Positions 1 to 64,000 of a stretch of DNA of 64,000 bases are shown piece after piece. Source of the stretch: Bacillota bacterium (GTDB lineage Bacteria; Bacillota; Clostridia; Christensenellales; SZUA-584). How positions within the stretch are numbered: the stretch's first letter is position 1; each line of letters starts with the position of its first letter. The stretch is from the NCBI GenBank assembly GCA_023436115.1, contig JAEZKQ010000026.1, positions 129,023 to 193,022 of the forward strand, given 5' to 3'. The notes below the pieces were generated by a model. That model was not told where the DNA came from, ran no database searches, and was given only the letters and a program-made list of their open reading frames with translations. Position numbers and translations under genes: made by a program.

Positions 1-333
1 AACAAGACCCTTCTCGGGAATCAGGCAATGTTCAATGCCCATCTCACCCACTTCAAAATAGTTGGTCAGATTTTGTTCCATTGCGAACTCGCGAATCATC
101 TTGCATTGCTCCGCCGCTTTGATATCCTTGTTCGGCGTAAAATGATCCGGTACAATGGCGATCTTGTCTTTGTCGAAAACAGACGAACGTCCCGACTTTT
201 TGAACTCGCGAATGGCTACGGGTGTCGTGATGTCGTTGCCCAACGCCAGATCGATACGCGCTTCGATAAACTGTCCGGCGTGAACCTCCTTAAGACCTGA
301 CTTACTCGCCAGTATTTTTTGTGTCATTGTCAT
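1..333 (-). CDS. leuC: 3-isopropylmalate dehydratase large subunit, N-terminal part (continues beyond the window edge)
   Basis: Reverse-strand reading from ATG at 333 (alternative 327) gives [44 protein letters not shown]..., a typical LeuC/HacA N-terminus. It starts 11 nt downstream of the leuA stop. It is absent from the ORF track because it runs off the window. Confidence 0.8.
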
Positions 334-344
334 TCCCAATGTGA

Positions 345-1862
345 TCAGCCCTCCAACTTCATTTGATAGTAGTATCTGTTTATGGCATCGATATATGCCT
401 TGACGCTGGCCTCCATAATATCCGTGCTGAGTCCGCGTCCTTTCACCTTCTTGTCGTTCTTAGACAGCTTGACGACCACTTCGCCCTGAGCATCCTTGCC
501 ACCGCCAACCGAACGGACGATATAGTCTTCCAGCACGAAGCTGTCTCCGATACAACGCTCGATTGCGTTAAACGCAGCATCGACGGGACCGTCACCAGTC
601 GCCGCTTCTTCGATCGTTTCCCCATCATGTGTGACTTTCATGACCGCCGTTGATGTCATACGATTGCCGCTGTTGATGACAAACGTGTCAAACTCATAGT
701 CTGCCGGAATTTCAAACTGCTCTAATTCCACAAGCGCACGAATATCAAGATCGGATACATCTTTCTTTCTGTCCGCCAGTTTCTTAAATTTGTCAAAGTA
801 TTCGTTGAGTTTTTCATCATCTACAACGTAACCCAAGTCTTTGAGCCGCTCCCCAAACGCATGCTTACCAGAATGTTTGCCCAGAATAATGGCGTTTTCG
901 GGTAATCCGATAGACTCGGGTGTCATAATCTCATACGTCTTCTTATTGGCCAATACGCCGTGCTGATGGATACCCGCCTCATGCGCAAATGCATTGGCAC
1001 CTACCACAGCCTTGTTGGGCTGTACAGGCACACCCGTGATTCCGGATATCAGACGGGAAGCGTTATATATCTGCCTCGTATTGATATTCGTTGTGTAACC
1101 AAACAAATCCTGTCTGGTCGCGATAGACATAACAATCTCTTCGAGCGCCGCATTGCCTGCCCGCTCTCCGATACCGTTGATCGTGCATTCCACCTGTGTC
1201 GCGCCGGCTCGCACTGCCGCCAACGAGTTTGCCACGGCCAATCCCAAATCGTTATGGCAATGCACAGAAAGGTCAACCTTTTCGATTCCTCTCACGTTTT
1301 CTTTAATGCTTTTAATCAATGCGCCAAATTCCTCAGGCATTGAGTAGCCCACTGTGTCTGGTACGTTAATGCATGTCGCGCCAGCGGCGATCACGCCTTC
1401 GAAAACACGGTACAAGAACTCAGGTTCACTTCGCGACGCGTCTTCTGCTGAAAACTCAACATCCGCGCAGAGCGACTTTGCATATTTGACCATATCAACT
1501 GCCTGTTGATAGACCTCGTCCGGCGTCATTTTGAGTTTATACTCCATGTGGATCGGTGATGTCGCCAAAAACGTATGGATACGCGGGCTCACAGCCCCCT
1601 TCACCGCCTCATATGCGCGGTCGATATCCTTTTTGAGCGCGCGAGACAAGCTCGCGACGCGGGCATTCTTCACCGTTTCGGCAATGGTTTTGACAGACTG
1701 GAAATCGCCGGGTGAAGCAATGGCGAAGCCCGCTTCAATGACATCCACACCCAGCTTTTCAAGCTGACGTGCAACCTCTATTTTTTCTTGCAGATTCATG
1801 CTGCATCCCGGTGACTGTTCGCCGTCTCTTAATGTGGTGTCAAAAATCTTAATTGTTGCCAT
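345..1862 (-). CDS. leuA: 2-isopropylmalate synthase (about 505 aa form)
   Basis: The N-terminus [14 protein letters not shown], the HxH motif ([18 protein letters not shown]) and a C-terminal LeuA regulatory domain are present. The RBS is AAGGAGGAAG and leuC follows. Confidence 0.9.
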
Positions 1863-1953
1863 TTTTGCTTCCTCCTTTTTTTAAACTTTTTTGATTTCCA
1901 TGTTGCTTTGACTTGCGGCAACTCCCCCATCCCAGGCCTAAAGGACAGGGAAT

Positions 1954-2253
1954 AAAAAAAGCCCTTCGTCATTACAGAGACGAAAGACTTCGCGTTACCA
2001 CTCTGCTTGCGGCAAATAAGGCCGCCAGCTCATCAGGGTACAACATGATACCCGTCCTCGTGTAACGTTGAGTCACGACGTCTGCACCTACAAAAAGCTT
2101 CGGTACAGCGGCTTCTCCGGAGCGAGCTTCGTCAAACACTGCCTGCCGTCTTTCACCAACGCGACGGCTCTCTGCAAAGCAGGATTTCACTACTGTTCTC
2201 CATCACAGCCTTTATTGTTAATTATTATATGTTCAGCACAAGAACTTTGTCAA
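1954..2253 (-). promoter_or_regulatory. T-box leader with its promoter and terminator, upstream of leuA
   Basis: On the minus strand: -35 TTGACA (2248-2253) and -10 TATAAT (2224-2229). Stem I elements follow: AGAGAG bulge and distal GGTGAAA loop. The T-box sequence AGAGTGGTAACGCGAAG lies at about 1988-2004 and overlaps the 5' arm of a terminator hairpin (about 1961-1988) followed by a U-run (1954-1960). Confidence 0.8.
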
Positions 2254-2272
2254 TAATTAAATTTCAATTAAA

Positions 2273-2304
2273 GAAAAATGGCTATGAAAAAATGCTGTAT
2301 AGCC
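2273..2304 (-). terminator. Intrinsic terminator downstream of the pyrophosphatase gene
   Basis: Minus strand: GGCTAT-loop-ATAGCC hairpin followed by ATTTTTC, 17 nt after the stop at 2321. Confidence 0.5.
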
Positions 2305-2320
2305 TTATTTCTTTACCGTC

Positions 2321-4414
2321 CTAGAATAAACTGAGCAATGAACCGTTAATAAACAAACCAGCAAAAACAATGGATACCATCGACAGCAGCTTGATCAGTA
2401 TGTTGATAGACGGGCCGGATGTATCTTTAAACGGATCGCCTACCGTATCGCCGACCACAGCCGCCTTATGAGCATCGCTGCCCTTGCCGCCATAGTTACC
2501 TGATTCAATGTATTTTTTGGCATTGTCCCATGCACCGCCTGAGTTGGCCATCATGATGGCAAGTATAAAGCCCGTCACCGTCGCTCCCGCAAGCATTGCT
2601 GCAACTGCGTATGGCCCCAGTATCAAGCCGGTCGCTATCGGGAATATGATTGCTGTCAACGAAGGCAAAATCATTTCCTTTTGAGCTGACCTCGTACAGA
2701 TATATACACAGCGTGCATAATCCGGTTCAGCCTTACCTTCCATGAGTCCTACGATCTCGCAGAATTGCCTTCGGACTTCCACCACGATACCTTGCGCCGC
2801 ACGCCCCACCGCATTCATCGTCATAGATGAAAACAGGAACGGCAGCATACCGCCAATGAACAGGCCTGTCAGTGTGACCGGATTTAAAATATCAAGAGTA
2901 AATATGAAATCCGGCTTTAATATCTGTACCTCGTTCATAAAAGATGCGATCAGCGCCAGTGCCGTTAAAGCAGCTGAGCCGATTGCAAAGCCTTTTCCAG
3001 TGGCAGCTGTTGTGTTGCCCAGTGAATCAAGCGCATCTGTGCGTTCACGCACTTGCGGATCCATATGGCACATCTCGGCAATGCCGCCCGCATTATCCGC
3101 AACAGGGCCGTATGCGTCCGTTGCCAGCGTAATGCCAAGCGTTGAAAGCATGCCTACCGCAGAAAGACCAATGCCGAAAAGACCCATATTAAAGTTTACG
3201 CTGCCGCCCGACACAAAAAATGATACGAGTACCGAAGCGCCGATTATGAGTATTGGCAGCAGAGTTGACTTCATACCCAGCGAGAGGCCGCCAATAATCA
3301 CGGTCGCAGGCCCTGTTGACGAAGCGTCTGCTACCTTACGTGTCGGCTTATACGAATCCGATGTAAAATACTCTGTAAACAGCCCGATCAAAATGCCCGC
3401 AACAAGACCGGACATGATCGCAAAGAACACACCTATCATTTCAACGCCCATAACAAAGTAAACGAGCAGAAAAGCCACAATCGCTATCAATACAGAGCTG
3501 ATATAAACGCCTCTTCGCAGCGCTGATAGAAGCACCTTCTGTTCGGCCTTTTCGCCCGAGCGCACAAAAAATGTACCGATAATAGATGCAAGTATTCCAA
3601 TTGCAGCCATAATCATAGGTATCAGTACACCTTGGGTGCTGAGTCCCGCGGCAACTGCCAGTGAAGCGGTTGATACGATTGATCCTACGTATGATTCATA
3701 GAGATCGGCCCCCATTCCGGCCACATCCCCTACGTTATCGCCAACGTTATCAGCAATAACGGCGGGATTGCGCGGGTCGTCCTCAGGTATTCCGGCTTCT
3801 ACTTTACCCACAAGGTCTGCGCCAACATCAGCTGCTTTCGTGAATATACCGCCGCCCACACGCGCGAACAGAGCCATAGATGAAGCGCCCATGCCAAATG
3901 TCAGCATTGCCGATGTGATACCTTGAATACCTGCGGCAGTCGTCGGATTAAACCAGATCTGAAGAAAATAAAACCATATCGACAGATCCAGTAAACCAAG
4001 GCCGACAACCACAAACCCCATAACACCGCCTGACGAAAAGGCAACACGCAGTCCCTTATTGAGGCTCTGACTGGCTGCATAAGCCGTTCGTGAGTTGGCT
4101 GATGTGGCTATGCTCATACCGATGAATCCCGAAAGACCGGAAAAAAAGCCTCCGGTGATGAAGGCAAAGGGAACAAACGGATTGACAAAGCCTAAAAACG
4201 AAAGTACCAGTAAAACAACAAACATGGCGGCGAAGAATATACCGACACCGGTATACTGTCGTTTTAAGTAAGCCTTAGCTCCTTTTTTTATCGCCGCTGC
4301 AATTTTTGTCATCAGTTCGGTGCCGGTCGAAAAGCTCTTTATTCTCCAAGCGAGGAAACCTGCAAAAAGCAGCGACACCACTGCCCCAATGGGGGCTAGA
4401 ATCATAAGCTCCAT
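2321..4414 (-). CDS. hppA: Membrane-bound ion-translocating pyrophosphatase (H+/Na+ PPase)
   Basis: 697 aa polytopic membrane protein carrying hallmark motifs: GGIFTKAADVGADLVGKVE, DNVGDNVGDVAGMGADL and DAHKAAVVGDTVGDPFKDTSGPS. Confidence 0.92.
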   Translation of the reverse strand: MELMILAPIGAVVSLLFAGFLAWRIKSFSTGTELMTKIAAAIKKGAKAYLKRQYTGVGIFFAAMFVVLLVLSFLGFVNPFVPFAFITGGFFSGLSGFIGMSIATSANSRTAYAASQSLNKGLRVAFSSGGVMGFVVVGLGLLDLSIWFYFLQIWFNPTTAAGIQGITSAMLTFGMGASSMALFARVGGGIFTKAADVGADLVGKVEAGIPEDDPRNPAVIADNVGDNVGDVAGMGADLYESYVGSIVSTASLAVAAGLSTQGVLIPMIMAAIGILASIIGTFFVRSGEKAEQKVLLSALRRGVYISSVLIAIVAFLLVYFVMGVEMIGVFFAIMSGLVAGILIGLFTEYFTSDSYKPTRKVADASSTGPATVIIGGLSLGMKSTLLPILIIGASVLVSFFVSGGSVNFNMGLFGIGLSAVGMLSTLGITLATDAYGPVADNAGGIAEMCHMDPQVRERTDALDSLGNTTAATGKGFAIGSAALTALALIASFMNEVQILKPDFIFTLDILNPVTLTGLFIGGMLPFLFSSMTMNAVGRAAQGIVVEVRRQFCEIVGLMEGKAEPDYARCVYICTRSAQKEMILPSLTAIIFPIATGLILGPYAVAAMLAGATVTGFILAIMMANSGGAWDNAKKYIESGNYGGKGSDAHKAAVVGDTVGDPFKDTSGPSINILIKLLSMVSIVFAGLFINGSLLSLF

Positions 4415-4491
4415 ATTGCCTCCTCAAAAAGGATAATCTATATAAACTTAAGTTTATACGCGACAGAATATAAGTGATCAGAACAAGTCGT

Positions 4492-5085
4492 TTATATGTA
4501 TGCGTCATGAACATGCTTTAACACAGCAGCGAGAGAAAACCCCTGTTCTATTTTCCGTGATAAATACTCTTGAGCAATATGGAAGCAATCAAACAATCTT
4601 TTAGCCCGTATAACATCGGAATATACAATCCAGCACCCATTGAGCAAGCCGTGTTTACCTCTGTTCTTGATAAATCCCGTCACATCTGCGACCGGATATC
4701 CTAAGAAAAGTCCGATTTCATGAGGAAATCCTTGGGAGGCAGCCATTCGCAAACTCAGCCGCTCCAACATATCTTCAGATGAAAGCCATCTGGAGTACCC
4801 CATTTTTCCTAATATAAGAGCACGGTCAGCGCATCTTATATCCCTTAACAGCATGCTCTTGTTATAAATATAAAGCCATTGCCGATTTTCATTTTGGTAC
4901 AAAACACGAATAAACAAGCCTCTTGTCTGCCCATAAACGTTAAATTGTTTTATCTGGGTCGAGATGTCGCCATTTTTTGAATTGAATATAAGCAGGGATG
5001 CTGTCTTCAAACCAAGGAGAGTCGGAGCCGCATGCCATGCCAATAACGAGTCCAATAAAGAAATTGATTCTTTCTCTTTCATCAA
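4492..5085 (-). CDS. DUF3793-family protein (function unknown)
   Basis: The N-terminal LLAWHAAPTLLGLKTASLL pattern and overall size resemble the clostridial DUF3793 family. This is recognised from memory, not searched. Confidence 0.55.
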   Translation of the reverse strand: MMKEKESISLLDSLLAWHAAPTLLGLKTASLLIFNSKNGDISTQIKQFNVYGQTRGLFIRVLYQNENRQWLYIYNKSMLLRDIRCADRALILGKMGYSRWLSSEDMLERLSLRMAASQGFPHEIGLFLGYPVADVTGFIKNRGKHGLLNGCWIVYSDVIRAKRLFDCFHIAQEYLSRKIEQGFSLAAVLKHVHDAYI

Positions 5086-5178
5086 AGTTTATTATCTGCA
5101 CATTAATAAAAGCATAGTCATTTTTAATTTATCATTTGGGGCATAATAATAGGAAATATAGATGAAAGGAACACCATT

Positions 5179-5394
5179 ATGAAACGTAAGTTTGAAAGTC
5201 CAAGAGAAGATATTGATGATGATTACACGTCGCTTGATATTGCATCTAGCACCGAATGCACTGGTATGGTGCCATCTCCGCCGCTGGATGAAGCCGAAGT
5301 GGAAGGTTATGCCGATATATACTCAGTTCCCCAAAAGCAAGCAGAAAATGCGCGCGAAATGAAAGTGCGAGGCGGGAAACAAGTGCAAAAATGA
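5179..5394 (+). CDS. Small acidic hypothetical protein (71 aa)
   Basis: An AAGGAA RBS lies about 8 nt upstream and its own hairpin terminator follows 27 nt downstream. No recognisable domain. Confidence 0.45.
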   Translation: MKRKFESPREDIDDDYTSLDIASSTECTGMVPSPPLDEAEVEGYADIYSVPQKQAENAREMKVRGGKQVQK

Positions 5395-5420
5395 TATAAT
5401 AATATTCAATATTTGTATAC

Positions 5421-5447
5421 GGCCGGTTTATCAATCGGCCCTTTTTT
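5421..5447 (+). terminator. Intrinsic terminator
   Basis: GGCCG-loop-CGGCC hairpin followed by CTTTTTT. Confidence 0.6.
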
Positions 5448-5574
5448 CATCTAATTACTTTAAATAAAAAAATCGTTAATCAATGTATATTCGAAAATCC
5501 TTTTTAATGATATAATATAGAATAATTGATTATACGCATTTTTTGCGAGGATTCTTATTTGGAGGAACATATAT

Positions 5575-5859
5575 ATGTCTGATAAAGTCGTTCCCAAAAA
5601 TGTGTTGGAAGAACTGGTGTCATATAAGCTAGATGAGCTCATAAAAATAACAAACTGTTGCAATTGCGACCGCTGCCGAGCTGATGTTTTAGCTATGGCT
5701 CTAAACAAACTCCCTTCTCGGTATGTCGTCAGCTCAAGCGGCGATATCTATACACGTTTTCAGGCTTTGAGCCCTCAAATGCAGGCAAATATCACAACAG
5801 TTCTCATTAACGCCATTGAAGTCGTAAAAAAAGCGCCCCGTCATGATTTAAATAAATAA
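5575..5859 (+). CDS. ComFB-family (late competence development) protein
   Basis: Contains the CCNCDRCRADVLAMALNKLPSRYVV cysteine motif typical of ComFB. RBS is GGAGGAA. Confidence 0.7.
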   Translation: MSDKVVPKNVLEELVSYKLDELIKITNCCNCDRCRADVLAMALNKLPSRYVVSSSGDIYTRFQALSPQMQANITTVLINAIEVVKKAPRHDLNK

Positions 5860-6104
5860 CGATCTATATTAAAAGCAAAGTAAAAGTGATACTTTCTTTA
5901 GCACCACTTTTTTGTTTTGCGAAATCGGCAAGTTATCAAGCTTCTTGCAGTTACAACCCAAATACTATGATTATACTAATCCTATTGTTCCAAACCCTAG
6001 GGGCTTCAGTCACAAAACTGGCACAAATCAAGGCTTCTCATGTTTTGACATTAGTAATTCGTTTTGTATTTACAGTACCTATATATCACATTATATAAAA
6101 TAAC

Positions 6105-6131
6105 AAATATCCCCGGTTAACCGGGATATTT
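6105..6131. terminator. Perfect palindromic hairpin, probable terminator
   Basis: AAATATCCCCGG-TTAA-CCGGGATATTT. On the minus strand it is followed by GTTATTTTAT, so it may close the tail-gene transcript. On the plus strand no clean U-run follows. Confidence 0.45.
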
Positions 6132-6429
6132 CAAACATACGGCTACGCCTATTTCTCTCATAATACCGGCTTAAAATAAGCTTTGTTTCGAACTGATTGA
6201 AACATAACCTCAAATCTATAATACTTCAATGCTATCTACCAACATTCTTACCGATGTTTTAAATTGCTCAATGCCCAAATTCTCCCCCAACAATGATGCA
6301 AAGTATAGTCTATTTCTTTAAATAAAATGTCGTATCTTTTGAATAAATTTTACATATAATATTTGCTAGACTATTAAATCTGCTTTGGAATGTTTTAACC
6401 TTATTGCTGCTCTTTTCTCTGTAATAAGT

Positions 6430-6648
6430 CTATTTAGTAAAAACAGCTGATAAAACTATTTCTTCGCGTGATCCCGCTATTGGTTCCCCCGCATCAAGTC
6501 TGCGTTTTATTTCAGCATCAACGACATTGTCAATTGCGATACGACAGCGTTCATGGACAACATTTTCGATCCATTCTTGAATAGAAAGCACTTCAGTAGA
6601 AAGGGCTTTAGTCTCCACATCCGATAATTCAAAGCCAAAGTGAGCCAT
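6430..6648 (-). CDS. Small phage-module protein (72 aa), last gene of the cluster
   Basis: Good RBS (AAGGAG). Soluble and acidic with no predicted TM segment, so not a holin. It directly follows the C1q-like fibre gene. Confidence 0.5.
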   Translation of the reverse strand: MAHFGFELSDVETKALSTEVLSIQEWIENVVHERCRIAIDNVVDAEIKRRLDAGEPIAGSREEIVLSAVFTK

Positions 6649-6660
6649 ACTTACACTCCT

Positions 6661-7713
6661 TTACCCTAAAAATACTGCCTGAAAAAACAAACAATGATCG
6701 GGATAGTCAGCATTATAACCAGGCGCAGATATTGTTCTGCTGGTAAATAACCATACCTCAAGATAATCCCCTTCCACTAACGGTAACGTAATAACAAATT
6801 CACTCATGGGTATATCTACAGGAGTCATAGCTCCCCCGGAAAACTGCGTTACAATGCCATTTTTTCTTATTCCAATAGCATAACGTTCACCGTTACCGGG
6901 TGTGAACCAATACCCTCCGCACGTAATTAAATAACGACCTGAAACAGGAGCCGTAAATCTATCGGTTGATGCATTCCAGCAATTTGCCGCATCGCTAACT
7001 TTTATAGTGAATCCTCTCACCTTTTGCCACGATGTAACGGAAGTGAACTGTGCCCCTAATTTAACCCATGTAAAAATATTACCTTGGACTCTTAATCTAC
7101 CGTTTACAACAACATCATTTTCAAATTGAACTTTGTCTTTAAATTTTGATTTCAAAAAAACCTGAAGCTCATTAGCATCAGCTTTGCCGCCAATACCCAC
7201 ACCATCATTACCTGGTTTAAAATAAATGGCTCCGAATCGTAAACTTGAATTAATCCTTTCATCAGTAATATCTTCAGAAACTATTTGGACGGCATTTGCA
7301 TTTACGTAGATCTTTGCTAAAACAATTTCAAACACACCGTTATGATTATAAAGAGCAGGTTCTATGGGCGATTTTGATTTTAATCCCTTTTTAATACAAG
7401 CGTAGACACTGCCTTTTTCAGGATCTTTTCGAACCACAACAAGGTCAATTCGTGACAGAGTATCGGCTGCCTCAAGCTGAAGTGTCAAAAGTCCTGTACC
7501 ATTATCACTGACTTTGAATAGATAGCCATCTATTAGTACGACTCCAAAACCAATTTTGATACTCAATCCCTCTCCCGGAGAAACCCGAAGGTTATCACCA
7601 AGCTCCCATATGCCCGATGACACAAATTGGCGGCAATATTCAGCAATTCCATCCGCTCCATAACGTTTGTCAGTCATGGCCCCTTTGAAATACCTTCCTT
7701 CAATTAGCGCCAT
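6661..7713 (-). CDS. Tail fibre / receptor-binding protein paralogue 3 (shared N-terminal anchor domain, C1q/TNF-like C-terminal head)
   Basis: The N-terminus MALIEGRYFKGAMTDKRYGADGIAEYCRQF...DGYLFKV...RID..V.RKD...ITDER aligns by eye with the 8067-9194 and 11277-11882 products. The C-terminus FTAPVSGRYLITCGG...IRKNG...LVEGDYLEVWL...LFFQAVFLG fits a C1q-type jelly-roll signature. RBS is AGGAGG. Confidence 0.65.
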   Translation of the reverse strand: MALIEGRYFKGAMTDKRYGADGIAEYCRQFVSSGIWELGDNLRVSPGEGLSIKIGFGVVLIDGYLFKVSDNGTGLLTLQLEAADTLSRIDLVVVRKDPEKGSVYACIKKGLKSKSPIEPALYNHNGVFEIVLAKIYVNANAVQIVSEDITDERINSSLRFGAIYFKPGNDGVGIGGKADANELQVFLKSKFKDKVQFENDVVVNGRLRVQGNIFTWVKLGAQFTSVTSWQKVRGFTIKVSDAANCWNASTDRFTAPVSGRYLITCGGYWFTPGNGERYAIGIRKNGIVTQFSGGAMTPVDIPMSEFVITLPLVEGDYLEVWLFTSRTISAPGYNADYPDHCLFFQAVFLG

Positions 7714-7722
7714 GTGAACCTC

Positions 7723-8055
7723 CTAACAATCTTGTGCGCCTTCAAAATCCTTAACATATTCTTTTATATATGAATACAACAAGGCGACAATATTTTCCCC
7801 TTTCGATTGCATAATATCGGGAGCAAAGTGATCATCATACACCGAATCATCTTTATATGGTATATTATTATATAAGTCGATTCTCTTTTTTTCAGAATCA
7901 ATTGGGCTGCCGCCGGAAAAGCGTACCGTAGAATTGATATACGGCATAACTTCAATATGTATTTCCTTTTTTATAATATCAATTTCATATTTTGCAATTC
8001 GCCAATATTCCATATCAAATCCATACTGAGATCTGATAGTCTGCTTTAATGCCAT
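7723..8055 (-). CDS. Small phage-module protein (about 110 aa) following fibre paralogue 2
   Basis: The ORF track starts at 8067, but GGAGG lies 5 nt upstream of the ATG at 8055 (MALKQTIRSQ...). No recognisable domain and no TM segment. Confidence 0.5.
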   Translation of the reverse strand: MALKQTIRSQYGFDMEYWRIAKYEIDIIKKEIHIEVMPYINSTVRFSGGSPIDSEKKRIDLYNNIPYKDDSVYDDHFAPDIMQSKGENIVALLYSYIKEYVKDFEGAQDC

Positions 8056-8066
8056 AAAAACCTCCA

Positions 8067-9194
8067 TTAGTGTACAAGATCGTACCAGTTACCCCACCCG
8101 CCATTAGCTTGTCTTCTCCATCTTGGCAAGCCCGCTATGTTGAGTGGAAACGCAATAATGATATTCCAAATGTCATTATGTCTTAACCAAATAAAGTAGT
8201 ACCAATCTCCCGACGGTGCGTTGGGACAACCGGAACCCATATAAAAACCCGTATTTTTATTTGCCAAGCAATCTTGTCCTGATATATTGATACAAGATCC
8301 TTGTCCAAAAGATGGGGAGTTTGCTATTCCCGAACTGTTTGCATAACCTGCGCTCCCTGAACTATTTGAATAATTCGAGCTGTTGGCATAGTTAACCGAA
8401 AAATTTGATGGATTATACACATACATATTCGTACCATCATTTCCACCCCACAGCCAGGATGGCTGACCGCCCTGACCGGACCAATTCCAGTTTTTATTAC
8501 ATGATGCCGATGTTTTTATAAACGATGATTCGTGATATCCATCAAGCTGATCCGCATCCAGCCCGCTGCCAGCACCATCATTTCCTTTGTGCCATATGTT
8601 TCTTATCGATATGCCGCTGTCTTTAAGTTTGTTGCCGTCTGTGCTGTTAAAAACAGATATATTATCGAGGGCAGATATAGATGGGCCTGCAAGACCTATT
8701 TTACTGCTGACAATGCCGCACATTGCTGTATCAGTTCGTTCATCGGTTATATAGGCCATTACGATTTCTGCCGCACCGGCCGGAACAAGTATCCTTGCCA
8801 AGCTGATTTCATAAACCGCATCCGATCTCTCTAAAGCAGGGGGGACTGGGCTTGAAGCCGCAGCACCTTTTTTTATATTGATATCAATATTTTTACTCAC
8901 ACTATCTTTTCGTAAAACAATGCGGTCAATACGTGGTAAATTTTCAGCGTTATCTAATTTAAGTGTTAGTGTATTTACACCATCTTCAGTTACTTTAAAT
9001 AAGTATCCGTCTACCATTGCGGCACCGTAACCCACACTGACATACATTGCGCCATACGGTTTAACCTCAAGATTTGATCCAAACTCCCATACACCTGATG
9101 ATAGGAAGCGTCGGCAATACTCAGCAAGCCCATCCGCCTCGTATCGTTTATCTGTCATGGACCCTTTATAATATCTTCCTTCCAAGAACGCCAT
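8067..9194 (-). CDS. Tail fibre / receptor-binding protein paralogue 2 (shared N-terminal anchor, distinct C-terminal head)
   Basis: It has the same N-terminal domain as 6661-7713. It then carries GNDGAGSGLDADQLDGYHESSF, a fibre collar-type motif, followed by an Asn/Ser/Gly-rich low-complexity segment and a Trp/Cys-rich C-terminal domain. Confidence 0.6.
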   Translation of the reverse strand: MAFLEGRYYKGSMTDKRYEADGLAEYCRRFLSSGVWEFGSNLEVKPYGAMYVSVGYGAAMVDGYLFKVTEDGVNTLTLKLDNAENLPRIDRIVLRKDSVSKNIDINIKKGAAASSPVPPALERSDAVYEISLARILVPAGAAEIVMAYITDERTDTAMCGIVSSKIGLAGPSISALDNISVFNSTDGNKLKDSGISIRNIWHKGNDGAGSGLDADQLDGYHESSFIKTSASCNKNWNWSGQGGQPSWLWGGNDGTNMYVYNPSNFSVNYANSSNYSNSSGSAGYANSSGIANSPSFGQGSCINISGQDCLANKNTGFYMGSGCPNAPSGDWYYFIWLRHNDIWNIIIAFPLNIAGLPRWRRQANGGWGNWYDLVH

Positions 9195-9618
9195 AGATAA
9201 ACCCCTTCATATTACTTACATTTTTTCATAATAGTGCTTACCAACTATAGATATCTTTATGCTATTCTTGTCCATACAAAAACAGCTAGATACGGCAGCA
9301 TATTATTGTATACCTGATTACCGCCCCCGAGTTTATATAGTCCGCATCTTCCAGATTCAGGTTGCTTAAGGAAGTATCATTGACGATAGAACGAAGCAAA
9401 CCTGAGCGCCGGAGTGATCTGTTTTGGGCCTGACGGCAAAGGCCTTGGTATTATTTTTTTTACTCTCTGGACTACCAACTGGAATATGGAACTCATTTTG
9501 CCCAGAATATTTGGCAAACCTTAGGCTATAGACCAATATGCCGGGCGGTGGTTCGGAGTCAATAGACAATCCGTATTATGGATATCTTATCAATATCTTC
9601 TAAGTGCTATTAATGTTT

Positions 9619-11277
9619 CTAGACTTGTTTGACTATATCTCTAAGCTGCTCAATTGCCTGTCTCAGCTTAACCCGGTTCACACCGCCGCCTATCACTGAC
9701 GGGTTTATCCATGCCACACTGATATCAGAATTGCTATTGCTCGTGTCCCATCCGTTTATGCGGTCAATTACGCCCTGTAATGCGGTTTGCATTTCTGTGA
9801 TGAATACCGCATTACCAATCTTTGAGGCTCCAGCATGACACGCTGTCCATGAGACCGCATCCAGCCCATAAGCCGCCCTTAAGTTCCCTATGGCTACTTG
9901 CAGGCTGCTTATATGTACCGCCTTAATCTTCATGCCCGGAATTGTGAGATCACCATCTTCGGGTACAAATGCCAGCACATTAAATGAACGGATTACATCA
10001 GAAGAATAGAGATACGAATCATACATCCTGGACTTGATGTTTACAGTTCCGGCTGTCAATTCAGACAACGGCTGATAGACGACTTTCTGACCTGATGCCA
10101 AATTGGCATTCGCTCCGCACGAGAAACCCGATACCGTTGCCGTCGTCTTCTCGGAGCCATCATTTAAGCACAGAATATGTTTTGGCCCGTCATTCGTTGT
10201 CCCTGCTGCAAGTAAAATATGCGGTCGCTTATTGTATACTTTGCTCCCAGCAGCAGGAAAGCTGATTTCAGGTGAATTTGGTGTAGTATTCAGCGTTACC
10301 ACAGTGGTGAAAGAAGACCATGGGCTCCTTATTCCATAGGCATCATAGCTGCGAACGCGGAATCGGCGTTGTATGCCCTGAGGCCACCCGCTTGTGTTCA
10401 CATCAACAAATGTAGCAGCGCCGGAAGCAGAGTTTCCCACAATCGTCTCGTTTTGGTCTGTCGCCGCTTCAAAGCCCACAAGATTATTGTCGGGATCGCC
10501 GGTGTTAGCAAACGATACACGGATGATATCGCCGGGAATATAAGATGTTTTAGGTACCCCCGGACTTGTCGGCTGATTGGGAATACGGTTCTTAGTCACA
10601 GCATTGGACCAGCCAGACCAAGGATTATCACCGCGCTGCGTCACCGCCATAACATAAAAATCAACGATCGTACCTCTTCCCCATCCTGATACATCGGGCG
10701 TCCAGCTTGTCGTATTACCCACATCAGCTAAATTCTCACCGCCATAATTGATCCTGTAATAGACACGATAAGTCTGTATGGCGTTATTGACACCCACTGA
10801 AGCCGGCCCCCACGAAAATGTCACTCTGTTTTCGTATGGATTGGGAGATAGCGAAGGACTATATGGCGCACCGGCACGTGTCCAGTAAAGCGACCATCCA
10901 AAACCGAATTCCGTACAATAATTTCTGTTTGTCCAAATACAAGACTCCGTACCGGAAGTGCTCGTCTGTATATACAGATTCCATCCTCCTGAAAGCGTTG
11001 TTCCCACATCAAACGCAATAACAAATGAGCCACTATACGTTTGACTGGAAGACCATGCCTGCGAATTTTTTATTATTCCGCTGCCCAGTAATACACCATC
11101 GCTCCGATAAATATATAATGTTCTGTTGTTTGAGGAGCTTGAGCCATTACTCGTCCCACTGCCTAATTTGACAGACCAGTCAACACGTGCAGTCACAGCG
11201 TTGCCCGAACGACCAACTTCATAAACATTGACCGTCATCGTCGTATTTGACGTTGTGTTGCTTCTAAATGTTGGCAT
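9619..11277 (-). CDS. Tail/baseplate peripheral protein with fibronectin type III-like repeats
   Basis: 552 aa. Repeated about 90-aa segments show FN3-like patterns (e.g. RVTFSWGPA...YRVYYR...W..W). The start overlaps the upstream stop as TAATG. Confidence 0.55.
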   Translation of the reverse strand: MPTFRSNTTSNTTMTVNVYEVGRSGNAVTARVDWSVKLGSGTSNGSSSSNNRTLYIYRSDGVLLGSGIIKNSQAWSSSQTYSGSFVIAFDVGTTLSGGWNLYIQTSTSGTESCIWTNRNYCTEFGFGWSLYWTRAGAPYSPSLSPNPYENRVTFSWGPASVGVNNAIQTYRVYYRINYGGENLADVGNTTSWTPDVSGWGRGTIVDFYVMAVTQRGDNPWSGWSNAVTKNRIPNQPTSPGVPKTSYIPGDIIRVSFANTGDPDNNLVGFEAATDQNETIVGNSASGAATFVDVNTSGWPQGIQRRFRVRSYDAYGIRSPWSSFTTVVTLNTTPNSPEISFPAAGSKVYNKRPHILLAAGTTNDGPKHILCLNDGSEKTTATVSGFSCGANANLASGQKVVYQPLSELTAGTVNIKSRMYDSYLYSSDVIRSFNVLAFVPEDGDLTIPGMKIKAVHISSLQVAIGNLRAAYGLDAVSWTACHAGASKIGNAVFITEMQTALQGVIDRINGWDTSNSNSDISVAWINPSVIGGGVNRVKLRQAIEQLRDIVKQV

Positions 11278-11882
11278 TATTGATACACCGCCCCAATCAC
11301 CTTGTTGGCTGTCACTTCGTTAAATGTCGGACTGTCTGAGGTCTTAACTCCCTGATCAATATGATTCCTCACTGAAATAGGCTCAATTAAGCCACACACG
11401 CTGTTGTCTGTCCTCTCATCAATGACCTTATCAACCGCAATGCTCTGTACACCTGGTTCAACTCTTATTTTTGCGAGCGACAGTTCATAGATGTTGCCTT
11501 CCCGTGTCAATACCGGCGCAACCGGGTTTCCCGATGCTTCTCCGTTTTTCACCAAAAGGTTAATTGAGCGTCCGGCAACACTCTTGTCTAGCCGCAAAAC
11601 AACCCTGTCGATACGACTTAATGACTGGTGTGGCTCAACGATAGCCATTGCTTTCAAACCACTCTCATCATCCCTCAGCCAATATCCGTAACCTTGCACA
11701 ACAGCGGCACCAAAATTCACATTGACAAACATGCCTGTTCCCGGTGCCGTTACAGCAAGATTTGTTCCCATAACGGGAACTCCATCCGTTAAAAATGTAC
11801 GGAAAAACTCCGCAAAATCGTCTGCCTGGTACTCTCGGTTATCATCTGCATAATCAAAAAAACGGCTCTCTTCCAATGCCAT
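11277..11882 (-). CDS. Fibre anchor-domain protein (paralogue 1; N-terminal domain only, 201 aa)
   Basis: MALEESRFFDYADDNREYQADDFAEFFRTFLTDGV...QGYGYWL...RIDRVVLRLD...VIDERTD aligns with the N-termini of the 375-aa and 350-aa proteins. It has TAATG overlaps with both neighbours. Confidence 0.6.
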   Translation of the reverse strand: MALEESRFFDYADDNREYQADDFAEFFRTFLTDGVPVMGTNLAVTAPGTGMFVNVNFGAAVVQGYGYWLRDDESGLKAMAIVEPHQSLSRIDRVVLRLDKSVAGRSINLLVKNGEASGNPVAPVLTREGNIYELSLAKIRVEPGVQSIAVDKVIDERTDNSVCGLIEPISVRNHIDQGVKTSDSPTFNEVTANKVIGAVYQ

Positions 11883-13015
11883 TATCGAACAACTCCTATC
11901 TTTCTAATTTCATCAAGCGCATTTTTGTTGCGCTTTCCAAACGTAGGTTTAATATCGGTTTTTCCCTTTTCGTATACTTCTTTCACTTCGGTTATCTGTA
12001 CATCAAGTTCAACCCCAGATTTTTGGCTCTGTATTGTTACATAATCCCCGAGTTCCCAGTCTTTCTGGTATGTAAACGGACCGGCCGTCACAACATCCCC
12101 CGTCAAGCCTCTAATTCGTGCTTTGTCCTTGAGCTTATACTTGCCTTCATAAAGCAGATCATTAATCATCTCAACACTACCACAATCCAGCCATGTTTCA
12201 CGTCTTTCAAAGCCTGTTCGTGTCACGTCATTTTCATAAACCGTATGTATTAAACGCCCTTCATTCTCTCCGGCACCGCCTGCATATCCTGTATTCAGCC
12301 ATTGATTGATATCCTCTGAATACTTTATTCCGGATACATTTCCCCAGGCAGGTGCGAAAATAACCGGAGAACCACCACCCGCCGTATGATCATTTCCCTC
12401 AATCACATCAAAAACAAAACACTCGTTTTCCAAGTCTAGTCTTATCTCGTATCCTATACCGGTTAGTTCGCCGATGTCCTTAAACACAGTACTGAGCGGC
12501 TCAAATCTGCTCTGCCATCTCAATCCCTGACCACGCATCCGATCGTCAGCTAGAGTCAGCCTTGGAAACACTCTGTCCGTATTATCCGGACTAACCATAT
12601 GTCGGTCTACGTAATGCTTAATCACACTCTCAGCCGGTTTGTCTGGTTCGTTTACTCCAGGAAAGCGGTCATAGCCAAAATATTGTGTATCCTCAAGCTG
12701 ACCGGGAACTGTCAGCCGCAACAGGCAAAGGCATTTGAGTTCCTTGCCTTTTGCAATCACTTCAGTACCATTGTTGTTTTCCTGCACCTCATAATAATCC
12801 ACAATGCCAGCTCTGCGTCTATCAAGAAATACAATGGATTCAGGAGTGAGCTTGTTTGCATCACGGTGGTTTAAATCAATGTGTATTTCAAAAGTACCAA
12901 CTTCCCAGAGTTTTCGTGTCCACTGAATGCTTGAAGCGTTGTCAATGTATGCAAGCGGTGTAAAGCTGGTGTCCATCACTCTCAATACCGCCACGATCAC
13001 ACACCTCCAAACCAC
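11882..13015 (-). CDS. Tail-associated (Tal-like / siphovirus Gp37-like) baseplate hub protein
   Basis: The position immediately after Dit and the size (about 365-377 aa) fit a Tal N-terminal-type protein. No lysin domain was recognised. The start is uncertain: GTG 13015, GTG 12994 or ATG 12976. Confidence 0.5.
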   Translation of the reverse strand: MVWRCVIVAVLRVMDTSFTPLAYIDNASSIQWTRKLWEVGTFEIHIDLNHRDANKLTPESIVFLDRRRAGIVDYYEVQENNNGTEVIAKGKELKCLCLLRLTVPGQLEDTQYFGYDRFPGVNEPDKPAESVIKHYVDRHMVSPDNTDRVFPRLTLADDRMRGQGLRWQSRFEPLSTVFKDIGELTGIGYEIRLDLENECFVFDVIEGNDHTAGGGSPVIFAPAWGNVSGIKYSEDINQWLNTGYAGGAGENEGRLIHTVYENDVTRTGFERRETWLDCGSVEMINDLLYEGKYKLKDKARIRGLTGDVVTAGPFTYQKDWELGDYVTIQSQKSGVELDVQITEVKEVYEKGKTDIKPTFGKRNKNALDEIRKIGVVR

Positions 13016-13866
13016 GGCGTAGTCGATATACTGATTAGAGATGTTTGACTGTCATCACCCGATAGATATTGAAGACGGTTCTCACCCGGATCCAGCATGA
13101 ATAATGTACTACTTAAATCAATATAACCTATCGCCGTTTCCACAATGCCGCCCGTACGTCTTATTGTCACTCTTGGATTGCCCGGTGTCGTATCAATGTG
13201 CAAGATGTCTCCCTCGTACAATTCACGCTTAACTCGAATGTATTCACCGGTACGGATTTTCAATATTTCCGGCTGCGATGATGGCCCGGATATTTCAATT
13301 TGCATAGCCGCCGGACTATCTCCACGGTTCCATATTGACGTTTTATACCCGCGCGCACCAAACCGGACCTGGCCAAGCCTTAACGGAAATCGCAAACCGC
13401 CGCCCAGATATGCCATACTCGCCCGTTCACTAATCATACCGCGCCAGTACGGATTAGGGCAGTAAAACACCAGTTGATCGCTTTTCAAATAATTAGCAAT
13501 ACGTGAACTTCCCTGCGGCCCGCGTTTCACCACCGCCGGTATCCACCATGTCCCAAAATCATTTGTATACTCAAGCCGACCCATATCTCCGTCCCTGTTG
13601 AGTACCGGGCTTAAAATTGAAATGAGCTTTAGCTTATTTTCATACATTTCTTTTCTCGTTGAGCCTTTGATATTGACAGTCAGCGTAATCTCTCTGGCAT
13701 CAATATAAAGGCCGTTAAATGAACTTCCGTCCAGCTGTGCCGGCTCCGATTTCATGATCTGTACATCTTCCGTCCCGATACCGCTGATTTTTTCCAAAAT
13801 AAAAGGCGGGGCTTTAGAAAACACCACCTCTTTACCTTTTGGGTTAATATACCTGACTCTTTGCAT
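12997..13866 (-). CDS. Distal tail protein (Dit; Sipho_tail family-like)
   Basis: 289 aa directly downstream of the tape measure gene. The N-terminal pattern resembles phage tail family proteins. RBS is GGAGGTGG. Confidence 0.6.
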   Translation of the reverse strand: MQRVRYINPKGKEVVFSKAPPFILEKISGIGTEDVQIMKSEPAQLDGSSFNGLYIDAREITLTVNIKGSTRKEMYENKLKLISILSPVLNRDGDMGRLEYTNDFGTWWIPAVVKRGPQGSSRIANYLKSDQLVFYCPNPYWRGMISERASMAYLGGGLRFPLRLGQVRFGARGYKTSIWNRGDSPAAMQIEISGPSSQPEILKIRTGEYIRVKRELYEGDILHIDTTPGNPRVTIRRTGGIVETAIGYIDLSSTLFMLDPGENRLQYLSGDDSQTSLISISTTPWFGGV

Positions 13867-13881
13867 TCATTCCACCTCCTG

Positions 13882-16800
13882 TCACATCTGCGAAATTTGT
13901 TCCAGCAGTCGTTCCAGCTCACGTCTTATCTCAGCCGGGCTTTGCGTGGTCTCAGTAAAGTAAAGATTCAGTGTAGGTCCCACATTCGTCACCGGGCCTG
14001 TCGGTGCAGGAGACTCTTGAGCTGTCGGGTAACCATGTACCGAATAATACTGTTCAGCCGCTGTTGTAGCGACATGTGCAAGCTCTTGTTGATAAGTCGT
14101 CAAGCTAGATGTCAGGCTGGCAAACCACGCTTCAATATCACCCACCCGGCTCATAAACCCGTCAACAAGCTGATCGCCCAACGTCTGCCCTGTCGCGTTG
14201 TACTCAGGTGCAAATTCCTTAAGCAGATTGATGATATCTGTCTGTCCACTTTGCATCAGCATCTTCTGCGCCTCAGCCCGCAGGTTCTGTTCTTTTTCCA
14301 ACTCTTCATAGTAAGCGTTATTAGCATCGATCTTATCCTGAAGCTTTTCCTGCTCGGTTTTTACCGTTTCATTCACAGCATCAATCTGTTTTTGCAAATC
14401 AGCTTTCAGAGCATCACGCTCCTTCTGAACAAGCCAGTCGTCTAGCTCCTTTTGCGATTTTACGATTTCTTCCTGTAGTTTTCTCCGGTTATAGACATCC
14501 TGCTCATAAAGCAGTTGCTGTTCCAGCATAGCGATCTTGCGGCGTTTTTTGGCTTCTTCCTCCGCATCACTTTCCTGCTTTGTGAGTTCATCCAGCGCAT
14601 CAATTTGGCGCTGTATCGCTGCTACCTGTTCATCGCCCCATGTCTGCCATGCATCGATAGAATCGTTGAGCGTCTTTTCTTCCATCTCACGCTGCGCTTC
14701 ATACCGTTCTTGCAATGCGGATACGATGGCGTCAGAAAGTCCGTTCAACCGATCAATATTCTGCTGTCTTATCGTCTGTTGAAGGTCATAAAGCTCCTTC
14801 TCCAGATCAATTCTATCCTGAACGCCTTCCTTATAAGACGCTATCATTTTCTTGAGTTGGGCTTCCTGCTCCGCCAGCGTCATCTGTCCATAATAAACTT
14901 TTAGGTCATATTCCTGACGCTCCAGCTCTCTTGCAGCCTCGTATCGCTCCTTTTCAAGATCACGCCTCGCTGTCGTTCCTTCTTTATAGGAGGCAATCAT
15001 CTTGTCCATAGCTGCAATCTCTTCACGCAGTGTCAGCTGATCCATGGCCTTTTGGTATTCAAGCTCTTCCTCGGCAAGCTGCTTTCTGAGCTCATATAGC
15101 TTTTCCGTCAGTTCACGCTTTTCATCAGTCGTCTTGGCATACTTGGCCAATATACGCTCAAGATTGGCGATCTCTTCTGCCGTTGTCACCTGACCCATCG
15201 CTTTATTATGCTCCAGCAGTTCTTTCTCACGTTCAAGCGCTTTGTTCTTTTTGGCGCCACCGCCGCCGCCCCCACCGCCGCCGGTTAATTTGGACCCAAA
15301 CGGGCTTTTGTTGTTAAACGTAACTTTTCCATCACTGGATACATTAGCTGACGGTATACTGTACATGGCTATCATCGCGTCAATAGCAGATTTGGTGACA
15401 TCATCAGCACCAGCTCTCAAGTTTTGCAACTGTGCAACCATAGAGGACGCATCCCCAGTGAATTCCACTCCTACAAATTGTCCGAGTGTTTGCAATAATG
15501 AGCTGTAATAATCCTCTTCGTCCGAAATGGCATCTGCAATCAACCCCGAATTACTCTCAATATCACTGGCAGATACTCCAAATTGCTCCGCAAGATAATT
15601 TAAAGCCTCAGTATATTGATCAGACGCGTCAGCACCTTGCTCAACAATACTTAAAGCAGACTTTGATTTCCCCAAGTCCCCCATAGATTTGCTGATATCG
15701 CCAATAGCTTTGGTGGCATTCTTTCCGCCGCTTGCCAAATCTTCAAAAACTGCATCTGCTTTTTTAATGTTTTGCGTTTCTCGCTTTGATGATTTACCAA
15801 CAACTTCGATCTTTTCTCTTGTTTCATCGAGTGCATTGTTAAGGTTAGTCTTTAAAACCTTTTTTAGACTTTCGCTAGCTGCATTCATCCCATCAACACT
15901 GTTAATGGCCGCCTCAAGCGCAGCTTCATAGTTCAATAAAGCTCCCGCCCCTCCCTCGTCGGCTGCAGCAGCGGCTTCTTCCAAATTACCGAACACATCA
16001 GAAATCGCAAACCCCGAAAGATCAAATCCTGAAAACAGTTCATTAATTTGTGCCTTTTTATCAGCTATCGATGTGGTGTTACTATCAATCGTTGTAATTG
16101 CATCTTGAAGTATCAACTGAAGCGACGTATTCATTTGAGCGCCGCTGGAATTCAGAGAATCAACTATACCAGAAAGCATATCTATCTCACCTAAGCCACT
16201 GCCTTCACCAGCAGCGAACATAGAAAGCAATTGTTCTCTTATGGCCTCTCCAGTTGGAAGATCGGCCTTTGAAACAACAGAATCTAGATTGGTATAAGCA
16301 TCAAAGACTTTTTGAGCTGCAGCTGCTGCCTCTTCAGCCGTACTTTCACCGTTAAATGCTTCATCCATCTTTAATTTCATGACTTGTTGAAGTGCTATTG
16401 GAACATCCTGACCACGGTTTCGTATTTTTAAAACCATCTGATTAAACAGATTATCTAAAGCAACCTGGCCTTCAGCTTTGGCATCTTCGATACCCGCCAT
16501 AGCCTTATCGAGATTTTCCTGCCAGACACTTATTGTATACTGCATATCTTCCATAGCCTGAGAATCTGGGGCAGCATCTTTATACTGATCACCAAAAACT
16601 ATGGTAGGATCTTCTATTCTGCTTTTCCAGTAATCTTGATCATTTTCAAAACCTTTTATTTTATTGACAGAATTATTGACAGTATTTTTCTCAGCGGCTT
16701 CATTTTCTCGCATTTTACTCAACATCAGTTGTTCCGATAATGCAAGCTGCTCTTTCATGGTATCAAGATTGCCTGCAAGCAGCCTTCCTTCTTCGTCAAT

Positions 16801-17736
16801 AGCTCCCACTGAAAAACCATATGTCTCTACCAATTCGGCGCGTATATTATTCATGCGTTGCATATCTTCAGCGGTCTTGATCACTTTCTGACTGAGCATA
16901 TCATATTCTGATACCAGACTGCCAGCACCCGTATTATTTTCCCTTAGCGAATCGATCTCCTTACGGTTGTCCTCAAGTTTCTTTTTGGCTTCGGCTTCCG
17001 CTTGTGCAATGGCGTTAACCACTGCCATAATCACAGTAAAAATTATACCGACAACACCCAGTGCTGTATTCAAAGTGGAGCCCATGACAGCACCTGCTTG
17101 CCCCGCCGCCTGAAAAGCGGGTATTAGGTTCAGCACCTGTGCCCCGATCGATAGTATCTGTTCAGTCACACCGCCGGTTGCTTTTCCTACGGTCGTCATC
17201 AATGATGTTATCGCAGTTAATGTCGCCTTCGAGCTTTCTGCTTTCTTTTTTGAATCATCGTTTGAATTTGATTCCGAAGTTGCATTCACCTTCGCTACTG
17301 CTACCTGCCCCTGCTCAGCTTTAAGCGCGCTGAGAGAGCTTCTTGCTGCATTTACCGAATCAGCAAGGGCAATATATTGCGCATCATTTACTTCTTCGCC
17401 AGCGCCCAATGAAGCCTTATACGCTTCAAGCTTGGTCTGAGCCTCCTCCAAAACAGCTGTCTGTCTTCGAATACTCTCTTCCAGCTTCACAAACTCACTA
17501 CTTAATTCATCAAGCGACATACCCTTATATTTGTTACTCATTTCCGCCGATGCGGCGCTCACTTGAGCTATTACACCTAATAGGGTATCTTTTGTAAGAT
17601 TCGCCCCCTGTTCCATAGCTGCGTGTATTGTTAAAAACGCTTGAGTAATCTGACGTGCAGCCGCTGTTGCCATTTGGACAACAGTGTCCAGTCCCGCAAC
17701 CTTTACATTTATAATTAAATCTACTTTTTCGCTCAT
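13882..17736 (-). CDS. Tail tape measure protein (1284 aa)
   Basis: Very long alpha-helical, coiled-coil-rich protein. It has hydrophobic segments (GVVGIIFTVIMAVVNAIA), a Gly9 linker and three 51-aa tandem repeats. It sits after the G/GT chaperone pair. Confidence 0.85.
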   Translation of the reverse strand: MSEKVDLIINVKVAGLDTVVQMATAAARQITQAFLTIHAAMEQGANLTKDTLLGVIAQVSAASAEMSNKYKGMSLDELSSEFVKLEESIRRQTAVLEEAQTKLEAYKASLGAGEEVNDAQYIALADSVNAARSSLSALKAEQGQVAVAKVNATSESNSNDDSKKKAESSKATLTAITSLMTTVGKATGGVTEQILSIGAQVLNLIPAFQAAGQAGAVMGSTLNTALGVVGIIFTVIMAVVNAIAQAEAEAKKKLEDNRKEIDSLRENNTGAGSLVSEYDMLSQKVIKTAEDMQRMNNIRAELVETYGFSVGAIDEEGRLLAGNLDTMKEQLALSEQLMLSKMRENEAAEKNTVNNSVNKIKGFENDQDYWKSRIEDPTIVFGDQYKDAAPDSQAMEDMQYTISVWQENLDKAMAGIEDAKAEGQVALDNLFNQMVLKIRNRGQDVPIALQQVMKLKMDEAFNGESTAEEAAAAAQKVFDAYTNLDSVVSKADLPTGEAIREQLLSMFAAGEGSGLGEIDMLSGIVDSLNSSGAQMNTSLQLILQDAITTIDSNTTSIADKKAQINELFSGFDLSGFAISDVFGNLEEAAAAADEGGAGALLNYEAALEAAINSVDGMNAASESLKKVLKTNLNNALDETREKIEVVGKSSKRETQNIKKADAVFEDLASGGKNATKAIGDISKSMGDLGKSKSALSIVEQGADASDQYTEALNYLAEQFGVSASDIESNSGLIADAISDEEDYYSSLLQTLGQFVGVEFTGDASSMVAQLQNLRAGADDVTKSAIDAMIAMYSIPSANVSSDGKVTFNNKSPFGSKLTGGGGGGGGGAKKNKALEREKELLEHNKAMGQVTTAEEIANLERILAKYAKTTDEKRELTEKLYELRKQLAEEELEYQKAMDQLTLREEIAAMDKMIASYKEGTTARRDLEKERYEAARELERQEYDLKVYYGQMTLAEQEAQLKKMIASYKEGVQDRIDLEKELYDLQQTIRQQNIDRLNGLSDAIVSALQERYEAQREMEEKTLNDSIDAWQTWGDEQVAAIQRQIDALDELTKQESDAEEEAKKRRKIAMLEQQLLYEQDVYNRRKLQEEIVKSQKELDDWLVQKERDALKADLQKQIDAVNETVKTEQEKLQDKIDANNAYYEELEKEQNLRAEAQKMLMQSGQTDIINLLKEFAPEYNATGQTLGDQLVDGFMSRVGDIEAWFASLTSSLTTYQQELAHVATTAAEQYYSVHGYPTAQESPAPTGPVTNVGPTLNLYFTETTQSPAEIRRELERLLEQISQM
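14758..15216 (-). repeat. Three tandem 153-nt (51-aa) repeats inside the tape measure gene
   Basis: The three units begin LEHNKAMGQVTTAEEIANLERILAKYAKTT..., LEYQKAMDQLTLREEIAAMDKMIASYKEGT... and YDLKVYYGQMTLAEQEAQLKKMIASYKEGV.... Coordinates were derived by counting codons from the start. Confidence 0.7.
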
Positions 17737-17889
17737 GTCCGGCCCTCCTTCATGAAAAAAAGCGGCACTAAGGTCGCTTTTTCTTAAAACCGGTATTTAT
17801 ATATCATTAACGGCAAACGCTTATTGTCCGCTGTTGCGCCGCCGATACAATTGAGGTCTCTGGTATTGTGATTGTTCCACCTGTGTTGC

Positions 17890-18491
17890 TTACCACTCAT
17901 CTGCAGAGACCTCTGTGGTCATTTCCTTCTTATCAAAGCTATGCATCTCATTATAAGCATCCAGCACGGTTAGAAACTCATCAAAATAATAGTCGTTTAA
18001 GAGAGCTGCTTTCCCAATACCGATGCTTTCGGCGATGGCGATCCATTTTTGGAGCCAGTAATCAGTGCCGGAAGCTTCGCCTTTATCAGTCCCGACACGG
18101 TTTCGAAAAAATCCGTCATATCATTCATCGCCCAGAATTCTTTAACGACATCACAGAATTCCTTTGGTGTGAGCGTGTTTTTTATAACGTCCTTATCAAC
18201 GTCGAGTATCAGTGATATGGTGCTCACCACATACTCGGGCGCAATCATGAAAAGACGCGTCAGAATACGAATCAGCGATTCCTCTGTCAGCGCCGTGAGC
18301 TCACTCATGATGTCCGAAATTTTCTTCCCGGGAAAAAGTTCGTTCACGATTGCACCTGGCAATTCTTCAAGCTCTCGCATTGCCGACAAGTATTTTCCGA
18401 CCGGGACTTTCTTGACTTCAATACCATGTACTACCCTTTCTTTAGGCAGTGTAATATTTGTGCTTTTACTCTTAAAATCAAATAAAGACAT
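17890..18491 (-). CDS. Predicted -1 frameshift product of the tail assembly chaperone (gpGT-like, about 200 aa)
   Basis: The slippery heptamer T TTT TTC sits in frame 0 (GAT TTT TTC; plus-strand 18105-18111). The -1 frame is open from there through the frame-0 stop for 71 codons, to TAA at 17890-17892. Confidence 0.55.
17997..18491 (-). CDS. Tail assembly chaperone (gpG-like, 164 aa)
   Basis: It lies between the major tail and tape measure genes. ATG at 18491 is preceded by GAGGAGGAA. The longer track ORF (to 18620) would overlap the major tail gene. Confidence 0.65.
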   Translation of the reverse strand: MSLFDFKSKSTNITLPKERVVHGIEVKKVPVGKYLSAMRELEELPGAIVNELFPGKKISDIMSELTALTEESLIRILTRLFMIAPEYVVSTISLILDVDKDVIKNTLTPKEFCDVVKEFWAMNDMTDFFETVSGLIKAKLPALITGSKNGSPSPKASVLGKQLS

Positions 18492-18537
18492 AGCTTCCTC
18501 CTCGATGGTTCTTTTCCGATAAATGGAGAAGAGGGTA

Positions 18538-19113
18538 TTAACCCTCTCCACCGCCGGTTTCAGCAATCTGATCAATTGTATCCAACCAGGTATACGTTTT
18601 GTCAGTGCTGTCCTTCTCAATTCTTACCGCCCCGTCCGCTGCACGTTGTGTCGAGCGGAATGTCAGGGTGTAAGCCGCGATTTCATTGGCTTCGCCTTTT
18701 GTCGCATGATCCACCTTAACAGACATTAGTCTCACGCAGTAATGCTTGAACATACGATACTGCCCGTCAGAACGAAGCGCTGCATACGCAAACGCAAATT
18801 CAGGGGCCACATCAGCGCTCTTAAATACATACGTTTTCTCTGTCTCGCTGTAAGTTCCGCCGGCCAGCTTCGCCTCAATTTCTAGCGGCAATCCCGCGAT
18901 CGTGAAAGTCAGGTCCTCGTACTGGTAGTCGGAACCCGAATCATACACGGCATCGTCAGCGTAAATGGTATATTCACTTCGGCTGACTTCTTTTGTGAGA
19001 TTCTGCGCACCTGAAAGCGGAATCATTGTACCGGTCGAATATACGGTCGTTGAGTTAACTGTAATCGGCCATGTACGTGCTGCGCAAAAGCCTTTCAATG
19101 CAATCTTGTCCAT
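18538..19113 (-). CDS. Major tail (tube) protein, phi13/TP901-1-like
   Basis: 191 aa, positioned upstream of the chaperone pair. The sequence pattern (..YADDAVYDS.....LTFTIAGLPLE...) resembles Firmicute siphovirus major tail proteins. Confidence 0.6.
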   Translation of the reverse strand: MDKIALKGFCAARTWPITVNSTTVYSTGTMIPLSGAQNLTKEVSRSEYTIYADDAVYDSGSDYQYEDLTFTIAGLPLEIEAKLAGGTYSETEKTYVFKSADVAPEFAFAYAALRSDGQYRMFKHYCVRLMSVKVDHATKGEANEIAAYTLTFRSTQRAADGAVRIEKDSTDKTYTWLDTIDQIAETGGGEG

Positions 19114-19128
19114 CTATTATTTTCCTTT

Positions 19129-19512
19129 CTATAATATGTCCTCGCCCCAAAACGAGAACTCAAAATAATAAACCGTTCTTCCTGATTCATCCACCGAAAG
19201 CTTGCACGGATGACTTCGTATGCGTCCGATGCCCCAACGCGTATCAGTCAAATGGATGATGTTTTCGTCCGGCCCGCTGTCAATATGAGTTGCCATCTGT
19301 GAAGCCAGCACATAAGCGTCCTCTGCATTCGCCGCCCTCACCTGAACCTTTATATAACGCGTGGCAGATCCGTCGGCAATCATGGATCCTTTATGTTCTG
19401 TCACGAAAAGGCCCACCGCTTGATCCGGAGTCCCGGGTAAAACGTCTTTGCCGATATTCTCATATCCTTTGCTTTCCAAATACGTTTTAAGGTCTTCCAA
19501 AAAAATGGCCAT
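19129..19512 (-). CDS. Tail terminator-like / head-tail joining protein (first gene of the module)
   Basis: 127 aa immediately upstream of the major tail gene, which is the canonical slot for the tail terminator. RBS is AAGGAG. The assignment rests on position and size only. Confidence 0.4.
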   Translation of the reverse strand: MAIFLEDLKTYLESKGYENIGKDVLPGTPDQAVGLFVTEHKGSMIADGSATRYIKVQVRAANAEDAYVLASQMATHIDSGPDENIIHLTDTRWGIGRIRSHPCKLSVDESGRTVYYFEFSFWGEDIL

Positions 19513-19619
19513 CTGCTTATCTCCTTACTTGGTGTTTAAAAAAATCATTTACTTTGTTATTGTCATTATCCTATGAAGAGTCGCTCAACTTCGCTCAATC
19601 TCTCTTTTCTAACGGAAAC

Positions 19620-19642
19620 AAAAAACCGCTCAAAACGAACGG
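19620..19642 (-). terminator. Intrinsic terminator (second of two downstream of the tRNA operon)
   Basis: Minus-strand RNA reads CCGUUC-GUUUU-GAGCGG followed by UUUUUU. Confidence 0.5.
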
Positions 19643-19724
19643 CTCATCTTTTTATATTTGGATCATAATTTATTACTCAACTCATAATCACTCAGTATTA
19701 AAAATTAATTGTATTTTTGGACAT

Positions 19725-19749
19725 AAAAAAACCGCCTTATCGGCGGTTT
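19725..19749 (-). terminator. Intrinsic terminator immediately after tRNA-Lys
   Basis: Minus strand: AAAACCGCC-GATAA-GGCGGTTTTTTT, starting directly after the encoded CCA end. Confidence 0.75.
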
Positions 19750-19825
19750 TGGTGGGCCACCAGGGGCTCGAACCCTGGACAACACGATTAAGAGTCGCGT
19801 ACTCTACCAACTGAGTTAGTGGCCC
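19750..19825 (-). tRNA. tRNA-Lys (anticodon CTT), CCA encoded
   Basis: Hand-folded cloverleaf: acceptor GGGCCAC/GTGGCCC, anticodon stem CGCGA/TCGTG, loop CTCTTAA, T-arm CAGGG-TTCGAGC-CCCTG. 76 nt. Confidence 0.85.
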
Positions 19826-19835
19826 TTATGAAAGG

Positions 19836-19909
19836 TGGAGCGGGTGATGGGAATCGAACCCACGCAACCAGCTTGGAAGGCTGGGGCTCTACCGTTGAGC
19901 TACACCCGC
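19836..19909 (-). tRNA. tRNA-Gly (anticodon TCC), CCA encoded
   Basis: Acceptor GCGGGTG/CACCCGC, anticodon stem CCAGC/GCTGG, loop CTTCCAA, T-loop TTCGATT. 74 nt. Confidence 0.85.
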
Positions 19910-19917
19910 GAAAATAG

Positions 19918-19992
19918 TGGAGCGGAAGACGGGATTCGAACCCGCGACTTCGACCTTGGCAAGGTCGCACTCTACCACTGAGTCACTCCCGC
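19918..19992 (-). tRNA. tRNA-Gly (anticodon GCC), CCA encoded
   Basis: Acceptor GCGGGAG/CTTCCGC, anticodon stem CGACC/GGTCG, loop TTGCCAA, T-loop TTCGAAT. 75 nt. Confidence 0.85.
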
Positions 19993-20004
19993 TCGGTGTT
20001 ACCT

Positions 20005-20089
20005 TGGTGCGGGCGAAGAGACTTGAACTCCCACGCCTAGCGGCACTAGATCCTAAGTCTAGCGCGTCTGCCAATTCCGCCACGCCCGC
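20005..20089 (-). tRNA. tRNA-Leu (anticodon TAG), long variable arm, CCA encoded
   Basis: Acceptor GCGGGCG/CGCCCGC, anticodon stem CTAGA/TCTAG, loop CTTAGGA, long extra arm, T-loop TTCAAGT. 85 nt. Confidence 0.85.
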
Positions 20090-20133
20090 TGGTATTGCAT
20101 CCAAAACGGCCCCCCGTTTTTGGGCACTTTGGT

Positions 20134-20162
20134 ATTCTAACACCACATCTACGTTTAGTCAA
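20134..20162 (-). promoter_or_regulatory. Probable sigma-A promoter of the tRNA operon
   Basis: Minus strand: TTGACT, 17 nt spacer, TAGAAT, about 45 nt upstream of tRNA-Leu. Confidence 0.5.
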
Positions 20163-20258
20163 TACACTATTTATGCATATTTTAAATTGTTTATTCGAAA
20201 ACAAAAGCCATTATAGAAGGCACTGTATTTCTAGAAACCAACAAAAGAAATGCGGGCT

Positions 20259-20759
20259 TTAAGCGCCCGCACCGCAACACTTCTTATACTTTTTTCCGCT
20301 GCCGCAAGGGCAAGGCATGTTCCGCCCGATCTTGTCAGAAACGGCTTGTTTGTCCTGTCGCCACTTATCTCTGATTTCACGGCGGCGCTCTTCGGTCAGT
20401 ATATCGTCCCAGCCAGACAGCGTATAAAGCCATTTGGCCTTCGCATCCAGCATATTGTAGTAAAGCTTCTCAAAGTCAACTTTTAAAGAAATATCCGAAG
20501 CTTCTTTTAGCTTTTCCAGATCAACCTCTTTTACAAGGCTGGTGTTAATGCCATCCATAAAGGCTGTAAAAACAACGCTGGACATACCAAACTCTTCAGC
20601 AATATCAGAAAGCTTGCCTTCATAGAAATCTTCTTTACGCGCAAGTATCTTCTTATAAGCTTCTGTCTCAATACCAAAATACTCGTCCCAAAAGGCCTTA
20701 TTTTCCTGCGGCGTTCTTTGCGCCTCGGCCATACTCTGCCACTGACTAAATAAGCTCAT
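20259..20759 (-). CDS. SEC-C motif domain protein (166 aa)
   Basis: The C-terminal [19 protein letters not shown] is the SEC-C zinc-binding motif. A hairpin terminator overlaps the stop. Confidence 0.75.
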
Positions 20760-20769
20760 GAACTCTCCC

Positions 20770-21981
20770 TCACATCATTTTTTCAAGCGTCATCTTTATC
20801 TGTTTAATAAACGCTTCGGTGCTCACCTTTTGTTTATGCTCTAATTCGCTCAATACATAAAGGTCACCCGTCATAACTCCCTGCTCAATGGTACGAATAG
20901 ACGCTTGTTCTAAACGCTCTGCAAACGTCACAAGCGGCTCGTTACCGTCTATCTCACCGCGTTTTTTCAAAGCGCCTGTCCAAGCAAACAATGTTGCCAT
21001 GCAGTTTGTCGATGTTTCCTTGCCTTCCAGATGCTGATAATAGTGCTTTGTTACCGTGCCGTGAGCCGCTTCATATTCATAAACCCCCATCGGCGAAACG
21101 AGCACGGATGTCATCATCGCCAAGCTGCCATATGCAGTCGCGACCATATCAGACATGACATCCCCATCATAGTTCATGCAGGCCCAAATAAAACCGCCGC
21201 GGCTGCGAATTACACGCGCCACTGCATCATCTATCAATGTATAGAAATACTCAATACCGGCTTGCTCAAACTGCTCTTTGTAAACATTATCATATATCTC
21301 GGCGAATATATCTTTGAAACGGTGATGATAAAGCTTAGAAATTGTATCTTTCGATGCAAACCATAAATCCTGTTTTGTATCCAGCGCATAGTTAAAGCAG
21401 CTCTTAGCGAAGCTCTCAATTGAGGTTGTGGTGTTATACATGCCACGAACCACGCCACCTCTTTCATCAAACTGCGCAATAAGCCGTTTCTCCGTTGTCC
21501 CGTCTGCACGTGTCACAACAACTTCAGCTTTGCCTGCGCCATCAACCACACATTCCTGTGCGTTATAGATATCGCCAAATGCATGTCTTGCGATGGTGAT
21601 AGGCTCCTGCCAAGTCTTGACGGAAGGCGATATGCCTTTTACAAGGATCGGCGCGCGGAAAACAGTGCCGTCAAGCGCTTCACGGATTGTGCCGTTGGGG
21701 CTTTTCCACATTTTTTTCAGGTCATACTCTTCCACACGCTGTACATTCGGTGTAATTGTGGCGCACTTCACACCAACGCCATACTTTTTTATTGCCATGG
21801 CCGAGTCAATTGTGACCTGATCATTTGTCGCATCTCTTTCGATGAGGCCGAGATCATAATACTCGGTATTAAGCTCAACATAAGGCTCAATGAGATAGTC
21901 CTTAATCATCTTCCAGATAATTCGGGTCATCTCGTCGCCGTCAAGCTCAACTAATGGTACCGGCATTTTTATCTTTGTCAT
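20770..21981 (-). CDS. icd: NADP-dependent isocitrate dehydrogenase (eukaryote-like type, about 403 aa)
   Basis: The N-terminus [19 protein letters not shown] and the overall length match the IDH1/2-like dimeric subfamily. Confidence 0.88.
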
Positions 21982-22104
21982 TTATAACTCCTTTATATAA
22001 AAACTAAATTATTCAAATGTAAATAAACCCGGATATGCGTCTCATTTTACTTCAAGAAAGAACAAAACACAAGTCATAATACAATTATACCAATATGAGA
22101 ACAC

Positions 22105-22142
22105 TATAAAAGGAACGCCTTATCCTAAAACAAGGCGTTCCT
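22105..22142 (-). terminator. Intrinsic terminator after gpmI
   Basis: AGGAACGCCTT-loop-AAGGCGTTCCT hairpin followed by TTTTA on the minus strand. Confidence 0.6.
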
Positions 22143-22151
22143 TCTATTTCA

Positions 22152-23687
22152 TCATTCAGCGATAAGGGATTCGCCCGTCATTTCTGATGGTTTAGTAAGT
22201 CCCATCATCTCCAGCATAGTCGGCGCAATATCCGCCAAACGCCCGTCTTTTTTCAGCTTCGCATTTTTATAGCGCTCACCCACAAGAATAAGCGGCACTG
22301 GATTTGTCGTATGAGCCGTAAACGGCCCGCCGTTCTCATCAAACATCTTCTCGGAGTTGCCATGATCTGCGGTAATTATAACTTCTCCGCCCATTTTAAG
22401 TATAGACTGGACCACTTTGCCGACACAGGCATCTACGGCAGTCACGGCCTTTACCGCCGCTTCTAGCACACCCGTGTGCCCCACCATGTCCGGATTGGCG
22501 AAGTTTAAAATCATTACATCATATTCGCCGGATTCGATATGCTTCACGGCCTCGTCGGCCACTTCATAAGCGCTCATTTCGGGCTTTAAGTCATAAGTCG
22601 CCACCTTAGGAGACGGTATTAAAAACCGATCTTCCCCGTCGTTGGGCTTTTCCACGCCCCCATTGAAGAAAAATGTGACATGCGCATATTTCTCTGTTTC
22701 GGCAATGCGGAACTGCCGCTTATTGTTGGCGGCCAAATATTCACCCAGCGTGTTGTCAAGCGATTGCGGCTTATATGCCACATGTACATTCTCAAAAGTC
22801 TTGTCATATTGCGTCATGCAGACATAGTGAACCGGGAAATACTCTCTTTCAAAACCGGAAAAGTCCTTATCAATAAATGTACGTGTGATCTCTCGCGCAC
22901 GGTCGGGCCTGAAATTAAAGAATACAATGGAGTCTCCTGCGCCGATTGTTGCCACGGGTTTGCCACCCTGCTGTACAACAGTGGGCAAAACAAACTCATC
23001 CATCTCACCTTTTTCATAGCTTTGCCTCATGGCCTGCACTGCACTGTCAGCGCTAACGCCTATGCCTTTGACCATAGCGTCGTAAGCCTTTACGACCCGT
23101 TCATATCGGTTATCCCTGTCCATGGCGTAGTATCGGCCCATAACTGTCGCAATCTGCCCGATACCGATTACCTTGATCTTCTCCTCCAGCTGCTCAATAT
23201 ATCCGAGTCCACTGTCCGGTGGCACGTCACGACCGTCCATAAAGCAATGAATATAAACATTATCAAGGCCTTGATCTTTAGCCAGTTTAAGCAGTGCATA
23301 AAGGTGGCCAAGGTGGCTGTGAACGCCGCCATCGGAAATCAGGCCAAAGGTGTGAAAACGGGTGCCTTTCTTCTTAGCGTTTTGCATCGCTTCAATCAGC
23401 TCCGGCTTTTCAAAGAAACCGCCGTCATTAATGTCTTTCGTAATGCGCGTTAATTCCTGATAAACGATACGCCCCGCTCCGATATTTAAATGGCCGACCT
23501 CACTGTTACCCATCTGCCCTTCCGGCAAGCCAACATCCATGCCGGATGCGCCCACCAGCGTATGCGGATAGGCCTCTTTCAGCGCACGGATAGAGGGGAT
23601 GCCGCAAATTCGCACTGAATTACCCGTTTGCGAATTCTCATACCCAAATCCGTCCAATATCATTAATGCTGTTAATTTTCTACTCAT
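22152..23687 (-). CDS. gpmI: 2,3-bisphosphoglycerate-independent phosphoglycerate mutase
   Basis: 511 aa carrying ILDGFG, GNSEVGHLNIGAGR and ADHGN motifs. Confidence 0.93.
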   Translation of the reverse strand: MSRKLTALMILDGFGYENSQTGNSVRICGIPSIRALKEAYPHTLVGASGMDVGLPEGQMGNSEVGHLNIGAGRIVYQELTRITKDINDGGFFEKPELIEAMQNAKKKGTRFHTFGLISDGGVHSHLGHLYALLKLAKDQGLDNVYIHCFMDGRDVPPDSGLGYIEQLEEKIKVIGIGQIATVMGRYYAMDRDNRYERVVKAYDAMVKGIGVSADSAVQAMRQSYEKGEMDEFVLPTVVQQGGKPVATIGAGDSIVFFNFRPDRAREITRTFIDKDFSGFEREYFPVHYVCMTQYDKTFENVHVAYKPQSLDNTLGEYLAANNKRQFRIAETEKYAHVTFFFNGGVEKPNDGEDRFLIPSPKVATYDLKPEMSAYEVADEAVKHIESGEYDVMILNFANPDMVGHTGVLEAAVKAVTAVDACVGKVVQSILKMGGEVIITADHGNSEKMFDENGGPFTAHTTNPVPLILVGERYKNAKLKKDGRLADIAPTMLEMMGLTKPSEMTGESLIAE

Positions 23688-23699
23688 TTTTTCCCCACT

Positions 23700-24449
23700 T
23701 TAGAACTTCACGATTCCGGCAAAGTCCTCGGCTTTCAGAGCCGCGCCGCCGATCAATCCGCCGTCGATTTCCGGTTTTGCCATAAGCTCAGACGCATTGG
23801 AAGGTTTCATGCTACCACCGTACTGTATACGGATGCTCTGCGCAGCTTTGTCGCCGTATACTTCTTTCACAGCGTTTCTGATAGCGCCAATCGTATCGTT
23901 GGCATCATCGGATGTCGCCGTTTTGCCTGTGCCGATAGCCCAGATGGGTTCATAAGCCAATATCATGCCTGCCACTTCCTCCGCACTCAGGCCCAGCAGA
24001 GCCAGCTTTGTCTGCCTGCAAACAACCTCGTTTGTGATACCCGCTTCTCTTTCCTCAAGCGTCTCGCCGATGCACACGATAGGCTTTAAGCCTTTGCCAA
24101 GGGCAACCTTTGCTTTTTTATTGACGCCCTCATCTGTTTCGCCGAAATACTGCCGTCTTTCCGAGTGTCCGAGAATCACATACTCCACACCAAAAGCAAG
24201 CAGCATATCCGCGGAAATTTCGCCTGTAAAAGCGCCGCTCTGCTCAAAGTGCATATTCTGAGCACCCAGCTTTATATTCGAACCGGCAAGCGCTTCGGAT
24301 GCCGCTGCCAAATTAACAAATGGCGGACACACAACGATATCAACGTTGCTGACATCGCAGACAAGCGGAATCAATTCGCTGATAAGCTTTTTGGTCTCTT
24401 CAGACGTTTTGTTCATTTTCCAGTTTCCGGCAATAATCGGTTTTCTCAT
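23700..24449 (-). CDS. tpiA: Triosephosphate isomerase
   Basis: Motifs: [26 protein letters not shown]. Confidence 0.93.
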
Positions 24450-24548
24450 AATTAACCTCCATAAAAATTTTATAATATATTTAACCTTTAAAAAAGGGTT
24501 ACCCCAAAAGAGAGCAACCCTTATAACATCTAGATTTGGTGCACTCTC

Positions 24549-25733
24549 TTATTTATCTTGGAGTGCTTCAACACCCGGAAGCGCCTTACCTTCAAGGAAT
24601 TCAAGGCTCGCACCGCCGCCGGTGGAGATGTGCGTCATGGCATCCGCATAGCCGAAAATCTTCACCGCAGCCGCACTGTCACCGCCACCGATAATAGTGA
24701 CCGCATCAGATTCCGCCATAGCCTTGGCAACCGCTTTTGTACCTTCCGCGAACGGCTCCATTTCAAACACGCCCATCGGCCCGTTCCAAACAATTGTGCG
24801 CGCTGTGCGGATCTTGTCCGCATAAAGCATTTTTGTAGCAGGCCCGATATCCAGCCCCATCCAGCCTTCCGACATATGTTCAGCAGGAACCACCTGAGTC
24901 TTGGCATTCACATCAAACTTGTCGGCTTCAATAGCATCAACAGGCAGGAAGATATCCACACCTTTTTCTTCAGCCTTTTTAAGGAGGTTAAGCGCAAGGT
25001 CTATGCTCTCATTATCAACGAGCGAAGAACCCACCTCAAAGCCTTTGGCCTTTAAGAACGTATAAGCCATGCCGCCGCCGATAATAATGGAATCCACTTT
25101 GTTGATCAAGTTATCAATGACACCGATCTTATCAGCAACTTTTGCGCCGCCGAGTATCGCCACAAAGGGACGTACAGGTTTTTCCAACGCGCTGCCCAGA
25201 AAATCGAGTTCTTTCCCGATAAGGAAGCCGGCCACCGCAGGAATATAGTCGGCAACACCCGCTGTGGACGCATGCGCTCTGTGGCATGTGCCGAAAGCGT
25301 CGCTGACGAAAATATCAGCATAAGATGCCAGCGCCTTTGCAAACTCCGGATCGTTCTTTGTCTCTTCCTTATGAAAACGCACGTTTTCAAGAAGAACGAT
25401 TTCACCCTCCTTAACAGCTTCTACAGCCGCCTTGGCTTCCGGCCCAATCACATCTGCAGCGAATGTGACTTTACGATTCAGAAGCTTTTCCAGCCTTTCG
25501 GCTACGGGAGCGAGAGAAAACTCAGGTTTAAATTCACCTTTGGGACGTCCCAGATGGGAACAAAGAATGATTTTAGCGTTCTGACTGATGAGATATTCAA
25601 TGGTAGGTAACGCAGCGGCGATTCTTGTTTCGTCTGTCACTTCTTTTTTGTCGTTAAGCGGCACATTGAAATCGACTCTGACCAGTACCTTTTTTCCACG
25701 GACATCAATGTCCTTTACTGTCTTCTTATTCAT
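24549..25733 (-). CDS. pgk: Phosphoglycerate kinase
   Basis: [26 protein letters not shown]... begins at ATG 25733, preceded by AAGGAG. The longer track ORF (to 25844) adds a non-conserved hydrophobic extension. Confidence 0.92.
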
Positions 25734-25875
25734 AAACGGCTCCTTCATGCAAATATGCTGATACTCAAAGAGTATAATTATCTCGCATAATTTTATTCGA
25801 AAAGATGCAAAAAAGCAAGCGAAAATGTACCTGCCTTTAAACATTATGGTATGATCTGCCGATATTATTTCATAT

Positions 25876-26337
25876 TTAGTCCATTTCGGGAAAACCTTTT
25901 TGGCGGAGTGCTTCGTAAACCACGATACTCACCGAATTAGAGAGATTTAAGGATCTTAAGCCCGATTTCATGGGTATGCGTATACTATGCTCAGGATGAG
26001 CAATAATCAGCGGTTCAGGCAGCCCTTTTGTCTCTTTGCCGAAAAGAAGATAACAGCCATCTTCATAGCATACCTCATGGTAAGACCTTTTTGCTTTTGT
26101 TGAACAATAATAGTAGATACCGCTTGTCGATTCAAAAAAAGCCTCAAGACTTTTATGAATTTGAACATTCAGATGCGGCCAGTAATCCAGCCCTGCACGT
26201 TTAAGCTGCTTGTCGGATATATCAAAGCCCAGCGGCTCCACAAGATGAAGCTGTGCCCCCGTCACTGCGCAGGTGCGCGCAATATTTCCCGTATTGGCGG
26301 GTATCTCGGGCTCAACCAGCACGATATTGATACTCAT
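25876..26337 (-). CDS. trmL: SPOUT-family tRNA (cytidine/uridine-2'-O)-methyltransferase TrmL
   Basis: [23 protein letters not shown]... is a typical TrmL N-terminus. The start was trimmed to ATG 26337. Confidence 0.8.
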
Positions 26338-26540
26338 TTTTACTCCCAATTCCTTAATATAGGCTTCATTATACATAAAGCAGCCTGCTCTACGCAACAG
26401 TTAAGGACTGACCCAACACATAATTTTTATCGAATTTCAATATACATGCATATTGGCAAACCTTTTCATTTATAATATAATGCTATCGTTAATCGATACG
26501 GCTTTGTTTAAGCCAGCCAAAATAACGGATCGGAGTACTT

Positions 26541-28169
26541 ATGTCTCAAGGACAGAAAAGCTTTGTCAAAGGTGCTGCTATACTTGGATTCTTTGGATTA
26601 ATCGTTAAGCTTATTGGCGCGTTTTTCCGTGTTCCGCTGACAAATATAATCGGCCCTGATGGTATGGCGTATTATCAGGCAGCCTATCCCGTCTATGCCA
26701 CGCTCGTTGTGATATCTACCGCAGGACTCCCTGCTGCCATATCCAAGCTGGTATCAGAGCGCGTGACTCTCGGGGATTACCGCGGTGCGCATAAGGTCTT
26801 CCAAAAAGCATTTAAAATGCTGTTGATATTTGGCGTGGGAACAACCATAATTATGTTCGCACTATCCGGGCTGCTCGCTGATGCTTTTGGTATGCCGGGT
26901 GCTGAAGCCTCGCTTCGCATGATCGCACCGTCACTGTTCTTCGTCTCTGTTCTTTCTGCTTATCGTGGCTATTTCCAAGGTCTTCAGCACATGTTCCCCA
27001 CTGCTGTCACACAGCTAATCGAACAGGTTGTGAAACTGGGTGCAGGTCTTTACCTTGCCTCTGCTATGTTCAAAACAGGCGGTGTTGAAGCTGGTGCTGC
27101 CGGTGCACTGCTCGGTGTATCCATATCAGAGCTTCTCGCCCTTATTGTGATCGTTTTTATTTATAACCGTAAAAAGAACCAGATCAAATCAAAAAGGCGG
27201 CAGACAGCAAGCCTAAGTGTTCAAGCGCACGGTTCATTATCGAGCGAAATATTGCGTATCGCCTTACCCGTTACGTTGGGTGCCTGTATGATGCCTATCG
27301 TGGGCTTTTTGGATACACTGATTGTGACCAATACAATGGCCGGAGTCGATTATTCTGCTTTTAATCCGCTTGATGCAAAGACAAGTTTCGGCTTGCTGAC
27401 AGGAGCCGTCAACACGCTTGTGAATATGCCCGCCGTGCTTTCTGTAGCTCTATGCATGAGCCTTGTGCCCGCCATTGCTGAAGCCCGCGCGAAGAAAGAT
27501 ACGTATTCCGTGAGTGAGCGCTCGGCCGTCGGTTTTAAACTTGCCGCTCTCATCGGTCTGCCCTGTGCTATGGGCATGTATCTGCTGGCTGGGCCCATCA
27601 TTTCATTGCTTTATACGAATCTGACCGCTGATGAACTCGCTGTGGGGACCTACCTGCTGCAAACAATGTCCATCGGTGTGCTTTTTCTGACTATGCTGCA
27701 AACCATGACAGGCATACTCCAAGGCGCGGGACGCGCTATCGTACCTGTTATTAACTTGGGCGTCGGCGCTATTGTCAAGATCATTATCAGCATCTTGCTG
27801 ATACGCGTACCGTCTATCAATATCAACGGCGCTGCCATAGGAACAGCCGCCTGTTATGGTATTGCCGCCATACTGAATCTCATCAGCGTCGTAAGAATTA
27901 CGAAGCCGTCTATCCAGCCCGTCTCCGGCGTTATGATGCCGATTATATCCACTGCCATCATGGGAACCGTTGTTTACTTCATGTATAAAACACTTAATTT
28001 AGAACTTGGGAATACTAAAACCACAATAATCTGCATCGCGGCCGCCGTCCTTGTTTATGTCGTCATGCTCTTCATCACCCGTTCACTTAAGAAAGATGAT
28101 ATGAAGTATATTCCCGGCGGCGGGAAAATCACGCGGGTCATGAACAAATTTGGGTTTTGGGAGGACTAA
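26541..28169 (+). CDS. MOP-superfamily flippase (SpoVB / YabM / MurJ-like polysaccharide or lipid II flippase)
   Basis: 542 aa polytopic membrane protein. Synteny with the following mazG(yabN)-type gene matches the Bacillus yabM-yabN arrangement. Confidence 0.75.
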   Translation: MSQGQKSFVKGAAILGFFGLIVKLIGAFFRVPLTNIIGPDGMAYYQAAYPVYATLVVISTAGLPAAISKLVSERVTLGDYRGAHKVFQKAFKMLLIFGVGTTIIMFALSGLLADAFGMPGAEASLRMIAPSLFFVSVLSAYRGYFQGLQHMFPTAVTQLIEQVVKLGAGLYLASAMFKTGGVEAGAAGALLGVSISELLALIVIVFIYNRKKNQIKSKRRQTASLSVQAHGSLSSEILRIALPVTLGACMMPIVGFLDTLIVTNTMAGVDYSAFNPLDAKTSFGLLTGAVNTLVNMPAVLSVALCMSLVPAIAEARAKKDTYSVSERSAVGFKLAALIGLPCAMGMYLLAGPIISLLYTNLTADELAVGTYLLQTMSIGVLFLTMLQTMTGILQGAGRAIVPVINLGVGAIVKIIISILLIRVPSININGAAIGTAACYGIAAILNLISVVRITKPSIQPVSGVMMPIISTAIMGTVVYFMYKTLNLELGNTKTTIICIAAAVLVYVVMLFITRSLKKDDMKYIPGGGKITRVMNKFGFWED

Positions 28170-28170
28170 C

Positions 28171-29613
28171 ATGCATTTGACCATAGCAAGCATGGATGCC
28201 AACGGTTATATATCTGAAAACGTACTGGGAGCGGCAAAAAATGCCCCCCGTGTTATATTACAGACACAAATTGGACATACTTTAAGTGACGCAAATATAC
28301 CGTTTGAATCGTTGGACAGTCTGTACGATTCTTCGGAAGATTTTGATGATCTGATTGGCGCGGCCTGTCACCGTTTGTTGTCCGGCGATGCGCTGTTTAT
28401 CGTACTCGGCGATTTAAGCAGTAACGCCATCGCGTCAGCAGCCGTCAAACGTATATTGCAAGAAGGCGGCAGCGTCAGCGTGATTCCGGGAGGAAATCCC
28501 GCATTGTGTGCGGCTTTTGCGGCGGGTGTGGCCGACGGTACGCGCGGGGTGATCTCCTTTACCGCATCCTCATTTACACATGTATATGATACGGATGCCG
28601 TACTGGTCATCAGTGAAATCGATTCTCGTTTAAAAGCCTCTGAACTAAAACTCAAGCTCTCCCGCTTTTACGACGATGAACATGACGTATTCCTCGCTGA
28701 TACACGCAGCGTCACAGGGAAAATCATTCCGCTTTACCTTCTTGACGCAGAAGCATCATACGGTTATTATACTAGCATGGTATTACCTTCCTGTTCCATT
28801 GAGCAAAAGCGGCGTTATACATTTGCCGATCTTGTTGCCATCATGGATCGGCTTCGCAGCAGGACAGGCTGTCCGTGGGACAGGGAGCAAACACACGCAA
28901 GCTTAAAGCGTTACCTCGTTGAGGAAAGCTATGAGGTGCTCGAAGCCATCGATGATAACGATATGGATGCGCTTTGCGACGAGCTGGGCGATGTGTTGCT
29001 GCAGGTCGTGTTCCATTCTCGCATCGCAGAGCAACAGGGCGAATTCAACGTTTCGGATGTCACCACAGCAGTATGCTCAAAAATGATATCACGCCACACG
29101 CATATATTCGGCAACGCTGTGGCAAACAATGCTTCAGACGTCATTAACAACTGGGAGCAGATTAAAAAGGGTGAAAAAGGCCAGCAGACACAAACAGAGG
29201 TATTAAAAAGCGTCCCCAAAAGTATGCCCGCGCTCATGCGCAGCGGCAAGGTGCAGCACAAGGCCGCCCATGTCGGCTTTGATTTTACAGATGTGTCTCA
29301 AGCCTTCGATAAACTATATGAAGAAATCAAAGAAGTGCAGCAAAGCAAGAATGCTACAAATCTCGCCGAAGAATGCGGCGATCTGCTCTTCTCCGCCGTT
29401 AATGTCGTACGTCTCTTAGGTATTGAGCCGGAGACTGTGCTGCAAAAGGCGACTGATAAATTCATATCGCGTTTCGCACTTGTGGAGCAGCTCGCCATTA
29501 TGCAACAAGTGGATATGACTAGCTGCGGGATAGAAAAGCTCGATGAGCTGTGGAACCAAGCTAAATTACAGCTTGACACAGAACAAATCAGTTCTGATGC
29601 CGAGTCTGAATAG
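28171..29613 (+). CDS. mazG: MazG nucleotide pyrophosphohydrolase with N-terminal tetrapyrrole-methylase-like domain (YabN-like)
   Basis: The central segment CPWDREQTHASLKRYLVEESYEVLEAI and a second MazG repeat are present. GGGAGGA lies 5 nt upstream of ATG 28171. Confidence 0.85.
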   Translation: MHLTIASMDANGYISENVLGAAKNAPRVILQTQIGHTLSDANIPFESLDSLYDSSEDFDDLIGAACHRLLSGDALFIVLGDLSSNAIASAAVKRILQEGGSVSVIPGGNPALCAAFAAGVADGTRGVISFTASSFTHVYDTDAVLVISEIDSRLKASELKLKLSRFYDDEHDVFLADTRSVTGKIIPLYLLDAEASYGYYTSMVLPSCSIEQKRRYTFADLVAIMDRLRSRTGCPWDREQTHASLKRYLVEESYEVLEAIDDNDMDALCDELGDVLLQVVFHSRIAEQQGEFNVSDVTTAVCSKMISRHTHIFGNAVANNASDVINNWEQIKKGEKGQQTQTEVLKSVPKSMPALMRSGKVQHKAAHVGFDFTDVSQAFDKLYEEIKEVQQSKNATNLAEECGDLLFSAVNVVRLLGIEPETVLQKATDKFISRFALVEQLAIMQQVDMTSCGIEKLDELWNQAKLQLDTEQISSDAESE

Positions 29614-29663
29614 GTGTTTTTTAATAAAATGCCAAACAAACTTAAACCAGGAGGATCAAAAAA

Positions 29664-29939
29664 ATGAACAAATCAGAATTGGTTGAAGCCGTCGCTCAAA
29701 ATGCAAACCTCACAAAAAAAGATACGGATGCCTGTCTGTCTGCGCTTGTCAGCGTCATCAGCAGCACATTGGCCAATGGTGAAAAAGTACAGTGGACAGG
29801 GTTCGGTTCTTTCGAACTCAGACAGAGAGCCGCAAGAAAGGGTGTCAACCCCGCCACAGGCGCTTCTATCGACATCCCTGCTTCCAGCTCACCGGCCTTT
29901 AAACCGGGCAAAGCATTCAAAGATGCGCTGAACAAATAA
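29664..29939 (+). CDS. hup: DNA-binding protein HU
   Basis: MNKSELVEAVA...GFGSFELRQRAARKGVNPATG..I.IPAS..P.FKPGKAFKDA is a canonical HU sequence. Confidence 0.93.
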   Translation: MNKSELVEAVAQNANLTKKDTDACLSALVSVISSTLANGEKVQWTGFGSFELRQRAARKGVNPATGASIDIPASSSPAFKPGKAFKDALNK

Positions 29940-29951
29940 TTACAAAAACGC

Positions 29952-29997
29952 AAGAGCAGAGCGATCTTTAAACCGCCCTGCTCTTTTGCTTTTTTTT
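29952..29997 (+). terminator. Intrinsic terminator after hup
   Basis: AAGAGCAG-loop-CTGCTCTT hairpin followed by a long T-run. Confidence 0.7.
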
Positions 29998-30105
29998 ACA
30001 TTCTAGATGCTAAGGTTAACACTGCGCCTTAAAAGCCCATTAACTCATGCGTATTGAGTTTATGCGAACGGGCGGAAAAATAAATCGAAAGCGGAATACG
30101 AGTTT

Positions 30106-31515
30106 ATGACTTCAGGAAAAAACAAACTACTGACACGCGTTAAAATGGGATACGGACTGGGAACATTGTCTTATGGCATTCCTTTTCAGCTGATATCCGC
30201 ATGCTTTGTATTCTATTCTACGGCCGTCCTTGGCATTTCCGGCACGCTTACTGGCGCTCTGGTGTCCATCAGTACGATCTGGGACGCTGTGACCGATCCG
30301 GTGATGGGCTATATTTCCGACCATACCAGCAACAAGGTGCCCTTCGGACGTCGGCTTTTCTATGTGCTTATCGGTGCTGTCGGTTTGGCATTGTGTACGA
30401 TGCTGATCTGGCAGGTCGATCCGAAGCTGCCCTACTCCTTAAAAGCCGTATATTTGGGGCTGCTGCTGATACTGCTAAAAACTTCCTCCACGATATATGC
30501 CACGCCTTACATGGCGCTTGGCGCTGAGCTTACCAGCGACTATAACGAACGTACAGCCGTACAGTCATACCGTACTGCCTTTTTCTTTGCAGGTTTTATG
30601 TTTCCTACAATCATGGGTATGCTTCTCTTCTTTAAACCGACGCTTGAATACGCAAACGGACAGCTCAACCCTCAAGCCTATGCGTCGCTTGCGCTTGTCA
30701 CTTCAATCATCGTGCTGGTGTGCGCTGTGATTTGCACAGCACTGTCAAGGCATCATATCGCGCCCTATACACCGCCAAAAGCAAAAAGAAACCCGCTCAA
30801 GGGCATTTTTAAGGAATCGGCAGAAGCGCTAAAGTGTGCGGATTTCCGCAATGTCAGCCTCTCTCTGCTTTTTGTAAATGCCGCAATGAGTATTGTCGGT
30901 TCCATTGGCATGCATGTGTTTACATATACGTTTTCTTTCTCAAACCAGCAGATCGCTGTGGTCTTTGGCGCACTTTTTTTAATGGCCATCGTTGCTCAGC
31001 CGGTATGGACGGCAATTGCCAACAAATTCGAAAAGAAAACAGCGATGATAGCGTGCCTGTATATCAACATCGGCGTATCGGTGCTGTTTTCCGTATTGGT
31101 GCTCATAAGCGGCTATATCGCCGAGCATTATTTAATGGTGCTCCCCGCCGCAATGCTGATAGGGTTCTCAATAGGCGGCAGCATTTCACTTCCCTATTCG
31201 ATGATCACCGACACGATCGACAAAGATGCCTATTATTCGGGTACGCGCAAAGAAGGCGTGTTCTACGGCTGTGCTACGTTTTTATTTAAGCTCTCTCAGT
31301 CGCTTGCAGTGATGTTCGTTGGTGTAATGCTCGATGTGATCGGTTTTAATTCAGCGGCTGTGCAATCGCATGATTTATATATCAATATGGGCATGATACT
31401 GCCCGCAGGTTTTCTGGCCTGCTTCATTCCGGCGCTTGTGTTTATGAAAAAATACACGCTGAACCGGGAAACAGTCACCAAGTATCAGGCGAAACTTAAT
31501 ACGGACGGTTCTTAG
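30106..31515 (+). CDS. GPH-family (MelB/GusB-like) glycoside:cation symporter, MFS superfamily
   Basis: Twelve-TM-like profile and the DAVTDPVMGYISD motif characteristic of the glycoside-pentoside-hexuronide family. Confidence 0.75.
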   Translation: MTSGKNKLLTRVKMGYGLGTLSYGIPFQLISACFVFYSTAVLGISGTLTGALVSISTIWDAVTDPVMGYISDHTSNKVPFGRRLFYVLIGAVGLALCTMLIWQVDPKLPYSLKAVYLGLLLILLKTSSTIYATPYMALGAELTSDYNERTAVQSYRTAFFFAGFMFPTIMGMLLFFKPTLEYANGQLNPQAYASLALVTSIIVLVCAVICTALSRHHIAPYTPPKAKRNPLKGIFKESAEALKCADFRNVSLSLLFVNAAMSIVGSIGMHVFTYTFSFSNQQIAVVFGALFLMAIVAQPVWTAIANKFEKKTAMIACLYINIGVSVLFSVLVLISGYIAEHYLMVLPAAMLIGFSIGGSISLPYSMITDTIDKDAYYSGTRKEGVFYGCATFLFKLSQSLAVMFVGVMLDVIGFNSAAVQSHDLYINMGMILPAGFLACFIPALVFMKKYTLNRETVTKYQAKLNTDGS

Positions 31516-32411
31516 ATCAGCCCAAGCTTGAATTTAAGGTAGCCTTCCTGATTATCGCTGTCACTGATGATAACCGTTTGAGCTTTAACAGCTTTCATGA
31601 ATTCGACAAACAGTATCGCTCCAAATACGATCACATCCGCTTTGTTCTCCTCAAGGCCGATCATGCTTTTACGTTGCTCTTTCGTTCGGCTCTTGAGCAT
31701 ATCACACAGTACCTGCGCGCTTTCCAGCGTGATGACATGCCCTTGAATAAGCTTCGCGTCGTAAGACTGAAGCTTAAGTTCCAGCGCAGCTAATGCCGTC
31801 GCTGTTCCGCCAATGCCTGTATACGTAAAGCCTTGCGCCGAGGGAACTCCCTCAAACGTCTTAGCGGCCCATTCATGCGCATTTATAAAAGCCTGAGGGT
31901 CGGCTTCATCGCCGCCGGGAAACATCTGCAGCATACGCACCGTTCCGATTTGAAAACTCTTTTGAAACTGAACATCCTTTAAGCTGCCCAGCATCACCTC
32001 GGTGCTTCCCCCGCCGATGTCAAACATACCGCCATTTTCGTCTATACACCCTGCAAAGCCCAGCAGCGCTTCTCTGTCACCTGATATAATATCCAGACTT
32101 ATACCGCATTCACGTTTTATATATACACAGAATTCCTCACGATTTTGTGCATCACGAACAGCACTTGTACCAAAGCAGAAAAAGTCCTCTTTTTGTACGC
32201 CATGCTGAGTGCTTATCAGTAAGTATTCACAAAGTGCCTTCTTTGTGCGTTCCATCGCTGCAGGAACAATCTGCCGTTTCCCCACCATGCCCTCGCCCAC
32301 GCGAATCAGCCGCAGCGTTTTGTAATCTGCTATGACCCGTTTTCCTTCAATATGCGCGATCATGAGCCGCGCCGAATTTGTCCCTATATCCACAACCGCA
32401 TAATGCTTCAT
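31512..32411 (-). CDS. Ppx/GppA-family phosphatase (exopolyphosphatase-like)
   Basis: Contains AVVDIGTNSARLMI and DIGGGSTE, the ASKHA-fold phosphate motifs. 299 aa. Confidence 0.8.
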   Translation of the reverse strand: MKHYAVVDIGTNSARLMIAHIEGKRVIADYKTLRLIRVGEGMVGKRQIVPAAMERTKKALCEYLLISTQHGVQKEDFFCFGTSAVRDAQNREEFCVYIKRECGISLDIISGDREALLGFAGCIDENGGMFDIGGGSTEVMLGSLKDVQFQKSFQIGTVRMLQMFPGGDEADPQAFINAHEWAAKTFEGVPSAQGFTYTGIGGTATALAALELKLQSYDAKLIQGHVITLESAQVLCDMLKSRTKEQRKSMIGLEENKADVIVFGAILFVEFMKAVKAQTVIISDSDNQEGYLKFKLGLI

Positions 32412-32525
32412 ACTGCGTAGTCCTCTTTAATATAATCGCCACATTATAGCACACAAATCGCTGCCATTCCAGAACGCTCATTTGTTGTTTCATCATGAAC
32501 CTATTCTTTTTTCGCTGCTTAGAAA

Positions 32526-32558
32526 ATAAAAAAGCTGCATGACCAGCAGCCTGCAGCT
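32526..32558 (-). terminator. Intrinsic terminator after divIC-like gene
   Basis: Minus strand: GCTGCA-loop-TGCAGC followed by TTTTTTATTTT. Confidence 0.6.
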
Positions 32559-32567
32559 CAGATTTGT

Positions 32568-32858
32568 TTACTCCTCAGTTTTATCCTCAGGCGTGATGAC
32601 GAGCTCATCCTTATAAGCAAGACCCAACTTTTCACGCGCAGCGTTTTCAACGTATTTTTCAGTATTCATATATTCATTTTTATGTTCCAGCCGTTCAAGC
32701 TCCGTCTGTGCCTCTTCATAGCGCTCATTGAGCGCCTTCTGTTCATCAAGAAGCATCCCGATATTCTCTTGCTGCAAACAGATAGAAATACCCGCATAGA
32801 CCAAAAACAAGGTCAGCAAAAGCAGTTTAAACCTGAATTTGATTTTTCTTTTTTTCAT
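32568..32858 (-). CDS. Septum formation initiator (DivIC/FtsB family)
   Basis: 96 aa with an N-terminal TM helix followed by a coiled coil. It is located after yabP-yabQ, as in Bacillus. Confidence 0.75.
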   Translation of the reverse strand: MKKRKIKFRFKLLLLTLFLVYAGISICLQQENIGMLLDEQKALNERYEEAQTELERLEHKNEYMNTEKYVENAAREKLGLAYKDELVITPEDKTEE

Positions 32859-32987
32859 ATAGTCCTCACAAAATGCGGCGGATGATATTTCATCTCTTCT
32901 TTTAGTATATAAACCATATTTTAATAATGAAACTTATTATATAGATAAATTCGCCATATGAGAATAATATCCTATAGTGCTGTCAAT

Positions 32988-33329
32988 TTATTCGTCTTTT
33001 TTATCTTCTTTGTTTTTTGCCAGCATCTTTTTAAATTTTCTGGCCAAAAAAACGATGAAAGGCGAAATACCCACAATATATAAAACAAATCCCAGCACAA
33101 AACCGATAAACGTATAAAGCCGCAGATCTCCCGCATTGGCGGCATACATCACTGCGGTCACAATAGCGCCCAGAAAAATGATAAACATGGTGTCAAGCAA
33201 TGCCGTTACCCATCTGCCTGTTTTAAACGACTTACGGATGCTTCTGAACACATCATACGCAAATCCTGCAATCATACCACCATATAATGTGATCAGGAAG
33301 ATGTATATTTGAGGCACCGTCGTTTCCAT
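32988..33329 (-). CDS. yabQ: Spore cortex biosynthesis protein YabQ
   Basis: 113 aa membrane protein (LITLYGGMIAGFAYDVFR) located directly after yabP. Confidence 0.7.
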   Translation of the reverse strand: METTVPQIYIFLITLYGGMIAGFAYDVFRSIRKSFKTGRWVTALLDTMFIIFLGAIVTAVMYAANAGDLRLYTFIGFVLGFVLYIVGISPFIVFLARKFKKMLAKNKEDKKDE

Positions 33330-33338
33330 AGCTTACAC

Positions 33339-33638
33339 CTACCTGAACATCTTGGAGAAGACACCGCGTTTGGTGCGTTCTTCCTCGTGGTCCGCATAAT
33401 CAACGCTTTGAATCTTCCCTTCCACCACAAGCTGGCCGTCCTCCAGATTCAGTTTGTTGATATGAAGATCTTCCCCTGTGATTGTGATAAAGCCATGATT
33501 GGTCAGCAGTATCACCTCCACCTCATTAAAGCTGTCAACATCCTCTACGGCTGTGATAATAATTTTTTGCCGCGAGTCGATGACAATCTTATGAGGCGCG
33601 TTATTGACGGGACGTTCCCTTTGCTCTTCGATATACAT
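33339..33638 (-). CDS. yabP: Sporulation protein YabP
   Basis: HKIVIDSRQKIIITAVEDVDSFNEVEVILLTNHGFITITGEDLHINKLNLEDGQLVVEGKI matches the YabP family. ATG 33638 is preceded by AAGGAG. Confidence 0.8.
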   Translation of the reverse strand: MYIEEQRERPVNNAPHKIVIDSRQKIIITAVEDVDSFNEVEVILLTNHGFITITGEDLHINKLNLEDGQLVVEGKIQSVDYADHEEERTKRGVFSKMFR

Positions 33639-33715
33639 GACAAACTCCTTCGTATAGAATACACAATAGAATATATGCGCGTACGAAGTCATGTATACTA
33701 TTCACAAAAAAAGTC

Positions 33716-34537
33716 CTATTTGATGAGCATGGAGGGTTTGAAATGCTTATCGGGGACGCAGTAAGGCTTGCCGTATAGGTCGATATCACGGGTTTTTCTG
33801 TTATATGTAATGGCGCTCGTCGGGCAGAAGGAATAACAACGCAGGCATTGTGTGCAATTTCCCGCAAACTCAGGAATCTCTTTGAGTATGATATTATGCA
33901 TCGGACACAGGCTCACGCAAAGGCCGCAAGCCGTACACCTGTCTTTGTCAACACCAATCCTGTTTTGGGATTTTCGCACAGATAAACGATACATGCCCCG
34001 CTGGATCATGCCAAGCAAAAAACCATAGCGTCCCGTTACGCGTGCCCGGCTTGTCAACAGCCGTTCAACATAGCACGCAACCTGTTGCTCGCATTTCGCC
34101 ATGATCCGCTTAATACTCTCTTCATCGGGTGTACCCAGGAAGTTATGCAACATACTCATGTTAGACGGCATCGTGAAATGCGCCGCCGTATCAACAATAA
34201 GCCCCTTGCTCAGGAAACGCTTGCGCGATATCCATGCGCCGTCGCCTGATGCACCCATTTGAGTGCAGAAGGTGTGGATATGCTTTTTCTTTCCCGATAT
34301 CGGCAAGCTTTCAATGAAACGCTTAAATGGTAAAGGCAAATCAGAACTGTAAACAGGCCAGCCAAACAAAACGAGATCGGCGGTTTTTATCCACCAATCC
34401 GCTTTTTTAGGGCCCAGCGTATCGATCGAAACAACGGACGCATTGATGTTTTTCGCATCAAGCTGCCTTTTGATCCTATCCGCCACCCACCACGTATTTC
34501 CGGTACCGCTGAAATAGAAAACAACTGCCGTATACAT
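33716..34537 (-). CDS. EFR1-family ferredoxin (flavodoxin-like domain plus 2x[4Fe-4S] domain)
   Basis: N-terminal FYFSGTGNT flavodoxin-type loop. C-terminal CTACGLCVSLCP and CTQCLRCYSFCP cluster motifs. Confidence 0.7.
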   Translation of the reverse strand: MYTAVVFYFSGTGNTWWVADRIKRQLDAKNINASVVSIDTLGPKKADWWIKTADLVLFGWPVYSSDLPLPFKRFIESLPISGKKKHIHTFCTQMGASGDGAWISRKRFLSKGLIVDTAAHFTMPSNMSMLHNFLGTPDEESIKRIMAKCEQQVACYVERLLTSRARVTGRYGFLLGMIQRGMYRLSVRKSQNRIGVDKDRCTACGLCVSLCPMHNIILKEIPEFAGNCTQCLRCYSFCPTSAITYNRKTRDIDLYGKPYCVPDKHFKPSMLIK

Positions 34538-34540
34538 AGG

Positions 34541-35641
34541 CTATGAGTTCGCTAAATAGGCGTTTATGAAAGCGTCAATTTCACCGTCCATGACTGCGCC
34601 CACATTTCCAGTCTCCTCGCCGGTGCGGTGGTCCTTAACAAGGCTGTACGGGTGAAACACATAGGAGCGTATCTGGCTGCCCCATTCGATCTTTTTCATC
34701 TCACCCTTTATTTCCTGTATTTCCTTCATCTTTTCGCTTTCACGTTTTTCGATGAGCTTGGCTTTAAGCATGCGCATTGCCGTCTCTCGATTCTGAATCT
34801 GTGATCGCTCGTTCTGGCACTGCACAACGATATTTGTAGGCAGATGGGTAATGCGGATTGCCGATTCTGTCTTATTGACGTGCTGGCCGCCCGCACCCGA
34901 TGAGCGGTAAGTATCCACACGTAAATCGTCCGGGTTAATATCGATATCTGCCTCATCATCATCCAAATCAGGCATCACATCCAGCGATGCAAACGACGTG
35001 TGACGTCGTGCAGATGAGTCAAAAGGCGATATGCGCACCAGCCGATGTACGCCCTTTTCCGCCTTTAAGTAACCGTAAGCGTTAAGTCCGGTCACCTCAA
35101 TGGTGACGCTTTTCACACCTGCCTCATCACCGGCAAGGAAATCCAGTACACGAACAGCATATTTCTTACGTTCCGCCCAGCGCGTGTACATTCGGTAAAG
35201 CATCTCCACCCAGTCCTGTGCCTCTGTGCCGCCTGCACCCGCGTGCAGCGAGAGTATCGCGCCGTTGCTGTCATATTCGCCGCGCAGCAGCGCCTTAAGC
35301 CGCAGCTCGGAAACATCCTTTTTTAATGATATCAATTCCGCTGTGAGTTCTTCGCCCATGTCAGGGTCACCCGATTCCTCCACAAGCTCCAGCAGCACAG
35401 CCGCATCATCCAATCGCTGTGAAAGCTTTCCGAACTGTTCCAATTTATCCTCAATGGGTTTAAGCTTTTTGTTAACCTTATGAGCCTCTTTGATATCTTC
35501 CCAAAACCCCGGAGCTTCCATTTTCTCCCGAAGCTCACCCAATTCTTTTTTTAGTGCATCCAGCCCCAGCGCCGCTTCGGCCTCTTTGGCGAGTGTGCGT
35601 ATTTCTGATAATGCCAGCTTGGCTTCGTCTGTTGTCAGCAT
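34541..35641 (-). CDS. prfB: Peptide chain release factor 2 (single uninterrupted ORF)
   Basis: SPF-type region and GGQ motif (SSGAGGQHVNKTESAIRITH). It sits immediately downstream of secA. Confidence 0.92.
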   Translation of the reverse strand: MLTTDEAKLALSEIRTLAKEAEAALGLDALKKELGELREKMEAPGFWEDIKEAHKVNKKLKPIEDKLEQFGKLSQRLDDAAVLLELVEESGDPDMGEELTAELISLKKDVSELRLKALLRGEYDSNGAILSLHAGAGGTEAQDWVEMLYRMYTRWAERKKYAVRVLDFLAGDEAGVKSVTIEVTGLNAYGYLKAEKGVHRLVRISPFDSSARRHTSFASLDVMPDLDDDEADIDINPDDLRVDTYRSSGAGGQHVNKTESAIRITHLPTNIVVQCQNERSQIQNRETAMRMLKAKLIEKRESEKMKEIQEIKGEMKKIEWGSQIRSYVFHPYSLVKDHRTGEETGNVGAVMDGEIDAFINAYLANS

Positions 35642-35649
35642 AGTCTCCC

Positions 35650-38322
35650 CTACTCCGCATGTCCACAGCAGTTCTTAAATTTCTTGCCGCTTCCGCACGG
35701 ACACGGCGAATTGCGGCCAACCTTATTGCCGCTGGAATCAAGCACTTTCTTGGGCGCTTCCACAACCCGAGGCGCTTCGCGATGAATCGGCTTAGATGTG
35801 AGCTTGACATGGAACAGCATGGTGATCGTATCCTGCTGAATCTCTCTTACCATCTCTTCAAACATATCAAAGCCTTCATTACGGTACTCGATGATAGGAT
35901 CGCGCTGACCGTATGCGCGCAGGCCGATGCCCTGCCGCAGTTGATCCATCGCGTCGATATGCGCCATCCATTTTTCATCGACCACGCGCAGCAGTATGAT
36001 ACGCTCGATCTCACGCATGCTCTGGCCGCCCTGCTCGATCTCCTCTTCCTTGAGTTTATAAAACGCCAGTGCTTTTTCAAGTATCTTCTGCTTTGCGGTC
36101 TCAGGTGTCAGGTCGTCGATCTCATCCTGCTTAAATAGCTGTTCTCCCTTGGGTAAAAACACCTTATAGAAATATTCTGTTAGCCCCGCAATATCCCACT
36201 CCTCCGGGTAAACATTGGCCGGGCAATAAACAGCTGTGATCTCTTCGATCAGCGATGTCATAAGGCTCACGATGTGCTCGCGTATATCCGCGTCCGTAAG
36301 CACCATACGCCGTTGTGAGTAGATGATCTCACGCTGTTTATTCATGACATCATCGTACTGAAGCACGTTCTTTCTGATTTCGAAGTTTCTCGCTTCGATA
36401 CGCTTTTGTGCCGATTCAATCTGACGCGTCAGCAGCCCCGCCGCGATCGGAATATCGTCATTCTTGCTGACGGCACCCATGATGCCCTGAACACGCTCTC
36501 CGCCGAACAAACGCATCAAATCATCGCTCAGTGAAATGAAGAACACTGACGAACCCGGGTCTCCCTGACGTCCGCTGCGGCCGCGAAGCTGGTTGTCGAT
36601 ACGTCGGGATTCGTGCCGCTCCGTACCCACGATGTGCAAGCCGCCTAAGCTGACAACCTCGTCATGCTCGGGAAGCATCGCCTTCTTATGCTTATCGAGT
36701 AACTCCGCATAACGTTTGCGTGCCCTCAATATATCTTCGTCGTCAGTGGGCGCATGGCCAACCGCCTGCTCAATCAACTCTTCCGAAAAGTCTTCAAGGC
36801 GCATATCGGCTCTGGCGGAAAAGTCGGGGTTGCCGCCTAGTATGATGTCAGTACCGCGGCCTGCCATGTTGGTCGCAATCGTGACCGCACCTTTTTTACC
36901 CGCCTGCGCAATGATCAGCGCTTCCTTTTCATGGTTCTTGGCGTTAAGCACGTTGTGCTTGATACCGGTTCGCACCAGCATGCCGGATAGCCGCTCGGAT
37001 TTTTCAACCGATACCGTACCGACAAGCACAGGGCGTCCTGTCTGATGCACACGCTTAATCTCTTCCACCACCGCCCGGAACTTGCCTTCCTCAGTTGCGT
37101 AGATCACGTCGTTCATGTCGTCGCGTATCATCGGTTTGTTTGTGGGAATCAGCACGACGTCCAGGCTGTATATACCCTGAAACTCGTCTTCTTCTGTTTT
37201 AGCCGTACCCGTCATGCCCGAGAGTTTTGTGTACATGCGGAAATAATTCTGAAACGTAATGGTGGCCAATGTGCGTGTCTCGCGCTCCACCTTGACGTTC
37301 TCCTTGGCTTCAATAGCCTGATGCAAGCCGTCGGAATAACGGCGGCCCATCATCAAACGGCCGGTGAACTCGTCTACGATAATGACTTGACCGTCTTTAA
37401 CAACATAGTCGATATCGCGTTTCATAAGGTTGTTGGCCTTCAGCGCCTGATTGATATGATGGTTAAGCTCCGTGTTTTCAATATCCGACAGGTTCTCAAC
37501 GCCAAACGCTCTTTCCGATTTCGCAACGCCCTGCTCTGTCAGGTTCACGGCTTTGAGTTTTTCATCGATTGTAAAGTCCTCTTCCTCTTTGAGTTGCTTC
37601 ACAAACCTGTCTACCGTAGCGTACATATCTGTACTCTTGTCTCCCGCACCGGATATAATGAGCGGCGTTCTGGCCTCGTCGATGAGTATACTGTCAACCT
37701 CGTCAACAACCGCAAAATACAGATCTCGCTGTACCATACGTTCCTTGCGGATGACCATGTTGTCTCTTAAATAGTCAAAACCGAACTCGTTATTCGTGCC
37801 GTAGACGATATCACAGCTATATGCTTTACGCCTGTCTTCCGGCGATACCTCGTGAATAATCAAACCGACAGTATAGCCAAGGAAAGTATAGAGCTTACCC
37901 ATCCACTCCGAGTCTCTTTTGGCCAGATAGTCGTTAACGGTCACAACATGCACACCTTTTCCGGTCAGCGCATTGAGACACACGGCCAGCGTCGCCACCA
38001 GCGTTTTACCTTCGCCTGTCTTCATTTCAGCGATACGCCCCTGATGCAATACGATACCACCGATTAGCTGTACATAGAAATGGCGCATACCCAATACACG
38101 GCTTGATGCTTCCCTAACCTGCGCAAACACTTCAGGCAGCAGGTCGTCAAGGCTTTCTCCGTCTGCATAGCGTTTTTTAAATTCATCTGTTTTAGCGGCA
38201 AGCTCACTGTCACTAAGCGCCTTGAATTGACTCTCCAAAGCCTCCACTTCGTCGGCTATTTTTCTGATCTTCTTAAGCCGGGAGTCATTGCTTCCCGAAA
38301 TCATATTTTTTAAAAGGCCCAT
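35650..38322 (-). CDS. secA: Preprotein translocase ATPase SecA
   Basis: Contains [40 protein letters not shown] and the C-terminal SEC-C motif [14 protein letters not shown]. The start was trimmed to ATG 38322 (MGLLKNMI...). Confidence 0.93.
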
Positions 38323-38697
38323 ATTTTCCCCTTTTCTTCCACCTTTTAGAGTGACAGAATCGATCGTATATCTCAAATAGATGAAAACATACTGTATCAT
38401 TCTACCACTGAGCGCCATGATACGCAAGCTGCAGACCCTCTAAACGGGGCTGCCGTCTGTGAATAAAACGTAAAACATTCCAGCCATATATTAGTACCGC
38501 GACTCATTATAAGGATGCTTATAACTTTGAAATTTTTTATACGAATGTTATTATATACATAATGATAATGAATGGTTTTATAAGTTATTGGACACATTTC
38601 GACATTTTGCTGTTAAAAGCTTCTTGCGGCGTTGACTTTTTTTCCTTTTGTGTGGTATGTTTTAAGAATAATTTTTAAGGTATAAAGGGGAAAAGCT

Positions 38698-38904
38698 GTG
38701 GCTAAGGTGACAATCAACAAAGATGCCTGCAAAGGCTGCGGGCTGTGTGTAACGGTGTGCCCCAAAAACATCGTTGTGCTCTCAAAAACACATATCAACG
38801 CAAAAGGATATAATCCTATGGAAATCACGGATATGAGTTTGTGCATCGGCTGTGCCAACTGTGCAAAAACATGCCCTGATTTTGTGTTGACAGTCGAAAA
38901 ATAG
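38698..38904 (+). CDS. 2-oxoacid:ferredoxin oxidoreductase delta subunit (2x[4Fe-4S] ferredoxin)
   Basis: GTG start. CKGCGLCVTVCP and CIGCANCAKTCP motifs. First gene of the four-gene OFOR cluster. Confidence 0.8.
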   Translation: MAKVTINKDACKGCGLCVTVCPKNIVVLSKTHINAKGYNPMEITDMSLCIGCANCAKTCPDFVLTVEK

Positions 38905-38951
38905 TAAGCCTAAAAAAGAGGCTTGTAATAAATTTTTAAGGTGGCGACAGA

Positions 38952-40013
38952 ATGGCAAAAGTTTTAATGAAAGGTAATGAGGCTATCGCGGAAGCGGCCA
39001 TCCAGGCAGGATGCCGGTTCTTTTTTGGCTACCCGATCACGCCTCAAAATCAGATACCCGAGTATATGTCGCGGCGTATGCCCGAGGTCGGCGGCACATT
39101 TTTGCAGGCTGAATCTGAAATTTCCGCGATCAATATGGTTTATGGAGCAGCAGGTGCAGGCGCGCGCGTGATGACATCTTCGTCGTCCCCCGGCATCAGC
39201 TTAAAGCAGGAAGGCATCAGCTATATCGCATGTGCCGAGCTCCCTTGCGTCATCGTAAACATCGTCCGCAGCGGACCCGGACTCGGCGGTATTCTTCCTT
39301 CACAGGGAGACTATTTTCAGTCCGTCAAAGGCGGCGGCCATGGTGACTACCGTCTCATCGTTTATGCACCCTCGTCAGTTCAAGAGGCGGCAGACTGTGT
39401 CATGGAGGCTTTTGAAACGTCCGATTATTACCGTGTCCCCGCACTTATCGTAGGAGATGGCATGATCGGCCAGATGATGGAGCCCGTCGAGTTCAAGCAG
39501 CCCAAAAAGCGTGATCTGCCTGCCAAATCGTGGGCAGCCACAGGTTATGACGGTACACGGCCGCGCGCTGTCGTCAACTCGCTTTATATCGAGGCCGACG
39601 AAATGTGCGCCGTGTCTGCAAGGCTTCAGAGCGTTTACCGTCAGATTGAGCAGAACGAAACGCAATATGATACATTCATGATGGATGATGCAGAAATATG
39701 CATTGTGGCATACGGTACCACCTCGCGTATCGTACGCAATGCCATCACCAAAGCGCGCAGCGAATATGGCATTAAGGCGGGTTTGATCCGTCCCATCACC
39801 ATATGGCCTTATCCCTCGCAGGCGATTGCCGACGCAGCCAAAACATGCAAGGCTTTCCTTTCTGTCGAAATGAGCACAGGCCAGATGGTCGAAGATGTGC
39901 GTCTCGCCGTCAACGGGGCGCGTCCCGTATCGTTTTTCGGCACCACGGGCGGTATAATCCCCACACCGAAACAGGTTATTGAAAAGCTTATTGAGATAAA
40001 GGAGGGACTGTAG
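38952..40013 (+). CDS. 2-oxoacid:ferredoxin oxidoreductase alpha subunit (Kor/Vor type)
   Basis: MKGNEAIAEAAIQAGCRFFFGYPITPQ is the typical OFOR alpha N-terminus. The substrate (2-oxoglutarate or branched 2-oxoacid) cannot be decided by eye. Confidence 0.85.
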   Translation: MAKVLMKGNEAIAEAAIQAGCRFFFGYPITPQNQIPEYMSRRMPEVGGTFLQAESEISAINMVYGAAGAGARVMTSSSSPGISLKQEGISYIACAELPCVIVNIVRSGPGLGGILPSQGDYFQSVKGGGHGDYRLIVYAPSSVQEAADCVMEAFETSDYYRVPALIVGDGMIGQMMEPVEFKQPKKRDLPAKSWAATGYDGTRPRAVVNSLYIEADEMCAVSARLQSVYRQIEQNETQYDTFMMDDAEICIVAYGTTSRIVRNAITKARSEYGIKAGLIRPITIWPYPSQAIADAAKTCKAFLSVEMSTGQMVEDVRLAVNGARPVSFFGTTGGIIPTPKQVIEKLIEIKEGL

Positions 40014-40014
40014 C

Positions 40015-40752
40015 ATGGCAGTTGTATTTAAAAAAACCCCGCTCATCCGCGACGTTCCTTTCCATTATTGCCCCGGTTGCACACACGGCATTGCGCACAG
40101 GCTAGTGGCCGAATGCATCGAGGAGATGGGTCTTAAGGAAAAGGCAATCGGCATCGCCCCTGTGGGCTGTGCTGTGTTCGCCTACAAGTATTTTGACATC
40201 GATATGTTTGAGGCCGCTCATGGCCGCGCGCCCGCTGTGGCCACAGGCGCAAAGCGTGTGCATCCTGATAATCTTGTATTCACCTATCAGGGTGACGGCG
40301 ATCTGGCGTCTATCGGCGCAGCGGAAATCGTTCATGCGGCTGCACGCGGTGAGAAGATCACCACCATATTCATCAATAACGCCATATATGGCATGACAGG
40401 CGGACAGATGGCACCGACAACGCTGGTGGGACAGAAGACCACAACATCTCCTTACGGACGTGACGCGAGCCATTGCGGCTACCCCGTTCGTGTATCAGAA
40501 ATGCTGTCGACTCTGGAAGGTGCGGCCTATATTGAACGTGTCTCCTTGCACGATGTCCCCAATATCAACAAAGCAAAGAAAGCGGTCCGAAAGGCTTTTG
40601 AAACCCAGATGTCCGGCAAGGGTTTCTCACTCGTCGAGATACTTTCCACTTGTCCCACAAACTGGGGCCTCTCCCCCGTCGAATCGATAAACTGGCTCAA
40701 GGAAAACATGATCCCGTATTATCCTCTCGGCGTGTATAAGGAGGCGAAGTAA
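40015..40752 (+). CDS. 2-oxoacid:ferredoxin oxidoreductase beta subunit (TPP-binding)
   Basis: YCPGCTHG and GDGD...NN.IYGMTGGQ TPP-binding motifs. Confidence 0.88.
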   Translation: MAVVFKKTPLIRDVPFHYCPGCTHGIAHRLVAECIEEMGLKEKAIGIAPVGCAVFAYKYFDIDMFEAAHGRAPAVATGAKRVHPDNLVFTYQGDGDLASIGAAEIVHAAARGEKITTIFINNAIYGMTGGQMAPTTLVGQKTTTSPYGRDASHCGYPVRVSEMLSTLEGAAYIERVSLHDVPNINKAKKAVRKAFETQMSGKGFSLVEILSTCPTNWGLSPVESINWLKENMIPYYPLGVYKEAK

Positions 40753-40753
40753 C

Positions 40754-41290
40754 ATGACAAGTGAAATGATAATGGCAGGCTTTGGCGGTCAGGGCGTGCT
40801 TCTGATGGGACAGCTTATCGCCTATGCGGGCATGATTGAAGAAAAAAACGTGTCGTGGCTGCCGTCATACGGCCCCGAGATGCGCGGCGGCACGGCCAAC
40901 TGCTGTGTCATCGTGTCCAGCGATCCCGTCGGCTCCCCCGTTGTCACAGAAGCAGACGCTGTAATCGTAATGAATAAGCCCTCTCTGGACAAATACGAGA
41001 GCGCTCTAAAACCGGGCGGTGCACTGTTTATTAATTCGTCTCTGATAGACAAAAAAGCGACGCGCAGTGATATCGATGTGCACTATATACCCGTCAACGA
41101 TATTGCGACCGAACTGGGCAATCCGCGTGTGGCTAACATCGTGATGTTGGGCGCATACGTAGCTTCTTCCGGCGCTGTCAGCAAAAAAAGCGTGATCGAG
41201 GCTGTAGAGTATGTACTGGGTCACGGCAAAGCGCACTTGATACCGATCAATGAAAAGGCCTTCGATGAAGGCGCAAAACGTGTTAAATAG
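40754..41290 (+). CDS. 2-oxoacid:ferredoxin oxidoreductase gamma subunit
   Basis: AGFGGQGVLLMGQL...EMRGG is the typical gamma-subunit signature. Confidence 0.85.
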   Translation: MTSEMIMAGFGGQGVLLMGQLIAYAGMIEEKNVSWLPSYGPEMRGGTANCCVIVSSDPVGSPVVTEADAVIVMNKPSLDKYESALKPGGALFINSSLIDKKATRSDIDVHYIPVNDIATELGNPRVANIVMLGAYVASSGAVSKKSVIEAVEYVLGHGKAHLIPINEKAFDEGAKRVK

Positions 41291-41299
41291 GCTTAAAGC

Positions 41300-41334
41300 A
41301 AAAAGAGCTTCTTTGATGAGGCTCTTTTTTATTT
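41300..41334. terminator. Bidirectional intrinsic terminator between convergent genes
   Basis: AAGAGC-loop-GCTCTT hairpin flanked by an A-run and a T-run. Confidence 0.65.
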
Positions 41335-41361
41335 GCAGTGGATCTTTTATCAATAGGCTAT

Positions 41362-41637
41362 TTAAACATCACAGGCTTCACAGAATTTGATCGACAGAGG
41401 CAGCTTTTTGCCGCAGTAAATACAGTTTTCGATTTTGCCCGTTTTTCTTTGTCCGCAGGTACTGCAGTATGCTGAGCCTGTCATGATTTCAGAACTACAG
41501 TGCGGGCAGGCCAAAACTGCCGTTCCATGCATGCGTCCGCTTTTAAGCGCCGCATGTGTTTTCACTTGATGCAAAGACACATCCCTTGCCGCGTTTCTCT
41601 CTGAATCTCTGATCTCCGGGTTTCTGGATTGACTCAT
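41362..41637 (-). CDS. Small zinc-ribbon protein (91 aa, function unknown)
   Basis: Four CxxC pairs (CPHC...CSTC...CIYC...CEAC). RBS is GGAGG. Monocistronic, between a leader/terminator and a bidirectional terminator. Confidence 0.6.
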   Translation of the reverse strand: MSQSRNPEIRDSERNAARDVSLHQVKTHAALKSGRMHGTAVLACPHCSSEIMTGSAYCSTCGQRKTGKIENCIYCGKKLPLSIKFCEACDV

Positions 41638-41671
41638 TTTTACCTCCGGCTTTCATTTATTCGTTCTTATA

Positions 41672-41834
41672 GAAACAAAAAGACTTTTAGCTTGATAACT
41701 CAACCAAGCTAAAAGTCTCGTTTCCTTAAAAGGCTGTATAACCAGATGCCTTAGGGCATCGTACTGTTGGCTTTACAGAATAACTACTCCCTCTTAACAT
41801 TATTATTTTACGCTGTGGACAAACCCGCTGTCAA
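41672..41834 (-). promoter_or_regulatory. Promoter plus about 125-nt structured leader ending in a strong terminator (riboswitch/attenuator-like; class unassigned)
   Basis: Minus strand: TTGACA (41829-41834), 18 nt spacer, TAAAAT (41805-41810). The leader is GUUAAGAGGGAGUAG.... A 13-bp terminator stem, GACUUUUAGCUUG/CAAGCUAAAAGUC, with a U-run lies at 41672-41717. The leader 5' end GUUAAGAG can pair with CUUUUAGC in the terminator's 5' arm. Confidence 0.5.
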
Positions 41835-41850
41835 TGAACGATATGTGAAC

Positions 41851-41886
41851 AAAAATGAAAAAGAGCCTCTGCACATCGAGAAGCTC
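41851..41886 (-). terminator. Intrinsic terminator after ilvB
   Basis: Minus strand: GAGCUUCU-loop-AGAGGCUC followed by UUUUUCAUUUUU. Confidence 0.65.
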
Positions 41887-41913
41887 TTCTATGAGTTTTT
41901 ATATTGACACTCA

Positions 41914-43569
41914 TTAAGAAATGTTCATCAAGATATTATCGATCGCTGCACCCGGCGGAACCATGGGCAGCACCATCGTATCCTGATCGATCACACAATG
42001 GATAAGCGACGGGCCTTGGTGACTAAGTGCCGCTTGCAGGGCCTGCCGGAACGCCTCCACATTATCGATCTTCTGAGCGAAATACCCAAACCCGCGTGCG
42101 ATGGCACAAAAATCCATGGACGGCAGTGTGGTTTCCGAATAGCGCTTGTTGAAAAGCAGTGTCTGCCATTGGCGTACCATACCCAGCGTGTTATTGTCAA
42201 AAAGTATCGTCACCACAGGGATATTATAACGCGTCGTTGTCGCCATCTCATTAAGATTCATACGCAGACAGCCGTCACCCGTGATATGCAGCACTTTTTT
42301 TTCGGGGTGCGCGACCTGCGCGCCGATAGCCGCACCGAGGCCATAACCCATCGTGCCGAGCCCCCCCGACGTTAAAAACTTGTCGTGTTTTTTAAACGGG
42401 TAATACTGCGCCGTCCACATCTGATGCTGGCCCACATCAGTGACGATGATGGTATCCTCGCCGAGGCGCTCATTGATTGCCTCCATGATTTGTTTTGGCA
42501 GATGCCCTTCGGGTATATGCGCTTCGTTCTCCGCTTTCCATTCGTTGATACTTTTCACCCATTCAGGATGTTTCTTCTGCGGCATAAGCGGATTCAGCTG
42601 GGTCAGCGCCGTCTTGATATCCTGAATCACATGGACATGAGTGGGTATGTTTTTATTGACCTCAGAAGCGTCGATATCGATCTGTATGATCTTCGCGTGC
42701 GACGCAAACTTGCTCACGTCGCCAGTCACCCTGTCGCTGAAGCGAGCACCCAGAACGATGAGCAGATCGCAGTTTTGAAACGCCATGTTGCTTGCCTTCG
42801 TGCCGTGCATGCCCACCATGCCCATATAAAGCGGATGCTTGGACGGGAATGAGCTCACGCCCATCAGAGTGCAGGCCACGGGCGCGTCGATATGCTCGGC
42901 CAGCTTGAAAAGCTCGTCACTTGCACCCGAAAGCACCACGCCGCCTCCCGCGAGTATGACGGGCTTTTCCGCCTTATCAATGAGTACCTTGATGTCCTGT
43001 GCTGGTATATCCGAATACTTGCACGCGATACTGTAATCACTTTCGGGCGGCGTATATTCGCATACCTGTGTGAAAATATCGCTTGTGATATCGATAAGTA
43101 CCGGGCCCGGCCGTCCGCAGCGCGCGAACGCAAAAGCCTCGCGGAACACGTCGGATATTTTTGTGATATCCTTGATCTGATAATTATGCTTGGTTATGGG
43201 CATCGACACGCCCATGATGTCCACTTCCTGAAAGCTGTCGGTGCCCAGCAGGCTGGCCGGTACGTTGCCTGTGATGGCGACAACGGGAATGGAATCCATA
43301 TAGGCCGTCGCCAGCCCCGTCACAAGATTGGTACAGCCGGGGCCGGATGTCGCAATGCAAACGCCCACCTTGCCCGTGGCACGTGCGTAACCGTCCGCCG
43401 CGTGCGAAGCACCCTGCTCATGAGCCGTTTCAATATGTCTGATCGTCGATCTCTCGTCATACAGCGCGTCGTAAAGCTTGATGACCTTGCCGCCCGGATA
43501 ACCGAATACGGTATCCACGCTTTCACGCTTCAAGCACTCCATGATAATTTGTACGCCTGTTAATTGCAT
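41914..43569 (-). CDS. ilvB: Acetolactate synthase large (catalytic) subunit, biosynthetic type
   Basis: 551 aa TPP enzyme (GYPGG..., GPGCTNLVTG, GLGTMGYGLGAAIGAQ, ITGDGC). It lies in the ilv operon. Confidence 0.9.
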   Translation of the reverse strand: MQLTGVQIIMECLKRESVDTVFGYPGGKVIKLYDALYDERSTIRHIETAHEQGASHAADGYARATGKVGVCIATSGPGCTNLVTGLATAYMDSIPVVAITGNVPASLLGTDSFQEVDIMGVSMPITKHNYQIKDITKISDVFREAFAFARCGRPGPVLIDITSDIFTQVCEYTPPESDYSIACKYSDIPAQDIKVLIDKAEKPVILAGGGVVLSGASDELFKLAEHIDAPVACTLMGVSSFPSKHPLYMGMVGMHGTKASNMAFQNCDLLIVLGARFSDRVTGDVSKFASHAKIIQIDIDASEVNKNIPTHVHVIQDIKTALTQLNPLMPQKKHPEWVKSINEWKAENEAHIPEGHLPKQIMEAINERLGEDTIIVTDVGQHQMWTAQYYPFKKHDKFLTSGGLGTMGYGLGAAIGAQVAHPEKKVLHITGDGCLRMNLNEMATTTRYNIPVVTILFDNNTLGMVRQWQTLLFNKRYSETTLPSMDFCAIARGFGYFAQKIDNVEAFRQALQAALSHQGPSLIHCVIDQDTMVLPMVPPGAAIDNILMNIS

Positions 43570-43580
43570 AAGTCTCCCCC

Positions 43581-45242
43581 TTATTGCAGCACGGCTCCCT
43601 TATCCGCCGAGGACACAAGCCGTGCGTATCGGTAAAGCCAGCCGCTTGTCACGCTGAGCTCTCTTTTTTCAAGGCTGCTCAGCCGTTTATCTATCGTTTC
43701 CTGATCCACTTTTAGCGATATTCGCCGCGCGGGTATATCGATTTCAATGGTATCACCCTCGTTGATGACGGCGATTACACCGCCCGCCTGTGCTTCGGGC
43801 GAAACGTGCCCGATAGCCGCACCGCGTGTCGCGCCGCTGAAACGTCCGTCAGTGATCAGCGCTACCGTTTTGTCCATGCCCATACCCGCAAGCGCGGATG
43901 TGGGGCCCAGCATTTCGCGCATACCCGGGCCGCCTGAAGGGCCTTCATAGCGTATCACGACCACATCGCCGTCCTTGATGCTGCCTGCATAGATGGCCTT
44001 AATCGCCGCTTCCTCGCCATCGAACACGCGCGCGGGGCCGGTGTGCTTCATCATTTCGGGTGCCACTGCAGACTGTTTGACCACGCAGCCGTCCGGTGCG
44101 ATATTGCCGCGGAGCACCGCGATCCCGCCCTCTTTTGAATGCGGGGCATCAAAGCTTTTTATGACGGCGCCGTTTAGTATTCGCGCGTCCTTGACGGCTT
44201 CTCCTATCGTCGTTCCTGCCACGCACTTTGCGTCGCTCTGTATCAACCCATGCTTATTCAGCTCGTTGAGAACAGCGTATACACCGCCCGCCGCATCGAG
44301 GTCGACGATATGCGTGCGGCTTGCGGGCGCGAGCTTACATAGATTCGGCGTTCTTTTGCTGATTGCATCTACCAAATCAAGGCTCAGCTTAATACCGCAT
44401 TCGTTGGCGATGGCCGGTAAATGCAGCACCGAATTGGTGGAGCATCCTAGTGCCATATCCAGAGCGAGCCCGTTCTCAAACGCCTTTTGTGTCATGATAT
44501 CACGCGGGCACAGATTCATATCAAGCAGCTTCATGAGCTGCATTCCACTCTCCTTGGCAAAGCGTATGCGCGCTGCGTGTACAGCGGGAATCGTACCATT
44601 CCCGCGCCGAGCCATACCCAGCGCTTCCGCGAGGCAGTTCATACTGTTTGCGGTAAACATGCCCGAACACGAGCCGCAACCGGGACACACTGAGTTCTCC
44701 AGCTTATTAAGCTCTTCCTCGGCAAGCTTTCCCGCGCTGTATGCGCCCACCGCTTCAAATATGGTGGTCAGGCTTGCGTCCACGCCGTCCAAGTCTTTAC
44801 CGGGCAGCATAGGGCCGCCGCTCACAAATATTGAGGGCCTGTTCACGCGAGCTGCTGCCATCAGCATACCCGGCACGATTTTATCACAATTGGGTATAAA
44901 AGCGACTGCGTCAAAACCGTGCGCACCCACCATCGATTCGATAGAATCGGCTATGAGTTCGCGTGAGGCCAGCGAATAACGCATGCCCGTGTGCCCCATA
45001 GCAATACCGTCACAAACACCGATGGAGGGTACCATGATGGGTGTTCCGCCTGCCATCCGAACACCGTCGGCCACAGCCTTCGCGATTTTATCCAAGTGAA
45101 TATGACCCGGAACAATCTCATTCGCCGCGTTGATTACAGCCACCAGCGGACGCAAGAGCTCCTCATCCGTATACCCCATCGCTTTAAACAAAGACCTGTG
45201 CGGCGCTCTGTCCGCACCCTTTTTGACGCTGTCGCTTATCAT
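43581..45242 (-). CDS. ilvD: Dihydroxy-acid dehydratase
   Basis: [28 protein letters not shown] and [10 protein letters not shown] motifs. Confidence 0.93.
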
Positions 45243-45245
45243 TGT

Positions 45246-46310
45246 TTATGCCTCCAAAAATCCTAATACGATATCCGCCATTTGCGTGGTGGATACGGTT
45301 TCTTCTCCTGCCAGTGCGATGTCCTTCGTACGCGCACCGCTTTGCAGCGCGCGGCTCACCGCATTTTCGATATTCTTCGCCACATCTACCTGCCCCAGCG
45401 AGTAGCGCATCATCATAGCCGCAGAAAGCATCGTAGCCAGTGGGTTGGCAATGCCTTGCCCCGCAATATCCGGCGCGCTGCCGTGAACAGGTTCATACAT
45501 GCCCAATGTCGATGAACCAAGGCTCGCCGACGGCAGCATGCCGATAGACCCGGTGATCATCGCCGCTTCATCCGAAAGAATATCACCGAACATGTTTTCC
45601 GTCACGATGACATCAAACTGAGCAGGATTTCTCACAAGCTGCATCGCAGCGTTATCCACGTACATATGAGACAGCGTCACCTCGGGATATTCCTTCGCCA
45701 CCTCTGTCACCACGCTGCGCCAGAGCCTTGACGACTCCAGTATATTAGCTTTATCCACGCTGACAAGCTGCTTCTTGCGCCCCATCGCGGTCTTCATACC
45801 CACATGGGCTATGCGCCGCACTTCATCCGCTGTATAGCTCATGGTATCATAAGCATATGTGTCGGTGCGCTCCTGCTTACCAAAGTAAACGCCGCCCGTG
45901 AGCTCGCGTATCACCATTATATCCAGCCCGTTCTCGGTGAGCGAAGGCTTAAGCGGACAGGCCGTTGCCAGTTCTTTATACAGCAGCGCCGGGCGCAGGT
46001 TCGCAAAAAGCCCCAGCTTCGAACGAAGATCAAGCAGCGCGTTTTCGGGTCGCATGCCAGACGGCATCGTATCCCATTTATAGCCGCCCACCGCGCCCAA
46101 AAGCACGGCATCGCTGTTTAGAGCGCCCGCAAGCGTCTCCTCAGGCAGCGGACAGCCCTTTGCGTCGATAGCGCAGCCGCCCGCCAGATAGTGCTCGAAC
46201 TCAAGTGTCAAATCCTTATTTTGCGTCGCACGCTCCAGTACGCGAAGCGTCTCATTTATCACCTCCGGGCCGATTCCGTCGCCCGGTATCACCGCAATTC
46301 TTTTTTTCAT
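45246..46310 (-). CDS. leuB: 3-isopropylmalate dehydrogenase
   Basis: [38 protein letters not shown]-type motif and [13 protein letters not shown]. Confidence 0.92.
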
Positions 46311-46381
46311 TGCGCCTCCTTGTTAAACCTTAAAACATACAAGTCATTATAGCATTTATTTATTAGCATGACTATTTCTGG

Positions 46382-47941
46382 TTACACGTTTAGTAATAGG
46401 TAGTCGATCGAATCGATGAGTGCCAGCAAGCTCGCTTCGATAACGTCTGTCGAAACGCCCATTGTCCGCCAGTAATTCTCTCCGTCACTGGACTCGATCA
46501 CGACGCGCACCTTGGCCGCCGTCGCTGCATTGGTATCCAATACACGAACCTTATAGTCCGTCAGCATCACGCCTTTAAGAGCCGGGAAAAATGTGCCCAG
46601 CGCTTCACGAATGGCTTTGTCCAGCGCGTTGACAGGGCCGTTTCCTTCAGCTGCCGCCATGCGATTCTCACCGTCTACATCCACCTTGACCACGGCGTAA
46701 GCGCCAAATGTGTTCTCATATGTCGGCTCGTCGCTGACCTTGAAGTGCACCAGAGAAAATTTTGACTTGTGCAGCCCCAATTGCTTCATCACAAACAGCT
46801 TAAAGCTGCTCTCCGCGCCCTCATAGCTGTACCCTTCGCTTTCTAGTTCTTTGAGCGTCTTCATCAGCTGCGAGACTTTCTGTTTGTCTTCGGCCACATC
46901 CGGGAAAATATCTTTAAGCTTTTCGGCCATCGCGCTTTTCCCCGCGACTTCACTGAGCAGGAATTCGCGGCTGTTGCCCACAACCGACGGCTCTATATGC
47001 TCAAAAGAACCCTTGGCCTTGCACAGCCCGTCGATATGCATGCCGCCCTTATGCGCGAAAGCGTTTCGGCCCACATATGGCAGCGTTTCGTCAAACGACA
47101 GGTTGGTGATCTCAGCCGCTTCTCTCGACACAGCGTAAAGCTTGCTTAAGTTGTCACCTATACAATCATACCCCAGCTTAAGCTGCAAATTGGGTATGAT
47201 AGACGACAGGCGCGCATTGCCGCTGCGTTCGCCGTAGCCCAGCAACGTGCCCTGCACATGGCAGACGCCCAACTGCACCGCCATGATGGAATTGGCTACC
47301 GCCAGCTCTGTATCGTTGTGTGCATGGATGCCCAGTTTCTTATCGACAACCTCCAAAGACGCTTTCACAGCCGCCTGCATTTCGTGCGGCATCGTACCCC
47401 CGTTGGTATCACACAGCACGATCACATCCGCATCCGCCCGGCAGGCCGTTTTAAGAACCTCCAGTGCGTAGACCGGATTGGCTTTGTATCCGTCGAAGAA
47501 ATGCTCCGCATCAAATATGACCTCTTTACCGCTGTCCTTTAAGAACCTCAACGTATCGTAGATCATATTCAGGTTTTCTTCAAGCGTGGTGCCTATCACT
47601 TCCGTGGCGTGAAGATCCCAGGCCTTGCCGAAGACCGCTACCGCCTGCGTCTCCGCGTCCATGAGCGCTTTCACGCCCGCGTCCGTGGCCGCATCGGCGT
47701 TTTTCCGGCGTGTGCTTCCAAACGCGACAAGCCGCGCATGAGCAAGCTCAACTTTGACCGCTTCTTCAAAGAACTGCCGTTCCTTAGGATTAGAGGCAGG
47801 ATTTCCTGCCTCTATGTAATCCACACCAAGACTATCCAGCAGTTTGAGCATGTGTATTTTGTCGGATAACGAGTAGTTGATACCACGTGCCTGCGCACCG
47901 TCACGCAGTGTGGAATCGAATATTTCAACCTTTTTAGACAT
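46382..47941 (-). CDS. cimA: Citramalate synthase (LeuA-family, CimA type)
   Basis: IFDSTLRDGAQ..., HAHNDTELAVANS and a 519-aa length with a C-terminal regulatory domain. It is a second LeuA paralogue inside the ilv operon. The CimA versus LeuA call rests on the typical CimA N-terminus and on context. Confidence 0.7.
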   Translation of the reverse strand: MSKKVEIFDSTLRDGAQARGINYSLSDKIHMLKLLDSLGVDYIEAGNPASNPKERQFFEEAVKVELAHARLVAFGSTRRKNADAATDAGVKALMDAETQAVAVFGKAWDLHATEVIGTTLEENLNMIYDTLRFLKDSGKEVIFDAEHFFDGYKANPVYALEVLKTACRADADVIVLCDTNGGTMPHEMQAAVKASLEVVDKKLGIHAHNDTELAVANSIMAVQLGVCHVQGTLLGYGERSGNARLSSIIPNLQLKLGYDCIGDNLSKLYAVSREAAEITNLSFDETLPYVGRNAFAHKGGMHIDGLCKAKGSFEHIEPSVVGNSREFLLSEVAGKSAMAEKLKDIFPDVAEDKQKVSQLMKTLKELESEGYSYEGAESSFKLFVMKQLGLHKSKFSLVHFKVSDEPTYENTFGAYAVVKVDVDGENRMAAAEGNGPVNALDKAIREALGTFFPALKGVMLTDYKVRVLDTNAATAAKVRVVIESSDGENYWRTMGVSTDVIEASLLALIDSIDYLLLNV

Positions 47942-47966
47942 TTTAATGCTCCTTATATGGGGCGAA

Positions 47967-48968
47967 TTAGAACTCCGGCTCAGTCTGCCAAGGCATCATT
48001 TTGCGCAGTTCCTTACCGACCTTTTCAACAGGAAGCTCACGCTCGATACGCCTTCTGGCATAAAAGCCCGGACGCCCCGCTTTGTTTTCGGCGATCCAGC
48101 GGCTTGCGAATGTGCCTTCCTGAATCTCCTGCAGTACCTTTTTCATTTCCTTGCGGGTTTCATCCGTAATAATGCGGCGACCGATGGAATAATCGCCGTA
48201 TTCTGCCGTATCGCTGATGGAATAACGCATATAGGAAAGACCGCCCTTATTAATCATATCAACGATCAGCTTCATTTCATGAATGCATTCAAAATACGCG
48301 CTTTCGGGCTCATAGCCCGCTTCCACGAGTGTATCAAAACCGGCTTTCATAAGCTCCGTCACGCCGCCGCAAAGCACAGCCTGCTCGCCGAAAAGGTCGG
48401 TCTCAGTCTCTTCACGGAATGTCGTGGCAAGAATTCCTGAGCGTGCGCCGCCGATGCCTTCCGCATAGGCAAGGCCCACTTCAAGCGTATCGCCGGTGGG
48501 GTCCTGAGCCACCGCGATGAGACACGGCACGCCTTTGCCATCCACGAATTCGCTGCGCACGGTATGGCCGGGGCCTTTGGGCGCCACCATGAACACGCCG
48601 ACACCCGCGGGCGGTTTGATCTGGTTGAAATGGATGTTGAAGCCGTGTGCAAAGGCCAGATATTTTCCGTCCGTCAGACCGGGCTTCACAGACTCTTCGT
48701 AAATCTTTGCCTGAAGCTCATCGTTAACGAGAATCATAATCACATCAGCCTGCTTTGCCGCGTCCGCCGCCGTTGCCACCTTTAAGCCATATGAAGCGGC
48801 CTTTTCCCAAGACTTAGAACCTTCATACAGACCGACGATCACATTGAATCCCGAATCATGCAGGTTCATCGCGTGGGCATGGCCCTGGCTGCCAAAGCCG
48901 ATAATCGCCACCGTTTTGTCCATTAAGTACTCTTTTTTGCAATCTGACTGATAATATAACTTTGCCAC
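47967..48968 (-). CDS. ilvC: Ketol-acid reductoisomerase
   Basis: (M)AKLYYQSDC...[19 protein letters not shown]. The probable GTG start at 48968 is preceded by AAGGAGAA. The track ORF to 49100 would overlap ilvN. Confidence 0.9.
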
Positions 48969-49011
48969 TTTCTTCGTTCTCCTTATAATTTTATTAGATT
49001 TAATATTCTCA

Positions 49012-49536
49012 TTATATTTTTTGCATAGCCGCAGCTTGGCTGTCGTAAAGCTGCGTATCGCCCATTTCCAAAGCGACCATACCCGTTCTGGCCAGTTCAA
49101 TAATAGTGTATTTTCTTAATAGCTCAACGCTCTGGTTGATATAGTTTATCGTTCCGTAAAGCTGTATCGTAAGAGACTTTTCACCGATATCCAGTACAAT
49201 ACCGCGCCTAGATTCAACATCGGCCATCAGCGTCTTTTTATCCACACCCTCTGTGCCGATTTTGATGAGCGCAATCTCACGGAATATACCATTATCCCCT
49301 GGAATCTCCTTAATGGCCTTCACATCCAGCAGCTTATCAAACTGCTTAACAACCTGCTCAATCACCGCATCCTCGGCATCCATCACGATTGTAATTCGCG
49401 ATAGGTCTGGGTTACTTGTCACACCAACTGTCAAGCTGTCGATGTTAAACCCTCGGCGGCTGATGAGACCGGAAATTCGTGATAGGACACCCGGCTGGTT
49501 GGATACGATAAACGATATCACACGCTGCATAATCAT
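49012..49536 (-). CDS. ilvN: Acetolactate synthase small (regulatory) subunit
   Basis: ACT-domain N-terminus [32 protein letters not shown]. 174 aa. Confidence 0.88.
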
Positions 49537-49579
49537 TTCCTTTCTTTCTCAATAAATGTTCAATATAACAAAAAAACTG

Positions 49580-49875
49580 CACCCTTCTATAACAGAAGAG
49601 ACGCAGTTGTTAAACAACTTCGCGGTACCACTCTACTTGTCTTTATACAAAGACCACCTCAAAGGCTCCATCAAGCCCCTAATCGATAACGGGATAACCC
49701 GGCCATGTCTACTATGTTCGACACGCAGCTCCGGAGGGATTTGTTAAGCGCCATGCTACCGGTTTTCACCACACACCGGCTCTCTGTTAAGTCACGCTCT
49801 GCTTAACCTGTCTCCATCTACGCTTTTATTGTTTCGATAATAACAAACATGCTCTTATTTGTCAACATGCGATTT
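49580..49875 (-). promoter_or_regulatory. T-box leader with promoter and terminator upstream of ilvN
   Basis: Minus strand: TTGACA (49870-49875), 17 nt spacer, TATTAT (49847-49852). Stem I has the AGAGAG bulge and GGTGAAAA distal loop. The T-box sequence AGAGTGGTACCGCGAAG is at 49628-49644. The terminator hairpin is at 49587-49616, followed by U7. Confidence 0.8.
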
Positions 49876-49948
49876 TTACACAAATAAGATTGCCCTTACA
49901 ATATTATTCAAGCATTTTTAAAAAGTGCATACCTTTTTAATGAAATTT

Positions 49949-51643
49949 TTATATCAACCCCTCAAAATACGCAGCGATCTGCTCAAGCTGCTTTTGGGCT
50001 TCCTCTTTGTTGCCAGCACAAGCCGCAAAATACGCCTTGATTTTGGGCTCTGTACCCGAAGGTCGAATACACGCCCATGCGCCGTTCTCCAGCAGGAAAC
50101 GCAATGCGTTCGTTTTGGGCAGCGTTATCGGCTGCTGTTTCCCCTGCGCGTCTGTGCTGACACCGGACTGATAATCCTCAAATACCAGAACCTTAAGTGA
50201 GCCGATTTGCGAAGCGGGCTTTTCACGGAGCGACGTCATTATAGCCTTCATCTTGTCCATGCCGTCCAGCCCTTCAAAAACCATATTTTTCACGCCTTCG
50301 GCATAATAGCCGTATTTTTGATACATGGCATCCAGCACTTGGAGCAGGGTTTTACCCTGCTTTCGGTAATGCTGCGCGGCCTTGCAAAGCAGCAGCGCCC
50401 CCAGCGCGCCGTCTTTGTCGCGCGTGAACGTACCGGCCAGATAGCCGTAGCTCTCCTCAAAGCCGAAAACAAACTCAGAGCCTGTCCCCTCGTTCTGCGT
50501 GATGATCTCGGATATGAACCGAAAACCTGTCAGCACCGTATGGCAGACGATACCGTAATGCTTGGCGATGGCATCGGCCAGCGTCGTAGATACAAACGAT
50601 TTGATGATATAGTCTGTCCGCTTTAAACTTCCATCAGCCTTGCGTTTTTCCAGCAAATACTCGATCAGTATGCACGCGATCTGGTTGCCCGTCAGCATCT
50701 TAAAAGTACCGTCTTTATCGCGCGCCGCAGCGCCCATGCGGTCTGCATCCGGGTCTGTCCCAAATGCCAGCTCCGCCCCCGTTTTCTGCGCAAGCTCCAC
50801 TGCCATCTTCATCGCGGATGCATCTTCGGGATTAGGCGATTTAATTGTGGGAAAATGCCCGTCCGGCTCTCGCTGCTCCTCCACAATCGCCAAATTATTG
50901 ATACCTGCCGCGGGAAAAACATTCTGTACGGTACGCAGCCCCGAACCGTGCAGCGGTGTGTAAACCACTTTAAAACCGTCCGCAACTTCATGATTGCACA
51001 GTGTCAGCAGCTTTTCATAATATAGCGCGTCGATCTCTTCGCCGATCTCCACGATAATGCCTTCACGAACCCCTTCGTCATAGTCCATTCTTTTTATATC
51101 GCGGAACGCATCCACTTTCTGAATACATTCAGTCACTGCGAGGCTCTCCTCGGGCCCCAGTTGCCCGCCATATGACGCGTACACCTTGTATCCGTTATAC
51201 TCCTTGGGGTTGTGGCTCGCTGTAATGACCACGCCGCCATCGGCGCCAAAATATCTCACAGCAAAGGATAACTCCGGTACGCTCGTAAGCTGCTTAAAAA
51301 TTCTAGCCTTTATGCCGTTTCCCGCGAACACGCAAGCCGTTTCAAGAGCGAATTCACGCGAATAAAGCCGTGAGTCGTACGCAATCACCATGCCGTTTTG
51401 CGTTTGCCCGGCGGCTTTCAAATAGTCAGAAAGTCCTTGTGTCGCGCGCGCAACGATGTAACGGTTCATGCGGCCGATTCCTGCGCCGATAATACCGCGC
51501 AGCCCGGCCGTTCCGAAAGGCAGATCGTTTAAAAAACGCTCCTTGATCTGCGTGTCGTCGTCTTTGATCGCCCTAAGCTCCGATAAAAGCTCCTCTTCAT
51601 TAACTGATTTTAGCCATTGCTCGTAAGTGTCCTTATATGTCAT
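49949..51643 (-). CDS. Phosphoglucomutase / phosphohexomutase family protein
   Basis: GVVITASHNPKEYNGYKV active-site loop and GTDPDADR metal loop. ATG 51643 is preceded by AGGAG. Confidence 0.88.
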   Translation of the reverse strand: MTYKDTYEQWLKSVNEEELLSELRAIKDDDTQIKERFLNDLPFGTAGLRGIIGAGIGRMNRYIVARATQGLSDYLKAAGQTQNGMVIAYDSRLYSREFALETACVFAGNGIKARIFKQLTSVPELSFAVRYFGADGGVVITASHNPKEYNGYKVYASYGGQLGPEESLAVTECIQKVDAFRDIKRMDYDEGVREGIIVEIGEEIDALYYEKLLTLCNHEVADGFKVVYTPLHGSGLRTVQNVFPAAGINNLAIVEEQREPDGHFPTIKSPNPEDASAMKMAVELAQKTGAELAFGTDPDADRMGAAARDKDGTFKMLTGNQIACILIEYLLEKRKADGSLKRTDYIIKSFVSTTLADAIAKHYGIVCHTVLTGFRFISEIITQNEGTGSEFVFGFEESYGYLAGTFTRDKDGALGALLLCKAAQHYRKQGKTLLQVLDAMYQKYGYYAEGVKNMVFEGLDGMDKMKAIMTSLREKPASQIGSLKVLVFEDYQSGVSTDAQGKQQPITLPKTNALRFLLENGAWACIRPSGTEPKIKAYFAACAGNKEEAQKQLEQIAAYFEGLI

Positions 51644-51666
51644 CAAAACTCTCCTATAGTTATTAT

Positions 51667-53706
51667 TCAGCCTATTTTTAGCCAAGCGGCGCTGCCAGCA
51701 TCCAGAGTCAGTTCCAGCAATCCGTCGATAAGGCCATATTGTCTGTTCGTTAACTGACAAACGGCAGTTTTTTTAAGGCGAGGCCTCAGCAAACGCTGAT
51801 GAGCCTCAGGTATCAGCGCGTGATTGCCCAACAAATCAAACACCACATGGACTCTGCGTTCGGCGCGGTTGACAGCCACGAAGTATACATCGTCCTTTGC
51901 CGTTTCTCCAAAAGCATCCTTACCGTCTGCGATATAGCGCAATATGCCGATACAATCTTGATCAGCCGAGAAAAACGCGGTATAACCGGATTTCATCGCA
52001 TCGGCTGTACTGCGCATAACGGCAAGCTTTCTGTAAAAATCCGTCAAGTCATAAGCACCTGTCCTAAGCGGCCCGCGGTTGAACGGGTCTAAAAAACCCG
52101 TCATGCCTTTTTCGTCGCCATAATAAATACAAGGTACGCCCGGCAGCGCAAATTGCAGCACCGCTGCAAGCCGCTGACGCTCGGCGCCTTTTCTGTTTTG
52201 CATGTCGCTTAAACGAAACGAGGCCTGCTGCTCACGGCTCAGCGTATGCGGATCAAGTCGTGTGCTGAGTGCAGTGCGAATCCTTTCAATGTCGTGGGAC
52301 GACAACAGATTCATGAGCGCGTAATACATAGGTTTGGGATAAGCCGCAGCCTGGTCAACCAAAAAATCTTTAAGCGCCTGCGCGTCGATAATGCCCATTA
52401 AAAAACCCACAAGCGCGTTGCGGAGCGGATAATTCATGACGGAATCCAGCATACCCCCCAGCGCATATTTGCGCTTTGTGCCGTAGCTGTATTTAGTGGT
52501 TGCGTCTTCCCATACTTCTCCCAGCATGACCGCGTCGCCTTTGGTCTGCTTGGCAGCGCTGTACATAAGCGCCAATATCTCATCAGGTAATTCATCAGCC
52601 ACATCCAGGCGGTATCCTGATGCGCCTTTTTGAATCCAATGGCGAATCACGCTGTCTTCGCCTGTGATGATGTATGTTTGCCAGTCCGGGTTATTTTCAT
52701 TGACCTCAGGCAGCGATTTGAACCCCCACCAGCATTTATAACTGTCGGGATAATTTTCAAACGTATACCATGGGTAGTATTCGGATTCGATACTGTTTGC
52801 CGCACCGGCTGTGTCATATGCGCCTTCGCGGTTAAAGTAAATGCTGTCAGAGCCGGTATGCGAGAAAACGCCGTCCAGCATAATGCGGATGCCCTTGTCT
52901 GCTGCCTTATCACACAGCGATTTAAAGTCTTCTTCGTTGCCCAGTACCGGATCGACCTTCATATAATCCGCCGTGTTATAACGGTGGTTGGACGCCGCCT
53001 CAAATATCGGGTTTAGGTAGATCACACCGACGCCGAGACTTGCGAAATAATCCAGCGAATCTTCAATACCCTTGAGCGTACCTCCGAAATAGTCGCAAGG
53101 GTCATAGGATTCCTTGCCCGGCATCGCTCTGTAGAGCGGCTCCTCACTCCATCTATCATGCTCATATACAAAGCGGCCTTTGTCTCGGTGATAATCAAGC
53201 CCCGCTTTCACCGTATCCTCTCCGCTGCGTTTAAAGCGGTCGGGGAAAATCTGATACATGATGCTCTTGCGAAACCATGCGGGTGTCTGAAAATCCGCGC
53301 TGTACACCGTCAGTTGGTAAGCAGGCGGCGGCTCGGTGTATGCACAGCCAATACCGCCCGTGCGTTTTCCTTCCGTGCCGTAGTAGACAATTTTGCCCTC
53401 TGTGCTGACGCTAAAATAGTACCAGTATACGCCGGGGCTGGACGGCGCATTGATTTGCGCGCGCCAATACCCGTCTTCCTGCGCCATGACTATATCCTGA
53501 CGAAACCCCTCACAGAAAAGACATAAATAAACGCTGGTTATGTTGTGTAGCCGCGTTCGCAGGCGCAGCGTCACTGCTGTCTCACAAGTGACAGCCCCCA
53601 CAGGATCTCTAAACGCCTGCATGGTTGAATTGTGCATCATTTCGTTCCTGTAATTAATCAGCATCGGATCGGTAAGCTCCTTTGCTCTTATTTGTTGAGC
53701 CGCCAA
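51667..53706 (-). CDS. GH13 alpha-amylase-family glycoside hydrolase (neopullulanase/cyclomaltodextrinase-like)
   Basis: YQIFPDRF, DGVFSHTG, GYRLDVADELP and EVWED are GH13 conserved regions I-III. The start is uncertain (53706 or 53664). Confidence 0.85.
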   Translation of the reverse strand: MAAQQIRAKELTDPMLINYRNEMMHNSTMQAFRDPVGAVTCETAVTLRLRTRLHNITSVYLCLFCEGFRQDIVMAQEDGYWRAQINAPSSPGVYWYYFSVSTEGKIVYYGTEGKRTGGIGCAYTEPPPAYQLTVYSADFQTPAWFRKSIMYQIFPDRFKRSGEDTVKAGLDYHRDKGRFVYEHDRWSEEPLYRAMPGKESYDPCDYFGGTLKGIEDSLDYFASLGVGVIYLNPIFEAASNHRYNTADYMKVDPVLGNEEDFKSLCDKAADKGIRIMLDGVFSHTGSDSIYFNREGAYDTAGAANSIESEYYPWYTFENYPDSYKCWWGFKSLPEVNENNPDWQTYIITGEDSVIRHWIQKGASGYRLDVADELPDEILALMYSAAKQTKGDAVMLGEVWEDATTKYSYGTKRKYALGGMLDSVMNYPLRNALVGFLMGIIDAQALKDFLVDQAAAYPKPMYYALMNLLSSHDIERIRTALSTRLDPHTLSREQQASFRLSDMQNRKGAERQRLAAVLQFALPGVPCIYYGDEKGMTGFLDPFNRGPLRTGAYDLTDFYRKLAVMRSTADAMKSGYTAFFSADQDCIGILRYIADGKDAFGETAKDDVYFVAVNRAERRVHVVFDLLGNHALIPEAHQRLLRPRLKKTAVCQLTNRQYGLIDGLLELTLDAGSAAWLKIG

Positions 53707-56141
53707 ATCAGTCTGTTATACTCGTCAATCGTCCTGTCGGCGCTGAAAAATCCCGCGCAGGCCGTATTCATGGCCGCCATGTGCATCCATGCGTAGGTAT
53801 TGATGTATTTGCTAAGGACGGTTTCAAAAACATGACAATACGAATCAAAGTCATATAGCAAAAAGTATTTATCCGCCCGGTCATAGTCTCCAAACAGCAG
53901 TGAGTTGTAAATGCTCTCAAAGCGGCCCGGTTCATCCGGGCTCAGCGTCCCGTCAATGAGTCGCGCTATGGCATTATGAATATTCATATTGCTGTCAAAT
54001 AATTCTTTGGGCCGATAGGTATTGTCCGCCTCCATGCGCGCAATCTCGTCAGCAAGTGCACCGAATATGAATATGTTCTCTTCTCCTACCTGCTCTAATA
54101 TCTCGATATTCGCACCGTCCATCGTACCCAGCGTGACGGCGCCGTTTAGCATGAACTTCATGTTGCCGGTGCCCGAGGCTTCACGCCCCGCGGTGGAGAT
54201 TTGTTCGCTGATATCGGCTGCCGGAATCAGCAGCTCAGCCAGCGACACATTATAGTTTTCAAGGAATACGACCTTAATCATTTCTTTTGTGCGCGGATGA
54301 TTGTTCACCAGATCAGCCGCGGCGTTGATGAGGCGGATAATGCTTTTGGCCTTGCGGTATCCGGGAGATGCTTTCGCCGCAAAAAGGAACGTCACGGGTG
54401 CGGGCAGCGAAAATGACGCGTCTTCTGTAAAGCGGTTAAAAAGGTAAAGTATATGCAGCACTTTGAGTAGCTGCCGCTTATATTCGTGAAGCCGCTTGGC
54501 CTGAACATCGAATATGCTTGTATCGTTAATGGAAACACCCTGAGTCTTAAAGACATGCTGGGCCAAGCGCTTTTTATTCTGCGCTTTTACCTCGGCGAAA
54601 TCCGAAAGAAAGCTCTTTTTATCCGCAAACGGTTTCAATCGCTCCAGTTCACGATAATCGGCGATAAACTGATTGCCTATATGGTCGCTGATCAGAGCCG
54701 TCAGCTCCGGGTTAGCCTCCGCCAGCCAGCGCCGTTGCGTGATACCGTTGGTGATGGCCGTGAACTTGGCCGGGAATATCACATAAAAATCACGGAAAGT
54801 GCGTGTTTTTAATATTTCTCCGTGCAGCTGTGACACGCCGTTGACGGCGCTGCACACGGCAATACACATATTGGCCATACGAATCTCGTCATAGGCGATA
54901 ATAGACATATGAGAGATCTTATCCCAGTTTCCGGGGAACGTCTGCCATAGTTTCTGGCTGAATCGGTCGTTAATCGCGCTGACGATGGCATATACGCGCG
55001 GCAGTAGCGATTTAAAAAGCTGCTCGGGCCACGCCTCCAGCGCTTCCTGCATCACCGTATGGTTGGTATAGTTAAACACGCGGCTCACGATATCATATGC
55101 TTCGTCCCATCCGAGACCTTCCTGATCGAGCAGTATACGCAGCAGTTCAGGTATGGCCAAAGCCGGATGCGTGTCGTTGATTTGTATCACGACCTTATCG
55201 GGCAGGTTCTTAACCGTACCGTAGCGCTTTTTGTGTTCACGCACCATGTTCTGCATCGTCGCTGACGCAAGGAAGTAATACTGCTTCAAACGCAGAAGCC
55301 TGCCCGCTACGTGATCGTCTTCTGGATAAAGCACCTTAGATATAGACTCAGCCAGCTCGCGTTGCTGCATCATGCACATATAATCGCCTTTGTTGAAAGA
55401 CTGTAAATCAAACGCCGCGGGACATTCCGCACGCCATAGGCGCAGCGTCGCGGGCATTTCGCTTTGGTAGCCGATCACAGGCATATCATACGGCACCGCC
55501 ATCACCGTTTGATAATTCTTGTGCACCACAACCAAGCCCGATTCCGTCCATTGCTCATCGATAACACCTTCAAAATGCACCTCAACCTGCTCTTCGCGCC
55601 TCTCGATTTCCCAAACATCGCCCTTTGCTGTCCAGTCGTCGGGTTCTTCTACCTGCTGCCCATCCACGATGCGCTGGCGGAAAATACCGTATTCATAGCG
55701 TATGCCATTGCCGATCACAGGCAGATTCAGCGTGGAAAGAGAATCGAGGAAGCAAGCTGCCAGCCTGCCAAGGCCGCCGTTTCCGAGGCCCGCTTCGTTT
55801 TCTTCCTGCTCAAGCTTATCAAAGGGGTAGCCCAATTCCTGCATGACCGCCTTGTAATCATCCAAAATGCCCAAATTGATCATATTGTTGACCAGCGCGC
55901 GGCCCATGAGGAATTCAGCGGAAAGATAATAGAGCCGTTTTAACTGCCGCTTCTCTATCTCTTCTCCGGCTTTCACCCATCTGTCTAAAATAAGGTCTCG
56001 TACGCTTAAGGCCACAGCCTGGAACATTTCTTCATCCGATGCATTTTCCAGCGTGCGCCCATATTGCCCTTTGAGCTTTGACTGAATAGATTCTTTTATT
56101 CTTTCAATACGAGATCTTTCGTTTTTGCGTTCGGTTATCAA
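53688..56141 (-). CDS. glgP: Glycogen/maltodextrin phosphorylase
   Basis: 817 aa with the EASGTGNMKFMLNG pyridoxal-phosphate site and GLGNGGLGRLAACFLDS. Confidence 0.93.
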   Translation of the reverse strand: MITERKNERSRIERIKESIQSKLKGQYGRTLENASDEEMFQAVALSVRDLILDRWVKAGEEIEKRQLKRLYYLSAEFLMGRALVNNMINLGILDDYKAVMQELGYPFDKLEQEENEAGLGNGGLGRLAACFLDSLSTLNLPVIGNGIRYEYGIFRQRIVDGQQVEEPDDWTAKGDVWEIERREEQVEVHFEGVIDEQWTESGLVVVHKNYQTVMAVPYDMPVIGYQSEMPATLRLWRAECPAAFDLQSFNKGDYMCMMQQRELAESISKVLYPEDDHVAGRLLRLKQYYFLASATMQNMVREHKKRYGTVKNLPDKVVIQINDTHPALAIPELLRILLDQEGLGWDEAYDIVSRVFNYTNHTVMQEALEAWPEQLFKSLLPRVYAIVSAINDRFSQKLWQTFPGNWDKISHMSIIAYDEIRMANMCIAVCSAVNGVSQLHGEILKTRTFRDFYVIFPAKFTAITNGITQRRWLAEANPELTALISDHIGNQFIADYRELERLKPFADKKSFLSDFAEVKAQNKKRLAQHVFKTQGVSINDTSIFDVQAKRLHEYKRQLLKVLHILYLFNRFTEDASFSLPAPVTFLFAAKASPGYRKAKSIIRLINAAADLVNNHPRTKEMIKVVFLENYNVSLAELLIPAADISEQISTAGREASGTGNMKFMLNGAVTLGTMDGANIEILEQVGEENIFIFGALADEIARMEADNTYRPKELFDSNMNIHNAIARLIDGTLSPDEPGRFESIYNSLLFGDYDRADKYFLLYDFDSYCHVFETVLSKYINTYAWMHMAAMNTACAGFFSADRTIDEYNRLIWRLNK

Positions 56142-56178
56142 ATTGTCTTCCTCCGTTAAAAAACCGCCTTAACTTTTT

Positions 56179-57678
56179 TTATTCTTCTGTCAGCTCTTTT
56201 GTGTCCGTCGTTGGGTTTGCATTCATCATATCCTGATAGAGCGAGGCATAGGCTTGCGCGCTTTTCCTAAAGCTTAAATCCTGCGCCATCGCATTTTTCT
56301 GCAGTTTGCGAAATGCCTCATTGCTTTTGTATATACTCAGCGCGTAACGCACCGTATCCAGCATTTCATGCGCGTTATAGTTTGCGAAAGAGAAACCATT
56401 GCCTTCCCCTGTATGCTCATTATACGGCATCACCGTATCTTTCAACCCGCCCGTTTCGCGGACAATGGGCAGCGTTCCGTAACGAAGCGAAATCATCTGC
56501 GACAAGCCGCAGGGTTCAAACCGCGAGGGCATCAGAAAAAGATCGCATCCGGCATAGATTTTATGAGCCAGCGATTCATCAAATTTGATTATGCCGTTTG
56601 CGCGGCCGCCCCATTTATGCCACGCATCTCTAAAATAGTTTTCATATTCGGCATCGCCCGTGCCCAACAGCACAAAGCCCACATCTTCCCTCATCATCTG
56701 TTCTATCACGTGTTGCACGAGGTCAAGGCCCTTTTGCTTGGTCAGCCGAGATACCATAGCGATTAGTGGTGTGTCGGGCCCGACTTTCAGCCCCAGCTCA
56801 CCGATCAATGCTTCCTTATTCTTTTGCTTCTCATCAAGCATATTTTCATCGTAATTATGAGCAATCAAAGTATCAGCTGCCGGATTAAACACATTCGTAT
56901 CGATACCGTTGAGTATACCCACAAGGTCTTTCTCACGTACGTTTAAAATACCGTCTAATCCTTCTCCATAATACGGCGTTCTGATTTCCTGCGCGTATGT
57001 AGGACTGACTGTCACGAGTTTATCGGCAAATACAATGCCGCCTTTTAAGAAATTGGCACTGCCGTAATATTCGAAGTACTCGGGGTGATAATAGCGCTTA
57101 TCAATACCCAGCAGTTCCGAGACAAAACCAAAATCGAAACGTCCCTGATAGCCAAGGCTATGCAGCGAAAGCACCGTTTTGCTGTGTCCCTGCGGACGCG
57201 GCAGATACTGCGTTTTAAGCAGCATGGGTATCATCGCGGTATGCCAGTCGTTCACGTGGATGATGTCCGGTACAAACCCCGTCATCGGCAGGGCTTCCAG
57301 TACAGCACGGCAGAAGAACGCATACTGCTCGCCTTCAAATGTGCCGCCGCGGTAAATCATATGCCCAAAATAATATTCATTATCGATAAAATAGATGGGT
57401 ATACCGTCCCAGTCATAAAGCTCTAGGCCCACATACTGCGTACGCCATCCCAGTTCCACCGAGAAGCTGGCCAAATGCTTGACTTTATCTTTATAGCTGT
57501 CCTTTATGATGCGATGAAACGGCAAAACCAAACGAATATCAAATCCTAAGTCTTTAAGCTCACGGGACAGCGTACCCATCACGTCGGCAAGGCCGCCTGT
57601 CTTTGCAAACGGCGCGCATTCCGCTCCGCACATGAGTACGCTTGGCTTTATAACCGTCTGAGTCACATCGTTCATCAT
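56179..57678 (-). CDS. glgA: Glycogen synthase (ADP-glucose type)
   Basis: ECAPFAKTGGLADV N-terminal motif. GT5 size. TAATG overlap with the glgD stop. Confidence 0.92.
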   Translation of the reverse strand: MMNDVTQTVIKPSVLMCGAECAPFAKTGGLADVMGTLSRELKDLGFDIRLVLPFHRIIKDSYKDKVKHLASFSVELGWRTQYVGLELYDWDGIPIYFIDNEYYFGHMIYRGGTFEGEQYAFFCRAVLEALPMTGFVPDIIHVNDWHTAMIPMLLKTQYLPRPQGHSKTVLSLHSLGYQGRFDFGFVSELLGIDKRYYHPEYFEYYGSANFLKGGIVFADKLVTVSPTYAQEIRTPYYGEGLDGILNVREKDLVGILNGIDTNVFNPAADTLIAHNYDENMLDEKQKNKEALIGELGLKVGPDTPLIAMVSRLTKQKGLDLVQHVIEQMMREDVGFVLLGTGDAEYENYFRDAWHKWGGRANGIIKFDESLAHKIYAGCDLFLMPSRFEPCGLSQMISLRYGTLPIVRETGGLKDTVMPYNEHTGEGNGFSFANYNAHEMLDTVRYALSIYKSNEAFRKLQKNAMAQDLSFRKSAQAYASLYQDMMNANPTTDTKELTEE

Positions 57679-58805
57679 TACAGCACCGATCCTTTTCTTA
57701 TGATACTGGGATAGCTTATATCCCCGGCAAGACGGCGTCCCTCACGGATATGGCAGTTCTTATCCGCGATCACATGCTCAAGCGTGCAGTTCTCATCAAT
57801 ATCACACTCTTGCATAATGATGCAGCCCTTTATCTTGGTGCCCTTGCCCACATGCACACCGCGGAACAGCATGCTGTCCTCCACCTCACCGTCTATCACA
57901 CAGCCGTTGGCAAGCAGGCTGTTTTTAACGGATGCGTTCTCGCCGTATTTCACGGGCGCTTCGTCCTTGATTTTCGTATAAACAGGGTTGCCGGTATAGA
58001 ACAGATCTTGTTGCACATCGGATCTTAACATATCGATATTGAGCTGGTAATAAGAGTTGATGGAATCCAGCCGCCCCACATAGCCCTCATGCTCCAAAGC
58101 CAAAATTCGCAGATTGCTCACGTTTTTCATCAGCGCGTCACTGATAAAGTCAAAATTGCCGTGCGCCACCGAGCGGTCAACAAGATATTCAAGCAAGCTT
58201 TTGTGTATCAGAAACACATCCATGCTGATCTTATCCGAGCTGGAGTATTTAAAGTTGTAATCCATCTCGGTCACCCAGCCCTCCTCATCGGTGAACAGCC
58301 TTAAATCACGGCTTGTTTCCACATGCTCGGGATCCCTCTTTTCTACATTATAAAGCAGCGTAATATCCGCTTTTTTATCGATATGGCTTTTGAGCATTTT
58401 GTTATATGTGGACGTAAAAATGGTGCTCACGCCTGACATGAGACAAAACGGCTGCGACGCGCGTTTTATATATGACATATTACTCTTTATCGCGTCTGTG
58501 AGGCCGCGGTATATGCCTGTATTTTCGGCATTGTCAAACGGAGGCAGTATAAAAAGCCCGTCCGTTTTGCGGCTTAAGTCCCACTCCTTGCCTGAACCCA
58601 CATGATCCATCAGCGACTGGTAATTCTTTTGCGTGATAATGCCCACATTGCGTATACCGCTATTAACGATGTTGGATAAGTGAAAATCGATGGCGCGGTA
58701 TCGCCCGCCCACAGGCAGCGCTGCAATGGAGCGCGCCAGCACAAGCTCTCGCAGATTATGATTTTCTTCGCCCGCATAAATAAGCCCAAATACGTCTTTA
58801 ATCAT
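57678..58805 (-). CDS. glgD: Glucose-1-phosphate adenylyltransferase regulatory subunit GlgD
   Basis: GlgC paralogue lacking the catalytic N-terminal GGxGxRL motif. ATG 58805 forms an ATGA overlap with the glgC stop. Confidence 0.85.
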
Positions 58806-60022
58806 ACCCCCGCCTCGCTTTCCACTCTGCATATATTCATTAAGCAAACGCTGTCCGGTTCAACGGACTCGCCCTGATTTATTGTGGCTGCGTTTTTGAT
58901 TCTTACCCCCTGGCCAATCACAGTGATTTTTTCGTCACCGCCTATGGCACAGCTGCTGCCGATCACCACATCTTCGTCGATGATGGCGCGCGTGATCACG
59001 CTGTCTTCCCCGACAACGGTGTTCTGCATGATGATGCTGTCCTTCACGTAAGCGCCTTTTTCTATCGTCACTTCGGGAAACAATACGCAATGTTCTACAA
59101 CTCCGTCAATACGGCAGCCTTCGGATACAAAGCTTTTGTTAATTTGCGCATTGTCGCCCACATAATGCGGCGGCTGATTGGGGTTTCTGGAAAACACCTT
59201 CCATGCCGGATCATGCAGATTCAGCTCGCTGCGTCCGCTGAGCAATTCCATGTTGGCTTCCCAAAGGCTGTCGATTGTCCCGACATCTTTCCAATAGCCC
59301 TTAAAGCGGTATGCGAATATCATCTCATTGGCATCAAGCATTTTGGGTATGATATCCTTGCCAAAATCGTTGGACGAAGAAGCGTCCTCACTGTCAGCCT
59401 GCAAATATCTCTTGACCTTTTTCCAATTGAAAATGTAAACGCCCATTGAAGCCAGGTTGCTTTTTGGATGTTTGGGCTTCTCTTCAAAGTCCATCACGCG
59501 CTGCGTTTCGTCTGTATTCATAATGCCGTAGCGCGGTGCATCCTCGATAGGTACTTCAATCACAGCAATGGTCGCGTCTGCCTCCGTCTGAATATGAAAC
59601 TTGAGCATGGCGTTATAGTCCATCTTATAGATATGATCGCCCGAAAGCACAAGTAAATAATCCGGACTGAATTTCTCAATAAAGAAGGTGTTCTGATGGA
59701 TCGCGTTGGCCGTACCCGAATACCATTCGCCTCGCTCAGATTTTAAATACGGCGGCAGTATGTAAACGCCCCCCGTGTTGCTGTCCAAATCCCAAGGCGC
59801 ACCTGTGCTGATATACGAGTTAAGTTCCAGCGGCTGATATTGCGTTAATACACCCACTGTGTCGATACCGGAGTTGGTGCAGTTGGAAAGCGGGAAATCG
59901 ATAATTTTATATTTGCCGCCGTAAGGCACGGCAGGTTTAGCGCGTGTTTTCGTGAGTACCCCAAGGCGCGCTCCCTGGCCTCCCGCAAGCAGCATGGCGA
60001 TGCATTTTTTCTTATTGATCAT
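58802..60022 (-). CDS. glgC: Glucose-1-phosphate adenylyltransferase
   Basis: [14 protein letters not shown] and [11 protein letters not shown] motifs. The start overlaps the glgB stop. Confidence 0.92.
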
Positions 60023-61983
60023 ATCTTATTACCTCGCTTTACAGGAATATCGCTAAAATCATAGTAGACGGCAGATAGCGGCGGCAGCGATATCTCCGCG
60101 CTGTAAGGCAGGCCTCCAAAGCCCTCCTGTCTGACCGCAATAGGCTTATTATCCCTGCCTTCGCCGCCAAAAGCCGTGCTATCGCTCGAGAACGCTTCGC
60201 GCAACATGCCTTCATACGGCAGGCCGATCCTAAAATGATCGATGTTAACAGGCGTAAAATTAAATGCACAGACGCAGCTTTGCGCCGCACCGCCCGCACT
60301 GCGCCGCATAAAGCAAAGCGCGCTTTTCTGTGCGTCGTCCACATTGAGCCACATGAAACCGTCCCAGCTGTCGTCCACCTCATACAGCGCTGGGCTCTGT
60401 GTATAAAAAGCATTAAGAGCTTTCACATACTTTTGCATCTGCCTGTGGCGTTCATAGTCCAGCAGGAACCAGTCGAGCTGCTTCTTCTCATCCCATTCTA
60501 TAAATTGACCGAACTCGCTGCCCATAAACAAGAGTTTTTTACCCGGATGCGCGTACATAAACCCAAGCAGTGCGCGAAGCGAGGCGAATTTTTCATCATA
60601 TGTACCGAACATCTTGTTTAGAAGCGATTTTTTCCCGTGAACCACTTCGTCATGGGAGTAAGGCAGTATGAAATTCTCGGAGAATGCGTAACACATCGAA
60701 AAAGTCAGCTTGTTATGATGGAACTGGCGGAAATAATGATCCATGGACATATAATCGAGCGTGTCGTGCATAAAGCCCATATTCCACTTGAAAACAAAGC
60801 CAAGGCCGCCGTCGTAGGGCGGCTTTGTGATGCTCGGGTACGATGTGGATTCCTCAGCAATAGTCAAAGCGCCAGGATAACGCGTGAGTATCACGGCGTT
60901 TAGCTTTTTTAAAAAAGCCACGGCATGAAGATCGATATTGCCACCGTGCTCGTTGGGCACATACTCGCCTTCGTTTCGCGCATAGTTTAAATACAGCATC
61001 GAGGTCACCGCGTCCACACGGATACCGTCAACATGGTACACATCAAAAAACATCATCGCGCTGGACACGAGGAAGCTGACTACCTCGGGTCGCGAATAAT
61101 TGAATATCAGCGTTCCCCACTGGGGGTGATTGGCCTGCATGGGGTTTTGATGTTCAAAAAGGCAAGTACCATCAAAACGCGCCAGTCCGTGCTCATCCTT
61201 TGGGAAATGCGCGGGCACCCAGTCCAAGATCACACCGATACCCTTGGCGTGCATGGTGTCTACGAAATACATATAGTCCTGCGGCGTCCCGTAGCGGCTC
61301 GTCACCGCATAAAAACCCGTTACCTGATAACCCCACGATCCGTCAAACGGGTATTCCGTAATTGGGAGCAGCTCCACATGGGTAAAGCCCATCTCCACAA
61401 GATAGTCGCTTAAGGAGTCCGCTATTTCTCTTAAGCTGGCAAAATTATATCCTTCCTTGGTACGCCATGAACCCAAGTGCATTTCATAAATGCACATAGG
61501 CCGTCTTTGCACATCCCGCGTAGCACGGCGCTCCATATAAGCGCTGTCCTGCCACATGTAATTAAGCGACCAGACCTTAGACGCTGTAGCGGGCCTCACC
61601 TCAGCGTGAAAAGCAAACGGATCGGCCTTGTAAACCGTCTTACCGTCGCAACCTACGATACAGTATTTATAACAATCGCCATCTTTTAAGCCCGATACAA
61701 AAGCGACATAAACGCCCTGATGAAGCTTCTCCATCGGGTTACTTGACGGATCCCAGTTGTTGAAATCACCCACAACGCTGACCTTACGCGCATTGGGCGC
61801 ATAAACCATAAAGCGATGGGCATTTAATTCGCTTATATGATGACATCCGAAAACGGCATAGGCTTGCTGTGCTTCTCCGATATTGAACAGGTATATCTCA
61901 TCCATATCGATAAGTTTTTCATAATCCTGCATAGAAACACACATCCTTTGTATCGTTAGACTATATCCTTCTTTGTTTGCCAA
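60019..61983 (-). CDS. glgB: 1,4-alpha-glucan branching enzyme
   Basis: GH13_9 motifs: [33 protein letters not shown]. The start may be 61932 (MQDYEK...). Confidence 0.92.
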
Positions 61984-62066
61984 TACTATTCGACTTAAGT
62001 AAACTTTTTCCCTCTATTTTCGCTACCAGACAAGTATGCTTTTGTTAAAACAACTTAAAAATTGAT

Positions 62067-63545
62067 CTAGTAAGCGCCATTCCTTCCGTAAATCTGCGTG
62101 AGCTTTTTTAAATTCTGCATGGCTGTATCTTGTAACTCTTCGGGTTTAAGCCGCCACCGCCAATACCCTTGAGCCTCTTGCGGACGGTTCATTCTCGCGG
62201 ACGAGCCCAGCCCCAAAATATCCTGCATGGGTATGATGCAAACATCCGCCACAGAGCTCATCGCCAGGCGTATGAGCTGCCAATGAATAGACGCATCGTC
62301 AACGCTCCCCAAATACTCGGCTAAAAAGCGTTTCTCGCCCTCACCCAGCGTGCTATACCATCCAACCGTTGTATCATTATCATGTGTGCCCGTATAGACG
62401 ATGCAGTTCTTATCGTACCGATGAGGAAGATATATGCTCCCGCCATCCTCATCAAACGCAAAGTGGAGCACCTTAAGCCCCGGAAAACCCGTCTCACGGA
62501 GCAAATCAAAAACACCCTGCGTTAAAAATCCCAGATCTTCGGCGATGAGCGGCAAATTGCCCAGTGCTTGTTGGAGCGCATCGAAAAAATCCATACCCGG
62601 CCCTTGGCACCAGCAGCCGCACTCAGCCGTCAGGGCGTCTTCGGGTATGGCGTAATAGGCCTCGAAGGCACGAAAATGATCGATACGCAGATAATCGTAA
62701 AGTGTAAGCTGGTGCGCAATGCGTTTTATCCACCAATCATAGCCTGTTTCCTTAAGCACATCCCAATCATAAACAGGATTGCCCCAAAGCTGACCCGTTT
62801 CCGAAAAGTAGTCCGGGGGACATCCGGCCACGCGGCCTTGTTTGTCGAGTATACGCCCCAGTGTCCACGCATCCGCGCTGTCGGGCGCCACATAGATGGG
62901 CATATCACCGATAATGTGCACGCCGAGCTGCGTCGCATAGCTGTGCAGCTTTTCCCACTGGCAGAAGAATAAGTACTGAACAAATATATGATAATTGATC
63001 TGCTCTTTTAACCGTATTTCCGCTTGCTTGATGGCATCCTCTTGCCGTTGTGAGAGCACTTCGGGCCACTCCCAAAACGGACACATATCGTTTTCGGCCT
63101 TGACAGCCATAAAAAGCGCGAAGTCACTGAGCCAGAACGCATGCTTTTGCGCAAAAGCCGCTACTGGCTCTGACAAGCGCTCCGCGGAAAACTGCCATGC
63201 AGCTTCGAGTATTTTTTGCTTGCCTATGAATTGCGCATAATAATCCACTTCACCGTCATTGCCGCCGAAAAGCTCTTCGCAGTGTTCCAGCGCTTCACCG
63301 GGAATCAAACCGTCGTTGTAAAGATCGTCAAAGTCTATGAAATACGGATTGCCCGCAAACGCGCTGAACGCCTGATAAGGTGAATCACCGTAACCCGTGG
63401 GCGATGCGGGCAGTATCTGCCAGTACATTTGCCCGTTCTGTGCAAGCAAATCTATAAAATCACGCGCACATTGCCCCAGCGTGCCGATTCCGAACCGTCC
63501 GGGCAGTGATGAAATACCAAGTAGTATACCGCTTCCTCTTTCCAT
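62067..63545 (-). CDS. malQ: 4-alpha-glucanotransferase (amylomaltase, GH77)
   Basis: GILLGISSLP, SPYQAFSAFAGNPYFI, RIDHFRAF, IAEDLG and YTGTHDN motifs. Confidence 0.92.
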   Translation of the reverse strand: MERGSGILLGISSLPGRFGIGTLGQCARDFIDLLAQNGQMYWQILPASPTGYGDSPYQAFSAFAGNPYFIDFDDLYNDGLIPGEALEHCEELFGGNDGEVDYYAQFIGKQKILEAAWQFSAERLSEPVAAFAQKHAFWLSDFALFMAVKAENDMCPFWEWPEVLSQRQEDAIKQAEIRLKEQINYHIFVQYLFFCQWEKLHSYATQLGVHIIGDMPIYVAPDSADAWTLGRILDKQGRVAGCPPDYFSETGQLWGNPVYDWDVLKETGYDWWIKRIAHQLTLYDYLRIDHFRAFEAYYAIPEDALTAECGCWCQGPGMDFFDALQQALGNLPLIAEDLGFLTQGVFDLLRETGFPGLKVLHFAFDEDGGSIYLPHRYDKNCIVYTGTHDNDTTVGWYSTLGEGEKRFLAEYLGSVDDASIHWQLIRLAMSSVADVCIIPMQDILGLGSSARMNRPQEAQGYWRWRLKPEELQDTAMQNLKKLTQIYGRNGAY

Positions 63546-63556
63546 ACCGCCTCCTT

Positions 63557-64000
63557 CTAGCTGCCGCTTCGACAGGCTGTGCCGGCGATAAACGTTTTAA
63601 CAGTCTGCGTGGTCAGCGGCGCGCGATATGCGCCCATCGTCGATGCATTGAATGCATAGCGGGCATATGCGTAGTCGATGGTGTCTTTAGAGAACATTCC
63701 GCCCAACGCGCTTTGTATCAGGTCTACGCAAATAGCGTCCCCCGAACCCGTGGTATCTGGCGTCTTGATATTGTTGGCGGGTATATAGCCCGTATAATCC
63801 TTGCAGTCTGCGCATTCGCCATGCGCACCCGGCTGCATGCTCACATTTGCCGTACCTGCCTTAGCCTCTTCAATACCAAGGCCGTTCGTCACATAAACGT
63901 TTTCCATCTCATTGAGAATAAAAAAGTCGATGTATGGCAAAAAGCGTTTCACGCCTAGCCTTGCATCGCCCTTCTGAACAAAAATATTCGCAAACGTCTT
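63557..64000 (-). CDS. PfkB-family carbohydrate kinase, C-terminal part (gene continues beyond window end)
   Basis: DTTGSGDAI, the PfkB ATP-site signature, lies near the C-terminus. The frame remains open to the window edge. Confidence 0.6.
   Translation of the reverse strand, partial: KTFANIFVQKGDARLGVKRFLPYIDFFILNEMENVYVTNGLGIEEAKAGTANVSMQPGAHGECADCKDYTGYIPANNIKTPDTTGSGDAICVDLIQSALGGMFSKDTIDYAYARYAFNASTMGAYRAPLTTQTVKTFIAGTACRSGS

Follow-up and report, generated by a model that had tools for sequence, protein, structure and literature searches.

A structurally complete, head-less phage tail cassette beside a tRNA-Lys gene: a candidate F-type tailocin devoid of regulator and lysis genes

The question raised by this locus is whether a set of phage tail genes, found without head genes in a bacterial chromosome, is an element kept by the cell or the debris of a prophage. 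The analysis covered the window, that is the whole 64-kb stretch of DNA. The reading favoured here, for which belief and doubt are about balanced, is that the sequence describes a structurally complete, non-autonomous candidate F-type tailocin derived from a retained phage tail module. The cassette is probably what is left of a prophage, selection having kept it as a potential tail-shaped bacteriocin.

The cassette extends from position 19512 to position 6430 on the minus strand, and features 12 intact co-directional ORFs, assigned by Pfam and PHROG searches. Together with two small ORFs, the genes for terminator, tube, G/GT chaperone, tape measure, Dit, Gp37-type hub, an FN3-like protein and three fibre paralogues make up a full siphovirus tail set, with the cap (terminator) gene first and the fibres last. 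According to the same assignments the set is non-contractile, and no ORF of the cassette is sheath-like. All the tail genes named in the initial annotation are present where it placed them, on the minus strand; of the 13 intact ORFs that it counted, 12 are intact and co-directional, and the 13th (9366-9569, 67 aa), located inside a gap between fibre genes, is probably spurious. The first gene (19129-19512) encodes a 127-aa tail terminator (PF12691, 7.7e-9; phrog_2595), which shares 38-51% identity with its counterparts in relatives. It is followed by the 191-aa major tail (tube) protein (18538-19113; phrog_88, 3e-24), homologues of which are 60-75% identical, and are in some cases annotated as phi13-family major tail protein. 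Next to the chaperone genes are found the 1284-aa tape measure (13882-17736; phrog_1533, 6.4e-40), the 289-aa distal tail protein Dit (12997-13866; PF22768, 1.3e-12; PF05709, 3e-7; phrog_33) and a 370-aa baseplate hub, or Tal, of the Sipho_Gp37 family (11882-12994; PF14594, 6.8e-68; phrog_538, 1e-76), the best homologues of which are 67% identical. The 552-aa peripheral baseplate protein (9619-11277) matched no Pfam and no PHROG family, and its FN3-like repeats are suggested by a weak neogenin FN3 match (E=0.01). Homologues found at the equivalent position in relatives are 63-66% identical, and one has a weak match to PF00041.

The chaperone gene G (18494-17997) is extended by frameshifting into a GT fusion (17890-18494, minus strand). 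Translation places the -1 slippery site T TTT TTC at 18111-18105, from which a 73-aa T extension ending at 17890 is read. The TTTTTTC heptamer and the -1 frame peptide are kept in all nine relatives checked, and the frameshift is common to the window copy and its phiCD6356-like and uncultured relatives. A usable slippery site had been claimed without coordinates; it exists and is conserved, and its location is supplied only here. A GGGAAAG heptamer near the end of the G gene was rejected as slippery site, not being the conserved one.

Three paralogues (11277-11882, 8067-9194 and 6661-7713) have a common N-terminal domain (phrog_5339/1220, 1e-26 to 5e-51). The first, 201 aa long, consists only of this fibre anchor domain (phrog_5339, 5e-51). 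Its size and position are kept in relatives, as homologues of 202-209 aa, 54-70% identical, are found in L094, L098 and L013. Fibre paralogue B (8067-9194, 375 aa; phrog_5339, 6e-40) joins the common domain to a C-terminal part of its own, and its residues 160-275 match tail-fibre PHROGs. Fibre paralogue C (6661-7713, 350 aa; phrog_27282, 1e-29) is likely the receptor-binding protein (RBP). Divergence between the two strains hosting the cassette peaks here (19 of 37 coding differences; dS 4.2% versus 0.3% elsewhere), and such a hot spot at the RBP end is reminiscent of tailocin and phage fibre loci. The 114-aa ORF located between B and C (7723-8067), intact in both strains and without family match in Pfam or PHROG, is possibly a fibre assembly factor, judging only from its position. 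The last ORF (6430-6648, 72 aa) similarly matched no family, and is not a holin, because it has no transmembrane segment as judged by eye.

The 424-bp non-coding gap at 9195-9618 (minus strand) is a pseudogene fragment, corresponding to the C-terminus of a Collar-type (tail-collar) fibre. It reads …GGGNQVYNNMLPYLAVFVWTRIA up to a stop, and matches the end of the L012 fibre in tblastx. The cassette is therefore not wholly free of decay, one fibre gene being already lost. The non-coding distal flank, which reaches convergent comFB (5860-6429), includes a 130-bp strain-specific indel at 6110-6239, and neither relics of lysis genes nor attR were found in it.

The cassette starts about 215 bp past tRNA-Lys(CTT) (19750-19825, minus strand; ARAGORN, Rfam). 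This is the last gene of a Leu-Gly-Gly-Lys tRNA cluster; it marks the host boundary, and was probably the ancestral integration target. The tRNAs, the SEC-C protein gene and icd on one side, and comFB, DUF3793 and hppA on the other, are as first described; gpmI, tpi and pgk belong to the former flank, leuA to the latter, and the remainder of the window hosts housekeeping genes. Neither integrase, nor a duplicated tRNA 3' end, nor att or other flanking repeats were found in the window. The lack of head, packaging, integrase, repressor, holin and endolysin genes, noted initially for the module, extends to the whole 64 kb, where portal, terminase, replication and lysogeny genes are also missing. 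DNA-packaging capsid and terminase, a trait of gene transfer agents and PBSX-type elements, are absent from the window. Regulators and repressor of the relatives, used as tblastn queries, gave no match in it, and no regulator, holin or endolysin is found within 6 kb on one side and 44 kb on the other. What an autonomous lytic cycle requires is lacking in the window, and, with regulator, holin and endolysin of its own missing, the cassette would be unable to induce or release itself.

The closest relatives, at 45-75% amino acid identity, are ordinary prophages, in which scaffold, capsid and connector genes directly adjoin the tail genes upstream, and endolysin is located downstream. The same gene order and homologous proteins are found in phiCD6356-like siphoviruses and in prophages L094, L098, L099, L129 and L133; Tal is about 31% identical to that of phiCD6356, and 45-75% to those of the uncultured relatives. 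Upstream of the tail genes, all these have terminase, portal, scaffold, capsid and four connector genes, and downstream endolysin with or without holin, in contrast to the window copy, which has none. In neighbor-joining trees of five proteins the window copy is placed beside L094 and L098, nested among head-bearing phages. As its closest relatives bear heads, the cassette is clearly derived by deletion from an ordinary lineage of prophages, and is not an anciently conserved system. The deletion boundary falls exactly at the terminator ATG, provided with a fresh SD sequence, and the Neck1/tail-completion gene, the 5' neighbour of the terminator gene in relatives, is missing.

The lineage includes four further head-less modules (the L117 group, L131, L135 and L116), found at unrelated host loci. 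They are chromosomal, feature the same protein families, and begin with the terminator gene or slightly ahead of it. The L117 group, from human gut, adjoins smpB-tmRNA, and thus one head-less relative sits, like the window copy, at a small-RNA gene. Each module is sister to head-bearing phages. Head-less derivatives of this phage lineage have arisen repeatedly, in keeping with the head-less system proposed at first: heads were lost independently at least five times, window copy included. A late regulator (phrog_36/DUF1492-like, or S24 repressor plus Mor and NusG) is present in all four, as is a lysin or holin, and with the tail genes these form a tailocin-like architecture; the window copy is the only one without both regulator and lysis gene. 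In L135 the scaffold gene survives as a stump, and the terminator gene is truncated at its 5' end.

Several F-type tailocins have already been described from Firmicutes (monocin, efagin, and that of Clostridium histolyticum), and the cassette belongs therefore to an established kind of element. F-type pyocins of Pseudomonas aeruginosa, of lambda-like ancestry and Gram-negative host, are similarly head-less siphovirus-type clusters owing specificity to variable distal fibre genes. The F-pyocin cluster depends on PrtN/PrtR regulators and on lysis genes, all of which lie beyond its structural block. These adjoin it in the R-pyocin region, whereas the cassette has none within the 6 and 44 kb surveyed. 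To our knowledge, every characterised tailocin keeps regulators and lysis function.

Monocin and the cassette are both siphovirus-derived non-contractile tails of Firmicutes. Their gene order is alike (terminator cap, tube, two chaperones, tape measure, Dit, hub, side-fibre proteins, RBP), and both structural sets lack capsid genes and start at the terminator gene, FtbF in monocin. The complete non-contractile set, from cap gene to fibres, recognised in the initial annotation is thus the structural set of monocin ftbF-ftbP. Monocin is produced from ftbD-ftbP alone in Lactococcus (PMC11830787). Its cluster includes five regulatory genes and a holin-lysin cassette, neither of which is found in the window cassette, and its tape measure has 622 aa (103-nm particle) versus 1284 aa. 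The ancestry of monocin is TP901-1-like, and its likeness to the cassette is one of gene order and content; its function has been demonstrated, whereas the cassette is known here from genes alone. Efagin of Enterococcus faecalis (preprint 2025-2026) forms 160-nm particles, includes regulatory and lysis-associated genes, and was found intact in every high-quality E. faecalis genome examined. At 14.6 kb it is similar in size to the 13-kb cassette, the two being likened by description, and the cassette being known in two strains from its genes. Particles of a C. histolyticum F-type tailocin have been seen by cryo-EM and mass spectrometry (2026 preprint), and the idea that an F-type tailocin in Clostridia would be new has consequently to be abandoned. 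By description, efagin, the C. histolyticum tailocin and the cassette are all head-less non-contractile tail loci of Firmicutes/Clostridia. Of the traits of F-type tailocins, the cassette has the tail set and lacks head genes as expected, but has neither its own regulator nor a lysis cassette; of those of cryptic prophages, it is nested within phages and is non-autonomous, but integrase or att scars are not found.

Candidacy as F-type tailocin derives from identity and completeness of the parts, match to the monocin set, selection in two strains and recurrent head loss. A temperate siphovirus of the phiCD6356 type would have left its tail-morphogenesis genes beside tRNA-Lys, while its integrase, lysogeny, replication, packaging, head and connector genes disappeared from one side and its lysis cassette from the other. 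The genes that remain are a complete structural set: they encode cap/terminator, tube, G and frameshifted GT, tape measure, Dit, hub, baseplate proteins and two or three alternative fibres. Their transcription would lead to capped, head-less, flexible tails, with a predicted length of about 190-210 nm, assuming either 0.15 nm per residue, as for lambda-type tails, or 103 nm per 622 residues, as for monocin. The particles may act as an F-type tailocin, and the variable distal fibre may define the range of targets. Expression could be driven by a putative promoter in the 215-bp leader, or by a late activator or antiterminator provided in trans. Lysis functions from elsewhere, e.g. another prophage or autolysis, could ensure release; in P. 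chlororaphis, tailocin structural clusters share a lysis cassette encoded outside them, which is a precedent.

Arguments against the tailocin are the lack of regulator and lysis genes, the two upstream terminators, the guessed promoter, weak constraint, the occurrence in one lineage and the decayed fibre. The cassette may alternatively be an inert, fairly young prophage remnant, generated by two illegitimate deletions, silent and functionless, intact only for lack of time and bound to decay; this is a doubtful explanation, though one to be taken seriously. It accounts for the lack of regulator, lysis gene, integrase and att repeat in the window, and further decay is at least as easy a reading of the missing regulator and lysis genes as a new design. 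It fits also the terminators placed directly upstream of the first gene, the decayed fibre gene, the presence of the element in two near-identical strains only, and the messy-deletion origin of such modules documented by L135. Strain comparison provides modest evidence that the cassette is instead under moderate purifying selection. All 12 ORFs are intact in both strains, with no frameshift or stop in 12.3 kb of coding DNA, and the three indels all fall in the 1.46 kb of non-coding DNA (10.5% of the region, P about 0.001). As to decay, one fibre-gene relic stands against 12 of 12 remaining ORFs intact. The relic gap features 5 substitutions and 2 indels, versus 8 substitutions in 2.8 kb of flanking genes, and its evolutionary rate is 4-7 times that of the coding parts (Fisher P=0.02 and 0.001). 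Omega is about 0.36, as estimated from 18-37 substitutions between two strains about 99.5% identical, representing one species-level lineage, and the N:S ratio is under neutral expectation (P=0.03, or P=0.001 with fibC included). Omega of flanking host genes is 0.09, a fourfold difference that suits a remnant; the purifying selection claimed initially gains modest support from this two-strain comparison, but is weaker than that acting on host genes. The tape measure shows no differences in 3855 nt, and part of such low divergence could result from recent recombination between strains, not from constraint. The comparison of the locus across genomes, suggested at the outset, found it intact in both strains; among more distant genomes, none was found that has these flanking genes in this order. 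Other data hardly fit a remnant: both reading frames are preserved at the G/GT overlap, the boundary falls exactly at a start codon with a good SD sequence, and tail-only modules recur independently in at least five lineages, hard to obtain from random decay alone.

A helper-dependent tail cassette, receiving late activator or antiterminator and lysis from a related resident or superinfecting phage, whose heads its tails would join, with a change of host range, or whose tails they would compete with, lowering phage yield in a defence-like manner, is improbable. The AT-rich 215-bp leader (19513-19727, minus strand) includes a sigma-70-like TTGAGT (19680-19675) and, after 18 nt, TATAAA (19656-19651), both read from the sequence, a hairpin with T-run at 19645-19623, and the SD AAGGAG 8 nt ahead of the terminator-gene ATG. 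The former elements may work as promoter and attenuator; a promoter scan gave no excess over shuffles, and the sole promoter is a consensus-level guess. Two intrinsic terminators separate the tRNA operon from the first cassette gene. A terminator hairpin placed behind a promoter-like element suits antitermination control, and late genes of the relatives are under phrog_36/DUF1492-like sigma-type activators, or Mor and NusG-like antiterminators, encoded just upstream of structural genes. The tail terminator, through which the tail joins the head, has also been kept. However, a cognate regulator or helper phage is not known for the host genome, homology to relatives begins only at the terminator ATG, the leader shows no sequence similarity to their regulatory regions, the Neck1/tail-completion gene is missing, and the idea is purely inferential.

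An assembly or window artefact, hiding a complete prophage with truly contiguous head genes, is extremely improbable: in other assemblies contigs end within the tRNA cluster, and the link to the icd side passes therefore through repeated tRNA sequence, but in three independent assemblies the terminator gene directly follows the whole tRNA-Lys and part of tRNA-Gly (the junction is base-identical in GCA_023441705.1 and Logan SRR13358386), the distal end is continuous into comFB, DUF3793 and hppA in three assemblies, and no contiguous capsid, terminase or portal gene, nor any head-gene relic, is found across 64 kb. The recurrence of the host junctions supports the initial view of a head-less element in chromosomal context.

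The tailocin candidate may be also regarded, though this is a long shot, as a regulator-less, lysis-less 'tail-only satellite', kept because a related phage provides activation and release in trans, and the Sipho_Gp37/phi13-MTP lineage as a hot spot for the conversion of prophages into F-type tailocins in Clostridia. Tails of a satellite would either join helper capsids, switching host range, or poison helper assembly, as a defence. Were the lineage a hot spot, Clostridia would repeatedly convert its prophages; at least five independent head losses were counted, one of them in a human-gut species beside tmRNA.

All genes of the cassette lie on the minus strand and were assigned by ORF listing, translation, and Pfam and PHROG scans. 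From the tRNA-Lys end, a tail terminator (19129-19512; PF12691, 7.7e-9) is followed by the major tail protein (18538-19113; phrog_88, 3e-24), chaperone G (17997-18494), a 1284-aa tape measure (13882-17736; phrog_1533, 6.4e-40), Dit (12997-13866; PF22768 and PF05709), a Sipho_Gp37-type hub (11882-12994; 6.8e-68), a 201-aa protein (11277-11882), a 552-aa protein (9619-11277), fibre B (375 aa, 8067-9194), a 114-aa ORF (7723-8067), fibre C (350 aa, 6661-7713) and, last of the cassette, a 72-aa ORF (6430-6648). Pfam and PHROG thus bear out the initial annotation, which had proposed a full non-contractile tail set, from terminator, tube and G/GT to tape measure, Dit, hub and fibres.

A slippery site for the G/GT chaperone, for which the initial annotation gave no coordinates, is conserved. 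T TTT TTC, found at 18111-18105, some 100 nt upstream of the stop codon of G, is present in all nine relatives examined; from there the -1 frame runs on to 17890 as a conserved extension of 73 aa, which makes GT. A GGGAAAG heptamer late in G was considered as frameshift site and dropped, TTTTTTC being the conserved one. The three fibre paralogues are the 201-, 375- and 350-aa proteins, which have one N-terminal domain in common. PHROGs label the families of this domain 'head protein'; its position is that of a fibre, as in phiCD6356. The 552-aa ORF had been called an FN3 peripheral protein: the ORF stands, the FN3 match is weak and is the only one. Searches of PDB sequences with the hub and with fibre C gave no match. 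Thirteen intact ORFs had been counted. Twelve are intact in both strains compared below, and a 67-aa ORF in the 424-bp gap at 9195-9618 is probably spurious. One gene has in fact decayed, for the gap contains the last ~25 codons of a fibre gene of tail-collar type.

Tal is ~31% identical to its counterparts in phiCD6356 and in Paenibacillus larvae phages, and gene order is the same. Closer homologues are found in loci of uncultured relatives (Tal 54-67%, tube protein up to 75% identical). No word-sharing homologue of the terminator protein was found among 5.8 billion proteins, and megablast of the cassette against phages gave no match. In ten of the related loci (L094, L098, L099, L129, L133, L136, L011, L012, L013, L103) scaffold, major capsid, head-tail adaptor and Neck1-type genes directly precede the terminator gene; L133 and L136 also have terminase and portal genes, farther from it on the same side. 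Related loci reaching past the fibres continue with an endolysin, with or without holin. Dockerin-domain proteins (PF00404) of 116-122 aa are encoded among the fibre genes of some relatives (L099, 12208-12561; L129, 12163-12513; L135, 18115-18483), which suggests that their tails bind cohesin-bearing, cellulosomal cell surfaces.

Homology of the window to these relatives starts exactly at the terminator ATG. The 215-bp leader separating it from tRNA-Lys (19513-19727) is AT-rich, unrelated to the relatives, and has its own AAGGAG. The homology edge and the unrelated leader mark the cassette as derived by deletion from an ordinary temperate siphovirus. Within the leader, TTGAGT-18 nt-TATAAA at 19680-19651 is immediately followed by a hairpin and T-run at 19645-19623. 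The layout recalls a late promoter and a terminator needing read-through, both being candidate elements at consensus level only. The leader folds no better than its shuffles (z=0.07), and Rfam detects tRNAs only. Kinship of the 19645-19623 hairpin with those of L131, a relative described below, was dropped as generic terminator likeness.

The flanks are as initially annotated. Upstream of the cassette lie tRNA-Leu, two tRNA-Gly and tRNA-Lys, then a SEC-C protein gene, icd, gpmI, tpi and pgk. On the downstream side the convergent comFB comes first, then DUF3793, hppA and leuA. A strongly acidic 71-aa ORF between DUF3793 and comFB (5179-5394), called as a gene by three assemblies, matches no family. 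The remaining 44 kb of the window are housekeeping (SecA, prfB, yabP/yabQ, PFOR, ilv/leu and glycogen genes). Two LeuA/HMGL-type synthase genes, unrelated to the cassette, are found at 345-1862 and 46382-47941; the latter, more divergent and sitting in the ilv/leu operon, may encode citramalate synthase. The lack of head, regulator and lysis genes initially reported for the cassette holds for the whole window, as searched with the relatives' genes. By tblastx with seven related phage loci only short noise matches were found outside the cassette, and tblastn with the relatives' regulators, repressor and holin revealed no control or lysis relic in the window. The non-coding flanks of the cassette match nothing, and neither a repeat search over 4.4-20.3 kb nor searches with the tRNA-Lys 3' end detected a flanking duplication marking att sites. 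A scan of genome contigs with the SEC-C protein returned homologues of at most 60% identity (Acetivibrio mesophilus, various Clostridia MAGs). Tail genes are found at none of these loci, and gene order is kept no further than icd-SEC-C, in three of them.

Selection was estimated from two strains, the second (GCA_023441705.1/ERZ28599624) being 99.5-99.8% identical. All twelve ORFs are intact in both. The three indels within 5860-19727 (130 bp at 6110, 1 bp at 9461, 5 bp at 9522) all fall in the non-coding 10.5% of the region (P about 0.001), and the fibre relic has accumulated 5 substitutions in 424 bp versus 8 in 2787 bp of two adjacent genes (P=0.02). Leaving out fibre C, 8 synonymous and 10 non-synonymous changes yield an omega of 0.36, which departs from neutrality at P=0.03; in flanking host genes omega is 0.09. 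These data argue against free decay, and also for a constraint weaker than that on core genes, although changes are few and recombination could blur them. The comparison gives modest evidence for the purifying selection initially proposed. Fibre C (6661-7713) differs by 19 changes between the strains, with dS of 4.2% versus 0.3% for the rest of the cassette, and G+C in the fibre B/C region is 37-39% versus about 46%; it looks like a recent recombinational import at the receptor-binding end. In the non-coding DNA beyond the last ORF (5860-6429), the 130-bp strain-specific indel (6110-6239) includes a CCCGGTTAACCGGG hairpin, and seven substitutions cluster at 6008-6018.

In content and order the cassette is similar to monocin, efagin and F-pyocin. 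The monocin cluster from terminator cap to RBP suffices for an F-type particle when expressed, as was done in Lactococcus (PMC11830787). As read from the genes, a counterpart of every particle-building part of monocin is present, so that assembly competence is a reasonable inference; the tails would be capped, flexible and about 200 nm long. All characterised tailocins have a regulator and a lysis function, whereas the cassette has neither. The preferred reading, to which we give an even chance, is that of a candidate F-type tailocin, structurally competent and retained by selection, which would not be autonomous and would need factors encoded outside it. Its main rival, an inert young prophage remnant, is possible though somewhat doubtful: one fibre gene has decayed and constraint is modest, but the intact ORFs and the placement of indels speak against free decay. 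A role as tail donor or interferer, dependent on a helper, is possible though improbable. That the head-less state is an artefact of assembly is very unlikely, because the tRNA-Lys/terminator-gene junction is identical in GCA_023441705.1 and in the Logan assembly of SRR13358386, and the distal junction to comFB is seen in three assemblies.

Head genes are absent from four other chromosomal modules. In L116, atpD-atpC are followed by a DUF1492/sigma-r4-like regulator, the terminator and the other tail genes up to and including the fibres, after which come an S24 repressor and a Hol44 holin. Decay was ruled out as the cause of the multiple frameshifts in L116 tail genes, since the essential atpD and other genes of the same 578-kb contig, VOFE01002273, are also split (L116, 24-1630), as expected from an error-prone long-read assembly. 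In L131/L127, host genes enclose a phrog_36 regulator, three promoter-like repeats, Neck1, terminator and tail genes, and a PG_binding_1 protein. The repeats, direct and ~55 bp long (…AAACTTCGGCGATTATCGGCGATCTTTCGTGATA[T/A]AGTG…; L131, 8540-9095), separate the sigma-like regulator from the first tail gene, and at least two of the three have a clear terminator-like hairpin 60-80 nt later; they look like a putative, triplicated activator-dependent late promoter/leader unit.

L135 is located next to butyrate-pathway genes, and clearly captures the deletion of a head module. At 5747-9980 an S24/HTH repressor, a Mor-type activator and a NusG-like antiterminator directly precede a scaffold stump (61% identical to the L099 scaffold over 49 aa), followed by a terminator gene lacking ~12 N-terminal codons, the other tail genes and an SH3/PG_binding lysin. 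In L136, a complete phage, NusG is followed by terminase. The fourth module is compact (~13.5 kb), tailocin-like, and found in four separate human-gut assemblies (L115, L117, L118, L120). In L117 (1647-15633) smpB and tmRNA are followed by a phrog_36 regulator, terminator, tube, G, a TMP of 1077 aa, Dit, hub, three fibres, an Amidase_3-SPOR lysin and host genes; upstream genes differ in L120, which has no tmRNA. Among all head-less copies, only that in the window has neither regulator nor lysin/holin. Neighbour-joining trees were built for five proteins, and in none do the head-less copies make up a single clade, which rules out one common tailocin lineage. Every copy clusters with head-bearing phages, so that head genes were lost independently at least five times among the ~15 contexts examined.

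To our knowledge F-type tailocins outside Pseudomonas are few, and monocin, efagin and the C. histolyticum particle are the only ones from Gram-positives. Efagin and monocin had already been described in Firmicutes, and it is accepted that tailocins arose several times independently. An F-type tailocin in Clostridia is in itself no novelty, since C. histolyticum particles have been seen by cryo-EM and mass spectrometry. If inert, the cassette is just a well-preserved prophage fragment; if functional, it would be a test of tailocin persistence without own control and release genes. More interesting than the cassette are its independent head-less relatives, above all the compact human-gut locus adjoining tmRNA. 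Should the cassette and these four better-equipped modules prove to work, uncultured Clostridia from gut and digesters would be seen to turn siphovirus prophages repeatedly into strain-specific killing particles, and a natural series would lead from complete prophage to regulator, tail and lysin, and to bare tail cassette, intermediates that bear on the birth and loss of tailocins.

Follow-up and report, generated by a model that had tools for sequence, protein, structure and literature searches.

In the 936-group phages Phi4.2, Phi4R15L and Phi4R16L, two adjacent genes encode receptor-binding proteins (RBPs) that have homologous shoulders but different necks and heads (Hayes et al. 2018, PMC6315561). 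In Phi4.2, both shoulder-sharing RBPs were shown to be present in the virion and to be active in host binding (PMC6315561). The "articulated" adhesion devices of p2, phiLC3, Q33 and OE33PA combine a shoulder-bearing RBP, encoded by one gene in each phage, with an arm loop in the distal tail protein (Dit) and a short Tal (PMC9692632; PMC13232314; PDB 2WZP, 1ZRU), and in the published model the RBP shoulders bind the Dit arm (PMC9692632; PMC13232314). Chromosomal genes for non-contractile tails (tube, tape measure, baseplate and RBP) that lack a capsid have been described for monocin of Listeria (PMC11830787) and efagin of Enterococcus (bioRxiv 10.64898/2025.12.13.693970), whose loci have their own regulators, lysis genes and demonstrated killing.

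The window analyzed here is a stretch of 64,000 nucleotides (64 kb) from a Bacillota bacterium (GCA_023436115.1, JAEZKQ010000026.1:129023-193022). It contains a cluster of tail genes in the order terminator, tube, chaperone, tape measure, Dit, Tal and then RBPs. An earlier note on this DNA had placed in it three ORFs sharing an anchor domain, the two long ones each followed by a small ORF of its own; all of these are present, the three paralogues on the minus strand, among the following features.

19750-20089, minus strand: tRNA-Leu, Gly, Gly, Lys cluster, bounding the tail insertion on its upstream side (ARAGORN, Rfam)
19129-19512, minus strand: tail terminator, first gene of the cluster (Pfam Phage_tail_terminator_6, E 8e-9)
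18538-19113, minus strand: major tail (tube) protein (weak Pfam Phage_TTP_1; 64-74% identity to tube genes of related clusters)
17997-18620, minus strand: tail assembly chaperone (by position between tube and tape measure)
13882-17736, minus strand: tape measure protein, 1284 aa, intact (full-length alignment to L006)
12997-13866, minus strand: distal tail protein Dit, 289 aa (Pfam SPP1_Dit and Sipho_tail)
11882-13015, minus strand: short Tal, 377 aa, structural domain only (Pfam Sipho_Gp37, E 7e-68, residues 11-361)
11277-11882, minus strand: type-1 anchor, 201 aa, shoulder (~residues 1-165) plus conserved C-terminal stub (AF2, Foldseek, BFVD)
9619-11277, minus strand: 552-aa partner of the type-1 anchor, TAATG-coupled (homologues only beside anchor-only genes)
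9195-9618, no strand: non-coding junction of 424 bp with a drop in G+C (sequence reading, GC, strain differences)
8067-9194, minus strand: type-2 anchor A, 375 aa, shoulder 1-165, fibre-like neck, distal tip ~300-375 (HMM, phiLC3 homology)
7723-8067, minus strand: 114-aa ORF coupled to the 375-aa gene (homologue beside the same tip in L085)
6661-7713, minus strand: type-2 anchor B, 350 aa, shoulder 1-158, C1q/TNF-like head ~220-350 (HMM, head homologues)
6430-6648, minus strand: 72-aa ORF after the 350-aa gene, last gene of the cluster (phage DC33 homologue)

The gene order of Dit, Tal and RBPs is that of the Phi4.2-type dual RBPs and, as in Phi4.2, adjacent genes combine homologous shoulders with divergent distal parts. 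However, there are three shoulder genes here, not two, belonging to two classes conserved across several elements; one of them is shoulder-only and is paired with a 552-aa protein encoded separately; the heads have different folds, C1q-like in one case and fibre plus tip in the other; and the host is a member of the Clostridia with a gut-type genome, in which the cluster lacks head and lysis genes. Compared with p2, phiLC3, Q33 and OE33PA, the neck and head architectures also differ. Unlike Phi4.2, monocin and efagin, the present cluster is known from its genes alone. Dual shoulder-anchored RBPs are already known (Phi4.2), and by this comparison the array reads as a larger version of the dairy-phage design. 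We propose, with good though not full confidence, that the three genes encode paralogous baseplate proteins of a p2/phiLC3 ("articulated") siphovirus-type adhesion device, arranged as a two-class cassette array.

Residues 1 to ~160 of the 201-, 375- and 350-aa proteins align with 45 invariant columns (MAFFT), and the similarity, noticed earlier by eye, is significant in formal alignment (BLASTP, E 1e-29 to 7e-56). In pairwise comparisons, identity is 38% over 168 aa between the 201- and 375-aa proteins (E 6e-36), 35% over 162 aa between the 201- and 350-aa proteins (E 1e-29) and 51% over 158 aa between the 375- and 350-aa proteins (E 7e-56). Past ~residue 165 there is no significant alignment (BLASTP), in agreement with the divergence claimed for the C-termini. 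A profile HMM of the anchor domain, run against every ORF of 50 aa or more in the window, found exactly three matches, namely these paralogues (E 1e-56 for the 375-aa and 8e-49 for the 350-aa protein). The nucleotide identity between the 5' ends of the two long genes had been put at about three quarters; measured over the first 500 nt it is 59%, and the duplication is old, as had been supposed. TAATG overlaps join Tal/201, 201/552 and 375/114, and the 350- and 72-aa genes are preceded by spacers of 9 and 12 nt, respectively, with GGAGG-type ribosome-binding sites.

The domain common to the three paralogues is the shoulder domain of lactococcal p2/1358/phiLC3-type RBPs. The N-terminus of the 375-aa protein matches the phiLC3 RBP shoulder (Orf343) with 31% identity over 151 aa (BLASTP, E 4e-16), and tblastn searches matched the RBPs of r1t, Q33 and 62503, and found the anchor domain in 337-353 phage records, once per record, in proteins annotated as tail or minor tail proteins. 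AF2 modeled the 201-aa protein with a pLDDT of 85.8 and the shoulder of the 375-aa protein (residues 25-160) with pLDDT >90, its head having no resolved structure. The N-terminal helix and beta-sandwich of these models superpose on solved RBP shoulders (Foldseek), and the two independent models have the same best PDB matches, i.e., 1358 RBP, p2 RBP, SPP1 gp22 and, weakly, TssK. Foldseek probabilities against the PDB reach 1.0 with a weak E of 6e-3 and a TM of 0.45; the best matches, 1358 RBP (PDB 4L92, 4L9B) and SPP1 gp22 (PDB 2XC8), share ~10-14% identity with the anchor at that E. BFVD returned 65 matches at E<1e-3, mostly named "Receptor Binding Protein" (best E 1e-19, TM up to 0.81), and sequence and profile searches of PDB entries gave no match to the anchor domain. 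The idea that the N-terminus is a baseplate anchor is thus supported by the RBP shoulder fold, the homology to the phiLC3 RBP shoulder and the position after Dit and Tal.

Some of these matches would also suit a reading that we regard as improbable, in which the three proteins serve as BppU-like structural adaptors of the baseplate and bind no receptor, and specificity resides elsewhere, e.g., in the 552-aa protein or in Dit/Tal. The top structural match, SPP1 gp22, is a stand-alone shoulder-like protein without known receptor, the 201-aa protein is headless, and the labels of the PHROG families matching the domain do not go beyond "virion structural protein", "head protein" or unknown. However, the closest characterized homologues (phiLC3, Q33, 1358 and p2) are RBPs, Pfam BppU_N gave no match, and the distal parts of the two long proteins, described below, also argue against it.

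The partners expected by the articulated model are encoded directly upstream of the RBP paralogues. The Dit is colinear with that of phiLC3 (E 2e-11), with a gap of only 4 residues and an FPL motif common to both; p2 Dit is too distant to align with it (hhalign). The phiLC3 arm loop (158-173) aligns to residues 156-170 of the window Dit (GGLRFPLRLGQVRFG), a putative arm loop. The segment under the phiLC3 loop, GGxxFPLxF...VxFG, is among the most conserved columns of Dit, the arm itself being placed here, in contrast to the solved devices, from the alignment alone. The Tal is homologous to phiLC3 Tal (385 aa; E 6e-9) and, as in articulated devices, is restricted to its N-terminal structural domain. 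By homology, the ~160-residue shoulder that begins each protein would form trimers and clamp the arm-and-hand loop of the Dit hexamer. Structures were predicted for monomers, and we infer shoulder trimerization, Dit-arm binding and a complex of the 201- and 552-aa proteins. A Dit ring has six arms, to be set against two or three kinds of trimer.

The type-1 gene is the canonical first gene after Tal, its product being reduced to a shoulder and a short fibre-like stub. The stub, which ends ...SPTFNEVTANKVIGAVYQ, is as conserved as the shoulder, the mean top-residue frequency among 34 homologues of the 201-aa protein being 0.85 for the stub vs 0.76 for the shoulder. Anchor-only genes always precede a homologue of ~550 aa, and homologues of the 552-aa protein occur only there (L001-L005, L091). 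Because of this strict co-occurrence and the conservation of the stub, the 201-aa protein is probably an adaptor on which the 552-aa protein, coupled to it in translation, is mounted: it is conserved as shoulder plus stub, its ~550-aa partner is obligate, and by itself it is probably no RBP. The 201-aa protein is nearly a stand-alone shoulder-like protein, as gp22 is, but differs from both gp22 and 1358 RBP in its additional conserved fibre-like stub and obligate neighbor gene. The earlier description of its neighbor as a TAATG-coupled FN3 protein stands for the coupling, whereas the FN3 label has weak matches only (residues 137-230; Pfam fn3, E 0.039; neogenin FN3 in PDB, E 0.01). Neither PHROGs nor the phage collection contained a match to the 552-aa protein.

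The two type-2 proteins carry distal parts known from other contexts. The neck of the 375-aa protein includes a widespread 60-aa module (residues 221-280), and its modules also occur in tail-fibre proteins in Peptidase_S74, Phage_fiber_2 and collagen contexts, which speaks against a purely structural BppU-like role. Its head has 321 homologues, and the anchor is absent from 118 of the best 120. In L085, a protein with a 375-aa-type tip on a different N-terminus (P0121) is followed by a 125-aa homologue of the 114-aa ORF (39%, E 1e-26). The 114-aa ORF travels with the 375-aa head, and its product may be a tip-specific assembly factor; the 375-aa protein would display a fibre whose distal tip depends on the 114-aa protein or carries it.

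The 350-aa protein had no direct Pfam match. Its head has 452 homologues at E<=1e-3; among the best 150 the anchor is confined to its own orthologue, and homologues sit on Collar or DUF859 N-termini. By phmmer, the head is linked to P0253 (E 1e-13), P0263 (7e-12) and P0258 (1e-12), which score 34.2, 62.3 and 28.0 bits, respectively, above the Pfam C1q gathering threshold of 23.7. For BclA_C (threshold 38 bits), P0263 scores above at 41.0 bits and P0250 below at 25.3 bits. Assigned transitively through these homologues, the head belongs to the C1q/BclA_C families, and the protein would display a C1q/TNF-like trimeric knob, a further point against adaptors that bind no receptor. Limnohabitans phage DC33 has a homologue of the 72-aa protein encoded next (46%, E 2e-9); it comes after an 848-aa protein with a weak C-terminal match to the C1q-like head.

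First- and second-position anchors separate in an NJ tree and by identities (L001-L009, L086). Judged in this way, the anchors form two conserved classes that lie side by side in related elements, type 1 (201 aa) and type 2 (375 and 350 aa), and the three paralogues are not equivalent: they comprise two anchor classes, with the 201-aa protein as an adaptor with a ~550-aa partner. Two anchor genes occur in 7 of 54 related loci, and three in none of the 54. The proposed exchange of C-termini fared better. Unrelated C-termini recur on other N-termini, once together with the same small downstream ORF, and a survey found 22 unrelated C-terminal families on 88 anchor proteins. In the reading we favor, heads and small partner genes are mobile cassettes recombining onto different N-termini. 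The 424-bp junction (9195-9618) is likely the seam between a core module and the two distal cassettes. Its GC is 0.39, vs 0.44-0.50 upstream and 0.33-0.43 downstream; 11 of the 55 inter-strain differences fall within it, and relatives have no corresponding gap. The two distal cassettes were probably added by recombination, because they have lower G+C and lie beyond this seam.

The earlier note had envisaged a particle with a broadened target range; in the window, however, the cluster is tail-only, without head, packaging, lysis, regulator or att sequences, so that a virion with a widened host range is not the right picture. Its genes are those of a non-contractile tail and include none for capsid or packaging, as in F-type tailocins, and it lies on the chromosome like monocin and efagin; the regulators and lysis cassette that those loci possess were not found. 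No homologues of head or connector proteins were detected in the 64 kb, and tblastn with relatives' proteins gave no lysin, holin-like, Mor-like, NusG-like or DUF1492 homologues in the window; ORFs of 5050-6700 and 19400-20800 included no regulator or lysis candidates. The whole cluster is a head-less, lysis-less insertion adjoining tRNA-Lys.

These absences are also what a silent prophage or tailocin remnant would show, in which past recombination left the array behind in an element stripped of its regulators, lysis genes and any head genes, and the three paralogues are not produced at present; we give this reading somewhat less than an even chance. Both flanks consist of housekeeping genes, and att-like repeats of at least 11 bp are absent. 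Two terminator-like hairpins follow the tRNA cluster (19750-19728 and 19645-19623; terminator scan), and no sigma-70-like promoter lies between them and the first tail gene. A sister species (L102) has the same tRNA cluster and synteny without tail genes: all that it encodes between ComFB and tRNA-Lys is an amidohydrolase and a protein of 113 aa, which shares 51% identity (E 5e-31) with the holin-like protein encoded last in L006-type clusters. This suggests differential decay of an element at this site. On the other hand, each of the 12 ORFs in these 13 kb is intact, the 1284-aa tape measure among them (52% identity to that of L006 over 1317 columns, with zero differences from second strain L088), and the genes have kept their stop/start overlaps and ribosome-binding sites. 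The chaperone is 50-84% identical to 157-167-aa orthologues in L004-L008, and its true start is probably near 18491. The same architecture is kept in a second assembly, although its 99.6% identity says little about selection.

The intact, tail-only gene set also fits an active F-type (non-contractile) tailocin, in which three shoulder-anchored modules widen the killing spectrum and release and regulation are provided in trans, a possibility we consider rather doubtful. The relatives L001/L091 and L006/L008 have a regulator, tail, RBP, lysin and holin-like layout that resembles the monocin and efagin loci (PMC11830787; bioRxiv 10.64898/2025.12.13.693970) and is headless in the sequence seen, but this headless state was read from only ~2-4 kb upstream of the tail genes, and lysis genes and regulators are absent from the 64 kb here. 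In full phages of the same family (L093 and L096), head genes and connectors precede the tail terminator orthologue. Since genes for terminase, portal and capsid lie upstream in these phages, the lack of a head is the derived condition. Any present-day activity of the cluster would be hypothetical, because the window has tail genes only and the sister species keeps only a holin-like gene. From its gene content, the cluster would be either a headless, tailocin-like tail particle or a silent remnant, and the array part of a domesticated tail particle or of a not-yet-eroded prophage remnant.

Under the articulated, two-class array that we favor, the two type-2 trimers would, if assembled, compete for one docking position. 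Such competition would yield tail tips with mixed or alternative specificities beside a type-1/552-aa complex, on a particle that may be headless and not a virion.

In many phages of Gram-positive bacteria, the specificity module consists of shoulder-anchored receptor-binding proteins (RBPs), the shoulder being a docking domain of approximately 160 residues. The analyses described here provide good support for three shoulder-anchored baseplate proteins in the window, which belong to two classes and have modular heads and cognate small partners. The three ORFs were present where the earlier note had placed them. They and the genes around them are as follows:

19129-19512 (tail terminator) to 6430 (array end): phage-like genes, with tube, chaperone, a 1284-aa tape measure, Dit and Tal between
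Directly upstream of the array: Dit (distal tail protein), 289 aa, SPP1_Dit and Sipho_tail
With Dit, directly upstream of the array: Tal, short, 377 aa, Sipho_Gp37 across residues 11-361
11277-11882, minus strand: 201-aa ORF, type 1 anchor
9619-11277, minus strand: 552-aa partner of the 201-aa protein
8067-9194, minus strand: 375-aa ORF, type 2 anchor
7723-8067, minus strand: 114-aa ORF
6661-7713, minus strand: 350-aa ORF, type 2 anchor
6430-6648, minus strand: 72-aa ORF

The N-terminal similarity of the three proteins, originally seen by eye, was upheld by formal comparison. An alignment of their first ~160 residues has 45 invariant columns and does not extend past that point; pairwise BLASTP E-values are 6e-36, 1e-29 and 7e-56. 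A domain profile HMM searched against the whole window matched exactly the 201-aa, 375-aa and 350-aa ORFs. In the N-terminal region, the 375-aa and 350-aa proteins are 51% identical (BLASTP; 52% in the anchor comparison). The nucleotide identity of about three quarters attributed to these two paralogues was wrong: their first 500 nt are only 59% identical. Since, in addition, both genes are complete and have the same orientation, an invertible or shufflon-type switch between them was rejected. TAATG stop/start overlaps link the Tal and 201-aa genes, the 375-aa and 114-aa genes, and, as previously proposed, the 201-aa and 552-aa genes. The 350-aa and 72-aa genes each follow a short spacer with a good ribosome-binding site.

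The shared domain has no Pfam model, and Pfam searches with the three paralogues and the small ORFs gave nothing even at E 10. Several PHROG families of virion proteins match it (E 1e-26 to 1e-51), and it occurs as one copy per genome in 337-353 phage records, including those of Paenibacillus, Streptomyces, Microbacterium, Lactococcus (r1t, phiLC3, Q33), Clostridioides and others. The AlphaFold2 model of the anchor domain (201-aa protein), a check proposed in the earlier note, was built from 69 homologues and is confident (pLDDT 85.8). In the PDB, it is most similar to the RBPs of lactococcal phages 1358 and p2, to SPP1 gp22 and, weakly, to TssK, all of which are members of the RBP 'shoulder' fold; a separate model of the 375-aa protein returned the identical list. 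These structural matches are weak (E 6e-3). Among predicted viral structures, 65 matches fell below 1e-3, most of them named Receptor Binding Protein, and the best reached 1e-19 with a TM of 0.81. Directly compared by BLASTP, the phiLC3 RBP and the 375-aa protein are 31% identical across the shoulder (E 4e-16). Sequence and profile searches of the PDB with each paralogue, the anchor alignment and Dit gave chance matches only (TCR alpha, TIM, huntingtin). In the 296-aa anchor proteins of five single-anchor loci (L051, L053, L059, L063 and L067), the HMM also matches residues 180-256 as a second, partial shoulder (model positions 16-91), as if part of the domain had been duplicated within the protein.

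In phiLC3, Q33, p2 and OE33PA, the shoulder trimer clamps an arm-and-hand loop of Dit (PMC9692632; PMC13232314); in phiLC3, arm residues 158-173 of Dit are contacted by RBP residues 6-22 (PMC9692632). The window Dit aligns colinearly with its phiLC3 counterpart (E 2e-11), and the phiLC3 arm loop NKLKFPLSIKTDFAFA aligns to GGLRFPLRLGQVRFG of the window Dit, a stretch that ranks among the best conserved in the Dit family. The window and phiLC3 Tal proteins are likewise homologous (E 6e-9). The arm comparison involves phiLC3 only: p2 ORF15 (Dit) is too distant, and an hhalign comparison with the Dit family showed no relation to it. Given these Dit, Tal and shoulder results, the gene set has two of the three features that characterize an 'articulated' adhesion device, and it is compatible with the third, the arm.

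Among 84 related loci from genomes and metagenomes, one anchor gene was found in 72 and two in 12; three occur only in the window. In the subset of 54 genome loci whose flanks were long enough, two anchors were present in 7 and three in none. A second, independent dual-anchor arrangement was observed in loci L033, L039, L040 and L045. Within the window's own lineage (loci L001-L009, L086 and L091), a neighbor-joining tree places first-position anchors, including the 201-aa protein, apart from second-position anchors, including both long proteins, and the genes of the two positions are not interchangeable. The anchors of the 375-aa and 350-aa proteins are 52% identical to each other, and either is up to 56% identical to type-2 anchors of other genomes, so the third anchor gene is either a duplicate of long standing or a type-2 allele acquired separately. 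The view that the type-2 gene was not recently duplicated thus holds, and recent in-situ duplication was rejected, the copies being as far apart as type-2 anchors of different genomes. The two conserved classes pose a concrete structural question: whether both use a single Dit arm or each has a docking site of its own.

The 201-aa protein had been described as essentially anchor only. It is a shoulder without a head, as claimed, but it also carries a conserved C-terminal stub (..QGVKTsdSPTF..V..TAN.ViGAVYQ), whose conservation in the family is at least that of the shoulder. There are 34 homologues of 197-210 aa, and a homologue of the 552-aa protein is encoded next wherever downstream sequence is available. 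The protein represents a conserved architecture and not a truncation, and we infer that it is an adaptor for the 552-aa protein. The FN3 label of the latter is tentative, the matches behind it being weak. Other relatives have a type-1 anchor fused with a C-terminus of 300-368 aa, followed by a small dockerin- or CBM96-containing protein. In three loci, a gene for a 117-127-aa dockerin protein lies between two anchor genes (L006:11045-11413, L007:11098-11451 and L008:11111-11494); the L006 copy, which was scanned, contains a type I dockerin (Pfam Dockerin_1, E 2e-14). Dockerins are not usual in phage-tail adhesion modules, and their presence here may point to attachment of the cohesin type.

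The cassette-swapping survey that had been suggested revealed 22 unrelated C-terminal families on 88 anchor-bearing proteins (181-773 aa), and both window heads are singletons among these families. The 375-aa head has 321 homologues; the anchor is missing in 118 of the best 120, which mainly have in common a 60-residue module (SASCNKNWNWSGQGGQPSWLWGG..NMYVYNPSNFSVNYA) found in Peptidase_S74, Phage_fiber_2, collagen and other fibre contexts. In the AlphaFold2 model of the 375-aa protein only the shoulder is resolved. The distal tip of this protein (residues ~300-375) is also present in a homologous protein with a different N-terminus, P0121, after which a 125-aa homologue of the 114-aa ORF is encoded (39%, E 1e-26); therefore, tip and small ORF move together. 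For the 350-aa head, a word-indexed homologue search gave no match, and an exhaustive HMMER search gave 452 homologues at E<=1e-3, located on Phage Tail Collar, DUF859 or giant repeat proteins. The Pfam C1q threshold was exceeded by 3 of 10 homologues scanned, and among the best 150 of the 452 the anchor is present in its own orthologue alone. Limnohabitans phage DC33 has a homologue of the 72-aa ORF, located after the gene for an 848-aa protein that shows weak C1q-like similarity at its C-terminus. The G+C content is 0.44-0.50 in the tail core, 201-aa and 552-aa genes and 0.33-0.43 in the two distal cassettes, with the step at a 424-bp non-coding seam that is absent from relatives. Judged from these sequence comparisons, the heads of the 375-aa and 350-aa proteins are mobile modules.

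A second assembly, L088, has an identical architecture at 99.6% identity. The 350-aa gene (window 6661-7713 vs L088:12189-13241) accounts for 20 of the 55 differences, i.e., 19 per kb, compared with 0-3 in other tail genes and none in the tape measure. Diversifying selection or a DGR acting on the 350-aa head was rejected, as the codon changes are 10 synonymous vs 9 non-synonymous; the differences fit an exchanged allele or MAG/assembly heterogeneity, not positive selection. Downstream of the cluster, a 130-bp stretch (6110-6239) that starts with a terminator-like hairpin, TCCCGGTTAACCGGG (6126-6111), is missing from L088. The tape measure (13882-17736) contains an unbroken run of nine glycines (…LTGGGGGGGGGAKK…) about two-thirds along, and conservation with relatives is highest in its C-terminal third. 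In L086:752-2600, the tape-measure gene is preceded by a duplicated 100-aa fragment of its own N-terminus, located between paralogous ORFs of 176 and 257 aa, the latter with a lipoprotein-like N-terminus.

The cluster is flanked upstream by four tRNA genes and glycolysis genes and downstream by ComFB, DUF3793 and H+-pyrophosphatase. True phages of the same family (L093, L096) carry terminase, portal, capsid and connector genes ahead of the terminator; the window cluster is head-less. Related clusters (L001/L002/L003:1-15500, L091, L006 and L008:1-14600) contain regulators (XRE, DUF6291 and DUF1492 in one group, Mor-like and NusG-like in another), tail genes, RBPs, endolysin and a holin-like protein. 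No head genes occur in the stretch of these clusters that was seen, their upstream flanks being partly visible. These clusters, from Christensenellaceae and other Bacillota MAGs, are candidate F-type tailocins (headless tail particles), and their layout is like that of monocin or efagin. Within the 64-kb window, neither the relatives' regulators (XRE, DUF1492, Mor-like, NusG-like) nor lysis genes were found, and there are no att-like direct or inverted repeats of at least 11 bp between the two flanks. Ahead of the first tail gene are two terminator-like hairpins; a promoter-like site was not found. Elsewhere in the window, two minus-strand T-box leaders (1973-2215 and 49594-49829; 118.5 and 105.8 bits) score above the Rfam gathering threshold, the first upstream of a leuA-like gene (345-1862).

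In a sister species (L102), five of six flanking housekeeping proteins are 83-89% identical to those of the window (DUF3793, 40%). The same ComFB...tRNA-Lys synteny is present without the tail cluster (L102 9470-11675 vs window 5860-19750). ComFB and tRNA-Lys are 2.2 kb apart there, with an amidohydrolase and a 113-aa membrane protein in between; the latter shares 51% identity (E 5e-31) with the product of the holin-like gene that ends L006-type clusters. This leftover and the shared synteny indicate that an element of this type was once present at the site, of which each species probably retains a different piece, the pieces belonging to one element family. A stranded module is favoured by the leftover and by the lack of regulators, lysis genes and a visible promoter, and we give a silent remnant somewhat less than an even chance. 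All 12 ORFs are intact, as are the coupling signals, and this speaks against long neutrality. That the cluster is an active tailocin is doubtful.

In the 936 phage Phi4.2, dual RBPs are both incorporated and functional (PMC6315561); the window array is an extension of this known design. It seems quite improbable that the window, together with L001/L091, L006/L008 and L086, represents undescribed F-type tailocins of gut Clostridia/Christensenellales, with a type-1 adaptor, at least one type-2 RBP, and regulation and lysis in trans. If so, the type-1 adaptor would bring a large accessory protein, there would be two distinct docking classes, and one headless particle, or a particle population, would have several specificities, with the window as the richest array (three anchors).

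Overall, the array illustrates RBP modularity well but is otherwise ordinary, the two anchor classes being its one useful structural question; it does not amount to a novel type of system, and nothing here overturns current understanding. It is a natural array in which interchangeable parts and seam positions are visible: two type-2 shoulders with unrelated heads, beside a shoulder-only adaptor with its own partner. Its direct use lies in head swaps in laboratory strains, on scaffolds from phages or tailocins that target gut anaerobes. The syntenic comparison offers a clean case of a tail module stranded next to tRNA-Lys, with another leftover in the sister species, and such a module bears on the origin of tailocins from, or their decay out of, prophages.
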